Made by a program: the position numbers and the translations under genes. 36,681 nucleotides of DNA from Kiritimatiellia bacterium (GTDB lineage: Bacteria; Verrucomicrobiota; Kiritimatiellia; RFP12; UBA1067): the NCBI GenBank assembly GCA_017508315.1, contig JAFVZE010000299.1, positions 1 through 36,681 of the forward strand, read 5' to 3'. How positions within the stretch are numbered: position 1 is the stretch's first letter; each line of letters begins with the position of its first letter. Positions 1-36,681 of this stretch are shown one piece after another. Under the pieces are notes generated by a model. That model was given only the letters and a program-made list of their open reading frames with translations, did not search any database and had not been told where the DNA came from.

Positions 1-71
1 CGCTTTTTCTGAGGATTGCCCTGTCGTCAAAACACATGCCTTGATGCGGTAGGAGGTTGTCAGGCATTGTA

Positions 72-109
72 AACCATGCGGTATATTCTGAACCATACGG
101 TATATTCTG
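72..109 (+). repeat. Tandem 19-bp direct repeat, two copies with one mismatch
   Basis: aaccatGcggtatattctg (72-90) is immediately followed by aaccatAcggtatattctg (91-109). Each copy contains a -10-like TATATT (82-87 and 101-106). Confidence 0.9.
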
Positions 110-191
110 AAAGTAAACGCACGTCCCCTCCCCGGGGAGGGTAGGAGAGGAAATCACCCTCTCATCAGTCTAAGCCAATAATTACGAGGAC

Positions 192-221
192 TAAACGAAC
201 GAATTACGTTCGTTTACTTTT
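192..221 (+). terminator. Putative intrinsic terminator-like hairpin
   Basis: Perfect 10-bp stem taaacgaacg (192-201) / cgttcgttta (207-216) with loop aatta, followed by cTTTT (217-221). The stem is AT-rich and the U-tract is short, so this is tentative. Confidence 0.4.
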
Positions 222-260
222 GGAAGTCACAGCGGCTTTTCTGTCAAAAAATGCACAACA

Positions 261-290
261 TTGAAAATGGCGGCCAGGTTATGGTACAAT
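261..290 (+). promoter_or_regulatory. Putative sigma70-type promoter with extended -10, upstream of the PAS gene
   Basis: TTGAAA (261-266), an 18-nt spacer, then TGgTACAAT (282-290). The start codon at 301 lies 10 nt after the -10 box. Confidence 0.5.
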
Positions 291-300
291 ACGGGGAATC

Positions 301-1002
301 ATGCCGATGTTTGTACATAAAGACCGCAAATCGCTTTTCCGCCAGTTTTTGGCCGGAATGTACGATGCGGTGGTCATAACCGATCCCAACGGCCATATCA
401 TCGAAATCAATCCCCGCGCCGTCGAGCATTTCGGATATGAATCCGACGAGGTGGTGGACAAGCCGATTTCGTTTTACATTCCGGGACTGACCGCGGCGGT
501 CGTCCAGCGGGTGCGCAACGGGCTGAAAGACGACCGGCACATGGTGATCGATGCCGGGGGAAAACGCAAAGACGGCGGCAGAATCGCCTGCGAAGTCATG
601 GTTTCGGTCGTCGATCTCGCAAATCCGGGCGATCTGGTTTTCACCATCCGCAACGTCGAGAAGCGGCGCAACGCGATGAACGTCTATCGCGCCAAGGCCA
701 ATGCGTTCCATGCCGCGCCCTGCGGTCTCTGCATCTGCGATGCCGAGGGCCGGGTGCGCGAAAACAACGCCGCCTTCCGTGGACTTTTTTCGCTTGCCGA
801 CGACGATGCCGCCCGCCGTCAGACGTTCGCCGGGCTTCTGGGGGACGGTGCGATGGCGCGGGAGTTTGTTTCCGCGCTTGCAGGTGAAACGGTTTCGGCC
901 AGAACTTCGACGGCGAACGGAGACGTTTTGCAGGTCAGGCTTTCGCCCAACAACCACGGTCGGCACAACTATGGCGTGGTGTGCAGTTTTCTGAAGGTCT
1001 GA
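301..1002 (+). CDS. PAS domain-containing protein with no recognisable output domain
   Basis: YDAVVITDPNGHIIEINPRAVEHFGYESDEVVDKPISFYIPG is a typical PAS core. A second, weaker PAS-like stretch follows (APCGLCICDAEGRVRENNAAFRGLF). Confidence 0.7.
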   Translation: MPMFVHKDRKSLFRQFLAGMYDAVVITDPNGHIIEINPRAVEHFGYESDEVVDKPISFYIPGLTAAVVQRVRNGLKDDRHMVIDAGGKRKDGGRIACEVMVSVVDLANPGDLVFTIRNVEKRRNAMNVYRAKANAFHAAPCGLCICDAEGRVRENNAAFRGLFSLADDDAARRQTFAGLLGDGAMAREFVSALAGETVSARTSTANGDVLQVRLSPNNHGRHNYGVVCSFLKV

Positions 1003-1006
1003 AGTC

Positions 1007-1921
1007 ATGCGCAGTGCGCCCAAACATTCCGCCGGCATCGTCTCTTTGGCGGTCAACCGTCCCGATCCCAAGGTGCTGCAGGATTTCCTCGCGCTGAAAT
1101 TTTCGCTTTCGCGGCGGACGGCCAAGGCGGTTGTCGACGGACGCAGCGTGTGGGTCAACCGCAAGTGCGTGTGGATCGCCCGTTTCGCCCTGAAGACCGG
1201 CGATGTGGTGGAAATCTCCGATGCCGTCGTCAAAGGCGCCGTCAAACAGGGGAGGATCGCCTCTGCCGCCGGCAGAGAGGTTCAGGAGAGTCGCAAGCGG
1301 CATGTGCGGGTGCTGTGGCAGGATGATTTCTATCTGGTCTGCGACAAGCCTGCCGGGCTCGTATCCTGCGACGATCCGAAATCGGTGGAGTCGATTCTCC
1401 GCGAGCAGGAGCGGATTCCGACGCTGGAGGCGGTCCACCGGCTCGACCGCGACACGACCGGCTGTCTGATGTTCGCGAAAAACCACGCCTCGCTGACGGC
1501 GGCCGTTGAGGTGTTCAAAACGCATAAAGTGTCCAAGACCTACCATGCGGTGGTCGCGGGAAAGTTTCCCTACGCGCACCAGATCATCGACGATCCGATC
1601 GACAGGCAGCCGGCGTTGTCGAAAGTGAACCGCGAAGCTTTTGCGGAGGAAGCTTCCTTTCTCAGGGTGAGGATTGAAACCGGGCGCACCAACCAGATAC
1701 GGCGTCATCTTGCGGGGATCCGCTTCCCGATCGTCGGCGACAGGGTGTTCGGACTTAAGAGCGCGCGCGACGTGAGGCTTATGCGCGTTCCGCGCCAGAT
1801 GCTGCACGCTTCGACGCTCGCGATGCCGCATCCGGCGGAGAAACGACTGGAGATCAAGGTGCATTCTCCGCTGCCCGCGGACTTCCGCGGCGCGTTGAAG
1901 CTTTTCGGCATGGGGAAATAG
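1007..1921 (+). CDS. RluA-family pseudouridine synthase with an N-terminal S4-like segment
   Basis: Catalytic motif HRLDRDTTGCLMFAKN and the TGRTNQIRRHL ... PIVGDRVFG motif are both present. Confidence 0.85.
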   Translation: MRSAPKHSAGIVSLAVNRPDPKVLQDFLALKFSLSRRTAKAVVDGRSVWVNRKCVWIARFALKTGDVVEISDAVVKGAVKQGRIASAAGREVQESRKRHVRVLWQDDFYLVCDKPAGLVSCDDPKSVESILREQERIPTLEAVHRLDRDTTGCLMFAKNHASLTAAVEVFKTHKVSKTYHAVVAGKFPYAHQIIDDPIDRQPALSKVNREAFAEEASFLRVRIETGRTNQIRRHLAGIRFPIVGDRVFGLKSARDVRLMRVPRQMLHASTLAMPHPAEKRLEIKVHSPLPADFRGALKLFGMGK

Positions 1922-1969
1922 GCGTCTGTCGCCGGCCGGAGCGCGCCATCGTTGACTGAAGCATAAGGA

Positions 1970-3064
1970 ATGGAAAAAAACAAATCGATCGACACCGGCG
2001 GCAAGAGGCTGTTTGCGCTCGATCTCCTGCGGGGGCTCGATATTTTTGCTTTGACGGTTCTGATGCGCCTTTACTGGGCGGCGAACCGGACGTTTGAACT
2101 GCCGCAGTGGCTGAAGGTGCAGTTTTCCCATGTCTGGGCGACGCCGGGGCTCGTGGATTTCGCCCAGCCGCTCTTTCTTTTCGTCTGCGGCGCCGCTGTT
2201 CCGTTCGCCGTACCGAAGCGCCTGAGCGCGGACGGAAGAGCGACTGCGCGGTACTGGAAGCATGTCGCGTATCGGGTGGCGATGCTGTGGGTTTCCGGAA
2301 TGATCATTCAAGGTCAGCTTCTGTCGTTCGACATTTCGAAAATGCATCCGTACAACAATACGCTGCAAACCATCGCCGTAGGATATCTTGCCGCCGCGCT
2401 CACGATGCTGGTGCGCTCCGCGGCGGTGCGCATCGCCGTTCCCGTCGCGCTGGCGGCGGTGTACGGAGGATCGCTTTGGATCTGCGGCGACTGGACGGCG
2501 GAGGGGAATCTGGCCAGACTCGTGGACGAGCGGGTGTTCGCGGCGATCGGCTGCAGGGCTAAATCGTTCACCTACGTCGCAACTTCGCTCGTGTGGGCGG
2601 CGATCGGGATCGCGGGAATGCACGCCGCGCTCATTCTTAAATCGGAGCGCGGGCAATGGGCGAAGGTCAAGATTCTTTCGGCGACGGGAGTCGCGCTGTG
2701 CGTCGCGGGCGCGGCGGTTCTGCCGTGGGTGCCGCCGATCCGCCACATCTATTCGCTCAGTTTCTCGCTGATTTCAACCGGACTTTCGTTTTTGCTTCTG
2801 GCGTTTTTGTATGTCGTGACCGATATCAAGGGGTACCGTTCGCACTGGGGGTATTTTCTGCTGTTCGGAGAATTCGCGTTTCTTTCGTGGTGGCTTCACA
2901 CTTTCTTCGGTCCGGCGCTGCTGAAGACGGCGGAGCTGTGTCTGACGGGCGTCCCGCATCTCATGGGTACGGATAGATATATGCCGCTGATCAACGAGCT
3001 CGGGCTTGTTGCGGTGTTTGCGGGAGTGCTGTACGTCAGAAAGATCATCAATAAATACCGTTGA
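1970..3064 (+). CDS. Polytopic membrane protein, DUF5009 / heparan-alpha-glucosaminide N-acetyltransferase-like acyltransferase family
   Basis: N-terminal RLFALDLLRGLDIFAL motif typical of this family, plus many predicted TM helices. Confidence 0.55.
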   Translation: MEKNKSIDTGGKRLFALDLLRGLDIFALTVLMRLYWAANRTFELPQWLKVQFSHVWATPGLVDFAQPLFLFVCGAAVPFAVPKRLSADGRATARYWKHVAYRVAMLWVSGMIIQGQLLSFDISKMHPYNNTLQTIAVGYLAAALTMLVRSAAVRIAVPVALAAVYGGSLWICGDWTAEGNLARLVDERVFAAIGCRAKSFTYVATSLVWAAIGIAGMHAALILKSERGQWAKVKILSATGVALCVAGAAVLPWVPPIRHIYSLSFSLISTGLSFLLLAFLYVVTDIKGYRSHWGYFLLFGEFAFLSWWLHTFFGPALLKTAELCLTGVPHLMGTDRYMPLINELGLVAVFAGVLYVRKIINKYR

Positions 3065-3097
3065 ATTCAACGGCGGGATTTTGATAAAATCCGGAGT

Positions 3098-4015
3098 ATG
3101 AAAATACGTACACTGTTCAGAGGGATGCTGGCCGCCGCGTTTTTCGCGGCCGCAGGTTGCAGTTATGTTCAAAAAACGTCAGGTCTTGATCCGGAGCGCG
3201 TGGGCGTGTGCAGCTGGAGCTGGCGTCTTCCGATGAAAGATGTCGCCGCGGCGATGGACAACGCCGGCGTCAAGGGCGTGCACCTCGCGCTCGGGCCGTT
3301 CATCGCCCCCGACGAGCGCCACGGCGCGGCGGAGTCCGCCGATGCGTGGAATTTCGTCAAGGCGAAGGTCGCGTCCGGGGAATGGAAGGTGATGGGTACC
3401 ATGGTCGCCACGGTCGGAGAGGATTATTCGACACTGGAGTCCATTCGCAGGACCGGAGGCATCGTTCCCGATCGGCACTGGGAGGCCAACAAGAAGATCG
3501 TCTCCAGAGGCGCTCAGCTCACCAAGGAGCTCGGTTGCGGGTATATGTCGCTGCATGCCGGTTTTCTCGACGAGCACGACAAGGTCGCCTATGCGAAGTT
3601 TGTCGAGCGCGTCGAGTGGATGCGTGACGAGGCCGCCAAGTACGGCGTGAAAGTCATTTTCGAATCTGGGCAGGAGACCGCCGATGATCTGGCCAAATTC
3701 ATGAAAGCGGTTCCGGGCGTGGGCATCAACTTCGACCCCGCCAACATGATTCTCTACGGTAAGGGCGAGCCGATCGCCGCCGTGAAGAAGCTTTTTCCGT
3801 GGATCGTCCAGGTGCACGTGAAGGATGCGATTGAAACCAAGGTGCCCGGAACCTGGGGCACGGAAGTGCCGTGGGGCGACGGAGAGGTGAACGCGTCAAG
3901 GTTTGTCTCGACGCTCGAAAAGCTCGGATACAGAGGATTTTACGTGGTCGAGCGTGAGGCCGGCGACAATCGCGCCGGAGATATCGCTCTTGCAGTGGAA
4001 AGGCTGAAAAAATGA
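3098..4015 (+). CDS. Xylose-isomerase-like TIM-barrel protein (sugar phosphate isomerase/epimerase family), probable lipoprotein
   Basis: Signal peptide ending AAAGC (lipobox-like). Family-typical SLHAGF, VIFESGQET, GINFDPANM and VHVKD segments. Confidence 0.7.
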   Translation: MKIRTLFRGMLAAAFFAAAGCSYVQKTSGLDPERVGVCSWSWRLPMKDVAAAMDNAGVKGVHLALGPFIAPDERHGAAESADAWNFVKAKVASGEWKVMGTMVATVGEDYSTLESIRRTGGIVPDRHWEANKKIVSRGAQLTKELGCGYMSLHAGFLDEHDKVAYAKFVERVEWMRDEAAKYGVKVIFESGQETADDLAKFMKAVPGVGINFDPANMILYGKGEPIAAVKKLFPWIVQVHVKDAIETKVPGTWGTEVPWGDGEVNASRFVSTLEKLGYRGFYVVEREAGDNRAGDIALAVERLKK

Positions 4016-5331
4016 AAATGACGAGAAGAGAACTTCTGAAGGCCGGCGCGGCGTTCGGAGCGTTCAACATCATTCCGTCAAAGGTGCTCTGGGGCGCGGG
4101 TGCGCCCTCGAACCAGTTGACGCGCGCGCTTATCGGGTACGGCTGTATCGCCCGTGCCGCAAACCACCTCACCGAGAAAGGTTCGCGCCTTGTCGGACTG
4201 TGCGACGTATATGACGTCCGCGCCCGGCAGGGTCTCGTCGAGGCCGAGTCTCACGGCTGGGGAAAGATCAGGAACTACCGCAATTTCATCGAGCTTATCA
4301 ACGATCCGGGCGTCGATATCGTGCACATCTGCACGCCGCCGCACTGGCACGGCGTGCAGAGCGTCATGGCGGCCAAAGCCGGCAAGGACATCTGGTGCGA
4401 AAAGCCGATGACCCGCACCGTGGGCGAAGGTAAGCGCGTCGTTGAGGTAGTGAACAAATACCAGCGCGTCTTCCGTCTCAACACCTGGTTCCGCTATCAG
4501 TCGAGGTTTTACGGTTTCGGATGCGAAGTGAAGCCTGTAAAGCAGCTCATCGACGCCGGTTTCCTCGGCAAGGGGCCGATTAAATGCGTCTGCGGCATCG
4601 GGCAGGGTTTCAGCTGGAAGTTCGCCTGGTCGGGACTCGTCAACCCTCAGCCGCAGCCGGTGCCGAAGGGCTTTGACTGGGATATGTGGCTCGGACCCGC
4701 GCCCTGGAAGCCTTACAGCGATCATCGCGCCGGCACTTCATTCCGCGGCTATTGGGATTACGATTCCGGCGGTCTCGGCGACATGGCGCAGCATTATCTC
4801 GATCCGATCCAGTATCTTCTGGGCAAGGACGACACGAGTCCGGTGAAAATCGACTACGTCGGAGCCAAGCAGCACCCGGAGGCGGTAGGCCGCTTCGATC
4901 GCATAACGCTCGCTTATGCGGATGGAACGGAAGTGATCCTTGACGGCGATGAATCGCTCACTGGAGAGCCGCTGTTCCGCGGAGCCAACGGTGTTTGCAT
5001 CTACAAGTGCGCCAAGGGGACCAAAGTTCCGCGCATGACCGACGCATCCGGCAAGGAGATGGATGTGGCGTCCATTCTCAAGGATCTGCCCGAGCCGGCG
5101 GCGCAGAACGGCGACTTCTTCGAATGCGTGAGAAAGCGCACCAAGCACGCCCTCAACGAAACGAGCGGGTTCCGTTCCTCGACGATGTTCAATCTCGGCA
5201 TCGTCGCCGAACGTCTCGGCCGCGGTTTCGAGTTCGATCCCGTAAATCTTCGCGCCGTGAACGATCCCGCCGCCGATCGTTTCCTCTACCAGTCCATGCG
5301 CGAACCCTGGCGGAAGGAGATGTATTCATGA
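4012..5331 (+). CDS. Gfo/Idh/MocA-family oxidoreductase with a Tat signal peptide
   Basis: Twin-arginine leader MKMTRRELLKAGAAFGAF. ICTPPHWH and CEKPM motifs of the Gfo/Idh/MocA fold. ATGA overlap with the upstream gene. Confidence 0.8.
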   Translation: MKMTRRELLKAGAAFGAFNIIPSKVLWGAGAPSNQLTRALIGYGCIARAANHLTEKGSRLVGLCDVYDVRARQGLVEAESHGWGKIRNYRNFIELINDPGVDIVHICTPPHWHGVQSVMAAKAGKDIWCEKPMTRTVGEGKRVVEVVNKYQRVFRLNTWFRYQSRFYGFGCEVKPVKQLIDAGFLGKGPIKCVCGIGQGFSWKFAWSGLVNPQPQPVPKGFDWDMWLGPAPWKPYSDHRAGTSFRGYWDYDSGGLGDMAQHYLDPIQYLLGKDDTSPVKIDYVGAKQHPEAVGRFDRITLAYADGTEVILDGDESLTGEPLFRGANGVCIYKCAKGTKVPRMTDASGKEMDVASILKDLPEPAAQNGDFFECVRKRTKHALNETSGFRSSTMFNLGIVAERLGRGFEFDPVNLRAVNDPAADRFLYQSMREPWRKEMYS

Positions 5332-5894
5332 AAAAGCTTTTGTTTGCGGTGTTGGCCGTTGCCGGTCTGACGGCGATGGCGAAGTATGTCGATCCCAATC
5401 CCTACGGCGATTACGGTCCGGCGATGAAACCGGTCGCGGGCAGGCCGATGGCAATCGAATGGCACCTGACCGACCGCGCCGCCATCGACAAGGCGACCTC
5501 GCCCGAAGCGCTCGAAGAGATTCTCGACGATGACGACAAGATCGAAGCGTTGCTGGCGAAGATCAGGCCGAACTACGGCACCGATGCTATGGATGCCGTG
5601 CGGATCGCGGCGATTTCGCAGTATGTGATGGAAGGCGCGCGCGTCTCCTGGTGGGAGTTCTGGCGCGACGACCTTTCGGACGAGCGCGAAGACTGGGCTA
5701 AGGCGCTGTTGAAAGCGGCGGCGTCCGCCAAGGACGATTATGTCGCCGAATACTGCCTTGATCAGCTCCGCTGGTGCGGTCTGCGCTGTCAGATTCCCTG
5801 CCTGCGGCGTCTCGCCGACAGATCGAAGTCGAAGGTCGTCAAGGATATGGCCGCGATCGTAATCGATCAGTTGTCCCACGAAAACGCAGACTGA
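5328..5894 (+). CDS. Hypothetical secreted protein
   Basis: Internal start of track ORF 4995-5894 at ATG 5328, with an ATGA overlap on the upstream stop. Signal peptide MKKLLFAVLAVAGLTAMA. No motif recognised. Confidence 0.6.
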   Translation: MKKLLFAVLAVAGLTAMAKYVDPNPYGDYGPAMKPVAGRPMAIEWHLTDRAAIDKATSPEALEEILDDDDKIEALLAKIRPNYGTDAMDAVRIAAISQYVMEGARVSWWEFWRDDLSDEREDWAKALLKAAASAKDDYVAEYCLDQLRWCGLRCQIPCLRRLADRSKSKVVKDMAAIVIDQLSHENAD

Positions 5895-5921
5895 AGTTTT
5901 CGTACAGAGACAACGGTCCGA

Positions 5922-7247
5922 ATGCCGCAAATGGGATATCGTCTGTCGATTTTCGCCTTTGCGGCTTTTCTTTCGGGCGGCGCATACGCTGCGCCGCCCG
6001 CGGTTTTCCGTTCGGCGGTAAAAGACGCGGCGGTAGCCGTAGAGGGCGGAGGTTCGTCAGGGTGCGGTTTCGTGTGCGACATGGACGGGAGGCGTTATGC
6101 CGTCGCGCTCAGGCGGTCGCTCGAAGGTGCGGAGCAGGTGACGATCCGTTTCGCGGACGGAAAAACGTTTAGGCCCGCTGCGGTAGAAGTCGCGGACAGT
6201 CATGATGTCGTCCGCTTCGAGGTTCCGTCCAACCGGCCGGCTTTGAAACTCTGCTCGGCCTCTCCGGCGATTCGGCAAAGGCTGCTCTTTTTCGGCAATG
6301 AGCGTTTTCGTTCTGCGGAGATGAGAGGAACGGTTGTCGGCGTTGCCGCCGGCAGGATTGAGGTTTCCCTTCGCTTCGCCGCCGGAGATGCGGGGAACGC
6401 GGTGTTGGATGAGAAAGGGGATGTTCTCGGCGTTGCGGCTTTCGCCGAAAAAAAGGTCGATCCGGAAAACTGGATAAGGCGCAACGGCCGCCGGGAGGAG
6501 GTTCGCAATTTCGCCTTGACTCTTGACGGTGCGGTGTGGCGCAAGACCGATTTAAGGTCGCTCAGGCGGAAGACGGCGCAGAAGGAAAAGAGGGCGCGGC
6601 GTGCGGCAGGGGTTCTTGCGCAGACCAGAGCGATCTTCAAAAATCCTCTGATGAGAGTAAATCGCCGTTTAACCGGCGGTGATGCGGAATATTTCGTGAA
6701 CGGCAATATAATTCTCGCTCTTTCCGACACCAAAGGCGTGAAAAATCCGGTTGTCAGGGTGGCTGTGCTTTTAGGGTGCGGATCGAAGCGGATCGTGTTC
6801 GATGCGGTGGCGATCGAGCCCGGCGGAAAGTTTGCCTATGCCGACGTGCCGATTTGGTCGTACGGCGGCGATATCGCGACGAACGGCAGGACGTATCCGC
6901 TTGGAGACGGGATGGCGGCCTGCTGCATGGAGGGACTTTCGTATTTTCAACCGGTGTCCGATTTCGGAATACTGCCGGGAAAAGGAAGAAACATCGCGTA
7001 TTTCGACAAATCGTCATTTCTTTCCGGAGGTTTCAGCATTCCGCGGGGGTCTGTCCCCGCAGGGATGAGTCCGGAAATCGTCGCCTTTCGTTTTGAATGC
7101 TGGCAGAACGGAGACTTGGCCGGGTTTTACGATTCTATGCGACCAGATACGCTGGAGAGCAGGAATATCCCGGCCGACTGGTTCGTGATCGGACGGCATC
7201 CCGGAAAATTCCAGTATTTGCCGCAATGCCGGTATGTGGAAAAATAG
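5922..7247 (+). CDS. Hypothetical secreted protein with a degenerate trypsin/HtrA-like N-terminal domain
   Basis: Signal peptide. GSSGCGFV ... DVVRFEV ... AGDAGNAVLDEKGDVLGV resembles the HtrA pattern GSGF...DLA...GNSGGPL..G.v.G, but the Ser and His positions are substituted. Confidence 0.55.
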   Translation: MPQMGYRLSIFAFAAFLSGGAYAAPPAVFRSAVKDAAVAVEGGGSSGCGFVCDMDGRRYAVALRRSLEGAEQVTIRFADGKTFRPAAVEVADSHDVVRFEVPSNRPALKLCSASPAIRQRLLFFGNERFRSAEMRGTVVGVAAGRIEVSLRFAAGDAGNAVLDEKGDVLGVAAFAEKKVDPENWIRRNGRREEVRNFALTLDGAVWRKTDLRSLRRKTAQKEKRARRAAGVLAQTRAIFKNPLMRVNRRLTGGDAEYFVNGNIILALSDTKGVKNPVVRVAVLLGCGSKRIVFDAVAIEPGGKFAYADVPIWSYGGDIATNGRTYPLGDGMAACCMEGLSYFQPVSDFGILPGKGRNIAYFDKSSFLSGGFSIPRGSVPAGMSPEIVAFRFECWQNGDLAGFYDSMRPDTLESRNIPADWFVIGRHPGKFQYLPQCRYVEK

Positions 7248-7290
7248 AAGCGATTCCGGCGAGGGGAAAGGTCGGTATCGGTTCGATTTA

Positions 7291-7299
7291 TGGTATAAT
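7291..7299 (+). promoter_or_regulatory. Extended -10 box TGGTATAAT upstream of valS
   Basis: Exact TGnTATAAT in the AT-rich 97-nt spacer, 45 nt upstream of the valS ATG. Confidence 0.45.
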
Positions 7300-7344
7300 A
7301 CCGGGATAATAAAATTTGCAGACAGTTTGCTGAAGAAAAAAGAC

Positions 7345-10029
7345 ATGGATAAGCACTACGACGCTAAGGCCGCGGAGGCCAAATGGTATCCCTTCTGGGA
7401 GAAGAACGGTTGTTTTCACGACGAACCCGGCGAGGGTACGCCCTACAGCGTGGTCATTCCGCCGCCGAACGTGACGGGTATTCTGCACATGGGGCACGCG
7501 CTCAACCAGACGATTCAGGATATTCTCGTGCGCTGGCGGCGCATGCAGGGCCGCAATACCCTGTGGCTTCCCGGTACCGACCACGCCGGCATCGCCACGC
7601 AGAACGTGGTCGAAAAAACGCTCAAGAAGGAAGGCAAGCGCCGTCAGGATCTCGGGCGCGAGGCGTTTTTGGAGCGCGTCTGGCAGTGGAAGGAGCAGTA
7701 CGGCGGCACGATCGTCCATCAGCAGCGCATGCTCGGCAACTCCACCGACTGGGCGCGCGAGCGTTTCACTTTCGACGAAGGATGTTCCAAGGCTGTAGTC
7801 AAGGTCTTCAAACGGCTTTTCGACGAAGGGCTTGTCTACAAGGGCAACTACATCGTCAACTGGTGCCCCAGGTGCGGCACGGCGCTCGCCAACGACGAAG
7901 TCGAGCACGAGCCCAACCACGGCCATTTCTGGTATGTTCGCTATCCGGTCGTCGGATCCGGGAAGGGTGTCGCCGGCGAGCCTTACGCCGACTATGTGAT
8001 GGTCGCGACGACGCGCCCCGAAACCCTCCCCGGCGATACGGCCGTCGCCGTCAACCCGAAGGACGAACGCTACGCGCATCTTGTCGGAAAGAACGTGATT
8101 CTGCCGCTCACGGGCCGCGAGATTCCCGTCGTCGCCGACGATTACGTCGATCGCGAATTCGGTACGGGCATCGTCAAGATCACTCCCGCGCACGATCCGA
8201 ACGACTTCCTCGTGGGCAAGCGCCACGGTCTTGAAGAGATCAACATCATGAACGGCGACGGCACGATGAACGAGCTCGCCGGCGAAAAGTATGTCGGCAT
8301 GGACCGTTTCAAATGCCGCGAGGCGATCGTCGCCGATCTGGAGGCGGGCGGATATCTCGACCACATCGAAGATCTCGACAATCAGGTCGGCCACTGCTAC
8401 CGCTGCCACGAGGTCGTCGAATCGCGTCTTTCCAAACAGTGGTTCGTGAAGATGAAACCGCTCGCCGAACCGGCCATCGCCGCCGTGAAGTCGGGCGAGG
8501 TGAAGTTCGTCCCCGAGCGCTGGTCGAAGATATATTTCAACTGGATGGAGAACATTCAGGACTGGTGCATTTCGCGCCAGCTCTGGTGGGGGCACAGGAT
8601 TCCGGCATATTATCTGCGCACCGCGGACGGCGGTATCGACGAGGAGTCGGTATTCGTCGCCGAGAGCGCGGAGGAGGCGCTGGAGATGGCGAAGGCGAAG
8701 ACCGGCAACGCCGCGCTCGCCGCCGCCGATCTCGTTCAGGACGAGGACGTTCTCGATACGTGGTTCAGTTCCTGGCTCTGGCCGTTCTCGACCTTGGGCT
8801 GGCCGGAGAAGACGAAGGATCTCGAATACTACTATCCGACGGCTGATCTGGTTACGGCGCAGGACATCATTTTCTTCTGGGTCGCCAGAATGATGATGGC
8901 GGGCATCCATTTCATGGGCCGGCCGCCGTTCAGAAACATCGTCATCCACGGTATCGTCCGCGCCGCCGACGGTTCGAAAATGTCGAAGTCAAAGGGCAAT
9001 TCGCTCGACCCTCTGGAACTCATCGACATGTATTCGGCCGACGCGCTCCGCTTCTCGATCGCGCTTATAACATCGCTCGACTGCGACACCAAGGTCAACA
9101 AGGAAAAGTTCGAGATCGGGCGCAACTTCACGACGAAGATATGGAACGCCGCGCGCTTCCTGGAGATGAACACTCCGGCGGAGGGATTCGGTGAAATCGC
9201 CGGCGAGCTCACCGCCGACGAGAAGCATATTCTCATGGCGACCGACAAGGCCTGCCGCAGAATGTCGGAGATTCTCGAAAACTACCGCATTCAGGACGGT
9301 GCGCTCGCCGTATACGATTTCTTCTGGCGGCAGATCTGCGACTGGTACGTCGAATACGCCAAGGATGCGCCCGACAGGAACCGCGCGTTCGCGATTCTGC
9401 GCGACGTCTTCTACAAGGCGCTGAGGCTCCTGCATCCGTATATGCCGTTCGTCACCGAGGAGGTCGCCCATCAGCTCGGCTATCTCAAGGACGGCGAGAC
9501 GATCATGCGTCAGGAATATCCCGCCGGTTACTCCGAGGCGGAGAAAGCGGCGTGGGGGCTGTCGGACGAGGTGTACGATTTCGTCGAGAGGAAGCGCGAG
9601 GCGATTACGGCTCTTCGCGCGCTCAGAGCCGAATACAAGGTGCCCCCGGCGACCTTCGTCAAGGTGACTATCGCAACCGGCGACGAGCGCGCCTCCGGCG
9701 AGGTCGAATCGCTCAAAAAAGCGATGCGCGCCGAGACGGTGGAGTTCGCTTCGGCGGACAGCGATCTTGCGATGCCCTCGAAGCTTACGGCGTTCGGTAC
9801 GGTATACTTAAGCCTTGAAGGTCTTGTCGACAAGGCGGCGGAGTCGAAGCGCATCGCCGGAGAGCTCGCGAAGCTCGCCGGTTTCATCAGATCGTCAGAG
9901 GCGAAGCTCGCCAACAAGGCGTTCGTCGATCACGCTCCGGCGGCGATCGTCGAAGAGGCGCGGCGCAAGCTTGAGGAGAACCGCGCCAAGGTCGCCCAGC
10001 TTGAGAAACTCGCGAAACTTTTCGCCTGA
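7345..10029 (+). CDS. valS: Valine--tRNA ligase
   Basis: Start taken at MDKHYDAKAAEAKWYPFWE. HIGH motif PPPNVTGILHMGHA and KMSKS motif KMSKSKGN are present, with a C-terminal coiled-coil tail. Confidence 0.95.
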   Translation: MDKHYDAKAAEAKWYPFWEKNGCFHDEPGEGTPYSVVIPPPNVTGILHMGHALNQTIQDILVRWRRMQGRNTLWLPGTDHAGIATQNVVEKTLKKEGKRRQDLGREAFLERVWQWKEQYGGTIVHQQRMLGNSTDWARERFTFDEGCSKAVVKVFKRLFDEGLVYKGNYIVNWCPRCGTALANDEVEHEPNHGHFWYVRYPVVGSGKGVAGEPYADYVMVATTRPETLPGDTAVAVNPKDERYAHLVGKNVILPLTGREIPVVADDYVDREFGTGIVKITPAHDPNDFLVGKRHGLEEINIMNGDGTMNELAGEKYVGMDRFKCREAIVADLEAGGYLDHIEDLDNQVGHCYRCHEVVESRLSKQWFVKMKPLAEPAIAAVKSGEVKFVPERWSKIYFNWMENIQDWCISRQLWWGHRIPAYYLRTADGGIDEESVFVAESAEEALEMAKAKTGNAALAAADLVQDEDVLDTWFSSWLWPFSTLGWPEKTKDLEYYYPTADLVTAQDIIFFWVARMMMAGIHFMGRPPFRNIVIHGIVRAADGSKMSKSKGNSLDPLELIDMYSADALRFSIALITSLDCDTKVNKEKFEIGRNFTTKIWNAARFLEMNTPAEGFGEIAGELTADEKHILMATDKACRRMSEILENYRIQDGALAVYDFFWRQICDWYVEYAKDAPDRNRAFAILRDVFYKALRLLHPYMPFVTEEVAHQLGYLKDGETIMRQEYPAGYSEAEKAAWGLSDEVYDFVERKREAITALRALRAEYKVPPATFVKVTIATGDERASGEVESLKKAMRAETVEFASADSDLAMPSKLTAFGTVYLSLEGLVDKAAESKRIAGELAKLAGFIRSSEAKLANKAFVDHAPAAIVEEARRKLEENRAKVAQLEKLAKLFA

Positions 10030-10045
10030 AAATTAAGGAGTTGCG

Positions 10046-10960
10046 ATGAACGGCGGTTGGATTGATCTTCAGATAAACGGATACGGCGGGGTCAACTTCA
10101 ACGCGCCGGGATTGACCGTCGAGGCGGTGAAGGAGGTTACCGAGCGTCTTGAGCGCGACGGAACCTCCGGCTATCTGCCCACGCTCGTCACGCTCGATCC
10201 GGAGCTTCTCATCGGATCTGTGCGCACGATCGTGGCGGCGCGAAAAAAATACGCCGTCTGCGAGCGCAACATTCTCGGTTTTTTCTTCGAAGGACCGTTC
10301 ATCTCCGGTGAGCCGGGCGCCGTCGGCGCACATGCGCCGGAGTGGGTCGCCGAGCCTTCGAAGGAGCTTTTCGGGCGCTTTCAGGACGCCGCCGAAGGTT
10401 TGGTAAGGATGGTCAACGTCGCGGCGGAAAAGCCGGGAATGCCCGAGTTCGTGAAATACCTCTCCGAAAGCGGGGTGACCGTTACGATGGGGCATCAGAT
10501 GGCGAAATCCCCGGCCGATGTGGAATCCTGCATTCAGGCGGGGGCCAAGGCCTTCACTCATCTCGGCAACGGTCTGCCCAACGAGATCAACCGCCACGAG
10601 AACGCGATTTTTACGGCGCTTGCCGACGACCGCGTGAGCGTGATGTTCATCCCCGACGGCTTCCATCTGCCCGATACTCTGCTCAAGATTTATCTCAGGG
10701 CCGTTCCCTTGAAGCGGCTTGTCGCGGTTTCCGATTCGCAGTACCCGGCCGGGATGCCGCCGGGCGTTTATCCAGTGGGCGGACTGGACGCCGTGCTGGA
10801 GCCGAGCGGACTTTTGTGGTATCCGCCGCGCAAGTGTCTTGTCGGGGCGACGATGCCGATCGCAAAGACAATGGAAATTCTTTCGGAACGCGTCGGCGCC
10901 ACGCCGGAGGAGTGCCGCGCGATCGGGCGCGACAATCCGCTCGCGCTCATCGGAATGTAA
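10046..10960 (+). CDS. nagA: N-acetylglucosamine-6-phosphate deacetylase-like amidohydrolase (barrel-only form)
   Basis: GWIDLQINGYGGVNFN, YLPTLVT, FFFEGPF, GHQMA, THLGNG and AVSDSQ align by eye with E. coli NagA GFIDVQLNGCGGVQFN, YLPTLIT, LHLEGPW, GHSNA, THLYNA and LVTDAT. AAGGAG Shine-Dalgarno upstream. Confidence 0.75.
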   Translation: MNGGWIDLQINGYGGVNFNAPGLTVEAVKEVTERLERDGTSGYLPTLVTLDPELLIGSVRTIVAARKKYAVCERNILGFFFEGPFISGEPGAVGAHAPEWVAEPSKELFGRFQDAAEGLVRMVNVAAEKPGMPEFVKYLSESGVTVTMGHQMAKSPADVESCIQAGAKAFTHLGNGLPNEINRHENAIFTALADDRVSVMFIPDGFHLPDTLLKIYLRAVPLKRLVAVSDSQYPAGMPPGVYPVGGLDAVLEPSGLLWYPPRKCLVGATMPIAKTMEILSERVGATPEECRAIGRDNPLALIGM

Positions 10961-10977
10961 AACACGGGAGAGATGTT

Positions 10978-12498
10978 ATGATTCAGAAAAGTCTCGCGCT
11001 CGCCGATTACGCCGTCATCGTCGCGTTTTTCGCGGTGATGATCGGGGTCGGGGTGTATTACAGCCGCAGGTCGAAGTCTTCCGACCAGTTTTTCGGCAAC
11101 GACAAAACCGTTCCCTGGTGGCTTTCCGGCGTGAGCTTTTACATGAACAGCTTTTCGGCGCTCGCCTTCGTCATGTATTCGGCGCTCGCCTACAAGTTCG
11201 GCTGGGTGCCGGTTACCGTGAGCTGGCTTTCGGTGCCGGCGGTTCTTTTGGGGGCGTGGTTTCTCGCTGTGCGGTGGCGGAGAGCGGCGAAGGGCAGCCC
11301 CATCGACTACATCGCCTCGCGCTATACCCCGGGGATGTGCCGCACGCTCGCGATTCTCGGGCTCCCCATGCAGCTTCTCGACAATGCCCTCAAGCTTCTG
11401 GCGATCGGCACCGTGGTAGGCGTGGGGATGGGATTTCCGCTTTTCTGGTCGATCTGCCTTTCCGGTGTCATCATTGTTCTCTACACTTTTCTGGGCGGAC
11501 TCAAGGCGACGCTCACCTGCGACTTCATTCAGTTCCTGATCATTCTCGCGGTAGTCTTCACTCTGCCGTTCATGTGCCTCGAACGGCTGGCCGATTCCGG
11601 CGGCGGCGAAGGGCTCATGTTCGGAATGAAGACTTTCTTTGAAAAGGTGCCGGTCGGATTTTTCGATTTCACCGCCGGAAAGTACACCTGGGTGTATATG
11701 CTCGTATTTTTCTGCGCGGTAGGCTCCACGCTCTCGACCAACTGGTCGCTCGTGCAGCGTTACTATTCAACCAAGAGCGAGCGCGACGCGAAGAAGATGG
11801 CGTATCTCGTCGCGGCGCTGCTTTTCGTCGGCCCGCCGCTGTTTTTCTTTCCGGCGATGGCGGCGCGGATTTTCATCCCGGACATTCCCGAAGCGGAGAT
11901 GAACGGCGTTTACGCGATCGTGTGCAAATCGGTTCTCCCCGTCGGCATGGTCGGCATGGTCATCGCCGCGATGTTCTCGGCGACCATGAGTTCGCTCGCC
12001 GGCAACTTCAACGCCGTCGCGGCGGTCATCGTCAATGAGCTGTACCTCAAACTCGACCGCACGGCAAGCGCGGCGCGTCGTATGATCGCCGCGCGTCTCG
12101 CGACGATTCTGACCGGCGGCGCGGTGGTGGCGCTCACGTTCGTCATGCAGTACGCGCAGGGGGCGGACGATCTTTTCAATCTTTCCAACAAGGTCTTCGG
12201 CGTGTTTCTGCCGCCCATCGCGATTCCGATGCTCGCGGGCATCTTCGTTCGCCGGCTTTCCAGACGCTCGGGGATGGTCGCTCTCGTCGGCGGTATAGCC
12301 GTCGGGCTTTGCGTGTTCTTCATCGGCGGGATCAGGGAGTATTCGTATCTGCGCGAGATGATCTGGGTGTTTCCGATAACCGCGGCGTCGACGGCCGTTT
12401 TGCTCGTTGCCGGAACGAAAATCTTCCCGGACAAGGACGATGAGCGCGCCGAGGTCGACGGATTTTTCGACCGGATCGAAGGAAAGGCGGGAAAGTGA
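10978..12498 (+). CDS. Sodium:solute symporter (SSS) family transporter
   Basis: Start at MIQKSLALADYAVIVAFF, preceded by a GGGAGAG Shine-Dalgarno. About 13 hydrophobic helices. The longer upstream ORF extension overlaps nagA. Confidence 0.75.
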   Translation: MIQKSLALADYAVIVAFFAVMIGVGVYYSRRSKSSDQFFGNDKTVPWWLSGVSFYMNSFSALAFVMYSALAYKFGWVPVTVSWLSVPAVLLGAWFLAVRWRRAAKGSPIDYIASRYTPGMCRTLAILGLPMQLLDNALKLLAIGTVVGVGMGFPLFWSICLSGVIIVLYTFLGGLKATLTCDFIQFLIILAVVFTLPFMCLERLADSGGGEGLMFGMKTFFEKVPVGFFDFTAGKYTWVYMLVFFCAVGSTLSTNWSLVQRYYSTKSERDAKKMAYLVAALLFVGPPLFFFPAMAARIFIPDIPEAEMNGVYAIVCKSVLPVGMVGMVIAAMFSATMSSLAGNFNAVAAVIVNELYLKLDRTASAARRMIAARLATILTGGAVVALTFVMQYAQGADDLFNLSNKVFGVFLPPIAIPMLAGIFVRRLSRRSGMVALVGGIAVGLCVFFIGGIREYSYLREMIWVFPITAASTAVLLVAGTKIFPDKDDERAEVDGFFDRIEGKAGK

Positions 12499-13178
12499 TG
12501 GCAAATGTGATTGCGGTCGACGGCCCTTCGGGGGCCGGCAAGTCGTCGGTGTCGAGGATCGTCGGCAAGCGCTTGGGATATTTGCATGTCGACTCCGGGG
12601 CGCTGTACCGGATAATGACATGGCGGTGCCTTGAGTGCGGTGTCGATACGGACGATGAAGCGGCGGTTGCCGCTTTCGCCGGCGGGGTGGAGATCGAATG
12701 CCGCGTCGAGGACGGGCACATCGCCTACTATGTCGGCGGCGAGGCTCCCGGCGAGAGGATCCGCACTCCGCAGATCAACGCCCACGCCTCGAAAGTCGCC
12801 AAAGTCAAGGAGGTGCGCGACTGCATAACCGCACTCCTGCGCGGCATGTCCGGGTACGGCAATCTGATAATCGAAGGCCGCGACATCACTTCGGCGGTTT
12901 TCCCGGATTCGCCGGCCCGGTTCTATCTGACAGCTTCCGCCGAGGCGCGGGCGCGCCGCCGCCGGAAGGAAGAAGTGGAAAAAGGCATCGCCAACCAGAG
13001 CGAAGAGGCCGTCAAAGCGTCGCTTCTGGCGCGCGACGCCATCGATTCGACGCGCAAGCACGCGCCGCTTGTGAAGGTCGACGGGGTCGTGGAGATCGAT
13101 TCGAGCGACATGACGCTCGAAGAGGTCGTTCAGGCGGTGGTGGACGCGCTTCCCGAAGGCTGGAAGGCGGCGGAGTAG
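12495..13178 (+). CDS. cmk: Cytidylate kinase
   Basis: IAVDGPSGAGKSSVSR P-loop, then LGYLHVDSGALYR. The start may be GTG 12495 or ATG 12498, and it overlaps the symporter stop. Confidence 0.9.
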   Translation: MMANVIAVDGPSGAGKSSVSRIVGKRLGYLHVDSGALYRIMTWRCLECGVDTDDEAAVAAFAGGVEIECRVEDGHIAYYVGGEAPGERIRTPQINAHASKVAKVKEVRDCITALLRGMSGYGNLIIEGRDITSAVFPDSPARFYLTASAEARARRRRKEEVEKGIANQSEEAVKASLLARDAIDSTRKHAPLVKVDGVVEIDSSDMTLEEVVQAVVDALPEGWKAAE

Positions 13179-13184
13179 GCGGCG

Positions 13185-13472
13185 ATGGACTGGTGCAGCG
13201 AAACCGCCGATGGCGTTGTTTTGAGCGTCAGAGCCAAGCCGCGTTCTTCCCGTGCGGGCATCGACGGCTTTATGGGCGATGCGCTCGTGGTGCGAATCCG
13301 CTGCGCACCGGTCGACGGCAAGGCCAACAAGGAGCTCGTCGAGACTTTGGCCGATGAATTTTCGGTTCCCAAATCAAGGGTCGAGTTCAGGTCCGGTGAA
13401 TCTTCGAAATCCAAGCGCATATTGCTCAAGGGGGTGGATCTTGCGGTGGTCAAAGCCAAAATCGGAATGTGA
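13185..13472 (+). CDS. yggU: DUF167 / YggU-family protein
   Basis: VRAKPRSSR...VRI.APVDGKANKELVETLADEFSVPKSRVEFRSGESSKSKRILLKG matches the YggU signature. Confidence 0.8.
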   Translation: MDWCSETADGVVLSVRAKPRSSRAGIDGFMGDALVVRIRCAPVDGKANKELVETLADEFSVPKSRVEFRSGESSKSKRILLKGVDLAVVKAKIGM

Positions 13473-13482
13473 TGTCGCCGAG

Positions 13483-14109
13483 GTGCGGCTTCCGAGATTC
13501 GTAGTCACCGCCGGTCCCACGCGCGAACATCTCGATCCGGTGCGCTTCCTCTCCAACCCGAGCACCGGCAAGATGGGTTTCGCCGTCGCGGCGGAGGCCG
13601 CCGGGCGCGGATGCGAGACGATTCTGGTTTCGGGACCGGTCGCGCTGAAAACTCCGGCGGGGGTAAAGCGCGTCGATGTCGTTTCCGCCCGCGAAATGTG
13701 CGCGGCGGTCAAGGAGGCCGTGAAGGGCGCTCCGGCGGTGCTCGTCGCGACGGCGGCGGTCGCGGACTGGCGGCCGGCAGAATGCGCGGGGCGGAAACTC
13801 AAGAAAAGGGAAATGTCCGGCACGCTCCGGCTCGTGCGCAATCCCGACATCCTCAAGACGGTAAAAGGAGTGCGCAAGATCGGTTTTGCCGCGGAGACCG
13901 GTGCGCCGGAGCGCGAGGCGGCGCGCAAGTGCCGGGAAAAGAAGCTGGAGTTCGTCGTCGCCAACGACGTGACCGAAAAAGGGGCTGGCTTCGGGTGCGA
14001 CACCAACCGCGTGAAGTTCGTGTTCCCGGACGGCGGCGTCAGGGAGTTTCCGCTCATGAGCAAGCGTCTTGTCGCCAGAAGGATCGTCGATGAAGTGCTT
14101 CGTGCTTAA
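13483..14109 (+). CDS. coaB: Phosphopantothenate--cysteine ligase (stand-alone CoaB domain)
   Basis: VVTAGPTREHLDPVRFLSNPSTGKMGFAVA motif. There is no in-frame ATG near the domain start. GTG 13483 was chosen; TTG 13441 is the alternative. Confidence 0.75.
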   Translation: MRLPRFVVTAGPTREHLDPVRFLSNPSTGKMGFAVAAEAAGRGCETILVSGPVALKTPAGVKRVDVVSAREMCAAVKEAVKGAPAVLVATAAVADWRPAECAGRKLKKREMSGTLRLVRNPDILKTVKGVRKIGFAAETGAPEREAARKCREKKLEFVVANDVTEKGAGFGCDTNRVKFVFPDGGVREFPLMSKRLVARRIVDEVLRA

Positions 14110-14764
14110 CGGCTGGGCGGCGAGCGAGCGGGCGTGGGATCTCTGCAAATTCGGCCGCGACCGGATTTTCTCCTACATCGAGCAGCTTGACGGGCTTGCG
14201 GAAAAGGAACTCACCGCCTGCGAGGGCGCGGTTCTGGTGGGCTGGTCGATGGGCGGTTCGACCGCGCTGCGCCTTGCGCTGGATCATCCCGGCAAAATCC
14301 GGGGACTCGTGCTGGTCGCGGCCACTCCCAGAATGATGGAGGAGCGCGAAAGCGGCTGGAAGGGAATGTCGATGCGGCGTCTGGAAGCGTTGCGCCGCGG
14401 AGTGGAACTGACGCACGGAGAGGGGTTTTTCGGAACTCCCGAGGGACGGCCGAACCCGTACATGGCCGACTGCGACGAGAACCTCCGCCGCGGCCTTAAA
14501 TATCTTTATGAAACCGATCTGCGCGACCGGCTGACGGCGGTCGCGCCGTTGGACATCCCGGCGGCGATATTTCAGGCCGAGCGCGACGGGATAGTGCGCG
14601 CGTCGAACGCGGAATTTCTCGCCGGATTGTTTTCGGGACGCGAACTTGTAACGGTTCCGGGAGCAGAGCATGCTCTGCCGGTCGAGATTCCCGGACTCAT
14701 CGACGAGGCGGTGGCGAAGATAAAAGCCGAAATTTCCGAATTTGATATAATATCCGCCAAATGA
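14090..14764 (+). CDS. Alpha/beta hydrolase, BioH-like carboxylesterase
   Basis: Nucleophile elbow GWSMGG, LVLVAATPRM, and a C-terminal GAEHALP His motif. The start MKCFVLNGW overlaps coaB by 20 nt. Confidence 0.6.
   Translation: MKCFVLNGWAASERAWDLCKFGRDRIFSYIEQLDGLAEKELTACEGAVLVGWSMGGSTALRLALDHPGKIRGLVLVAATPRMMEERESGWKGMSMRRLEALRRGVELTHGEGFFGTPEGRPNPYMADCDENLRRGLKYLYETDLRDRLTAVAPLDIPAAIFQAERDGIVRASNAEFLAGLFSGRELVTVPGAEHALPVEIPGLIDEAVAKIKAEISEFDIISAK
14743..14751 (+). promoter_or_regulatory. Extended -10 box TGATATAAT, 9 nt upstream of the der ATG
   Basis: Exact TGnTATAAT inside the 3' end of the upstream gene. Confidence 0.4.
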
Positions 14765-16119
14765 ATGTCGTATCGTTAGTAGGACGCCCCAACACCGGCA
14801 AGAGCGCGCTTTTCAACCGTATCGCGAAAAAGCGCGTGGCTATAGTGTTTGATCAGCCCGGAGTCACCCGCGATCGTGTCACCCGCGAAGTCGAGATGTC
14901 GGGGCGCAAGGTTATGCTCGTCGACACCGGCGGCATCGCTTTCGACAAACGGGTCACCCGCGATCCGCTTGATGAGGAGACGCGCAACCAGGCCGCGCTC
15001 GCGGTGGAGGATTCGGCCGTCTGCGTGATCGTGGTGGACGCCAGAGAGGGCATAACGCCGCTCGACAGCGAAGTCATAAAGCGTGTGCGGGAGTCGGGGG
15101 TCGCCTGTATCATCGCGGCGAACAAGTGCGACAACGCCGGGGACGACTGGCGGGCCGCGGAGTTCGAGCGCTTCGGACTGCCGGTTTTCGCGACGAGCGC
15201 CGAACACGGCCGCGGGGTGGAATCGCTCATCGCCGATGTCGTGTCGAAACTGCCGCCCGCGAAGGAGGACGAATCGAAAAACCGTCCGCTCCGGGTGGCG
15301 GTGATCGGCCGGCCGAATGCGGGAAAATCCTCCTACATCAACCGTCTTCTCAATGCGCCGAGGGTGATAGTCTCCGAGATCGCCGGCACCACCCGCGATG
15401 CGGTCGAGGTTCCGTTCTCCATCGGTTCGGGGCCGGAGGCCCGGCACTACATGCTGGTGGACACCGCCGGCATGAAACAGCACACGAAGATGTCGAAGAC
15501 CTCCGTCGACAATTTCTCGCTTTTCCGCAGCGAACAGGCCATCGCCGAGGCGGATGTCGTCCTGCTGCTGCTGGATGCCAAGATGGGGCCTACGATGCAG
15601 GACAAGCGCATCGCCGGGAAAGTTCTGGAATCCCATCGCGCCTGCGTAATCCTCTGCCAGAAATGGGACCTCGCCCAGGAAGACGGCATGACCGAGACGA
15701 AGGCGCTGCCGGCGCTCCGGCAGATGATGCCGTTTCTCAATTTCGCGCCGGTCGTGTTCTGTTCCAACAAGTCCGGTTACAACATCCGCAAGACCGTCAG
15801 CGCCATCGACCGTGCGGCGGCGAGCGCGGGGATGCGCCTGCCCACGGGAATGCTGAACCGGGTGCTCGTGTCGGCGGCGAAAAAGACGCTCTCGCCGATG
15901 ATAAAAGGCAGGCGGCTGAAAATATACTACGGTCTTCAGGTTTCAACCAATCCGCAGACGATCCGGCTGTTCGTCAACGATCCCAAACTGGTCACCCCGG
16001 CGTATCTGTCGTTTCTGGAAAAGAACATCCGTGCGCGTTTCGGACTCGAGGGGGCGCCGCTGAGAATATTCCTGAAGGCCCGTTCGCGCAACTCGTCGGG
16101 TTCGGATCCTCAAGCCTGA
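14761..16119 (+). CDS. der: Ribosome-associated GTPase Der (EngA)
   Basis: Two tandem GTPase domains (GRPNTGKS and GRPNAGKS, each with DTAG/DTGG) and a KH-like C-terminus. Confidence 0.93.
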   Translation: MNVVSLVGRPNTGKSALFNRIAKKRVAIVFDQPGVTRDRVTREVEMSGRKVMLVDTGGIAFDKRVTRDPLDEETRNQAALAVEDSAVCVIVVDAREGITPLDSEVIKRVRESGVACIIAANKCDNAGDDWRAAEFERFGLPVFATSAEHGRGVESLIADVVSKLPPAKEDESKNRPLRVAVIGRPNAGKSSYINRLLNAPRVIVSEIAGTTRDAVEVPFSIGSGPEARHYMLVDTAGMKQHTKMSKTSVDNFSLFRSEQAIAEADVVLLLLDAKMGPTMQDKRIAGKVLESHRACVILCQKWDLAQEDGMTETKALPALRQMMPFLNFAPVVFCSNKSGYNIRKTVSAIDRAAASAGMRLPTGMLNRVLVSAAKKTLSPMIKGRRLKIYYGLQVSTNPQTIRLFVNDPKLVTPAYLSFLEKNIRARFGLEGAPLRIFLKARSRNSSGSDPQA

Positions 16120-16162
16120 CAATACGCCGCTCGACGTTTAAGCGCATTCAACGGCGCGGTTT

Positions 16163-16171
16163 TGGTATAAT
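16163..16171 (+). promoter_or_regulatory. Extended -10 box TGGTATAAT, 7 nt upstream of the tyrS ATG
   Basis: Exact TGnTATAAT in the 59-nt der-tyrS spacer. No Shine-Dalgarno can fit between the box and the ATG. Confidence 0.5.
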
Positions 16172-16178
16172 ACGCCGT

Positions 16179-17447
16179 ATGAAACTGATTGACGAACTGA
16201 AGGCGCGCGGACTTGTCGAGGCGCTTACCGATCCTGAAATCGAAAAGGCTCTTGAAAAGCCGATCACCGTGTATTGCGGATTCGATCCGTCCGCCCGTTC
16301 GCTGCAGGCGGGGAATCTGGTGTCCATCATGGTGCTGCGCCGTTTCCAGCAGGCCGGGCACAAGGTCATCGCCCTTGTCGGCGGCGCCACCGGACTTATC
16401 GGCGACCCCTCCGGCAAATCGGCCGAGCGCAACATGCTCACGGTCGAACAGGTCGAGCAGAACAAGCGCGGCATCCGCGACAATCTTGCGCGCATCCTCG
16501 ATTTCGACGGCCCCAACGCCGCGATCATGGTCGACAACTACGACTGGTACAAGGCGACGAGCGCCATCGAATTCCTGCGCGACATCGCCATCAATTTCCG
16601 GGTGCCGCAGATGCTCGCCAAGGAGTCGGTCAAGAAACGGCTCGAAGCTTCCGAAGGCGCGTTGACCTTCACCGAATTTTCCTATCAGATTCTGCAGGGC
16701 AACGATTTCCTGCATCTTTTCGACAATTACGGCTGCCGGCTCGAGGTGGGCGGTGCCGATCAGTGGGGCAACATCACCGCCGGCACCGATCTCGTGCACC
16801 GCATGCGCGGAAAGACGGCCTACGGGCTTACGTTCCCGCTGCTTCTGGATTCCGCCGGACGCAAATTCGGCAAATCCGAGGGCAATGCGCTTTTCATGAA
16901 CGCCGAAATGACGAGCGTTTTCGACTGGTACCAGTATTTTCTGCGTGCCGCCGACGAGGACGCCGTCCGCTATCTGAAGGTGTTTTCCATGAAGTCGCTC
17001 GAAGAGATCGCCGAACTTGAAGCCCGGATGAAGGCGAATCCCGAAGCGCGCCTTCCGCAGAAGGCGCTCGCCGAGGAACTGACTCTGCTCGTGCACGGCG
17101 AAGAGGGTCTTCGCAAGGCGCAGGAGTCGACCGCCGCGCTTTTCGGCGGCGGTTCCGGCGGCGGCCCCAAGAGCGCGGCCGATCTTGAGCGGATCTTCGC
17201 CAATGTTCCGAACGCGGAGCTGGAGAAGTCGGAAGTCGTCGGCAAGAGCGTGTTCGCGGTCGCGGCGGCGGCGGGGATGTTCAAATCCAACGGTGAGGCT
17301 CGCCGGATGGCGGCGCAGGGAGGCTTGAATCTCAACGACGCCAAGATCGACGAGAAGCGCGTTTTCGGCGAGGACGATCTGGTCGACGGCAAAGTCGCGC
17401 TTCTGCGCAGCGGCAAGCGCAATCACTTCCTGCTGAAAATCAAGTGA
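16179..17447 (+). CDS. tyrS: Tyrosine--tRNA ligase (atypical HIGH motif)
   Basis: Near-collinear by eye with E. coli TyrRS: VYCGFDP, RFQQAGHK, ALVGGATGLIGDPSGK, FTEFSYQILQGNDF, GGADQWGNITAG, KFGKS, and a C-terminal S4-like domain. Confidence 0.92.
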   Translation: MKLIDELKARGLVEALTDPEIEKALEKPITVYCGFDPSARSLQAGNLVSIMVLRRFQQAGHKVIALVGGATGLIGDPSGKSAERNMLTVEQVEQNKRGIRDNLARILDFDGPNAAIMVDNYDWYKATSAIEFLRDIAINFRVPQMLAKESVKKRLEASEGALTFTEFSYQILQGNDFLHLFDNYGCRLEVGGADQWGNITAGTDLVHRMRGKTAYGLTFPLLLDSAGRKFGKSEGNALFMNAEMTSVFDWYQYFLRAADEDAVRYLKVFSMKSLEEIAELEARMKANPEARLPQKALAEELTLLVHGEEGLRKAQESTAALFGGGSGGGPKSAADLERIFANVPNAELEKSEVVGKSVFAVAAAAGMFKSNGEARRMAAQGGLNLNDAKIDEKRVFGEDDLVDGKVALLRSGKRNHFLLKIK

Positions 17448-18559
17448 AGATAATAGAACGATACGTTTTCGGTTCTTTTCTCTCGAGTTCCCTGCTCGCG
17501 TTCCTGGTGCTCAGTTTCGTGCTCACCATCGGGCTTCTGGTGCAGATCGTCGGCTACATCCTCGACGGCGTTCCCATGTCGCTCGTCGGGGAGTTCTGCG
17601 CCGTGAGCCTGCCGGAGACGCTGCAGTGGTCGATGCCGCTGGCGCTTTTGGTCAGTGCGGTTCTTGTGTTCTCGCGCCTGTCTGCCGACAGCGAGATCTC
17701 GGCGATGAGGGCTTGCGGAATCGATCTCGTTTCGATTCTCAAATGGCCCGCGCTTTTGGGACTCGTCTGCACGCTTGCGGGAGTTTTCATCAACAACGAG
17801 ATCGTTCCCCGCGGTCACGAGGTCCGCCGCAGTCTCAAGGCCAAGGTTTCGGTCGGGACCGGTCTCGAACTGCTCGAGCCCGGACGGGTCATCGACGATT
17901 TCCCGAAGGTGAAAATCTATTTCGGATCCAAGGAGGGCAATTGGCTGCACGATCTTGTCGTCATCGATTATTCCAACCCCAAGATTGACCGGATGATCAC
18001 CGCCTCCAAGGCGCTCGTGGTTCAGGAGGGGTGCGATGTCGCTCTTGACCTGTATCAGATGACAGTCGATCCCGTCGACGAGAACCACCCCACGATGGCC
18101 AGAGCCAACCGATTCCGTTATTGCATCAGGGATGCGATCAAGGAGTCCAAATATTCCAAGAAGACCAAGGATCTGCGCACCTTCGAACTGCTCGGAAGCA
18201 TTGACGACATGGAGCGGATGGTCGACCGCATTCCCAAAAACGCCGGCACCGAAAAACAGATCAAAAACCTGAGGCAGGAGATCTCCAGATCAAAAGTCGA
18301 ATTTTCCAAACGCATGGTATTTGCCCTGGCGTCGCTGTGTTTCGTGCTTGTCGGCGTGCCGCTCGGCATCAAAGCCCAGCGCAAAGAGAGTTCGGTCGGC
18401 ATGGCCATTTCGCTCTGTATCGCGCTCGGCTACTACATGATTGTCATGCTCATGCTCAGCATGCACAAAAATTACGCCGTCCATCCCCATCTGATGATAT
18501 TTCTGCCGGTGGTGTTCTGCATGTTCGCGGCGGCGTATCTGATCCGCAAACATCTTTGA
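17444..18559 (+). CDS. LptF/LptG-family LPS export permease
   Basis: MKIIERYVFGSFL start typical of the YjgP/YjgQ family, with TM helices flanking a periplasmic domain. The GTG start overlaps the tyrS stop (GTGA). Confidence 0.8.
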   Translation: MKIIERYVFGSFLSSSLLAFLVLSFVLTIGLLVQIVGYILDGVPMSLVGEFCAVSLPETLQWSMPLALLVSAVLVFSRLSADSEISAMRACGIDLVSILKWPALLGLVCTLAGVFINNEIVPRGHEVRRSLKAKVSVGTGLELLEPGRVIDDFPKVKIYFGSKEGNWLHDLVVIDYSNPKIDRMITASKALVVQEGCDVALDLYQMTVDPVDENHPTMARANRFRYCIRDAIKESKYSKKTKDLRTFELLGSIDDMERMVDRIPKNAGTEKQIKNLRQEISRSKVEFSKRMVFALASLCFVLVGVPLGIKAQRKESSVGMAISLCIALGYYMIVMLMLSMHKNYAVHPHLMIFLPVVFCMFAAAYLIRKHL

Positions 18560-18578
18560 CGCAAAAGGGGTTAATGCA

Positions 18579-19358
18579 ATGGCCAAAATCCATCCTACCG
18601 CGATTGTTGAAGACGGCGCTGAACTCGGCGCCGATGTTGAAATCGGTCCGTACGCGCACATCGGACCGAACGTGTCGCTCGGCGACGGCGTGAGCGTCGC
18701 CCAGGGAGCGATAATCGACGGTCACACCACCGTCGGCGCACGGTGCCAGATATTCCCTTATGCGCTTATCGGAATGAAGACGCAGGATCTGAAGTACCGC
18801 GAAGGGTCGGTAAGCTATGTCGAGATCGGCGAACGCACGGTGATCCGCGAATTCGCCACCATCCATCTCGGCACCGCCGACGGCGAAAAGACGGTGATCG
18901 GCGACGACTGCCTTTTCATGGCCTACTGCCACGCCGCGCACGGCGTCATCCTCGGCAATCACGTGATCTGCTCGAATTCGGTGCAGCTCGCCGGCGACGT
19001 GCATCTCCAGGATTACGCGATCGTCGGCGGGTGTTCGGCTTCGCACCAGTTCTGCACCGTCGGCAAGCACGCGATGGTCGGCGGCATGACGAAGATCCGC
19101 CAGGACGTTCCGCCGTTCATGCTCTGCGACATGGTAGAGGGCGCGATGAAGGTGATCGGCGTCAACGTCGTGGGGCTGACCCGCCGCGGATTTCCGAAGG
19201 ACACCATTCTCGCGCTCAAGGACGCCCACCGCTTCATCTACCGCGAACACCTCAACCGTTCGCAGGCGCTCGAGCGCGTCGAGCACGATGTCGAGCCGGT
19301 TCCGGAAATCGCCGAACTCGTGGCTTTCTACCGCAATTCCCAGCGGGGGGTGGCGTGA
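18579..19358 (+). CDS. lpxA: Acyl-ACP--UDP-N-acetylglucosamine O-acyltransferase
   Basis: MAKIHPTAIVEDGAELGADVEIGPYAHIG hexapeptide repeats and an LpxA-type C-terminal helical domain. Confidence 0.9.
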   Translation: MAKIHPTAIVEDGAELGADVEIGPYAHIGPNVSLGDGVSVAQGAIIDGHTTVGARCQIFPYALIGMKTQDLKYREGSVSYVEIGERTVIREFATIHLGTADGEKTVIGDDCLFMAYCHAAHGVILGNHVICSNSVQLAGDVHLQDYAIVGGCSASHQFCTVGKHAMVGGMTKIRQDVPPFMLCDMVEGAMKVIGVNVVGLTRRGFPKDTILALKDAHRFIYREHLNRSQALERVEHDVEPVPEIAELVAFYRNSQRGVA

Positions 19359-20458
19359 TCGACTTCAACGGAGCGGTTTTCGATTCCCGCAAGGTTCGTC
19401 CGGGAATGCTTTTCATCGCGCTCAAAGGCGAGCGTGCCGACGGACATGATTACATCGGGCAGGCGCTGTCCAACGGAGCGGTCGGTGTCGTCGACGGAAC
19501 GGAGGAACTCGCGCGCGCGGCGAACGAATACCGCCGGACGCTCAAAGCCAAGGTGATAGGAGTGACCGGTTCCGCGGGCAAGACCACGACCAAAGAACTG
19601 CTCAGGGCTTTTCTGTCGGCGGCCGGGAAAGTGCACGCGACCGAAGGCAACTACAACAACCACATCGGCTTGCCGTACACCATTCTCAACTGTCCGGGCG
19701 ACGCCGATTTTTTAGTGGTGGAGATGGGGACCAGCCATCCCGGCGAGATCAAGGCGCTCTGCGACATCGCCGAGCCGGACATCGGCGTGGTTACGAACGT
19801 CGGCTCCGCGCATCTGGAATTTTTCGGCACCCGCGAAGCGATCGCGCGGGAGAAGGGCGAGCTTCTGCGCCGGGCGAAAACGGGATTTTCCCTCAAGGAA
19901 AACGTGTTTCTTCCCGGAGAGGTCGAAGCCTGCCCCCCGCGGCTCGAAACGGCGCTCGCCCGTGTGCTGCCGGGAGCGCACAACCTCGCCAACGCTTCGC
20001 TCGCGTACGCCGTCGCAAAAGGTTTCGGCGTGGGCGAAGAGCGGGCGGTCGAGGCGCTGGAGTCGTTCGCGCTGCCGGGTTCGCGCTGGCGCCGGACGGA
20101 AAAGTGGGGCGCCACTTTCATCGACGACAGCTACAACGCCAACCCGGAGTCGATGAAAGCGGCGATCGACGCGTTCGCGGCAATGCCCTGCCGGGGGCGC
20201 AGAATCGCGGTTCTCGGCGATATGTTCGAACTTGGGGAAAACGCGCAGGAACTCCACCGCGAGGTGTTCGGTCATGCGATGAAGCAGGGTTTTCATCTTG
20301 TCATCGGCGTGGGGGAGATGTCTTCGAAATGCATCTGCAATCTTGCGTATCCGGAGATCGGAAAACTCAAGCGGAAGTTCCGTGTCGATGTCTCGGCCGG
20401 GGATCTGGTGCTCCTGAAGGCGTCGCATTCGATGAATCTTGGCGAACTTTTGCTATAA
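19355..20458 (+). CDS. murF: UDP-N-acetylmuramoyl-tripeptide--D-alanyl-D-alanine ligase (compact form)
   Basis: DSRKVRPGMLFIALKGERADGHDY, GVTGSAGKTTTKE, GNYNNHIGLP and DDSYNANPESM motifs. The GTG start overlaps the lpxA stop. Confidence 0.88.
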   Translation: MIDFNGAVFDSRKVRPGMLFIALKGERADGHDYIGQALSNGAVGVVDGTEELARAANEYRRTLKAKVIGVTGSAGKTTTKELLRAFLSAAGKVHATEGNYNNHIGLPYTILNCPGDADFLVVEMGTSHPGEIKALCDIAEPDIGVVTNVGSAHLEFFGTREAIAREKGELLRRAKTGFSLKENVFLPGEVEACPPRLETALARVLPGAHNLANASLAYAVAKGFGVGEERAVEALESFALPGSRWRRTEKWGATFIDDSYNANPESMKAAIDAFAAMPCRGRRIAVLGDMFELGENAQELHREVFGHAMKQGFHLVIGVGEMSSKCICNLAYPEIGKLKRKFRVDVSAGDLVLLKASHSMNLGELLL

Positions 20459-20459
20459 T
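20451..20459 (+). promoter_or_regulatory. Extended -10 box TGCTATAAT overlapping the murF stop
   Basis: Exact TGnTATAAT, 13 nt upstream of GTG 20473. Confidence 0.35.
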
Positions 20460-20472
20460 ACGCATACGTCTC

Positions 20473-20751
20473 GTGATTTACAAATACCTATATCAAGATC
20501 GCAAAAACCGCAACCAGGAGGGGGAGATACGCGCCCGTTCCCGGGATGAGGCCTATACGCTTCTGCGCAAGCGGGGGATCCGGCCCTACCGCGTGATCGG
20601 CGACGATCCGTGGAACTGGCGGCCGCTGGCGATTTCGATAGGGTATGTGCTGCTGTCGAGCGCGCTGGTGGTGCTCGGCATCATCGCGCTGTCGCAGGCG
20701 CGGGAACTGAAAGAACTGCAAAGAGAACGCGCCTGGCTGGAATCGGAATGA
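20473..20751 (+). CDS. Small single-pass membrane protein with a GspF/PilC-N-terminus-like segment
   Basis: GTG start inferred; the in-frame upstream part overlaps murF. YKYLYQDRKNRNQEGEIRARSRDEAYTLLRKRGIRP, then TM helix LAISIGYVLLSSALVVLGIIAL, then a charged tail. The stop overlaps ATG 20748. Confidence 0.45.
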   Translation: MIYKYLYQDRKNRNQEGEIRARSRDEAYTLLRKRGIRPYRVIGDDPWNWRPLAISIGYVLLSSALVVLGIIALSQARELKELQRERAWLESE

Positions 20752-20786
20752 AGCAGTCCGGGACGCGGCAGAAAAAAGGGAATGCT

Positions 20787-22550
20787 ATGAAACTCGATCC
20801 GACGAAGATGAAGGACTGGCAGATAGCCGAAGCCGCGGAAGAGACGCTGCGCCCGGTCAGGGAACTGGCCGCGGAGCTGGGACTTGCCGAGGACGAATGG
20901 CAGGCTTACGGCGACGCGCTCGCGAAGGTGGACGTCACCAAGGTGCTGAAACGCGTCGGTACGGGTCGCGGAGGCAAATACATCGATGTCACCGCCATCA
21001 CCCCGACGGCGCTCGGAGAAGGCAAGACCACGACCACGCTCGGTCTCGTGCAGGGATTGGGCAGGCTCGGCAAAAAGGTGATCGGCTGCGTCCGTCAGCC
21101 CTCGGGCGGCCCGACCTTCAACATCAAAGGCTCCGCCGCGGGCGGAGGTCTCGCGCAGGTGGTGCCGCTCACTTCGCTTTCGCTCGGGCTCACCGGCGAT
21201 ATCGACGCGATCACCAACGCCAACAATCTGGCGATGGTCGCGCTCAACTCCCGGATGCAGCACGAGCGCAACCACGACGATGCGTGGCTCGCCGAGCGCG
21301 GACTCAAGCGTCTGGATATCGACCCCGGACGCATCCAGTTCCGCTGGGCGATGGATTTCTGCGCCCAGGGGTTGCGCAGCATCGAAATCGGGCGCGGCGG
21401 AAAACTTGACGGTTTCAACTGCGAAAGCGGCTTCTACATCACGGTCGCCTCGGAGGTGATGGCCATTCTCGCCATGAGCGCCGATCTCGCCGATCTGCGC
21501 AGACGCCTCTCGAAGATCGTCGTGGCCTATTCCAAGTCCGGCGATCCCGTCACCGCCGCGGATCTCGAGGTCGACGGTGCGATGTGCGCGCTTCTGGTCA
21601 ACGCCATCAAGCCCACGCTCATGCAGTCGCTCGAAGGTCAGCCGATGTTCGTCCACGCCGGTCCTTTCGCCAACATCGCCATCGGACAGAATTCCGTCGT
21701 CGCCGACAGGCTCGCATGCGCTCTCGGCGATTACGTGGTGACCGAGTCCGGCTTCGCCTCCGACATGGGCTACGAGAAGTTCTGGAACATCAAGTGCCGC
21801 TGCTCCGGACTCAAGCCGGATGCGGTCGTGCTCGTCGCCACGGTGAGGGCGCTCAAGGCCCACGGCGGCGCGCCGGCGGTGAAGGCCGGGCTGCCGCTCG
21901 ATCCGGTTTATACGACCGAGAATCTGGAGCTGCTGGAGAAGGGCTGCGACAATCTTCTGGCGCACATCGACATCATCCGCCGCTCCGGCGTCCAGCCGGT
22001 GGTGTGCCTGAACGCATTTTACACCGACACTCCCGCCGAGCGCGATCTCGTGCGCCGCATCGCCGAAGAGGCCGGCGCGTCCTTCGCGGTTTCCGACCAC
22101 TGGCTCAAGGGCGGCGAGGGTGCGCTCGAACTTGCCGAGGCGGTCGTGAAGGCGTGCGAAGAATCGAACGGTTTTTCGTATCTCTGCGATCTGAACGAGC
22201 CGCTTAAAGACCGTATCGAAAAGCAGGTGAAGGAGGTCTACGGCGGCGACGGCGTCGATTACGAGCCGCTCGCGCTGGAGAAGCTTGAAGCGTATCAGGC
22301 GGATGCGGAAACCGCGGCGCTGCCGATTTGCATCGCCAAGACGCAATATTCGCTTTCCCACGATCCGAAACTTCTCGGACGTCCCAGGGGCTGGCGCATG
22401 CCGGTTAAAGACGTGCTCGTCTACCGCGGCGCCGGACTGCTGGTGCCGGTGGCCGGCGAGATCAAACTCATGCCCGGAACGTCGGCGTCGCCCGCCTACC
22501 GCCGAATCGACGTCGATGTCGAAACCGGAAAAGTCAAAGGACTCTTCTAA
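20787..22550 (+). CDS. fhs: Formate--tetrahydrofolate ligase
   Basis: VTAITPTALGEGKTTTT P-loop and long collinear Fhs-type sequence. ATG 20748 (ATGA overlap) is an alternative start. Confidence 0.9.
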   Translation: MKLDPTKMKDWQIAEAAEETLRPVRELAAELGLAEDEWQAYGDALAKVDVTKVLKRVGTGRGGKYIDVTAITPTALGEGKTTTTLGLVQGLGRLGKKVIGCVRQPSGGPTFNIKGSAAGGGLAQVVPLTSLSLGLTGDIDAITNANNLAMVALNSRMQHERNHDDAWLAERGLKRLDIDPGRIQFRWAMDFCAQGLRSIEIGRGGKLDGFNCESGFYITVASEVMAILAMSADLADLRRRLSKIVVAYSKSGDPVTAADLEVDGAMCALLVNAIKPTLMQSLEGQPMFVHAGPFANIAIGQNSVVADRLACALGDYVVTESGFASDMGYEKFWNIKCRCSGLKPDAVVLVATVRALKAHGGAPAVKAGLPLDPVYTTENLELLEKGCDNLLAHIDIIRRSGVQPVVCLNAFYTDTPAERDLVRRIAEEAGASFAVSDHWLKGGEGALELAEAVVKACEESNGFSYLCDLNEPLKDRIEKQVKEVYGGDGVDYEPLALEKLEAYQADAETAALPICIAKTQYSLSHDPKLLGRPRGWRMPVKDVLVYRGAGLLVPVAGEIKLMPGTSASPAYRRIDVDVETGKVKGLF

Positions 22551-23353
22551 TGAAAAGAAAAATCGTTCTCGTCGTCTCCCTGGCGGCCGGGCTGCTGGCC
22601 GCGGTGCTGACGCGCGTGTGCATCTCCGCCAAGGACGCGGAGGTGAAGGCGCTCAAAGACTCCATCAACCGGCGGTACGGAACGATGGAGGTTCTGTGCT
22701 TCGCGCGCGAAATCCCTTCGGGGAGCGAGCTCGCCAAATCCGACCTCGGGCTGAAGACGGTGCCGGCCGTCGGCATGCGCGGACAGGCGCTGACGGCCGA
22801 GAACGTCGCCGACGTGGTCGGGCGCAGGGTGCTTATCGGGCATAAGCGCGGGGATGTCGTGTTCTGGTCCGATATCGAAGGCGGCGATCCGTCCGCGACC
22901 GGACTTTCCGCCGACGTCAAGCGCCAGATGCGGGCGGTTTCGATCAACTGCACGGGGGCGGCGAGCGTTTCTTCGATGGTGCGTCCCAACGACCACGTCG
23001 ACGTCATCGGCACTTTCGATTTCGAAGGCGCCGGCGGCCGCCGCAATTTCGTGACCTGCACCATTCTGCAGAACGTGCTGGTGCTCGCCACCGGTTCCGA
23101 AACCGCGAAGTCGCGTCTGCGTTCGCAGGGGATCAGCCGCGCCTACTCCACGGTCACGCTCGAAGTGACCCCGCGCGAGGCGGAAATGCTCGCGTTCGCC
23201 GAGCAGATCAAGGGGCGGCTGGTGCTCACCCTGCGCAACCGCAACGACACTTCCTACGAGAAGGAGCTCCCCAAGGTCGATTTCGAGAAAATCCGCGGGG
23301 AGATCGAAGAGTTGAACCTCAAACGCCAGACCCAGAAACTGACGAACCGCTGA
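22550..23353 (+). CDS. cpaB: Flp/Tad pilus assembly protein CpaB/RcpC-like
   Basis: N-terminal TM helix, a SAF-like segment (IPSGSELAKSDL...GDVVFWSDI), then the CpaB/RcpC region (VSINC...VRPNDHVDVIGTF...VLVLATG...VTLEVTPREAEMLAFA). Confidence 0.75.
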   Translation: MKRKIVLVVSLAAGLLAAVLTRVCISAKDAEVKALKDSINRRYGTMEVLCFAREIPSGSELAKSDLGLKTVPAVGMRGQALTAENVADVVGRRVLIGHKRGDVVFWSDIEGGDPSATGLSADVKRQMRAVSINCTGAASVSSMVRPNDHVDVIGTFDFEGAGGRRNFVTCTILQNVLVLATGSETAKSRLRSQGISRAYSTVTLEVTPREAEMLAFAEQIKGRLVLTLRNRNDTSYEKELPKVDFEKIRGEIEELNLKRQTQKLTNR

Positions 23354-23354
23354 T

Positions 23355-25004
23355 ATGATTCTGACCTCGCTCATCGACGGCAATCGCGAAACCCGGGAGC
23401 TCGAAGACGGAGCCTATCTGATCGGGCGGGCGGAAAACTGCCGGATATGTTTTCCGTTTCCGGACGTCAGCGAGCGCCATGCCATTCTGACCGTCCGCGA
23501 CGGCCGTGCCCTGCTTGAAGATCTGCACAGCGCCAACGGCACGTTCGTCAACGGCGAACGGATCGATTCCGCCTGCAGGCTCGACGGTTCGATGGTGGTG
23601 CAGATCGGCTCGGGGATGTTCCGCGTGAGCGAAAGCGCGCCCGAGGCCGTTGATGAAGAGGCCGCGGAGCCGGAAGACGTTCCGGAAAATACGCCCGGGG
23701 ACGCTCCGGACGAAACGGCCGATCCGCTCAGAAATCTCCGGCGCAACGTCCAGACGCAGATCCAGATGGAACTTCTCAAGCGTATGGACATGAAGAAGCT
23801 CACCGTTCAGGGCGTGGACCGGGAAGGTCTGGAGGAAAACGCCCGCGACAGGATACGGCAGATCATCGACGAGGTCGTCGCCAACGGACGGCTTCCGCAC
23901 GGGATCGATCCCATCCGGCTGGAAGAGGATGTGTTCAACGAAGCCATGCGTCTGGGACCGCTGGAGGAACTGCTCGCCGATGATTCGGTCTCGGAAATAA
24001 TGGTCAACGGGCCGGAGAAGGTGTATGTCGAGCGCAACGGCAAACTGCTGCTTTCCGACTGCCAGTTCGCCGACGACGCGAGCGTGATGGCGGTGATCGA
24101 ACGCATCGTCTCGCCGCTCGGCCGGCGCATCGACGAATCGCAGCCGTATGTGGACGCGCGGCTTTCGGACGGCAGCCGCGTCAACGCGATTATCGCTCCG
24201 CTCGCGCTTTCCGGTCCTACGGTCACCATCCGCAAGTTCGCCAGAAAAGCGCTCACGCCGGTCGACTTCATCCGTTACGGCACCTGGACGAAGGGAGCGG
24301 CGGAGTTCATGCGGCTTTGCGTCGTTCTGCGCAAGAACGTGATCGTCGCCGGCGGAACCGGCTCGGGCAAAACGACGCTCCTGAATCTGCTTTCGGGTTT
24401 CATCCCCCCGGCGGAACGCATCGTCACGGTCGAGGACGCCGCGGAACTGCGTCTTCAGCAGCCGCATGTCGTCAGGTTGGAGGCGCGTCCGCCCAACATT
24501 GAAGGCAAGGGAGCCGTCCCTATCCGCGACCTCGTGAAAAACTGCCTGCGGATGCGCCCGGACCGCATCATCGTCGGCGAATGCCGCGGCGGCGAGGCGC
24601 TCGACATGCTTCAGGCGATGAACACCGGACACGACGGTTCGCTCACGACGGTTCACGCCAATTCGCCGCGCGATGTCATCTCGCGTCTGGAGACGATGGT
24701 GCTCATGAGCGGCATGGAGCTCCCGAGCCGCGCCATCCGCGAACAGATCGCCTCCGCCGTCGACATCATCATCCACGAATCGCGCATGTCCGACGGTTCG
24801 CGCAAAGTGACGTCGATAACCGAGGTGACAGGGCTTGAAGGCAGCCAGATCGTCATGCAGGAGATTTTCGCTTTCAAGCAGTCCGGTGTCGACGGGAACG
24901 GCAAGATCATCGGCGAAATGAAGCCGACGGGTTCGGTGCCGACATGGATCGACCAGCTCAAGAGCCGCGGCATAGAATTCGACATGGGGGTGTTTTCCGA
25001 ATGA
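23355..25004 (+). CDS. cpaF: CpaF/TadA-family secretion ATPase with an N-terminal FHA domain
   Basis: FHA motifs (GR...SERHA...NGTFVNG) at the N-terminus, then an acidic linker. Walker [13 protein letters not shown] and [33 protein letters not shown]. Confidence 0.88.
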
Positions 25005-25678
25005 CCGCATGGCTCGCCACGCTCCTGTTCGCCTTGTGCTTCGCCGGTGTCGCCTGGTGCATCGTCGGTTCGATCAGGATAAAATCCGGCTGGCAGAACG
25101 GCACTTCGCCGCTTGCGCGGTATCTCGACTTCCGCCGCCGCGAAGCGTTCAACGCGCAGCTCCCGGAGGCGCTCTCGACGATGTCGAACGCTCTCAGGGC
25201 GGGTTTTTCCGTTTCCCAGGCGTTCGATTCCGTGGTGGACCGCGGCGAGGATCCGATGAGCGAGGAGTTCCGGATCCTCCAGCAGCAGCTGAAGATCGGC
25301 ATGGGTTTTGAAGAAGCGCTCGAATCGATGGCGGGCAGAGTCGGCTCCGACGACTTGACTCTGGTCACGACCGCCATCCTCATAAGCCGCAAGACCGGAG
25401 GAAACGTCACCGAGATATTCGACAAGATATCCGAGACGATCCGCGGACGCATGAAGATCGAGCGTAAGGTGAAGTCGCTGACGGCGCAGGGAAGAATGCA
25501 GGGGATCATCGTTTCGGTTCTGCCGTTTTTCCTTGCGGCGGTGATGACGGCCATAAAGCCCGGACTCATGCTTCCTTTTTTTGCGAGCGCGGCCGGGATG
25601 CTGGCGATGCTGTTCACCGTCGCGCTTATCCTGATGGGATGGCTGATAATCCGTAAAATCGTCAAGATAGACGTATAG
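25001..25678 (+). CDS. TadB/TadC-type platform protein with a single T2SSF domain
   Basis: LPEALSTMSNALRAGFSVSQAF ... GNVTEIFDKISETIR ... KVKSLTAQGRMQG pattern of T2SSF domains. ATGA overlap with cpaF. Confidence 0.75.
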   Translation: MTAWLATLLFALCFAGVAWCIVGSIRIKSGWQNGTSPLARYLDFRRREAFNAQLPEALSTMSNALRAGFSVSQAFDSVVDRGEDPMSEEFRILQQQLKIGMGFEEALESMAGRVGSDDLTLVTTAILISRKTGGNVTEIFDKISETIRGRMKIERKVKSLTAQGRMQGIIVSVLPFFLAAVMTAIKPGLMLPFFASAAGMLAMLFTVALILMGWLIIRKIVKIDV

Positions 25679-25691
25679 TGCGTTCAGAAAG

Positions 25692-27065
25692 ATGCCGAAG
25701 ATGGGAAAGATGATTGAGAAAGCCCTCTCCTACACCACCGACACGAAGGAATGCGTGATCGCCCCCGGCGCGGTGGAGAGCGCGGCTAAAATGTTCACCG
25801 GCCTTTTCCCGGGCGCGGGCGAGGCGTATCTCGTGTTCGACCCCAATACGTGGAAGGTCGCCGGAGAGAGGGTTGATGCGCTTTTGAGCGCGGCGGGAGT
25901 CGCCGTGCGCCGCCATGAGCTCGGAGCCGACGGAAAGCCGTTTCATGCGGAGTACCGCTGGATCGAGGAGGTCCGCGGGAGGTATCTCGCCGCGTTTCCC
26001 GGGGCGAAGGTTCCGATGGTCGCCGTCGGCTCGGGGACCGTCAACGATATCGTCAAGCGCACTTCGGAGGAGGTCGGCGTCAGGTACATGGTCGTCGGCA
26101 CCGCCGCGTCCATGGACGGTTATACCAGTTTCGGCGCGGCGATCACCAGGGACGGCATGAAGCAGACGCTTTCCTGCAAAGCTCCGCTCGGCTGCATCTT
26201 GGACAGCCGGATAGCCGCCGCCGCTCCGAAGGAGATGACGGCCTCGGGGTATGCCGATCTGATCGCGAAAATCCCCGCCGGCGCCGACTGGATGCTTGCC
26301 GATGCCGCAGGCTCCGAGGCGATACATCCCGTTGCGTGGGAGCTGGTGCAGGATTCGCTGCGCGACGCGCTCGACAATCCGGCGGGCTGCGCGGCGGGGG
26401 ATGTCGCGGAGGTGGAGAAACTCTGCGCGGGACTGGCGATGAGCGGTTTTGCGATGCAGGCGATGAATTCCTCCCGTCCGGCTTCCGGCACCGAACACCA
26501 GATATCCCATTACTGGGACATGGAAGATCTTTCTTTCGGGGGAAAAACGGTGTCGCACGGTTTCAAAGTCGGGATCGGCACGTTGGCTTCGACCAGAACC
26601 CTGGAATTTCTGTTGAGCCGTGACATCGCGAATCTGGACGTCGAGGCTGCGGTCGCGGCGTGGTGGCCGGATTTCGAATCGCTCAAAGCCTCCTTCCCCG
26701 GAGTCTTCGGAAATCGTCCCGCGCATATCCGCCGCGCGGAACTGGAGATGGTTAAGAAATATTCGACCCCGCAGGCGCTTCGGGAGGAACTCGGCAACAT
26801 CAGGCGCGTCTGGCCGGAGCTTTCCGGAAGAATCAGATCCCAGCTGATGCCGTTCGAGGAGGTCCGCGCCAAGCTGAAGGCGGCGGGAGCGGCGTACGAG
26901 CCGGAGATGATAGGAGTGGACCGTCTGCGCTTCAGGGAGACGTTTGCCGGGGTTCCGTATATGCGCAGCCGCTATTTCGCGCTCGATCTCGTCGAACGGC
27001 TTTCGCTGATGCCGGCGCTCGGACGGGAGTTGTTCGGGGCGGGCGGAACATGGGAAGTCAGGTAG
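25692..27065 (+). CDS. Fe-ADH_2 / sn-glycerol-1-phosphate dehydrogenase-like (AraM/EgsA family) oxidoreductase
   Basis: GSGTVNDIVK, GTAASMDGYTS, SGTEHQISHYWD and SHGFKVG follow the G1PDH family pattern, with an extra C-terminal extension of about 100 aa. Confidence 0.6.
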   Translation: MPKMGKMIEKALSYTTDTKECVIAPGAVESAAKMFTGLFPGAGEAYLVFDPNTWKVAGERVDALLSAAGVAVRRHELGADGKPFHAEYRWIEEVRGRYLAAFPGAKVPMVAVGSGTVNDIVKRTSEEVGVRYMVVGTAASMDGYTSFGAAITRDGMKQTLSCKAPLGCILDSRIAAAAPKEMTASGYADLIAKIPAGADWMLADAAGSEAIHPVAWELVQDSLRDALDNPAGCAAGDVAEVEKLCAGLAMSGFAMQAMNSSRPASGTEHQISHYWDMEDLSFGGKTVSHGFKVGIGTLASTRTLEFLLSRDIANLDVEAAVAAWWPDFESLKASFPGVFGNRPAHIRRAELEMVKKYSTPQALREELGNIRRVWPELSGRIRSQLMPFEEVRAKLKAAGAAYEPEMIGVDRLRFRETFAGVPYMRSRYFALDLVERLSLMPALGRELFGAGGTWEVR

Positions 27066-27084
27066 AGAAAGACGGGGACGAACA

Positions 27085-27714
27085 ATGAAAGAATGGTATG
27101 TGAGAACCGAAGAAGGCAGCGTTTACGGACCGGCGGATGTCGATTCGCTCGTGGAATGGGCGAAGGACGGTCGGATCGCGCCTTCATCGTTCATTTCTAA
27201 AGACAGGATTTCGTGGGTTCCCGCCCAGACGATGGGCGAGTTGGAGATGAAGTGGCTGGTGGAAACGGAGCCCGGCAAGGTTTTCGGGCCGTTCAACCGC
27301 AAGGTCGTCATTTCGATTTTTGGCGACGGAAGCGTTCCGGCCGGTGCAAAAGCATACCGGCTGCACGAGTTCCCGGTGGACGAAGATCCGCCGCCGGTGG
27401 AGAAGATCGTCGAGATTCCGGTGGAAAAAATCGTGGAAGTCGAAAAGGTTGTCGAGGTCGAGAAGATCGTCGAAGTGGAAAAGGTGATCGAGAAGATCGT
27501 CGAGGTTGAGCCTAAGGCGCGGGTCGAACTGATTGTTCCGGAAGCGGTCGAGCCGGTCGGTGCGGAACCTCCGCCCAAGGCGAAGGATTCGCTCTTCGGC
27601 TCGTTGGGAAAGAACGGTTTGGCCGCGCTTGAGGCGCAGGCCCGTCGTGAATTGGCCGCGGCCAAGGGAGGTTTTTTCTCCCTGCCCGGCGGAAAGTTCG
27701 GGAGGAAGCGTTGA
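27085..27714 (+). CDS. GYF_2 (DUF4339)-like domain protein with (V/I)EKIVE repeats
   Basis: WYVRTEEGSVYGPADVDSLVEWAKDGRIAPSSFI..WVPA, then a second degenerate module, then 38 codons of EKIVE-type repeats and a basic tail. Confidence 0.7.
   Translation: MKEWYVRTEEGSVYGPADVDSLVEWAKDGRIAPSSFISKDRISWVPAQTMGELEMKWLVETEPGKVFGPFNRKVVISIFGDGSVPAGAKAYRLHEFPVDEDPPPVEKIVEIPVEKIVEVEKVVEVEKIVEVEKVIEKIVEVEPKARVELIVPEAVEPVGAEPPPKAKDSLFGSLGKNGLAALEAQARRELAAAKGGFFSLPGGKFGRKR
27397..27510 (+). repeat. In-frame coding repeat VEKIVEIPVEKIVEVEKVVEVEKIVEVEKVIEKIVEVE
   Basis: Imperfect repeat units of 12-24 nt read directly from the DNA. Shares atcgtcgagattccggtggaaaa with 28126-28148. Confidence 0.9.
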
Positions 27715-29138
27715 TGAACATCTCCAAATGGTATCTGCGAACCCAGGATGAAACTTTCGGCCCGGAAACCGGCGAACAGCTGGTCGCCTGGGCGAAACTC
27801 GGGCGCATCCAGCCCGGACAGGAGATTTCCGACGACAATATCATCTGGCGCCGGGTGGAGGAGGTGCCGTTTCTGGATATGCGCTTTTCCATCGATATAG
27901 GGGACGGCAATCCCCGCGGGCCTTTCAACAAGGCCGCCGCGCAGGCGCTGCTTTCGAGCGGCCGACTGCCGCCGACGGCCAGCATGGTCGAAGTGCGCGA
28001 GCCGTTTCCCGAGGAAACCGTCGACCGGGAGGAGCCGTCGGAAGCGGATGAAACGGCGGAGGGGGAGAAAGTTCCCGACGAGGCGGAGAAGGAAGTCGGG
28101 GCGGTGGAGAGGATTGTCGAGAAAATCGTCGAGATTCCGGTGGAAAAGATCGTCGAGAAGGAAGTGCGTGTGGAAATCCCGGTGGAGAAGATCGTCGAAA
28201 AGACCGTGATCGACGAAACGAGGGTGAAGGAACTTGAAGGGTTGCTCGCCGAAGAGCGCAGGCATACCGCGGATCTGCAGCGCCGGGTCGACGAATCGCT
28301 CGGGAACGCAGCGGCCGCCGCGCGTGAAGCTGCGGAAAAGGAAAGTTCCCTCTCGGTGCAGGTGAGCGAGCGCGACGGCAGAATCCGCGAACTTGAAGGC
28401 GCCTTGTCGGTCAAGGAGTCGGCGCTCAAAGATGCCGTCGACCGTGAAAACCTGCATGCGGAACAGATTCGCCGTCTTGAGGACGAACTGCGCCGGCTGC
28501 CGCAGGCCGCGAGCGAGGTCGCGGACATCCAGGCGGCGATATTCACGATAATGTCGCGGGAGTCCGAAGAGCTCGCCAGACTGGCCGAAATCGAAAAGAA
28601 GGAGTTCGATGAGTTCCGCAAGCGCCATCAGGAGCGGGTGGATCGCCTGCAGGAGCGGCGTCGCGACATACTCAAACGCTCGGGGTCGAACATCGAGGAG
28701 ATGACCCGCAGGGCGCTGATCGAACGGCCGGAGGATCCGCGCACCGCGCAGCTGCGCACCGAGCTCGACGAATTGCGCAGGATGCACGAAAAGGCGATGC
28801 GCGAAAGCGAAAGACGCATCGGCGAGCTCAACGGCAAGCTGCGTCTGCGGCAGACCGAAGAGGCCCGCGCGAAAGAGAATCTCAAGGATGTCACGCAGCT
28901 GCGCTCGGAGGTTCAGGCGCTGCGCGAACAGCTGCAGCTGCGGGAAAAGGAACTGCTCGCCGAGCGGCAGAAGAACGAAGAGCTCCAGCAGCGTCAGGCC
29001 ACCCGCCAGCAGGCGCTCATGGCGCGTATCGCCTCGCTTGAATCGCCGTCGATCGGGACCTCCCAGACGCTTTCGACGAATCAGAGCCGCGAGGCCAAAC
29101 AGGTGAAACTTCCGGGATGGATGAGACTGGGGCTGTGA
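27714..29138 (+). CDS. GYF_2-like domain protein with (V/I)EKIVE repeats and a long coiled-coil region (paralogue of the upstream gene)
   Basis: WYLRTQDETFGPETGEQLVAWAKLGRIQPGQEI..W, a second module, VERIVEKIVEIPVEKIVEKEVRVEIPVEKIVEK, then about 280 aa rich in heptad-like E/R/L/Q sequence. TTG 27711 is an alternative start. Confidence 0.7.
   Translation: MNISKWYLRTQDETFGPETGEQLVAWAKLGRIQPGQEISDDNIIWRRVEEVPFLDMRFSIDIGDGNPRGPFNKAAAQALLSSGRLPPTASMVEVREPFPEETVDREEPSEADETAEGEKVPDEAEKEVGAVERIVEKIVEIPVEKIVEKEVRVEIPVEKIVEKTVIDETRVKELEGLLAEERRHTADLQRRVDESLGNAAAAAREAAEKESSLSVQVSERDGRIRELEGALSVKESALKDAVDRENLHAEQIRRLEDELRRLPQAASEVADIQAAIFTIMSRESEELARLAEIEKKEFDEFRKRHQERVDRLQERRRDILKRSGSNIEEMTRRALIERPEDPRTAQLRTELDELRRMHEKAMRESERRIGELNGKLRLRQTEEARAKENLKDVTQLRSEVQALREQLQLREKELLAERQKNEELQQRQATRQQALMARIASLESPSIGTSQTLSTNQSREAKQVKLPGWMRLGL
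28104..28208 (+). repeat. In-frame coding repeat VERIVEKIVEIPVEKIVEKEVRVEIPVEKIVEKTV
   Basis: Second copy of the EKIVE-type repeat family, in the paralogous gene. Confidence 0.9.
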
Positions 29139-29139
29139 G

Positions 29140-30684
29140 ATGAACATACTGTTTGCCGTAATCGCCGCGCTTTCGATCTGGGACTATCCGGCCCGCCAGC
29201 CGACGCATGAGAAACTGCGCCGCCAGTTCATGGCGGCGATGAAGGAGGGCGATACGCCGTCGATGACGGATGCCTGCCGCAAAGGCGTCTCTCTGCTGCC
29301 CGACGATCCGACGTGGCGTTACAATCTCGCCTGTTCGCTGGCGTACTACAAGAATCCGGAACCGGCGTTCGACGAACTCGAAAAGGCGATCGATCTCGGT
29401 TTCCGCGATGCCGACGCGATCGAGCGCGACAGCGATCTCAAACGGATCAGCCGTCTGCCGCGTTTCCGCGAACTCGTCGATTACGCCCGCAGAATCCGCA
29501 CCAGACCGATCATGACCGGTCCGATGGCGAACGTGGCGGCGACGGGAATATTCGGCAAGACCGTTTCTCTGGGCGAGCAGAATCTGTCGTGGGACTTCGA
29601 CCACGGCTGTTTCGTCGCGAATCTGAAGCTTGCGCAGGCGTCCGCCGGGGGCAATTCCGGCGATCTTTATTTCAATCGCGACGCCCTGCATTCGGCGTTG
29701 CCGCTGGCGGATTTTCCGGGAATTACCGCAGTCCGGCTCGATCAGCAGGGACGGGAGCGGCAGATGGATCTCAATTTTCCGAATATGCTTTTCCCCTATC
29801 CCGTGTTCGGCAACTGTTCGCGGGCGTTCGTCGCCGGAAAATACTGGCGGTCGCTCTCCCGTGCGCTCACGACCATGGATTCGTGGCGGATGAAGGCGAT
29901 GGTGAAATTCTATCTTTCGAACCAGACATGGGTGTTTCCGTCCAACGCCGATACCGCGCCGGTGGGTACCAACGGCGATGTCTTCGCGTCCATCACCCCG
30001 TATTGGATCACGACCGCCGGCCGCAGTTATTCCGATCTGCCGTATCTGCGCGCGGCGCTTGAGGCGTCCCGTTCGTTCAGACCGGAAACGAAAAAGGCGG
30101 CGGTCGCCGCCGGATTGCTCGCGCCGACCGTTCAGACGCTGATCCGCAAATCGCTCAAGGGGGTGGATGACGAGGAGGACTACCTGACTTCCAAGGCCCA
30201 TCCGACGGCGTTCCCTCCCAATGCCGTCGAGATGATGCGTCTGTCCGCGGCCGCCGGAAAGATGAAGCCGGAGGAGATTCCGCCGCTTGCGATGATCGGA
30301 GTTACCACCATGCCGATGAAGAGCGCGGATCCCCGTCCGGAGCTTACGTACGCGAGCGCGTTCGCGTGGGCGTTCGTCCTCCGCGCCGATGCCGAAGAGC
30401 GTGTGTTTTTCATCAACGCCAGAGGCGCGCAGGAATTCGCTTTCGTCAAAACCCGCGGCGACGGCGTGGACGTGCGCATTGAGAAGACCTCTCCCGATAC
30501 CGCCAAGGTTCTGATCAACCGCAGGGGAATGTCGCCGACGAACCGGGTCGATGTCGCCGTGTTCGGAAAAAACGCCGCAACGGGATGGGGGGCGCCGAGC
30601 TACGTTTCGTTCGCCCGCATGGACAGCGGCGCGGCGTATTCCGATCCGGTGCTGACAACTCCGCCGCCGCCAGCCGAGAAATGA
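29140..30684 (+). CDS. Hypothetical protein: N-terminal anchor/signal, a TPR-like module, and a large unknown domain
   Basis: WRYNLACSLAYYKNPEPAFDELEKAIDLGFRDADAIERDSDLKRISRLPRFRELV is a common TPR-end pattern. I recognise nothing in the remaining ~390 aa. Confidence 0.6.
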   Translation: MNILFAVIAALSIWDYPARQPTHEKLRRQFMAAMKEGDTPSMTDACRKGVSLLPDDPTWRYNLACSLAYYKNPEPAFDELEKAIDLGFRDADAIERDSDLKRISRLPRFRELVDYARRIRTRPIMTGPMANVAATGIFGKTVSLGEQNLSWDFDHGCFVANLKLAQASAGGNSGDLYFNRDALHSALPLADFPGITAVRLDQQGRERQMDLNFPNMLFPYPVFGNCSRAFVAGKYWRSLSRALTTMDSWRMKAMVKFYLSNQTWVFPSNADTAPVGTNGDVFASITPYWITTAGRSYSDLPYLRAALEASRSFRPETKKAAVAAGLLAPTVQTLIRKSLKGVDDEEDYLTSKAHPTAFPPNAVEMMRLSAAAGKMKPEEIPPLAMIGVTTMPMKSADPRPELTYASAFAWAFVLRADAEERVFFINARGAQEFAFVKTRGDGVDVRIEKTSPDTAKVLINRRGMSPTNRVDVAVFGKNAATGWGAPSYVSFARMDSGAAYSDPVLTTPPPPAEK

Positions 30685-31634
30685 AGCTCGTCCTCGCACC
30701 TTTGGCCGGTTTCACCGACGCTCCCTTCAGACAGATGTGCTTCGAGGGCGGGGCGGATATGGCCTATACCGAAATGGTCAGCGCCGCCGGGCTCGCGCAC
30801 GGAAGTTCGCCCACGCGGCATCTGATGGAAACGCTTCCCGGCGAAGGGAAACTGGCCTGTCAGATATTCGGCTCCAGAGTTTCGGATGTGGCATATGCCG
30901 CGAAAATCGCCACCGAGACCGGGAGATTCCGCGAGCTGAATCTCAATGCCGGATGTCCGATGCCGAAAGTGACCCGCGAAGGCGCGGGGGCGAAACTCAT
31001 CGAAAACCCCCGTCTGATCGCGCAGCTGCTCAAGGCGATGACGGACAACACCGATCTGCCGGTCACGCTGAAAACCCGTCTCGGTCCGCATCCCGGACGG
31101 ACCAATGTTTTCGAGATCGCCGAAGAGGCCGCGCGCGCGGGCGCCGCCGGGATCATCGTCCACGCCCGCTACACGAGTCAGATGCACGGCGGACCGGTCC
31201 ATCTCGAAAAACTCTCGGAACTGGTGCGCCGCAGTCCGCTGCCGGTAACCGGAAACGGTTCGGTGACCAATGCCGCGGAACTCTCGGCGATGTCGCAATG
31301 CGCGGTGGATGCGGTCATGATCGGCCGCGCCGCGCTGGCGAAGCCGTCGCTTTTCTCGGAATTGAAAGGTGCGCCTCCGGAAAAAGCGTCCGCCGCGGAG
31401 ATGTGCGAACGGCATCTCGGCCACATTCTGTCGTTCCGCGAACAGTTGGCGCGCAGGTATCCGCTCGATCACGTGCCGTCGGCGGACGGATTTTCTTCGG
31501 TCAAGATGCATACGCATCTTTTCCGCTATTTCAACGGCAGACCCGGCGCGGCGGCGTTGCGCGCCCGCCTCAGCACGGTAAGAACACTCGCCGAGATCAG
31601 GGAGATAATCGAAAATGAAAAAAGTGTCGATTGA
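30681..31634 (+). CDS. dus: tRNA-dihydrouridine synthase
   Basis: LAPLAGFTDAPFRQM, EMVSA and LNAGCPMPKV (catalytic Cys) motifs. ATGA overlap with the upstream gene. Confidence 0.88.
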   Translation: MKLVLAPLAGFTDAPFRQMCFEGGADMAYTEMVSAAGLAHGSSPTRHLMETLPGEGKLACQIFGSRVSDVAYAAKIATETGRFRELNLNAGCPMPKVTREGAGAKLIENPRLIAQLLKAMTDNTDLPVTLKTRLGPHPGRTNVFEIAEEAARAGAAGIIVHARYTSQMHGGPVHLEKLSELVRRSPLPVTGNGSVTNAAELSAMSQCAVDAVMIGRAALAKPSLFSELKGAPPEKASAAEMCERHLGHILSFREQLARRYPLDHVPSADGFSSVKMHTHLFRYFNGRPGAAALRARLSTVRTLAEIREIIENEKSVD

Positions 31635-32013
31635 CTATCGCGTGCCTTATGCCGACACCGACCAGATGGGAGTCGTCTACTACGGCAATTATCTTACGTT
31701 TTTCGAGCGCGCCCGCAATGAGCTGATGCGCGTGTGCGGGTATACGTACCGCGAATTCGAGGCGGACGGATGCATGCTGCCGGTCATTCACGCGCAGCTC
31801 GACTACCATCGTCCGGCCCGCTACGACGATCTGCTGGAGATCACCGCGTTCGTGCAGGCGCAAAAGGGGGTGCGGCTCGAAATCGCCTGCGAGGTGCGGC
31901 GCAAAGGGGAGGAGGAGATTCTGGTAAAAGGATTTACCCGCCACGTGTGCGTTTCGTCTTCGGATTTCCGTCCCTGCCCGCTCCCGGAACGGTTTCTCGG
32001 GATAATCCGATGA
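31615..32013 (+). CDS. YbgC/4HBT-family acyl-CoA thioesterase
   Basis: VPYADTDQMGVVYYGNYLTFFERAR hotdog-fold signature. Confidence 0.8.
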   Translation: MKKVSIDYRVPYADTDQMGVVYYGNYLTFFERARNELMRVCGYTYREFEADGCMLPVIHAQLDYHRPARYDDLLEITAFVQAQKGVRLEIACEVRRKGEEEILVKGFTRHVCVSSSDFRPCPLPERFLGIIR

Positions 32014-32474
32014 TCTGCGACGACGAATACTACATGGCTATCGCGCTGAGGGAGGCCGAGAAGGCCGCCGAGGACGGCGAAGTGCCGACCGGCTGCGTGA
32101 TAGTCGACTCGCAGGAGCGCATTCTTGCGCGGGCGCACAACCGTACCGAGGGCCTCAACGACGCCACCGCCCACGCCGAAATGCTCGCCCTGAGCGCCGC
32201 GTTCGCCGCGAAGGGCAACTGGCGGCTGACCGGATGCAGGCTGTATGTCACCAAAGAGCCGTGTCCGATGTGCGCCGGAGCGATCGTTCTTTCCCGCGTC
32301 GACCGCGTCGTCTGGGGCGTCGGGGACGATAAGCGCGGCGGCGGCAGCGTGTTCGGGATTTTCAATCACCACGGCATAAACCATCATCCGGAAACGCTCG
32401 GAGGGGTCTTGGAAGAGCCGTGCAGGTCGGTGTTGCAGGAATTTTTCCGCAGAAGGAGGGCTGAACATGTTTGA
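32010..32474 (+). CDS. tadA: tRNA-specific adenosine deaminase
   Basis: HAEMLAL and PCPMCAGA zinc-binding deaminase motifs. ATGA overlap with the upstream gene. Confidence 0.9.
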   Translation: MICDDEYYMAIALREAEKAAEDGEVPTGCVIVDSQERILARAHNRTEGLNDATAHAEMLALSAAFAAKGNWRLTGCRLYVTKEPCPMCAGAIVLSRVDRVVWGVGDDKRGGGSVFGIFNHHGINHHPETLGGVLEEPCRSVLQEFFRRRRAEHV

Positions 32475-34521
32475 TCTGATAGTGGTTACGGCGGCCAACG
32501 AAGCTCAGGCCGGAGGGTATCGGGCGCAACTTGCCGGGCGCGGCGGATTTCTCGTGGTGGCCGATCCCGGCGGGCGGCGCGTGGGTTCGCTCGGCGCGAC
32601 GGTCAACGTGCTGCGCAAACTCCGCTATACCGCCGGCGACACCCGGCGCATCCTTGTCTGCCACAGCGGCGGCGACGCCAGACGCACTCCCGGCTATGCG
32701 GCGATGGGCAAGGCGTTTGTGCCGATGGCGGATTCGCGGCCGATGCTCGACCACATCGTCGACGAGATGGACAGACTTCCTTTCCGCAGCGGAGTGCTCG
32801 TCTGCTGTGGCGATGTGATCCCGTATCTCGGCGGCGGCGAGGTGCGCTTCGCCGAACGCGGGGTTACGGGGGTGGCGTACCCCGACGGACCGGGTCGGGC
32901 GCGGCGTCACGGAGTCTACGCGAGCGAGGGGAATGTCGGCTCGCCCGGGCTTTTCAAGGTGACCGCTTTCCGCCAGAAACCCAGAGCGGGCCGAGGGAAA
33001 TTCCTGATCGACACCGGCATAATGCACATCGATCCGCCCACCGCCGCGGCGATGAAGTCGCTGCCTGTCGCCGGCGACATCTACGGGGAGTTTCCGGAAA
33101 TGCTGCTCGGCGGTTTCGCGCCGTTCAGCGTCTCGGTCGTCGGCAGCTGCCGGTTTTTCCATATCGGCTCCTCGAGGGAGCTTTTGAGACTTCTGGGCAG
33201 GGGCGGACGCATCGTCGACGGCGTGGAGGGAAATGAACTGGAGCTCGCCGGAAAGAATATCGTCACCAACGTTCCGCGCGCCTACGGCAAAATCAGGCTC
33301 GGCCGCGGCGAATGTCTTACCTGTTTGCCGCTCGGCCGCGACGAATGGTACGCGCTCAAATACCGGATAGAGGACAATTTCAAGGAAGACGGCCTTTGGG
33401 AGAAACACTCGCTCGGCGAGAAGATGAAGCGCGTCGATCATGCGAGACTGCTGGCGCTGCGCACGAAGCGCCGGCGGGCGGTCAAGGTGACGGCGCCGGT
33501 CAGGATAGATTTCGCCGGCGGCTGGTCGGACACGCCTCCGATATGCTATTCGGAAGGCGGGAGCGTGCTTGCCGCGGCCGTCACGCTCGACGGCAGGCGT
33601 CCGATCGAAGTCGTCGTGCGTCCGCGCAGGGACCGCTTCGTGAAGATCGTTTCGCTTGATCTCGGGAAGCGTTCGCTCATCAGAACCGCGGAGGAGCTTG
33701 ACGATCGCCACGATCCGCACGACTGGCGCTGTCTCGTCAAAAACGCGCTGGCGGTGACCGGATTCAAGTTCGGCGATGAAGGACTTGATATCACGATTTC
33801 CGCCAATCTGCCCAAGGGCAGCGGAATGGGCACAAGTTCGATTCTCGGCGCCGCGACGATCGCCGCGCTGCTCGGGGAGGTCGATGTCGCCAAGGTGGGA
33901 GAGCTTACGCTGCGGCTGGAACAGGAAATGCGCACCGGCGGCGGCTGGGAAGACCAGTTCGCCGGCATGGTCGGCGGGGTCAAGATCATGCGTTCCGTAC
34001 CCGGGCGGGATCAGCGCATCGCCATCGAGCGCATCGGATCCGGAAAGTTCGCGAAAGAACTTGCCGGGCGGTCGCTGCTGTATTTCACCGGACAGAAGCG
34101 CATGGCCCGCAACGTCCTCAGGCGCGTGATCGGATTCTACGCGGAGAATCCCCACAATTTCGCGAAGATTCTCATCGACAGCGTGAAAGCGACGGCCGAA
34201 AAGTCCGCCAAGGCGCTCGCCAGAGGCGACATCGAAGAATTCGCCGCCGGCGTGAACGATTATTGGCGCGACAAGAAACTTCTCGATTCCGGATCCTCCA
34301 ACGAACGGGTCGAAGAAATCGCCGCGACGATAAAACCGTACGTCTCGGCACTTTCGCTCGCAGGTGCCGGCGGCGGCGGCTTCATGTACATTCTGGCCAG
34401 GAGCCCGCAGGCGGCGAAGAAGATCCGCTCGATCCTGTCGCGCAATCCGCCGAGTAAGTGGGCGCGGTTCTACGACTTTGCCGTCGATGAAAAGGGAATG
34501 GCGGCGGAGAATTTGATATGA
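32467..34521 (+). CDS. Fkp-like bifunctional L-fucokinase / fucose-1-phosphate guanylyltransferase (short form)
   Basis: N-terminal fucokinase-family pattern (IVVTAANEAQAGGYRAQL, CHSGGDARRTPGY). C-terminal GHMP kinase motif NLPKGSGMGTSS. Confidence 0.7.
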   Translation: MFDLIVVTAANEAQAGGYRAQLAGRGGFLVVADPGGRRVGSLGATVNVLRKLRYTAGDTRRILVCHSGGDARRTPGYAAMGKAFVPMADSRPMLDHIVDEMDRLPFRSGVLVCCGDVIPYLGGGEVRFAERGVTGVAYPDGPGRARRHGVYASEGNVGSPGLFKVTAFRQKPRAGRGKFLIDTGIMHIDPPTAAAMKSLPVAGDIYGEFPEMLLGGFAPFSVSVVGSCRFFHIGSSRELLRLLGRGGRIVDGVEGNELELAGKNIVTNVPRAYGKIRLGRGECLTCLPLGRDEWYALKYRIEDNFKEDGLWEKHSLGEKMKRVDHARLLALRTKRRRAVKVTAPVRIDFAGGWSDTPPICYSEGGSVLAAAVTLDGRRPIEVVVRPRRDRFVKIVSLDLGKRSLIRTAEELDDRHDPHDWRCLVKNALAVTGFKFGDEGLDITISANLPKGSGMGTSSILGAATIAALLGEVDVAKVGELTLRLEQEMRTGGGWEDQFAGMVGGVKIMRSVPGRDQRIAIERIGSGKFAKELAGRSLLYFTGQKRMARNVLRRVIGFYAENPHNFAKILIDSVKATAEKSAKALARGDIEEFAAGVNDYWRDKKLLDSGSSNERVEEIAATIKPYVSALSLAGAGGGGFMYILARSPQAAKKIRSILSRNPPSKWARFYDFAVDEKGMAAENLI

Positions 34522-34527
34522 TATAAT
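34519..34527 (+). promoter_or_regulatory. Extended -10 box TGATATAAT, 9 nt upstream of ATG 34537
   Basis: Exact TGnTATAAT overlapping the stop codon of the upstream gene. Confidence 0.4.
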
Positions 34528-34536
34528 CTCAAAGCG

Positions 34537-36003
34537 ATGAAAGGACTGAACATAATGAAAAAGACAACGTTGTTTCTTCTGACGGCTGCCGTATCGGTGT
34601 CGGCGACCGCCGCCGAATTCATGGCCGGCTACGCCAAGACCGACATCACTCCTCCGCTCGGAGTGTTCATGCCCGGCTACTACAAAGAGCGCTTCGCCAA
34701 GGAGATTCTCGATCCGCTCGAAGCCGTATGCGTGGCGTTCTCCGACGGCAAAACGAGAGCGGTCGTCATGCAGCTTGATACCGAAGCGGTTTCGGACTAT
34801 GTGGCAGACGGCATGCGCGACGCGGTCGTCAAGGCCACCGGGCTCGACCGCGACGCGATAATCATCCATGCCTCCCATACGCACGACGGCGGCCATCTCG
34901 CGATGAAGCAGAAGATGGGTGCCTCTTCGATCGGCCGCGGCGAGAATGAGATTTCCGAAATCTACAGAAAAATGGCGATCACCCGCGTCGCGGACGCGGC
35001 CGTGAACGCCCTCGCCGACCTCAAGCCCGCCAGACTTTCGTATCAGCGCAGCGTCGCCAAGCGCATCTCCTTCGGCCGCCGCTATCTGATGAAAGACGGC
35101 AAGGTGCGTACGAACCCCGGCGTCAACAATCCCGACATCGTCAAACCTTACGGCCCTCCCGCCGACGAAGAAGTCCAGATCCTGCGTATTGACTGCGAGG
35201 GCGACAAGCCCATCTGCATCATCAACTTCCAGACGCATCCCGACGTCGTCGGCAACGAGACAATCACCGCCGACTGGCCGGGTCTTACGCGCACGGTGTT
35301 CGAGGCGGCGACGATGGGAAAATCGCGCTGCATCGTCCTTAACGGTACGCAGGGCGACGTGAATCACGTCAACGTCATGCCGCGTCCCGGCGAACGCAAC
35401 GGTCTCAAGCGCGACTTCGACGACGTCGACCGCGGCTACGACCACGCCTGGCACATGGCCAACGTCCTTGCCGGCAGTGCGCTTTCGGTATGGATGAAGT
35501 GCATTCCCCTCGAAGCGGGTGAAGTGCGCTTCGCCACGCAGACGGTCCGCGTACCGGCCAACAAGGCGAAGGACACCGACGAGAAGAACCTCGCCTGGGC
35601 ACAGAAGGTGTGGGCGACGCACCAGGCTGGCAAGGACGCCGAGCTTCCCTGGAAAGGCATGGAGCTTACGACCGAGGTCGCGCGCGCGCGCCGCATCATC
35701 AATATGTCCAGACACGCGGATTTCCATAATCTGCCGCTTTGGGGCATCACGATCGGCAAATCGGTCGCGTTCGGAGGCTTTCCGGGCGAGCCGTTCAATG
35801 ACATCGGCAAGCGCATCAAGAAGGAGTCTCCGTTCAAGATCACGCTTCTGACCTGCCTTACCAACGGCAGCCGCGGATATTTCCCGTTCTCGGACGCCTA
35901 CAAGACGGGTGGCTACGAGTCGGCGACTTCTCCGTTCGGACCGTCTGTCGCCGATGATCTCATCGTCGGTAAGCTCAAGCTCCTCAACGACCTTTACAAA
36001 TAA
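34537..36003 (+). CDS. Neutral/alkaline ceramidase-like secreted hydrolase
   Basis: Signal peptide, then AGYAKTDITPPLGVFMPGYY and HASHTHDG segments typical of the ceramidase N-terminal family. ATG 34555 is an alternative start. Confidence 0.55.
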   Translation: MKGLNIMKKTTLFLLTAAVSVSATAAEFMAGYAKTDITPPLGVFMPGYYKERFAKEILDPLEAVCVAFSDGKTRAVVMQLDTEAVSDYVADGMRDAVVKATGLDRDAIIIHASHTHDGGHLAMKQKMGASSIGRGENEISEIYRKMAITRVADAAVNALADLKPARLSYQRSVAKRISFGRRYLMKDGKVRTNPGVNNPDIVKPYGPPADEEVQILRIDCEGDKPICIINFQTHPDVVGNETITADWPGLTRTVFEAATMGKSRCIVLNGTQGDVNHVNVMPRPGERNGLKRDFDDVDRGYDHAWHMANVLAGSALSVWMKCIPLEAGEVRFATQTVRVPANKAKDTDEKNLAWAQKVWATHQAGKDAELPWKGMELTTEVARARRIINMSRHADFHNLPLWGITIGKSVAFGGFPGEPFNDIGKRIKKESPFKITLLTCLTNGSRGYFPFSDAYKTGGYESATSPFGPSVADDLIVGKLKLLNDLYK

Positions 36004-36030
36004 GTCAAACGATCAGGAAAGGGAAATGCC

Positions 36031-36681
36031 GTGGACAAGGTCAAGCGTTACGCGACTTATCTTCTGGTCATCGCCGGATGCGGCGGACTCCTGTTCGATT
36101 TCGGCGGGACTATCATAGGCCCCGCACTGCCCTACATCGGGCCGGTCGACGAGAATCCCGGCAGCCTTGGCCTTTTCACCACGGCGCAGGTTTCCCATCT
36201 TTCCAGCGCCGTCGTTATGTGCGCGGCGCTCGCATGTCTCGTCGCGGGGTGGCTCACGGAGAAGCTCGGGCGCAAGGCGATGATGCTCGTTTCCGCGGCG
36301 ATCGCGGCGCTGGCGTGTCTGCCCATCTGCCTTTTCGAAGGAAATTACACCTTATTCTTCCTCGGACGCGCGATGCAGGGAGTCGCCGCCGGCTTCATCG
36401 GCGTCGTGGTTCCCATGTATCTCGCCGAATGCCTCGACGCGGACAGCCGCGGCAAGGGAGCGGGGATGTTTCAGCTTCTGGACTTCATCGGCATCACGTT
36501 CTGCTCGGTGGTGGGGCTCGCCGTCGTGCACGGCATCGGAGCCGCGGACGACGCGACCGTGACGGCGGCGCGGAAATCGCTCGCATGGAAGACCATTTTC
36601 TGGTCGAGCGCGGTTCCCGCCGTCCTTTTCTTCCTCGGCGCTCTCGGGCTCAAGGAGTCGCCGCGCTGGCTCTACCGCCGC
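36031..36681 (+). CDS. MFS sugar-porter-family transporter (partial, runs off the window; not in the ORF track)
   Basis: My own translation from GTG 36031 (AGGAAAGGG Shine-Dalgarno upstream): ...LLFDFGGTIIGPALPY...GWLTEKLGRKAMM...GRAMQGVAAGFIGVVVPMYLAE...GLKESPRWLYRR. These are the classic sugar-porter motifs. Confidence 0.8.
   Translation, partial: MDKVKRYATYLLVIAGCGGLLFDFGGTIIGPALPYIGPVDENPGSLGLFTTAQVSHLSSAVVMCAALACLVAGWLTEKLGRKAMMLVSAAIAALACLPICLFEGNYTLFFLGRAMQGVAAGFIGVVVPMYLAECLDADSRGKGAGMFQLLDFIGITFCSVVGLAVVHGIGAADDATVTAARKSLAWKTIFWSSAVPAVLFFLGALGLKESPRWLYRR

Follow-up and report, generated by a model that had tools for sequence, protein, structure and literature searches.

A clade-wide cpaB–FHA-cpaF–tadB unit in Kiritimatiellae, most likely the motor of a reduced or scattered Tad-type machine, and its apparently independent neighbours

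Tad/Flp (type IVc) pili are best known from the Cpa system of Caulobacter and the Tad system of Aggregatibacter. In Tad systems the pairing of TadB with TadC has been described as "systematic", while Tad loci scattered over the genome are "very rare" (Denise et al. 2019, PMC6668835). Tad-like systems without TadC and without minor pilins are nevertheless known in Actinobacteria (PMC6668835) and provide a precedent for the locus described here. We judged membership of the Tad/Flp family by the TXSScan/Denise 2019 model, in which a generic type IV filament consists of an ATPase, an inner-membrane platform and a major pilin encoded in one cluster. The stretch of Kiritimatiellia DNA that we analysed (36,681 nucleotides, hereafter the window) carries the genes cpaB, FHA-cpaF and a short tadB (hereafter the trio), followed by a G1PDH-like gene, two GYF-domain genes, a gene for a 514-aa TPR protein and a Dus gene (Table 1). 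The trio shares the CpaF/TadA-type ATPase, the single-T2SSF TadB and CpaB/RcpC with the Tad/Flp pilus, and its order cpaB...cpaF-tadB is the canonical Tad order.

Our reading, to which we give a probability of roughly 0.6, is that the 8-kb chain is made up of three independently inherited units which adjoin only in the gut/rumen Kiritimatiellae species of the window, and that the trio powers a Tad-type machine which is reduced or scattered. The first unit would be fhs-cpaB-FHA-cpaF-tadB, the second the G1PDH-like gene and the third GYF-GYF-TPR/orphan-Dus. The eight chained ORFs from cpaB to Dus, together with every junction that the sequence-only reading had listed, were recovered when the DNA was read again.

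Table 1. Features of the window from s92 to Dus, with the family matches and the junction to the following gene.
Feature	Position	Strand	Family match and remarks	Junction with next gene
s92, small membrane protein, 92 aa	20473..20751	+	precomputed Pfam PF28597 T2SSF_N	
fhs, formate-tetrahydrofolate ligase	20787..22550	+	PF01268, 747 bits; usual upstream neighbour of the trio	TAATG stop/start overlap, 22548-22552
CpaB/RcpC	22550..23353	+	PF16976, 88.9 bits; TIGR03177, 150 bits (cut-off 71); first trio gene	1 nt spacing
FHA-CpaF, Tad-type secretion ATPase	23355..25004	+	PF00498, 62.8 bits; PF00437 (T2SSE), 216 bits; TIGR03819, 341 bits	ATGA overlap, 25001-25004
Short TadB, 225 aa	25001..25678	+	single T2SSF domain PF00482, 71 bits; last trio gene	13 nt spacing
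G1PDH-like Fe-ADH_2 dehydrogenase, 457 aa	25692..27065	+	PF13685, 100 bits	19 nt spacing
GYF_2 protein 1, EKIVE-type repeats	27085..27714	+	PF14237, 27.1 bits (gathering threshold 25.8, passed marginally); first gene of its block	TGATG overlap, 27712-27716
GYF_2 protein 2, repeats, then long coiled coil	27714..29138	+	PF14237, 27.6 bits (likewise a marginal pass)	1 nt spacing
514-aa protein	29140..30684	+	TPR_END_plus, 50.7 bits, sole family match	ATGA overlap (4 nt), 30681-30684
Dus, tRNA-dihydrouridine synthase	30681..31634	+	PF01207, 219 bits; last gene of its block	

CpaB consists of an N-terminal TM helix, a SAF-like domain and an RcpC domain, and CpaF of an N-terminal FHA domain, a variable acidic linker and the ATPase. 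TadB has one N-terminal TM helix, the T2SSF domain and C-terminal TM helices, and is without TM1 and TM3 of full-length TadBs. In 30 clade sequences the Walker A, Walker B, Asp box and His box motifs of CpaF were invariant, and the FHA residues G-R / S-x-x-H / N-G were at least 80% conserved. Because the ATPase and FHA motifs are conserved in this way, the trio is maintained in the clade. Decay of a lost Tad locus into a non-functional remnant would explain why Flp, TadE/G and TadC have gone relative to the outgroup and why the N-terminus of TadB is shortened. It is extremely improbable in view of the full-length ORFs, which are uninterrupted in every related locus long enough to hold them, the invariant catalytic motifs, the fixed TadB length (more than 100 clusters at 73-77% identity, nearly all of 225 aa) and median identities across a diverse clade of 67% for CpaB (40 related loci), 78% for CpaF and 72% for TadB.

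Across 87 related loci, the conserved unit was cpaB–FHA-cpaF–tadB and ended at tadB. In 81 of the 84 informative loci CpaF immediately preceded TadB, and fhs adjoined cpaB in 19 of the 25 related loci with at least 2 kb of upstream DNA. No G1PDH-like, GYF or 514-aa gene stood beside the trio in any of the 87, 32 of which extend 3 kb or more beyond tadB, nor did a recurring unexplained gene family appear near the trio in the related loci. At 84% TadB and 93% CpaB identity to the window, locus L094 already has GH123, DnaX and peptidase M24 genes downstream of the trio instead; other loci have a YggS-like gene (L092), a gene on the opposite strand (L090), a TMEM260-like gene (L162) or an ABC ATPase (L155).

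These neighbourhoods bear on the proposal of the sequence-only reading that the G1PDH-like enzyme, both GYF/coiled-coil proteins and the TPR protein form one repurposed system with the trio. What speaks for it is that the genes of the chain overlap or lie close together, in the window species and in near-identical metagenome copies. However, the order cpaB-cpaF-tadB-G1PDH-like-GYF-GYF-TPR is not conserved in relatives, and both the GYF block and the G1PDH-like gene have conserved contexts of their own elsewhere. Moreover, all genes of the window are on the plus strand and the entire 36 kb are chained just as tightly, so that adjacency alone carries little weight, a caveat which the same reading had raised itself. 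As far as gene order goes the proposal has to be given up, and we regard a single system as very improbable; judged from the comparative data, the chain appears to be made of independent units. Units without a common gene order may still be functionally linked where they co-occur in the same genomes.

The G1PDH-like protein shares the Fe-ADH_2 fold of bacterial G1PDH (AraM/EgsA-type; 9h4x), which is also its best PDB match (E = 1.4e-33), and an orthologue at 68% identity has been named G1PDH by NCBI. It differs from the solved G1PDHs (338-414 aa) in being about 60-100 aa longer, and with NF002022, the sn-glycerol-1-phosphate dehydrogenase equivalog, it scores 128.6 bits, below the cut-off of 413. 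In relatives the gene is found in GDPD/GlpA-like/DUF1667/HAD/MFS or in GH39/MFS contexts. It is probably an independent metabolic gene that belongs with glycerol-phosphate or sugar metabolism.

The third unit recurs without the trio in L006-L008, in the same gene order GYF-GYF-TPR-Dus and with the same 4-nt overlap, where it comes after YebC or a metalloenzyme. Orthologues of the second GYF_2 protein hold the same position there (58-66% identity). No single stretch of this protein passes the PF14237 threshold alone, and the first GYF_2 gene contains an 18-nt tandem repeat (27431-27485). The 514-aa protein has 693 homologues, with 62-67% identity across the clade, and is composed of an N-terminal TPR part, a central orphan domain and an Ig-like beta-sandwich at the C-terminus. 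Its AF2 model (pLDDT 88.9) gave PDB matches for the TPR and Ig-like parts only; the central domain, although confidently modelled, had no PDB match. GYF-GYF-TPR/orphan-Dus is a separate operon, conserved clade-wide.

Upstream of fhs, we noticed s92, a gene that the sequence-only reading had left out. The product is predicted to fold into an N-terminal beta-beta-alpha-beta domain and one long helix (AF2 pLDDT 93.2), with no significant PDB fold match. PF28597 stands for the N-terminal domain of GspF/PilC platform proteins. Precomputed PF28597 matches exist for L001 and L094 and, weakly, for L002 and L003, whereas a separate Pfam library scan gave no match for s92. The family comprises 85 representative clusters (HMMER), and no full-length GspF/PilC was among these 85 matches. 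The gene lies near the trio in the window species and L094 only and is peripheral rather than a conserved partner.

The observation that the trio comes without Flp, prepilin peptidase, secretin, TadZ, TadC or pseudopilin held in the window. No Flp-type or type IV prepilin motif is present in any frame, the window has no TadV/CpaA prepilin peptidase and no second T2SSF gene, and none of the other window proteins scanned was a type IV filament component. For a TadZ/CpaE ParA-like ATPase, neither the window proteins nor the genes called on related contigs gave a Pfam match, and for an RcpA/CpaC secretin the window proteins and the related contigs with annotation likewise gave none. In no locus of the clade did TadC, TadZ, a Flp pilin, a pseudopilin or a secretin occur within about 10 kb of the trio, and no pilin-like ORF was found in the trio cluster or its flanks, though the ATPase and the inner-membrane platform are present. 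With a Flp motif regex, pilins came up in 47 of the 80 canonical Tad loci that served as controls and in 0 of the 96 clade loci. The absence of the other Tad parts near the trio is a clade-wide conserved trait and not a quirk of the window. Only in L109/L110 is the trio followed, 3 kb downstream, by a gene for a PilD-type peptidase (A24_N_bact + Peptidase_A24), which suggests that prepilin-processing capacity exists in the clade.

The nearest outgroup, L009 (CpaF 57%, TadB 50% identity), has two Flp proteins, TadE-like, TadG-like, CpaB, FHA-CpaF, TadB (298) and TadC (302), and L010 also has both TadB and TadC. The additional Tad proteins of L009 and L010, including the Flp proteins, had no tblastn match in the clade loci; relative to the nearest outgroup, Flp, TadE, TadG and TadC have been lost from the clade locus. 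The platform protein of the window shows 50% identity to the TadB of L009, but only 20-22% to the TadCs. By these comparisons, the trio appears to have arisen from a Flp/Tad (type IVc) pilus cluster by reduction.

Most likely, the trio provides the inner-membrane motor for a Tad-type machine that has been reduced or whose genes are scattered. CpaF would act as the ATPase of this sub-complex; through its FHA domain it would bind phosphothreonine proteins, a property that could let the domain stand in for TadZ in recruitment and regulation. The single short TadB would serve as the platform, presumably as a homo-oligomer replacing the TadB/TadC pair, and CpaB as a membrane-anchored periplasmic component. 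The motor may still build a filament, with pilins, peptidase and secretin supplied by genes in other places. Counting against partners elsewhere, no pilin, secretin, TadC or TadZ was found in about 790 kb of clade trio-neighbourhood DNA, a sample made up of the same approximately 20-kb neighbourhood from many genomes. Since scattered loci are so rare and TadB+TadC so systematic, an ordinary scattered Tad pilus is also less likely than it first seems.

That the trio operates without a Flp filament, after complete loss of pilin, pseudopilins, TadC, TadZ and secretin, is quite unlikely. We know of no type IV filament ATPase/platform pair that works without a pilin substrate, which counts against an autonomous Tad-derived ATPase/platform/CpaB module that makes no filament and is repurposed, without the GYF/TPR genes, for another inner-membrane or periplasmic task. 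The retention of the periplasmic CpaB, which suggests an envelope-spanning structure, and the PilD-type peptidase in the clade also argue against such a module, whereas it would fit the rarity of scattered loci (PMC6668835), the reduction of the platform to one short TadB, the persistence of the missing components in the outgroup and the isolation of the trio as a three-gene unit in at least 40 loci, free of those components over some 10 kb. On balance, we hold this module to be unlikely. The trio might also be a satellite or spare copy, if the genome has elsewhere a full canonical tad locus that encodes a CpaF, TadB and TadC of its own. Other phyla commonly have several CpaF copies in one locus or genome, and a second CpaF is present in L022, L028 and L051. 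This is improbable for our clade, given that the best 120 TadB matches include only 225-aa orthologues, that the strong conservation of the trio argues for a primary role and that nothing positive points to a second locus.

The idea of a Tad core working with GYF/TPR scaffolds does not hold, and what survives of it is the clade-wide cpaB–FHA-cpaF–short-tadB unit. The case is a useful caution against reading shared function into tight chaining in strand-biased PVC genomes. The trio runs counter to the published Tad picture of a single locus with a systematic TadB/TadC pair. Should the partners truly be absent, it would be a new minimal class or motor within the type IV filament superfamily and a simple system for what an ATPase/platform/CpaB sub-complex does alone and for its control by FHA-mediated phospho-signalling. 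The GYF block and the central domain of the 514-aa protein are separate leads in an abundant uncultured gut lineage.

Compared with the Tad/Flp pilus, the trio consists of only three genes set among housekeeping genes, its locus is without TadC, TadZ/CpaE, Flp, TadE/F/G, TadV/CpaA and RcpA/CpaC, the window TadB is shortened to 225 aa and CpaF bears an FHA domain. The FHA-CpaF Tad-like clusters of Lentisphaeria, Myxococcota and Proteobacteria (L009-L038) resemble the trio in the fusion of FHA to CpaF, with CpaB upstream and TadB downstream, and in L009 and L010 no TadZ was detected, as in the trio loci. However, these clusters retain TadC, and often also Flp pilins, pseudopilins or additional FHA/PEGA proteins, none of which is retained in the clade of the window. 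We take the Tad-like Kil apparatus of Myxococcus to belong with them. The TadC-less "generic" Tad-like systems of Actinobacteria likewise have a single one-domain TadB and no identifiable TadC or minor pilins (PMC6668835). They differ from the trio, which has no pilin nearby, in having the major pilin in the cluster, as the model requires. Their hosts are monoderms, whereas the host of the trio is a diderm PVC bacterium, in which such a machine would need a secretin.

The window is a 36.7-kb co-directional run of closely packed genes at about 60% GC. All plausible genes lie on the + strand (1-36681), with minimal or overlapping junctions, and the cumulative GC skew rises over nearly the whole length and dips slightly in the last 2 kb. 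Five gut or rumen metagenome assemblies contain this region in identical or nearly identical form, and the source is probably an uncultured gut or rumen member of the Kiritimatiellae. The sequence-only reading had proposed that a cpaB-cpaF-tadB trio, a G1PDH-like gene, two GYF genes and a TPR gene might form one repurposed system, and the seven open reading frames at 22550-30684, with all their junctions, agree exactly with its description. Pfam and NCBIfam assign the trio to CpaB/RcpC, an FHA-fused CpaF-type ATPase and a 225-aa protein with a single T2SSF domain. The fourth gene encodes an Fe-ADH_2/G1PDH-like enzyme by both databases (128.6 bits in the G1PDH equivalog model against a cut-off of 413). 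The two GYF_2 proteins with EKIVE-type repeats give marginal Pfam matches, and the 514-aa protein matches only a TPR end-of-group domain. On either side lie housekeeping genes: MurF and formate-THF ligase (fhs) precede the chain, and Dus, a thioesterase, the tRNA deaminase TadA and a fucokinase-like gene come after it. The absence of a pilin was borne out, as signal motifs of Flp or type IV prepilins are missing from every frame of the window, and no type IV filament part was found among the other window proteins scanned. Defence-system models (PADLOC) had no match among the proteins here, and predicted promoters and terminators, sought in order to place the operon limits, were no more numerous than in shuffled controls.

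Positions of the features discussed, in the window and in related or outgroup loci
Feature	Locus	Position	Observation
92-aa ORF	window (+)	20473-20751	between murF and fhs; absent from the sequence-only reading
fhs	window	20787-22552	stop overlaps cpaB start; fhs-cpaB adjacency also in L090, L099, L108-L110 and others
cpaB-FHA-cpaF-tadB	window (+)	22550-25678	
G1PDH-like gene	window (+)	25692-27065	
GYF-GYF-514aa-dus block	window	27085-31634	
GYF-GYF-514aa-dus block	L006	7837-12492	
GYF-GYF-514aa-dus block	L007	7882-12549	
GYF-GYF-514aa-dus block	L008	613-5232	
18-nt EKIVE-type tandem repeat	window	27431-27485	
514-aa protein gene	window (+)	29140-30684	
First GYF gene	L001, metagenome copy	9300-9899	
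First GYF gene	L002, metagenome copy	9808-10437	
G1PDH-like neighbourhood	L176, Kiritimatiellae relative	4899-11522	gene between a GlpA-like dehydrogenase/DUF1667 pair and HAD hydrolase + MFS transporter; GDPD fragment adjoins
Short tadB apart from cpaF	L089	10001-10675	preceded by GH97 and laminin-G genes
Short tadB apart from cpaF	L122	2861-3535	
Short tadB apart from cpaF	L124	463-1125	
TMEM260-like gene	L162	10669-14043	
TMEM260-like gene	L090	7786-11292	
PilD-type peptidase gene	L109	11730-12611	GtrA-like gene precedes
PilD-type peptidase gene	L110	13683-14561	GtrA-like gene precedes
DUF192, 560-aa FHA and four-repeat PEGA proteins	L010, Lentisphaeria MAG	13564-17011	past FHA-CpaF/TadB/TadC

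The single-system hypothesis was rejected on gene order in relatives. A metagenome scan contributed 80 further loci. The short TadB is present in 87 non-self loci in total, of which 40 show the complete trio and 32 reach 3 kb or more beyond tadB. In none of the 87 does the trio stand beside the G1PDH-like, GYF or 514-aa gene, and the seven-gene order from cpaB to the TPR gene is not conserved. TadB is directly preceded by CpaF in 81/84 informative loci, and fhs adjoins cpaB in 19 of the 25 loci having at least 2 kb upstream. The unit ends at tadB, since cpaB-FHA-cpaF-tadB is kept while the downstream genes vary: an opposite-strand gene in L090, a YggS-like gene in L092, GH123, DnaX and peptidase M24 genes in L094 (84% identity in TadB, 93% in CpaB), and, elsewhere, TMEM260-like or ABC ATPase genes. 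As the trio, the GYF block and the G1PDH-like gene occupy three separate contexts in relatives, the chain consists of three units joined in this species only, and the link of the GYF, TPR and G1PDH-like genes to the trio is a species-specific juxtaposition. The sequence-only reading had itself named a lack of conserved co-occurrence of the GYF or TPR genes with the trio as an argument against one system, and as far as gene order goes this is what the relatives show.

The GYF genes, the 514-aa gene and dus are kept as a four-gene operon in relatives, including the 4-nt overlap of the last two, and are preceded there by YebC or a metalloenzyme, neither by the trio nor by the G1PDH-like gene. The repeat- and coiled-coil-rich GYF proteins are thus found coupled to a tRNA-modification enzyme, and this fixed coupling to dus is the sole functional clue for them and the 514-aa protein. 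The latter has 693 homologues, with 62-67% identity over the clade. Its confident AF2 model (pLDDT 88.9) has an N-terminal TPR part, a C-terminal Ig-like sandwich and, at about residues 130-380, a central domain of high conservation. Comparison with the PDB by sequence and fold gave matches for the TPR and Ig-like parts and none for the central domain, which, going by the model, could be a clade-specific orphan enzyme fold. Near-invariant residues of this domain include D175, Y177, N179, R180, D181, H184 and H354. The first GYF protein measures 199 aa versus 209 aa between near-identical metagenome copies, consistent with copy-number variation of the EKIVE-type tandem repeat.

The G1PDH-like gene is conserved throughout the clade, with an orthologue at 68% identity that NCBI attributes to a Kiritimatiellae MAG. 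Its neighbours in relatives are glycerophosphodiester and glycerol-3-phosphate genes, a HAD hydrolase and an MFS transporter, or GH39 and an MFS transporter. The context in L176 suggests that the enzyme may act in glycerol-phosphate metabolism.

The trio itself is a maintained gene set and no wreck: the Walker A, Walker B, Asp box and His box of CpaF are invariant across 30 clade sequences, the FHA residues typical of phosphothreonine binding show conservation of 80% or more, only the acidic linker varies, and median identities in related loci are 67% (CpaB), 78% (CpaF) and 72% (TadB). The TadB search returned more than 100 clusters at 73-77% identity, almost all of 225 aa. Sequence identity, 50% to the TadB of outgroup locus L009 and 20-22% to TadCs, marks the 225-aa protein as a true TadB orthologue. 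It is without hydrophobic segments 1 and 3 that precede the T2SSF domain in full-length TadBs. Both one helix and three give an odd number of crossings, and therefore the T2SSF domain should keep the membrane side it has in full-length TadBs. We considered whether short TadBs apart from cpaF (L089, L122 and L124) are a paralog substituting for TadC. They form one small subclade nested within the trio-linked copies, which argues for local relocation and against a second paralog; this subclade shows that the trio can be split up.

The 92-aa ORF carries the precomputed Pfam label T2SSF_N, and we considered it as the missing platform piece or a fourth component. Its confident AF2 model comprises a beta-beta-alpha-beta domain and one long helix, and comparison with the PDB by sequence and fold gave no support for the label. 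The protein is dissimilar to the N-termini of TadB and TadC; this species and L094 alone have it in the vicinity of the trio, so that the two are not conserved neighbours, and both roles were rejected. Its family is small, at 85 representative clusters; many members are extended at the C-terminus by about 150 aa, and these longer proteins contain no recognised domain.

The nearest outgroup loci point to the trio's origin. Among the species-representative matches listed, the closest CpaF proteins are those of the L009 MAG (57%) and of Lentisphaeria MAGs (L010, 50%). L009 encodes two Flp pilins, TadE-like and TadG-like proteins, CpaB, FHA-CpaF, TadB (298 aa) and TadC (302 aa), and L010 encodes CpaB, FHA-CpaF, TadB and TadC, followed by DUF192, FHA and PEGA proteins, three candidate accessory components of Tad-like systems of the FHA type. 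We found no counterpart of the proteins that L009 and L010 have beyond the trio in about 790 kb of clade loci. Clustering of neighbouring ORFs likewise gave no recurring non-housekeeping neighbour; TMEM260-like, RecJ and aminotransferase genes recur because gene order is shared. In 13 related loci tadB is followed, immediately or after one intervening gene, by the gene for a TMEM260-like O-mannosyltransferase (about 1,100-1,200 aa, with TPRs), and none is present in the analysed part of the window. The one-carbon gene fhs probably stands beside the trio because this order was inherited and the genes are transcribed together.

In the most likely reading, the trio would provide a reduced Tad-type machine with its motor sub-complex at the inner membrane. 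CpaF would form a hexamer that is gated or recruited via its own FHA domain, a TadB homo-oligomer would be the platform, and CpaB would extend into the periplasm. The three genes would have been passed down vertically in their position downstream of fhs, with which they are probably co-transcribed. A Flp pattern matched 0/96 clade loci versus 47/80 control loci. The single neighbour of relevance is a PilD-type prepilin peptidase (A24_N_bact and Peptidase_A24), encoded 3 kb downstream of the trio in L109 and L110. That the trio has become a device without any filament is, in our view, rather unlikely. We favour, with a probability of about 0.6, that the trio still polymerises pilins encoded elsewhere in the genome.

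According to Denise et al. (PMC6668835), Tad genes are encoded together, scattered loci being 'very rare', and Actinobacteria have Tad-like systems that contain neither TadC nor minor pilins. Against the Tad/Flp model of these authors, the trio has the ATPase, TadB and CpaB, whereas its locus lacks TadC, Flp, TadZ and the secretin, and judged by gene content neither of their models would call it as a system. Fusion of FHA to CpaF is by itself already known and occurs in Myxococcota, Proteobacteria and Lentisphaeria among the matches listed in our CpaF scan of species-representative genomes. The isolated, conserved mini-Tad trio would be a new variation on the Tad theme.

Follow-up and report, generated by a model that had tools for sequence, protein, structure and literature searches.

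In Myxococcus, the GYF domain of GltJ recognises a proline-rich stretch of AglZ, a coiled-coil protein, with an affinity in the micromolar range and so helps to build bacterial focal adhesions (PMC11135422). Bacterial GYF domains do not display the G-Y-F signature and their binding surface is unlike the eukaryotic one (PMC11135422). A preliminary description of the DNA analysed here had stated that bacterial GYF_2 domains have no established function, which the binding of the AglZ proline-rich segment by GltJ makes outdated (PMC11135422). Proteins resembling articulins have been pointed out in Caulobacter (PMC4303705, PMC6212826).

We analysed a stretch of 36,681 nucleotides from the chromosome of an uncultured Kiritimatiellia bacterium of the gut or rumen (hereafter the window), in which two GYF_2-containing genes, A and B, are followed by a third gene, C, and by a gene encoding a tRNA-dihydrouridine synthase, Dus (Table 1). 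At the A/B junction (cgT TGA TGa) the stop codon of A (TGA, 27712-27714) overlaps the start of B by 4 nt if B begins with TTG and by 1 nt if it begins with ATG; the tandem reading frames and their overlap, proposed in the preliminary description, are thus borne out by the ORF calls and the junction sequence. The B stop and the C start are 2 nt apart, while the Dus start codon overlaps the C stop codon within the sequence ATGA. No internal promoter or terminator sites exceeding shuffled expectation were found in the block. The surrounding genes are housekeeping genes (LptF/G, LpxA, Mur ligase, FTHFS, Der, TyrRS, Dus), the GC content of the window is even and all its genes share one strand, and a mobile element or defence island was therefore ruled out. 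According to Pfam, a Tad/Flp pilus cluster lies immediately upstream of A in the window. Two long antisense ORFs run across the A/B DNA (27123..29147, 674 aa, and 27512..28621); given the low complexity of their translations, we interpret both as shadow ORFs in a GC-rich gene.

Table 1. Positions of the genes and protein features in the window
Feature	Position	Strand	Description	Basis
Gene A	27085..27714	+	product 209 aa	ORF from ATG
A GYF_2 module 1	27094..27243	+	aa 4-53	Pfam match
A degenerate second GYF_2-like module	27244..27378	+	aa 54-98, MKWLVETEPGKVFGPFNR...	hhalign vs module 1
A D-x-D-P-P-P motif and VEKIVE repeat	27379..27510	+	motif aa 99-104, repeat aa 105-142	alignment, TRF
A tail	27511..27711	+	Pro-containing linker PE.VEP....PP, helix LAALEA.A.REL, cationic-hydrophobic ..FGRKR end	alignment
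Gene B	27711..29138	+	475 aa with TTG 27711 start, 474 aa with ATG 27714 start	ORF
B tandem GYF_2 head	27729..28004	+	aa 6-97 from ATG 27714	AF2, Foldseek
B VEK repeat	28104..28208	+	aa 131-165, VERIVEKIVEIPVEKIVEKEVRVEIPVEKIVEKTV; acidic linker aa 98-130 before repeat	
B coiled-coil rod (predicted)	28215..29042	+	aa 168-443	AF2, heptad pattern, alignment
B C-terminal tail	29043..29135	+	LESPSIGT..LSTNQSRE.KQVKLP.WMRL(G/K)(K/R/L)	alignment
Gene C	29140..30684	+	product 514 aa	ORF
Dus gene	30681..31634	+	tRNA-dihydrouridine synthase; ATG 30681 likely start	
RcpC/CpaB	22550-23353		Tad/Flp cluster	Pfam
FHA-CpaF ATPase	23355-25004		Tad/Flp cluster	Pfam
TadB-like	24944-25678		Tad/Flp cluster	Pfam

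Sequence comparison identifies A and B as paralogues and their origin as a genuine duplication. BLASTP aligned them over 165 aa with 36% identity (E 1e-21), a region covering both head modules and the repeat, and the two proteins have a common layout consisting of a GYF_2 module, a degenerate GYF_2 module, a VEK repeat and a conserved tail. The alignment, the GYF_2 scores and the comparisons of module profiles confirm the shared architecture that had been suggested for the pair. Pfam GYF_2 (PF14237) scored 27.1 bits with A and 27.6 bits with B, just about 1.5 bits over the gathering cut-off of 25.8; in A the match extends over the full profile (positions 1-50 of 50). The domain was present in all members of both families (43/43 for A, best E 5.9e-10; 45/45 for B, best E 2e-8). 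Neither Pfam nor NCBIfam yielded a better family for the head, and canonical GYF (PF02213) was matched by just two of the 43 A-family members at E<=0.01. Module 1 of A follows the pattern W-Y..T..G.VYGP....L..WA.DGRI.P, in which GRI stands where the eukaryotic domain has G-Y-F, and its residues invariant in the family include W4, G11, Y14, G15, P16, W25, R30 and P33. The canonical G-Y-F signature is absent from both proteins, A reading W-Y...Y-G-P-A...L..W...G-R-I and B likewise having G-R-I. Matches to TrlF, XopZ, MreC and PfaA lay well under the cut-offs and were set aside as reflecting coiled-coil or low-complexity composition. Within A and B, Pfam and NCBIfam searches detected no enzymatic domain and no zinc ribbon, and no P-loop was seen. 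Since the top 19-residue hydropathy reaches only 0.76 in A and 0.95 in B, neither protein contains a transmembrane segment.

The second, degenerate module with its GPFN core, noticed in the preliminary description, was recovered in profile-profile comparisons, with a probability of 95.7% (E 1e-8) for module 1 against module 2 of the A family by hhalign and of 96% for module 2 of the A family against that of the B family. The comparison of module 1 with module 2 inside the B family alone was not significant (0.8% probability, E 0.069). In agreement with a tandem head, the AF2 model of B displays a strand-strand-helix-strand topology in both modules (residues 6-39 and 58-93, pLDDT about 80-85), with E6-9, E14-18, H20-29 and E37-39 in module 1 and E58-61, E68-71, H73-82 and E90-93 in module 2. 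The top Foldseek matches of this model are GYF domains (7rup, 7ruq, 3fma, 7z3c and 1gyf) belonging to GIGYF1/2, Smy2, GltJ (7z3c) and CD2BP2, with probabilities up to 1.0 and weak E values (0.04-1.2) for a query made of the entire 474-residue model. Searching the PDB with the A-family profile returned non-significant matches (E 0.2-0.9), the top ones being the GYF domains of GIGYF and GltJ; the latter (7z3c) had an E value of 0.72, by itself not significant. On the basis of the predicted model, the head of A and B is confirmed as a GYF fold.

Downstream of the heads, both proteins carry the EKIVE-type repeat block that had been described. In A it is preceded by the D-x-D-P-P-P motif, whose D101 and P103 never vary in the family alignment and whose P104 hardly does, and it is visible in the DNA as 3.1 copies of an 18-nt period (TRF, 27431-27485). 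The B repeat has a pLDDT of 31-41 in the AF2 model and is therefore predicted to be unstructured as a monomer. The alveolin repeat profile of Pfam (IMCp, PF12314) gave 11.6 bits with A and 15.7 bits with B, both under the gathering cut-off of 21.1, while at E<=0.01 it matched 10 of the 43 A-family and 21 of the 45 B-family members (best E about 3e-6). The orthologues reaching IMCp are some of those with longer repeats. The literal alveolin motif EKIVEVP is present in orthologues. Autocorrelation of the repeat was highest at a lag of 12 for the A protein of the window, of 14 for its B protein, and of 18, 26 and 36 for orthologues; the base period is 4 throughout with super-periods of 12-36, and a strict period of 12 is not evident. 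With about 35-38 aa in the A and B of the window, the repeat of A spans anything from 0 to 162 aa among orthologues, and A and B repeat lengths correlate weakly across them (Spearman 0.39, phylogeny ignored). In one sublineage, A retains its head and tail but has about 130 aa of coiled coil between them in place of the repeat, which argues that the VEK repeat of A is probably a spacer or assembly rod. VEK-type repeats are also found in many bacterial membrane-anchored coiled-coil proteins.

The C-terminal parts of A and B are conserved in their families and correspond to what had been read from the two sequences. The A tail has invariant P157, P162, P163, F171, A181, L182, E183, A186, E189 and F205 and nearly invariant G206 and K208, and it terminates in the basic sequence GGKFGRKR, with ..LFGRK as the family consensus. 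In B, a heptad-like coiled coil of about 280 aa had been proposed, and a long heptad-based rod of ~276 aa (aa 168-443) is indeed predicted: the AF2 model shows two long helices (168-337 and 342-443), mostly with pLDDT >90, in a heptad-like register with 43% charged residues (D/E/K/R). Mean pLDDT of the whole B model is 77. Two invariant motifs, LEDELRRLPQAASEVADIQAA and RPEDPRT, are embedded in the rod. The B tail has low pLDDT, is nearly invariant in the 45 family members and combines a net positive charge with W/M/L residues; window B terminates with KLPGWMRLGL. Because about 45 diverse members show little or no variation in the rod motifs and in the two tails, these parts point to specific contacts and not to a generic coil. 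Overall, both proteins are net acidic, with 36 D+E against 30 K+R in A and 100 against 83 in B. Their 11-15-residue tails are similar in charge and hydrophobic moment to the MinD membrane-targeting sequence, which weakly suggests membrane binding through these tails.

The C protein, which carries no annotation, consists of a 12-aa hydrophobic N-terminus, a TPR region (aa ~13-119), an alpha/beta domain (~130-380) and an Ig-like beta-sandwich (~385-493) followed by a PYSDP.LT..P.P..K tail that is conserved, proline-containing and disordered according to the alignment and the AF2 model (pLDDT 86.7, pTM 0.86). NCBIfam TPR_END_plus matched aa 61-113 (E 1.3e-13), while no Pfam family was found in C at E<=0.001. 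A relaxed scan of 49 C-family members returned TPR families and a weak ABhydrolase-like_N match in 42 of them (best E 2.7e-4). When the C profile was compared to the PDB, the TPR part alone was matched, to TEF30, and Foldseek gave domain-level TPR and Ig matches only, with no match for the central alpha/beta domain among the hits listed. The Walker A motif G....GK[ST] is absent from A, B and C. As an alternative, the hydrophobic N-terminus of C could be a signal peptide, in which case C would be periplasmic and would not be bound by cytoplasmic GYF heads. The Dus family match (Pfam, 1.3e-64) begins at aa 37 of the longer ORF.

The conserved unit across gut and rumen Kiritimatiellae is the tightly packed A-B-C(-Dus) block. 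Neighbourhood analysis, which the preliminary description had called for, showed B to be followed immediately by C in 76/76 loci and preceded by A in 64/67, with variable genes further upstream. In roughly two thirds of the related loci Dus is the next gene after C, and it is absent from about a third. The pair had been treated as a unit; its duplication is real, whereas A and B taken alone are only part of what is conserved. A is missing upstream of B in one species (L034) and degenerate in another (L078), and is thus not strictly required. A link to the upstream Tad pilus or Fe-ADH_2 genes was dismissed because neither is kept next to A-B-C in other loci. Homologue clusters number >1300 for A, labelled merely 'hypothetical' or 'DUF4339' in Kiritimatiellae MAGs, and >2000 for B. 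The same tandem-GYF head is found on giant coiled-coil proteins (650-1600 aa) of other, environmental Kiritimatiellia and of Lentisphaerales, all unannotated in the examples P0414 (831 aa), P0381 (1587 aa) and P0436 (1286 aa), so that the GYF head on a rod is a recurring design. No C-like gene neighbours P0414, which argues, as far as this one locus goes, that C is specific to the A/B lineage.

The most likely role of A and B is that of a cytoplasmic, membrane-proximal adaptor or scaffold complex, and we favour, with somewhat better than even confidence, a cytoplasmic, non-enzymatic adaptor or scaffold in which A and B work together, possibly with C. Of the scaffold- or cytoskeleton-like function first proposed, the scaffold part is reasonable for two proteins devoid of enzymatic domains, P-loops and transmembrane segments, whereas a cytoskeleton-like nature is something that we infer. 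B would dimerise via its coiled coil, and the short paralogue A may co-assemble with B or cap it through the repeat/spacer region, which appears to behave as a rod or oligomerisation element since it is swapped for a coiled coil in one sublineage. The four GYF domains of an A-B unit would bind short proline-containing motifs, candidate ligands being the C tail PYSDP.LT..P.P and the D-x-D-PPP motif of A itself. More tentatively, the cationic-hydrophobic C-termini of A (..LFGRKR) and B (KLPSWMRLKR), together with the short hydrophobic N-terminus of C, might tether the assembly to the inside of the cytoplasmic membrane, which would make the complex a scaffold close to the membrane.

Alternatively, following the logic of GltJ and AglZ, A and B could serve a dynamic machine of the envelope (motility, pilus or secretion) as its switch or adaptor, the GYF heads docking a coiled-coil platform onto a proline-rich partner, and they would then regulate assembly and form no static scaffold. 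The sole characterised bacterial GYF domain acts in this way (PMC11135422), its Myxococcus ligand AglZ is likewise a long coiled-coil protein, and the window has Tad/Flp genes adjoining A; yet these genes are not beside A-B-C in any other locus examined, the window shows no genes of the MglA/MglB type, and A and B are devoid of the zinc-ribbon partner domain and of the membrane or receptor module typical of GltJ-like proteins (PMC11135422). We therefore regard such a role as unlikely. Still less probable is a filament-forming membrane skeleton analogous to the epiplast, where the VEK repeat would polymerise in an alveolin- or articulin-like manner and build, with the B coiled coil, a lattice beneath the membrane that gives the cell shape or stiffness. 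Its appeal comes from the IMCp matches in both families (10/43 and 21/45 at E<=0.01), the literal EKIVEVP motif of orthologues, the articulin-like proteins of Caulobacter (PMC4303705, PMC6212826) and the resemblance of the A and B tails to membrane-targeting peptides. However, the window proteins stay under the IMCp cut-off (11.6 and 15.7 versus 21.1 bits), AF2 assigns no structure to the repeat block, its period of 4 with super-periods of 12-36 does not look like a strict 12, the low-complexity similarity may be convergent, and a short repeat of 0-162 aa that a coiled coil can replace is more in keeping with a spacer than with a polymerisation core. The broader proposal, that A, B and C form a sub-membrane skeleton whose VEK repeat is a true prokaryotic counterpart of alveolins and articulins and an ancient, widespread assembly module of bacteria, with GYF heads tying the lattice to membrane proteins, is in our estimation equally improbable.

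Two further readings are more doubtful again. The basic C-termini of A and B might bind DNA, as expected for a nucleoid- or chromosome-associated coiled-coil protein, and the JGI names of two proteins (P0013 and P0432) and the annotation 'chromosome segregation ATPase' on one homologue go in the same direction; but that label is a usual coiled-coil artefact, A and B are net acidic overall, Pfam, NCBIfam and motif searches found no Walker A, SMC or ATPase domain in them, and the conserved block has no par or smc genes, making a function at the nucleoid very improbable. By analogy with eukaryotic GIGYF, Smy2 and CD2BP2, and given Dus in the operon, A and B could also be adaptors linked to RNA or translation. 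This we consider highly doubtful: while the GYF domains of GIGYF1/2 and Smy2 are the best structural matches, and in most loci C is succeeded by Dus, the stop codon of the one overlapping the start codon of the other, Dus is absent in about a third of loci, Pfam and NCBIfam detected no RNA-binding domain, and the binding surface of bacterial GYF_2 domains differs and is without G-Y-F (PMC11135422), the proteins here having G-R-I.

Kiritimatiellae are abundant and nearly uncultured in gut and rumen, and A-B-C, a lineage-wide, strongly conserved module of three proteins without an enzyme domain, offers an entry point to envelope and cytoplasm organisation in the PVC group. Tandem heads on coiled-coil rods represent a second bacterial GYF_2 design besides the single characterised one, that of GltJ. 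Alveolin-like VEK repeats are common among bacterial coiled-coil proteins, where previously just the Caulobacter 'articulins' had been noted, and they bear on the origin or convergent evolution of the membrane-skeleton proteins of protists.

When compared to GltJ and AglZ of Myxococcus xanthus (PDB 7z3c), A and B have in common a bacterial GYF_2-type domain without G-Y-F and its combination with proline-rich segments and a protein rich in coiled coil. GltJ, however, is a membrane protein in which the GYF domain accompanies a zinc ribbon, and its ligand is the coiled-coil protein AglZ, whereas in A and B the domain is in tandem and, in B, part of the soluble protein that also forms the coiled coil; A and B lack a zinc ribbon and a transmembrane segment, and no Mgl or Glt genes accompany them. 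Crescentin, FilP/Scy, DivIVA and AglZ/FrzS resemble B in having an alpha-helical rod (two-segment and predicted in B) with non-helical head and tail, no enzymatic domain and a probably structural or organising function. B has no sequence relationship to these scaffolds and differs from them by its tandem GYF_2 head, by the VEK repeat before the rod and by sharing its locus with genes for a short paralogue and a TPR protein.

The alveolins, articulins and epiplastins of protist membrane skeletons (IMCp, PF12314) are similar to A and B in their Val/Glu/Lys/Ile/Pro repeats with EKIVEVP and in their head-repeat-tail organisation, and many orthologues of A and B have significant IMCp scores. Unlike them, A and B are bacterial, the window proteins are below the cut-off, and the repeat is short, variable and dispensable in the A of one sublineage; the likeness of the two repeats is likely a low-complexity convergence. 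The giant tandem-GYF proteins differ in being single large proteins that bear the head at one end or at both, lack the VEK repeat and are not split into A and B, whereas their two-module head (profile positions ~4-93, E to 1e-57) is like that of A and B and their long coiled coil like that of B.

The preliminary description had placed a duplicated pair of GYF-domain proteins at 27085-29138, and two same-strand ORFs, A and B, do occupy this stretch (see table). Their junction reads ...cgT TGA TGa ac..., which puts the stop of A (TGA) at 27712-27714, so that it overlaps the start of B as had been claimed, by 4 nt if B begins at the TTG or by 1 nt if it begins at the ATG. Alignment of A with B by BLASTP (36% identity over 165 residues, E 1e-21) extends over both modules of the head and includes the repeat block; at the sequence level this paralogy is well beyond chance, and it supports both the duplication and the shared architecture proposed for the two proteins. 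Long antisense ORFs over the same DNA have low-complexity translations and are read here as shadow ORFs.

Coordinates and composition of the features discussed
Feature	Position	Strand	Details
Gene A	27085..27714	+	ORF, ATG start, 209 aa
Gene B	27711..29138	+	ORF, 475 aa from TTG, or 474 aa from ATG at 27714
Gene C (partner protein)	29140..30684	+	514 aa
VEK repeat of A	residues 105-142		V-E-K-(I/V/R/P) four-residue units
VEK repeat of B	residues 131-165		V-E-K-(I/V/R/P) four-residue units
Partial Tad/Flp pilus cluster	22550-25678		RcpC/CpaB, CpaF-type ATPase with N-terminal FHA domain, TadB-like T2SSF protein
Fe-ADH_2 protein, 457 aa	25692-27065		best NCBIfam match NAD(P)-dependent glycerol-1-phosphate dehydrogenase
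Giant two-module-head proteins (class ii), environmental Kiritimatiellia/Lentisphaerales	P0414: locus L081 7332-9827		P0381, 1587 aa; P0389, 1311 aa; P0414, 831 aa; P0436 cluster
Bacterial proteins with alveolin-like repeats and helix-hairpin-helix / DUF4332			P0393, P0401, P0406, P0418, P0437, P0447, P0476, P0477, P0486, P0496, P0502

GYF_2 (PF14237) was detected at the N terminus of both A (27.1 bits) and B (27.6 bits), just over the Pfam gathering cut-off of 25.8, in line with the initial assignment, and it was matched in 43/43 A-type (best E 5.9e-10) and 45/45 B-type members (best E 2e-8). The second head module, with its GPFN core, is by profile-profile comparison a degenerate copy of the first, as previously suggested: the two modules match each other within the A family (95.7% probability, E 1e-8) and the second module of A matches that of B (96%); module 1 against module 2 in the B family alone gave no significant match. 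The heads carry G-R-I where eukaryotic GYF domains have G-Y-F, and replacement of this tripeptide is typical for bacterial GYF domains (PMC11135422).

An AlphaFold2 model of B, obtained with an alignment of 45 sequences (mean pLDDT 77), predicts a strand-strand-helix-strand module at 6-39 and another at 58-93, no structure for the acidic linker and the VEK repeat (96-164), two long helices at 168-337 and 342-443, in which pLDDT exceeds 90 over most of the length, and a disordered tail. The helical region shows a heptad-like pattern with 43% D/E/K/R, in agreement with the coiled coil first proposed there. The top PDB matches of the model were GYF domains (Foldseek: GIGYF2 7rup, GIGYF1 7ruq, Smy2 3fma, Myxococcus GltJ 7z3c and CD2BP2 1gyf), with probabilities up to 1.0 and E-values (0.04-1.2) that are weak because the whole 474-residue model served as query. 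No transmembrane segment, P-loop or enzyme domain was found in A or B using Pfam, NCBIfam and sequence inspection. A and B are paralogous, non-enzymatic cytoplasmic proteins with tandem heads of the peptide-binding type, and B has a long rod.

The gene order around A and B was counted over 80 fetched homologous loci. The next gene after B is C in 76/76 loci whose flank is long enough to tell, A immediately precedes B in 64 of 67 (L034 has no A, that of L078 is degenerate and L077 is a fragment), and the tRNA-dihydrouridine synthase gene, Dus, is next after C in about two thirds. The junctions are tight: B and C are separated by 2 nt, and the stop of C overlaps the likely start of Dus (ATGA at 30681). 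The longest possible ORF for Dus shares 100 nt with C (30585-30684); since the Pfam Dus match begins at aa 37 and the ATG at 30681 overlaps the C stop, the latter is probably the true start. Promoter- or terminator-like sites inside the block were not above expectation. The functional unit is A-B-C(-Dus); the paralogous pair described before is real, but it is not the unit by itself.

Upstream of the block the genes vary from locus to locus, so that the Tad pilus genes and the Fe-ADH_2 gene beside A are incidental and were ruled out as functional partners; Tad/Flp genes were not found beside A-B-C in the other loci examined. The Fe-ADH_2 product, an AraM/G1PDH-like enzyme in a bacterium, scores 128.6 bits against glycerol-1-phosphate dehydrogenase, far under the 413-bit equivalog cut-off, and is longer than the 350-position profile. 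The window, with uniform GC of ~60%, all genes on the + strand and housekeeping genes for LptF/G, LpxA, a Mur ligase, FTHFS, Der, TyrRS, CMP kinase and Dus, is a chromosomal segment. Named A/B homologues come from gut and rumen Kiritimatiellae MAGs under the labels 'hypothetical' or 'DUF4339 domain-containing', and all 77 loci of a one-genome-per-species scan are attributable to such MAGs. A and B are co-encoded with a TPR-containing partner throughout this lineage. Seven Kiritimatiellae-like contigs (L031, L038, L041, L047, L061, L067 and L076) stand in public assemblies under unrelated names (Gemmiger, Azospirillum, Lachnospira, Faecalibacterium, Barnesiella, Muribaculaceae and Anaerovoracaceae), probably through bin contamination or mislabelling.

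C matches no Pfam family at E<=0.001; NCBIfam assigns a TPR_END_plus domain to residues 61-113 (E 1.3e-13). Its AlphaFold2 model is confident (pLDDT 86.7, pTM 0.86): TPR helices at ~13-119 are followed by a central alpha/beta domain at ~130-380 and then by an Ig-like beta-sandwich at ~385-493. Foldseek and PDB profile searches gave no matches beyond the TPR and Ig parts, and a relaxed Pfam scan of the family added only a weak ABhydrolase-like_N match (42/49 members). The central domain, without match in Pfam or among the PDB fold matches listed, displays many invariant polar residues (D175, Y177, N179, R180, D181, H184; ...SNADTAPVGTNGDVFASITPYW...) and, as modelled, may be an enzyme or binding domain that has so far gone unrecognised. 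The N terminus begins with a 12-residue hydrophobic stretch, ILFAVIAALSIW, followed by a conserved DYP.R and several basic residues. Its length does not suffice for a transmembrane helix, and a basic n-region is absent; a short membrane anchor that leaves most of C in the cytoplasm seems somewhat more likely than a signal peptide. The conserved C-terminal tail, (A)PYSDP(A/V)LT..P.P..K (residues ~495-514, PYSDPVLTTPPPPAEK), is modelled with low confidence and is a plausible candidate ligand for a proline-recognition domain.

The VEK repeat, the Val-Glu-Lys block behind the heads of A and B, has a DNA period of 18 nt in A and is much longer in orthologues, where it reaches 162 aa (A) and 108 aa (B). 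It recalls alveolins, articulins and epiplastins, which belong to the membrane skeleton of protists and have repeats rich in V/E/K/P with a periodicity of 12 residues; the only prokaryotic counterparts noted are the 'articulins' of Caulobacter (PMC4303705, PMC6212826). The literal alveolin motif EKIVEVP occurs among the orthologue repeats; A and B of the window remain below the cut-off of the Pfam alveolin repeat IMCp (PF12314; 11.6 and 15.7 bits vs 21.1), and 10/43 A-type and 21/45 B-type members match it at E<=0.01 (best E about 3e-6). One sublineage (L020, L022, L031, L041, L053, L061, L066, L069 and L073; A of ~290-335 aa) has no VEK block in A, and a coiled coil of ~130 aa lies there between the kept head and tail (L020, L041, L053, L066 and others). 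Because of this replacement, the repeat would serve as a spacer or oligomerisation rod that can be exchanged, and not as a polymerisation core that the protein cannot do without.

The A-family profile, run with HMMER against all of 1.84 billion representatives, returned 1657 proteins at E<=1e-3 (104 at E<=1e-30) in three classes. Class i consists of A/B-like proteins. Class ii comprises giant proteins of 650-1600 aa, with the two-module GYF head at the N terminus, the C terminus or both ends; they are rich in Ala, Glu, Leu and Arg, appear coiled-coil-like between the heads in the three sequences inspected, and are matched in Pfam by GYF_2 alone. Their named sources are a Kiritimatiellia MAG (P0414, without C-like neighbour at its locus) and Lentisphaerales (P0436 cluster). 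Class iii matches the repeat alone. Many of its members are bacterial proteins in which a hydrophobic, seemingly membrane-spanning segment at the N terminus is followed by a coiled coil, (VEKIVEKRVEVP)n repeats and, at the C terminus, a helix-hairpin-helix / DUF4332 domain. Several exceed the IMCp cut-off, among them P0393 (60 bits, the highest score) and P0447 (39 bits), and P0461 resembles a eukaryotic alveolin. Judged from their sequences, alveolin-like repeats of the (VEKIVEKRVEVP)n type occur widely among bacterial proteins. The JGI name of the C-terminal domain is 'flap endonuclease-1-like 5' DNA nuclease', and the class iii junction of repeat and coiled coil, VEKxV(E/D)(D/E)xxR(V/I)xxLxxE, is similar to that of B.

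Conservation over about 45 diverse B-family members reveals invariant motifs within the coiled coil (LEDELRRLPQAASEVADIQAA and RPEDPRT) and an almost invariant tail, LESPSIGT..LSTNQSRE.KQVKLP.WMRL(K/G)(R/K). The A family keeps a D-x-D-P-P-P motif behind the head (DEDPPPVEK within ~95-110 of A), a Pro-containing linker, the helix LAALEA.A.REL, and a cationic-hydrophobic end, ..LFGRK. The charge and hydrophobic moment of both tails are similar to those of the MinD membrane-targeting sequence. Such conservation points to specific contacts. We consider it somewhat more likely than not, as a general statement, that A, B and C form a complex with the role of structural adaptor or scaffold, and hold its individual contacts with far less assurance. 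B would dimerise via its coiled coil, and A might co-assemble with B or cap it. The GYF heads could dock short proline-containing motifs, for which the C tail and the PPP motif of A are candidates, while the tails of A and B and the hydrophobic N terminus of C may place the complex on the inner side of the membrane.

Among the rival explanations, a regulatory adaptor of an envelope machine, on the GltJ/AglZ pattern, is unlikely, although it ranks ahead of the others; the GYF fold matches of B include GltJ itself, and A and B have no membrane module. A true filamentous, epiplast-like membrane skeleton, which the alveolin-like repeat brings to mind, is more doubtful still, the repeat being replaceable in A. 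We give very little credence to a nucleoid-associated protein and as little to an RNA- or translation-linked adaptor, for all that Dus often follows C. The original scaffold- or cytoskeleton-like interpretation is thus supported in part, and the adaptor or scaffold complex widens it beyond the pair. Literature searches found no paper describing these Kiritimatiellae proteins. The A/B/C family is uncharacterised, lineage-wide and strongly conserved, and it has an unusual alveolin-like repeat and a previously unnoticed, invariable partner, C.

Taken individually, the components are of known types, bacterial GYF_2 adaptors and coiled-coil-rich scaffold proteins. The earlier remark that no function is established for bacterial GYF_2 domains is out of date: in Myxococcus, GltJ uses its GYF domain to bind, with micromolar affinity, the proline-rich sequence of AglZ, a coiled-coil protein. 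The domain does so through its beta-sheet, a surface other than the one used by eukaryotic GYF domains, and it has a part in the assembly of focal adhesions (PMC11135422). In the usual bacterial architecture the GYF domain stands at the N terminus and a membrane or receptor module comes after it, in many cases together with a zinc ribbon (PMC11135422). A and B, in contrast, have tandem GYF domains and neither zinc ribbon nor membrane module, and, unlike in the GltJ/AglZ pair, the coiled coil is in the same chain as the GYF head.

Follow-up and report, generated by a model that had tools for sequence, protein, structure and literature searches.

Within the 36,681-nt stretch of DNA analysed here (the window), two adjacent genes, A and B, encode translationally coupled paralogues, the stop codon of A overlapping the start of B by 1 nt (TGATG). 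The two proteins have 41% identity across B residues 4-160 and share a layout in which an N-terminal tandem GYF module is followed by a (V/I)EK(I/V)VE tract and then by a conserved C-terminal part (Table 1). The full order in A is tandem GYF module, PPP motif, VEKIVE tract, PPP motif, helix and basic/aromatic tail. For B, whose 474-aa form is the gene-called one (P0001), residues from about 170 to 445 are predicted to form a coiled coil of roughly 275 residues; the region holds only 4 prolines in 275 residues and its hydrophobicity spectrum peaks at 3.5, 2.3, 3.6 and 7.1-7.2, the heptad harmonics, coiled-coil calls in both A and B being made from composition and periodicity only. One source names a B orthologue "chromosome segregation ATPase", and no publication on the A/B protein pair was found in the literature searched.

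Table 1. Features of the A/B gene pair, in window positions
Feature	Position	Strand	Description	Basis
Gene A	27085..27714	+	209 aa	ORF; Pfam GYF_2; alignment with 40 A-type relatives; AlphaFold2 model
A head	27085..27384	+	Residues 1-100; two GYF-like subdomains, compact	AlphaFold2, Foldseek
A first proline motif	27379..27396	+	Residues 99-104, DEDPPP; conserved, directly before tract	Alignment
A repeat tract	27397..27510	+	38 aa, VEKIVEIPVEKIVEVEKVVEVEKIVEVEKVIEKIVEVE	Translation in 209-aa ORF frame
Shared 23-nt string, first copy	27406..27428	+	ATCGTCGAGATTCCGGTGGAAAA; encodes IVEIPVEK	Exact match
A second proline motif	about 27562-27576	+	EPPPK, second PPP, after tract	Alignment
A C-terminal part	27610..27711	+	Helix 176-194 (LAALEAQARRELAAAK) and tail GGFFSLPGGKFGRKR	AlphaFold2, conservation
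Gene B	27714..29138	+	474 aa from ATG 27714; 475 aa if TTG 27711	ORF
B linker	28008..28103	+	About residues 99-130; acidic, proline-containing	Translation; variable alignment columns
B repeat tract	28104..28208	+	35 aa, VERIVEKIVEIPVEKIVEKEVRVEIPVEKIVEKTV	Translation in B ORF frame
Shared 23-nt string, second copy	28125..28147	+		Exact match
B predicted coiled coil	28221..29048	+	About residues 170-445; segmented	Periodicity, composition
B C-terminal tail	29106..29135	+	KLPGWMRLGL	Conservation
p514	29140..30684	+	514-aa gene directly 3' of B; Pfam only weak TPR_9	tblastn synteny

Both tracts lie where an earlier note on this DNA had placed them, although its second string stopped two residues short of its own end coordinate. 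There are 6 matches to the motif [VI]E[KR][IV][VI]E in A and 4 in B, a count that none of 20,000 residue shuffles of either protein reached (means 0.003), and all 10 occurrences in the six-frame translation of the window fall within these two proteins. The repetition is mainly at the protein level, since Tandem Repeats Finder reported only a weak 18-bp array (27431-27485, 3.1 copies, 72% matches). By composition the 38 residues in A comprise 13 V, 12 E, 6 K, 6 I and 1 P, with the beta-branched Val and Ile making up about half of the tract residues. Units of 6, 8, 12 and 14 residues are present in the window tracts, among them VEKIVEIP and VEKIVEVE, which contain the EKIVEVP-type core, and autocorrelation peaks at 14 and 28 in A-type relatives.

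Beneath this variable unit length runs a two-residue register. Scored over 36 residues, the A tract has 11 of 11 acidic residues at even and 6 of 6 basic residues at odd positions, an arrangement that 0 of 5000 shuffles matched. In the tracts of 120 B orthologues and 41 A-type proteins, respectively, acidic residues were at even positions in 1211/1212 and 1498/1506 cases and prolines in 289/289 and 354/356, and the tract was of even length in 120/120 and 40/41 proteins, with lengths ranging from 7-75 residues in the former set and 36-186 in the latter. Such a register fits beta strands. The even-length rule could in part be a by-product of the duplication of even-length units rather than of selection, and the five- to ten-fold variation in length argues against a precise ruler. 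AlphaFold2 monomer models showed neither helix nor strands in the tract, at low confidence, with pLDDT <50 for A residues 108-160 and 31-39 across a 188-residue stretch of an orthologue rich in repeats, values that fit a plain disordered linker equally well. The tract might be no more than a polyampholyte linker, flexible and intrinsically disordered, that lacks both defined structure and association, its pattern a relic of expansion. The low pLDDT in both models, the large variation in length and a location where other proteins carry flexible linkers all point that way; against this, a Val/Ile content as high as that of the tract, about half, is unusual for disordered linkers, and the register is nearly exceptionless in 161 tracts.

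The flanks of the tract are better defined. Pfam GYF_2 (PF14237) was matched by A at 27.1 bits (E 3.7e-6) and by B at 27.6 bits, both above the gathering score of 25.8, and pLDDT was 90-97 across A residues 1-100. The best Foldseek matches for this head were GYF domains (GIGYF2 7rup, Smy2 3fma and GltJ 7z3c; probabilities 0.98-1.0, E 5e-3 to 6e-2). All GYF rows, from GIGYF2, Smy2, GltJ and CD2BP2, had target TM scores of 0.45-0.64 and weak E-values of 5e-3 to 2, and no PDB entry matched at E <=1e-3; on these weak but consistent rows together with Pfam, the modelled A head is assigned a GYF fold. In the alignment of A-type proteins the consensus PIDQDPPP precedes the tract and PPP follows it, and PPP is also present some 35 residues from the C-terminus in the A proteins of coiled-coil type. 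The bacterial GYF domain of GltJ binds a proline-rich stretch preceding the AglZ coiled coil, according to the cited portion of PMC11135422, and by analogy the PPP motifs of A are putative GYF ligands and the tandem-GYF head is probably a binder of proline-rich peptides.

At the other end, the A helix 176-194 is predicted by AlphaFold2 with moderate confidence, and 41 A-type proteins as well as the orthologues from other families conserve the motif LAALExAAR(Q/R)EL...FGR(K/R). KLP(S/G)WMR(L/F) is conserved at the C-terminus of B in 120 orthologues, with similar W/M-R-L-K-R ends in B orthologues of other families. These tails presumably resemble the membrane-targeting ends of FtsA and MinD. A role as amphipathic-helix membrane anchors found no support, the helical hydrophobic moment of 0.06-0.48 not being raised relative to the protein medians of 0.28-0.31.

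The pair is widely conserved among relatives. With B as query, matches were found in 39 of 41 genomes (all 24 additional genomes of the genus; 13 of 15 genera), the order A then B is kept in 7 genomes of other families, and tblastn synteny showed a conserved order A-B-p514-Dus within the genus (G006, G019 and G013). The idea that A and B go with the Tad-like pilus genes nearby (CpaB, FHA-CpaF and TadB; 22550-25678) was dropped because these upstream genes were unmatched in the flanks of three other genomes of the genus, where A-B-p514-Dus is kept. In other families of the order, the A and B orthologues have the same head and tail and lack the tract in 7/7 genomes; in its place all seven A orthologues carry a stretch of about 160-200 residues that is rich in Ala/Leu and poor in Pro, and the B orthologues a Pro/Ala-rich linker. 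The tract was thus gained inside an existing bacterial gene and looks convergent or secondarily acquired, not inherited, in line with the suggestion of convergence in the earlier note.

Within the genus itself, A-type genes carry the tract in 8 of 11 cases and a helical segment in 3 of 11 (G015, G023 and G008), again with the same head and tail. Eight of nine segments of the helical type peak at heptad harmonics (2.3, 3.4-3.5 and 6.9), and their V+I content is 4-11%, compared with 40-43% in the segments of repeat type. Protein A of this genus therefore carries, at the same position, either the repeat or what is predicted to be a heptad coiled coil. The rule that A and B bear tracts together or not at all does not hold, B having the tract and A lacking it in the same 3/11 genomes. 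For the disordered linker these comparisons cut both ways: the absence of the tract from other families, with a Pro/Ala-rich linker there in B, would suit it, but in A the tract replaces a coiled coil and not a loose linker. Moreover, alveolin domains, though without structure when modelled as monomers, give (hetero-dimeric) beta-ribbons when modelled as dimers, as described in the cited portion of PMC12465100. Overall, we regard a purely disordered linker as a serious but rather doubtful explanation.

The earlier note had also pointed to a DNA string common to both genes, and this string of 23 nt indeed occurs exactly twice in the window, two matches being obtained in 0 of 100 dinucleotide-preserving shuffles. 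The EIP variant that it encodes is rare (2/120 B orthologues and 2/41 A-type proteins), and in G002 A and B share an identical 56-nt string carrying the rare VDRIVEKEVMVE variant; these identical strings with rare variants suggest exchange between the paralogues. An expectation that repeat number would vary was borne out between species, where tract lengths differ widely, but not between strains: near-identical DNA in contigs of 4 runs from 3 studies differed by transitions only, with no insertions or deletions. Contig cover from two RNA libraries was set aside as evidence for transcription, which contigs cannot show; DNA may also be present. Where cover is interrupted at the tracts, this does not indicate variation.

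Beyond this pair, phmmer queried with 51 B residues retrieved 143 representatives (of 1.84 billion), and the search for EKIVE[VI]P-type proteins that the earlier note had proposed found the repeat in genomes titled as 12 bacterial phyla and in many domain contexts, mostly between an anchor and a globular domain. The proteins lie on both sides of the membrane and include ParB, MutS, GrpE, OmpA-family, LptD_N, solute-binding lipoprotein, STAS, DUF2760 and TM-HhH types. The repeat is located before ParB_N, after MutS domain V, before the GrpE, DUF2760 and OmpA domains, after a lipoprotein-type N-terminus in the solute-binding protein, and between the N-terminal TM helix and the HhH/DUF4332 domains in the TM-HhH proteins. 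It is consequently an inter-domain segment of many unrelated bacterial proteins, as in the common functionless linker that the earlier note had named as the finding to count against it, but "functionless" does not describe it, given its strictly conserved two-residue register. The repeat search recovered seven loci titled or labelled Caulobacter, and a control with PF12314 was above the cut-off in Caulobacter vibrioides.

The cytoskeletons of malaria parasites, Toxoplasma, ciliates and euglenids have alveolins and articulins among their major proteins; the articulins of euglenids have related Val/Pro/Glu repeats, and both groups form membrane-skeleton filaments. No solved structure and no rules of assembly are known to us for their repeat domain. 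The likeness of the tracts to these repeats is real at sequence level but falls short in the window itself, where Pfam IMCp (PF12314) matched B residues 124-173 at 15.7 bits (E 0.02) and A at 12.6 bits, below the cut-off of 21.1 bits. A second IMCp match in the same genome (contig 137) was weak, lay in an aminotransferase-like ORF and was judged spurious. Some orthologues passed the cut-off (P0023, 28.0; P0068, 26.6; P0146, 31.2 bits), as did many other bacterial proteins, and the phmmer query of B retrieved a protein of the alveolate Chromera velia (P0272, E 3.4e-9; itself passing IMCp at 25.1 bits) along with euglenid (Ploeotia) and dinoflagellate (Effrenium) proteins.

Such matches could mean that the tracts are true IMCp homologues shared with alveolates by horizontal transfer, a process suggested for the Caulobacter "articulins" in the cited portion of PMC6212826. 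Significant E-values to the Chromera velia IMCp protein and to the euglenid protein are no proof of common descent for low-complexity repeats, however. The tracts are short (35-38 residues), were gained inside a bacterial gene, and have a period of 6-14 residues (14 in A-type relatives) and not the 12 given for comparison in the cited part of PMC4303705. No shared flanking non-repeat sequence was seen between the bacterial and alveolate proteins, and we consider this descent highly improbable. The tract is not an alveolin, neither by descent nor by formal test, and an EKIVEVP match in a bacterium is not evidence for a membrane skeleton.

A skeletal role could nevertheless have arisen independently, if the tracts of A and B paired, mutually or with themselves, as beta-ribbons that together with the B coiled coil would form an epiplast-like filament or sheet under the cytoplasmic membrane. 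Both coupled paralogues carry the tract and the tracts exchange sequence, the conserved aromatic/basic tails could touch the membrane, and the layout of B as head, rod and tail is IF-like; alveolins likewise need alveolin-alveolin pairing in the cited portion of PMC12465100, where the models are hetero-dimeric ribbons. Pairing between the A and B tracts is not obligatory, though, because A has a coiled coil in 3/11 genomes of the genus. The tails show no raised hydrophobic moment, and the same repeat occurs in periplasmic and DNA-binding, non-skeletal proteins, so that we think such a skeleton improbable. An equally long shot is the broader idea that A and B, through the B coiled coil and membrane-seeking tails, build a sub-membrane lattice presenting GYF heads to proline-rich partners, with the repeat as a general beta-ribbon rod of two-residue register and functional equivalent of a coiled coil. 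Were it true, the protist epiplast/alveolin skeleton would have a simple and tractable counterpart in bacteria to serve as its model, and the swap of coiled coil and repeat in one genus would be the first evidence for interchangeable rod types.

The reading that we favour, with somewhat better than even confidence, is that the repeat is a product of convergence, a rod or tether module that is prone to beta structure and exchangeable for coiled coil, and that forms the middle segment of a pair of GYF adaptors. Bacteria and protists have, in scattered places, a Val/Glu/Lys/Ile/Pro "acid-base dyad" repeat, of which the two tracts would be local copies that arose or were inserted within the lineage of the genus. 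Each member of this conserved cytoplasmic adaptor pair of Kiritimatiellae would consist of a folded tandem-GYF head, a variable middle that includes the repeat, and a conserved C-terminal part, comprising in A a short helix and basic/aromatic tail and in B a long coiled coil and KLPxWMRL tail. The most likely role of an elongated, beta-prone repeat would be to set the spacing between head and tail, to which self-association may be added. In evolution the repeat would be interchangeable with an alpha-helical coiled coil, its length drifting in two-residue steps, and gene conversion would homogenise it between the adjacent paralogues. The scattered spread, strict register and alternation with coiled coil make a rod or tether of beta geometry a testable idea, for which proteins of A and B type offer small, soluble bacterial material.

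Compared with known systems, A and B match the alveolins/IMC1 proteins (IMCp) of apicomplexans, chromerids, dinoflagellates and ciliates in the EKIVE(V/I)P core (consensus EKIVEVP in the cited portion of PMC12465100), in Val/Glu/Lys/Ile/Pro composition, in a head-medial-tail layout, in reciprocal retrieval with a Chromera IMCp protein and in unstructured AlphaFold monomers (for alveolins, the same portion). They differ in Pfam score, tract length and period, as set out above, in having GYF heads and a coiled coil as flanks, in a tract gained within one bacterial genus lineage, and in their host, an uncultured gut bacterium without alveoli, of Kiritimatiellae by the names given to close homologues, whereas alveolins belong to the subpellicular network under the alveolar sacs of alveolates. 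Epiplastins/articulins share with A and B a medial domain of acid-base dyads in which V, I, E, K and P are abundant; in A this V/I-rich dyad tract lies between the GYF head and the C-terminal helix/tail. For the epiplastins, the cited part of Goodenough et al. 2018 (PMC6212826) gives a prediction of beta-strand/coil without alpha-helix. Caulobacter, with "articulin-like" proteins in print (Goodenough et al. 2018, PMC6212826; Al-Khattaf et al. 2015, PMC4303705), is the only bacterium named for the repeat in the main texts of the literature searched; the Caulobacter ORFs recovered here have signal-peptide-like N-termini and Gly/His/Cys-rich tails, whereas A and B lack a signal peptide and carry GYF heads. 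B resembles crescentin-type IF-like proteins in its head, predicted segmented coiled coil of about 275 residues and short tail, and crescentin/filament Pfam models gave no match above cut-off in A or B. GltJ-AglZ of Myxococcus xanthus shares the bacterial-type GYF fold (Foldseek 7z3c, 28% identity over 53 columns) and proline motifs beside an elongated rod, but places GYF and proline-rich rod on two unrelated gliding-machine proteins in the cited portion of PMC11135422, whereas each of the paralogues has both; no Agl/Glt genes are present in the window. Among the sequences found, the nearest repeats (65-83% identical along the tract, E down to 1e-26) belong to TM-[coiled coil + VEKIVEKRVEVP]n-HhH/DUF4332 proteins of Betaproteobacteria, Thiotrichales, Saprospiraceae, Nitrospira and Acidimicrobiales, which JGI names predicted flap endonuclease-1-like 5' DNA nuclease. 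Their membrane-helix head, HHH_5/DUF4332 tail and many more repeat units set them apart from A and B, but the repeat alternates with short coiled coils and keeps the same dipeptide register.

The window is a piece of chromosome with housekeeping genes on the plus strand (ValRS, TyrRS, Der, LptF/G, LpxA, a Mur ligase, formate-tetrahydrofolate ligase, a CpaB/FHA-CpaF/TadB trio, an Fe-ADH_2 protein, Dus and others), among which lie the adjacent genes A and B, each with a (V/I)EK(I/V)VE repeat tract. The A stop codon and the B ATG overlap as TGATG, indicating translational coupling, and p514, the gene for a 514-aa protein that follows, is a possible further member of their operon. Beside the Tad/Flp-type trio, the window shows no gene for a pilin, a secretin or TadC.

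Coordinates of the A-B pair, its tracts and neighbouring genes
Feature	Position	Strand	Description
Tad/Flp-type trio	22550-25678		CpaB/RcpC; CpaF-type ATPase with N-terminal FHA domain; TadB-like T2SSF protein
Gene A	27085-27714	+	ORF, 209 aa
A tract	27397-27510	+	38 aa
Gene B	ATG 27714 (or TTG 27711) to 29138	+	ORF call gives the TTG start; gene-called protein P0001, 474 aa, fits ATG
B tract	28104-28208	+	35 aa
p514	29140-30684	+	Begins 2 bases past the B stop; hydrophobic N-terminus; weak TPR_9 match only

Translation returned exactly the tract sequences that an earlier note had reported for both genes, and the 23-nt string it described as shared is exact at 27406 and 28125 (two matches in none of 100 shuffles). 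The motif [VI]E[KR][IV][VI]E occurs six times in A and four times in B, counts reached by none of 20000 shuffles per protein. Translated in six frames, the window has 10 such motifs, every one of them in these two genes, to which the repeat is also confined in the window's own genome.

A and B are paralogues (41% identity across B residues 4-160), and both begin with a Pfam GYF_2 domain that passes the cut-off of 25.8 bits (27.1 bits in A, 27.6 in B). AlphaFold2, given 40 relatives, models residues 1-100 of A as two GYF-like subdomains at pLDDT 90-97; residues 108-160, including the tract, fall below 50, and a helix spans residues 176-194. The top PDB rows from Foldseek for this model were GYF domains of GIGYF2, Smy2, GltJ and CD2BP2, none of them reaching E 1e-3. 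In B the head is followed by an acidic linker, the tract and a stretch of about 275 residues that contains just 4 Pro and has a heptad-harmonic periodicity, features pointing to a segmented coiled coil; the protein ends in KLPGWMRLGL.

The pair is conserved. With B as query, matches were found in 39 of 41 drawn genomes. Within the genus all 24 further genomes matched, as did 13 of 15 genera, and completeness is 92-93% for the two genomes that gave no match; close homologues carry the source name 'Kiritimatiellae bacterium' (MAG proteins). The order A-B-p514-Dus is kept within the genus (G006, G019, G013), where the flanks of A-B gave no match to the upstream Tad-like and Fe-ADH_2 genes, and A followed by B is kept in seven genomes from other families of the order. 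The tandem GYF head is retained in these other-family orthologues, and so are the tails, L..LEAQAQREL...G..FKG(R/K) in A and W/M-(I/M)-R-L-K-R in B. None of them, A or B, carries a VEKIVE tract, and their A proteins have in its place 160-200 Ala/Leu-rich, Pro-poor residues.

The same replacement is found inside the genus, where 8 of 11 A-type genes have a tract and three (in G015, G023 and G008) a helical segment, both kinds being flanked by the same type of head, PPP motif and tail. The periodicity peaks of eight of nine helical A segments lie at heptad harmonics (2.3, 3.4-3.5, 6.9), that of the ninth at 4.0, and the Val plus Ile content of these segments is 4-11%, against 40-43% in repeat-type segments. 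Tract and coiled coil are thus natural alternatives at one place in A. Since B has its tract in all 12 genus loci that retain this part of the gene, while some A genes have a coiled coil, pairing of an A tract with a B tract is not obligatory.

Tract length differs greatly between species, from 7 to 75 residues in 120 B orthologues (median 36) and from 36 to 186 in 41 A-type proteins, among which the window's A is the shortest; in A-type relatives the unit VEKIVEKEVRVEVP gives a dominant period of 14. Numbered from the first Val of the tract, even positions hold 1211 of 1212 acidic residues in B and 1498 of 1506 in A-type proteins, as well as nearly every Pro (289/289 and 354/356), and basic residues occupy odd positions (816/906 and 835/1094). 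The tract length itself is even in 120/120 B and 40/41 A-type cases. For the window's A, 11/11 acids are even and 6/6 bases odd, matched by 0 of 5000 shuffles. Judging from sequence, a beta strand with an acidic face against a Val/Lys face would require a two-residue register of this kind; the register could also partly be a legacy of the duplication of even-length units.

Near-identical DNA was found in 20 runs from 10 studies, mostly gut metagenomes, with animal hosts where the host was recorded. In contigs from four runs (three studies; two are RNA libraries, whose contigs are no proof of transcription), the covered parts differ by transitions only, at 27456, 27487 and 14 more places, with no indels; 27487 A>G changes Ile to Val within the A tract. 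The variation in copy number suggested as possible between strains is therefore seen among species, but not visibly among these strains.

Sequence exchange between the two genes also appears to have occurred. The shared 23-nt string codes for IVEIPVEK, and its EIP variant is rare, being present in 2 of the 120 B orthologues and in 2 of the 41 A-type proteins; in genome G002, A and B have in common an identical 56-nt string coding for the rare VDRIVEKEVMVE variant. In five further loci where A and B both have a tract, the longest shared strings measure 12-26 nt; they measure 15 nt in the two compared loci with a coiled-coil-type A (L003, L004). This pattern fits gene conversion between neighbouring tracts.

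A wider search for bacterial proteins with EKIVE[VI]P-type repeats, as the earlier note had proposed, met the repeat in records titled from at least 12 phyla and in varied domain contexts. A word-seeded search with B residues 122-172 gave 1089 proteins of 261-832 aa at E <=0.01, among them Kiritimatiellae GYF proteins and many membrane-anchored proteins in which short coiled coils alternate with VEKIVEKRVEVP units before terminal HHH_5/DUF4332 domains. Exhaustive phmmer against 1.84 billion representatives returned 143 matches at E <=1e-3 and 31 at E <=1e-10; of 57 scanned with Pfam, 17 pass the alveolin domain IMCp, and partner domains include ZapA, Peptidase_C14, HHH_5/DUF4332 and the eukaryote-type Mcp5_PH, CAP-Gly and PDZ. 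Four of 10 looked-up matches are named Chromera velia, Effrenium voratum, Ploeotia vitrea and Diplonema japonicum. A one-genome-per-species scan with a 64-residue stretch of the repeat turned up more than 602 pattern matches; among the matches listed, tblastn confirmed 158, and 80 were retained. The record titles of these 80 loci span at least 12 phyla: Bacteroidota, Kiritimatiellota, Verrucomicrobiota, Planctomycetota, Pseudomonadota (including Caulobacter and Comamonas), Actinomycetota (Mycobacterium, Nocardia, Gordonia), Bacillota, Nitrospirota, Chloroflexota, Spirochaetota, Omnitrophota and a phytoplasma. In the 40 ORFs scanned from these 80 loci the repeat lies N-terminal of ParB_N, GrpE, DUF2760, OmpA or LptD_N domains, after MutS domain V, behind a solute-binding protein N-terminus or adjoining STAS domains.

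Several of these proteins deserve separate mention. ParB of Clostridia (L079, L088, L090, L101), MutS of Kurthia (L049) and GrpE of Selenomonadaceae (L033) have VEKIVEK(P/R)VE tracts of 26-45 residues in terminal or inter-domain linkers. A large, membrane-anchored family (P0122, P0124, P0134, P0138, P0167; L027, L038, L041, L046, L077, L100) starts with a single N-terminal TM helix, continues with as many as about 50 alveolin-like units in alternation with short coiled coils, and closes with one or two HhH/DUF4332 domains; its hosts are Betaproteobacteria, Thiotrichales, Saprospiraceae, Nitrospira and Acidimicrobiales. It could act as a membrane-to-DNA tether, and we found no published study of it in the literature. 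P0276 (193 aa) joins a ZapA cell-division domain directly to a repeat tract that passes IMCp (39.4 bits), so that here the repeat is attached to an FtsZ-ring protein. In a MAG titled Bifidobacterium breve, one contig (L042) codes for an actinobacterial, Mycobacterium/Gordonia-type repeat protein, which may be a binning error.

The best supported of the readings considered, to which we give a little better than an even chance, is that the tract serves as a module of beta-prone character, a rod or tether that can change places with a coiled coil, in a conserved pair of putative GYF adaptors. The defining feature of alveolins is the IMCp domain, whose consensus is EKIVEVP (PMC12465100), and their repeats have a 12-residue period common to articulins and plateins (PMC4303705). 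The likeness and its probable convergent origin, both suggested previously, are borne out by the motif and by the tract-free orthologues of other families, and tract length does vary. The filament or membrane-skeleton role suggested with them is a hypothetical one. The window proteins nevertheless stay below the IMCp cut-off (21.1 bits) and differ from alveolins in period and on cell-biological grounds; A and B are therefore not alveolins. Goodenough et al. characterise epiplastins by a medial domain of acid-base dyads, a structure predicted as beta/coil and a host that builds an epiplast (PMC6212826). The same paper reports articulin-like proteins in Caulobacter, with possible horizontal transfer, so bacterial look-alikes are already in print, in the sections concerned for Caulobacter only. 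The Caulobacter articulin-like ORFs seen here (L034, L035, L037, L061, L062) have signal-peptide-like N-termini and Gly/His-rich ...GGHGGCCGR tails, which suggests export rather than a part in a cytoplasmic skeleton. Alveolin domains are disordered when modelled as monomers and form beta-ribbons as hetero-dimer models (PMC12465100); the AlphaFold2 monomer models of the tract in A and in a repeat-rich orthologue are similarly unstructured, and the tracts may associate. Because the GYF domain of GltJ binds a proline-rich stretch of AglZ beside its coiled coil (PMC11135422), we propose that the GYF heads of A and B would, by analogy, bind the conserved PPP motifs.
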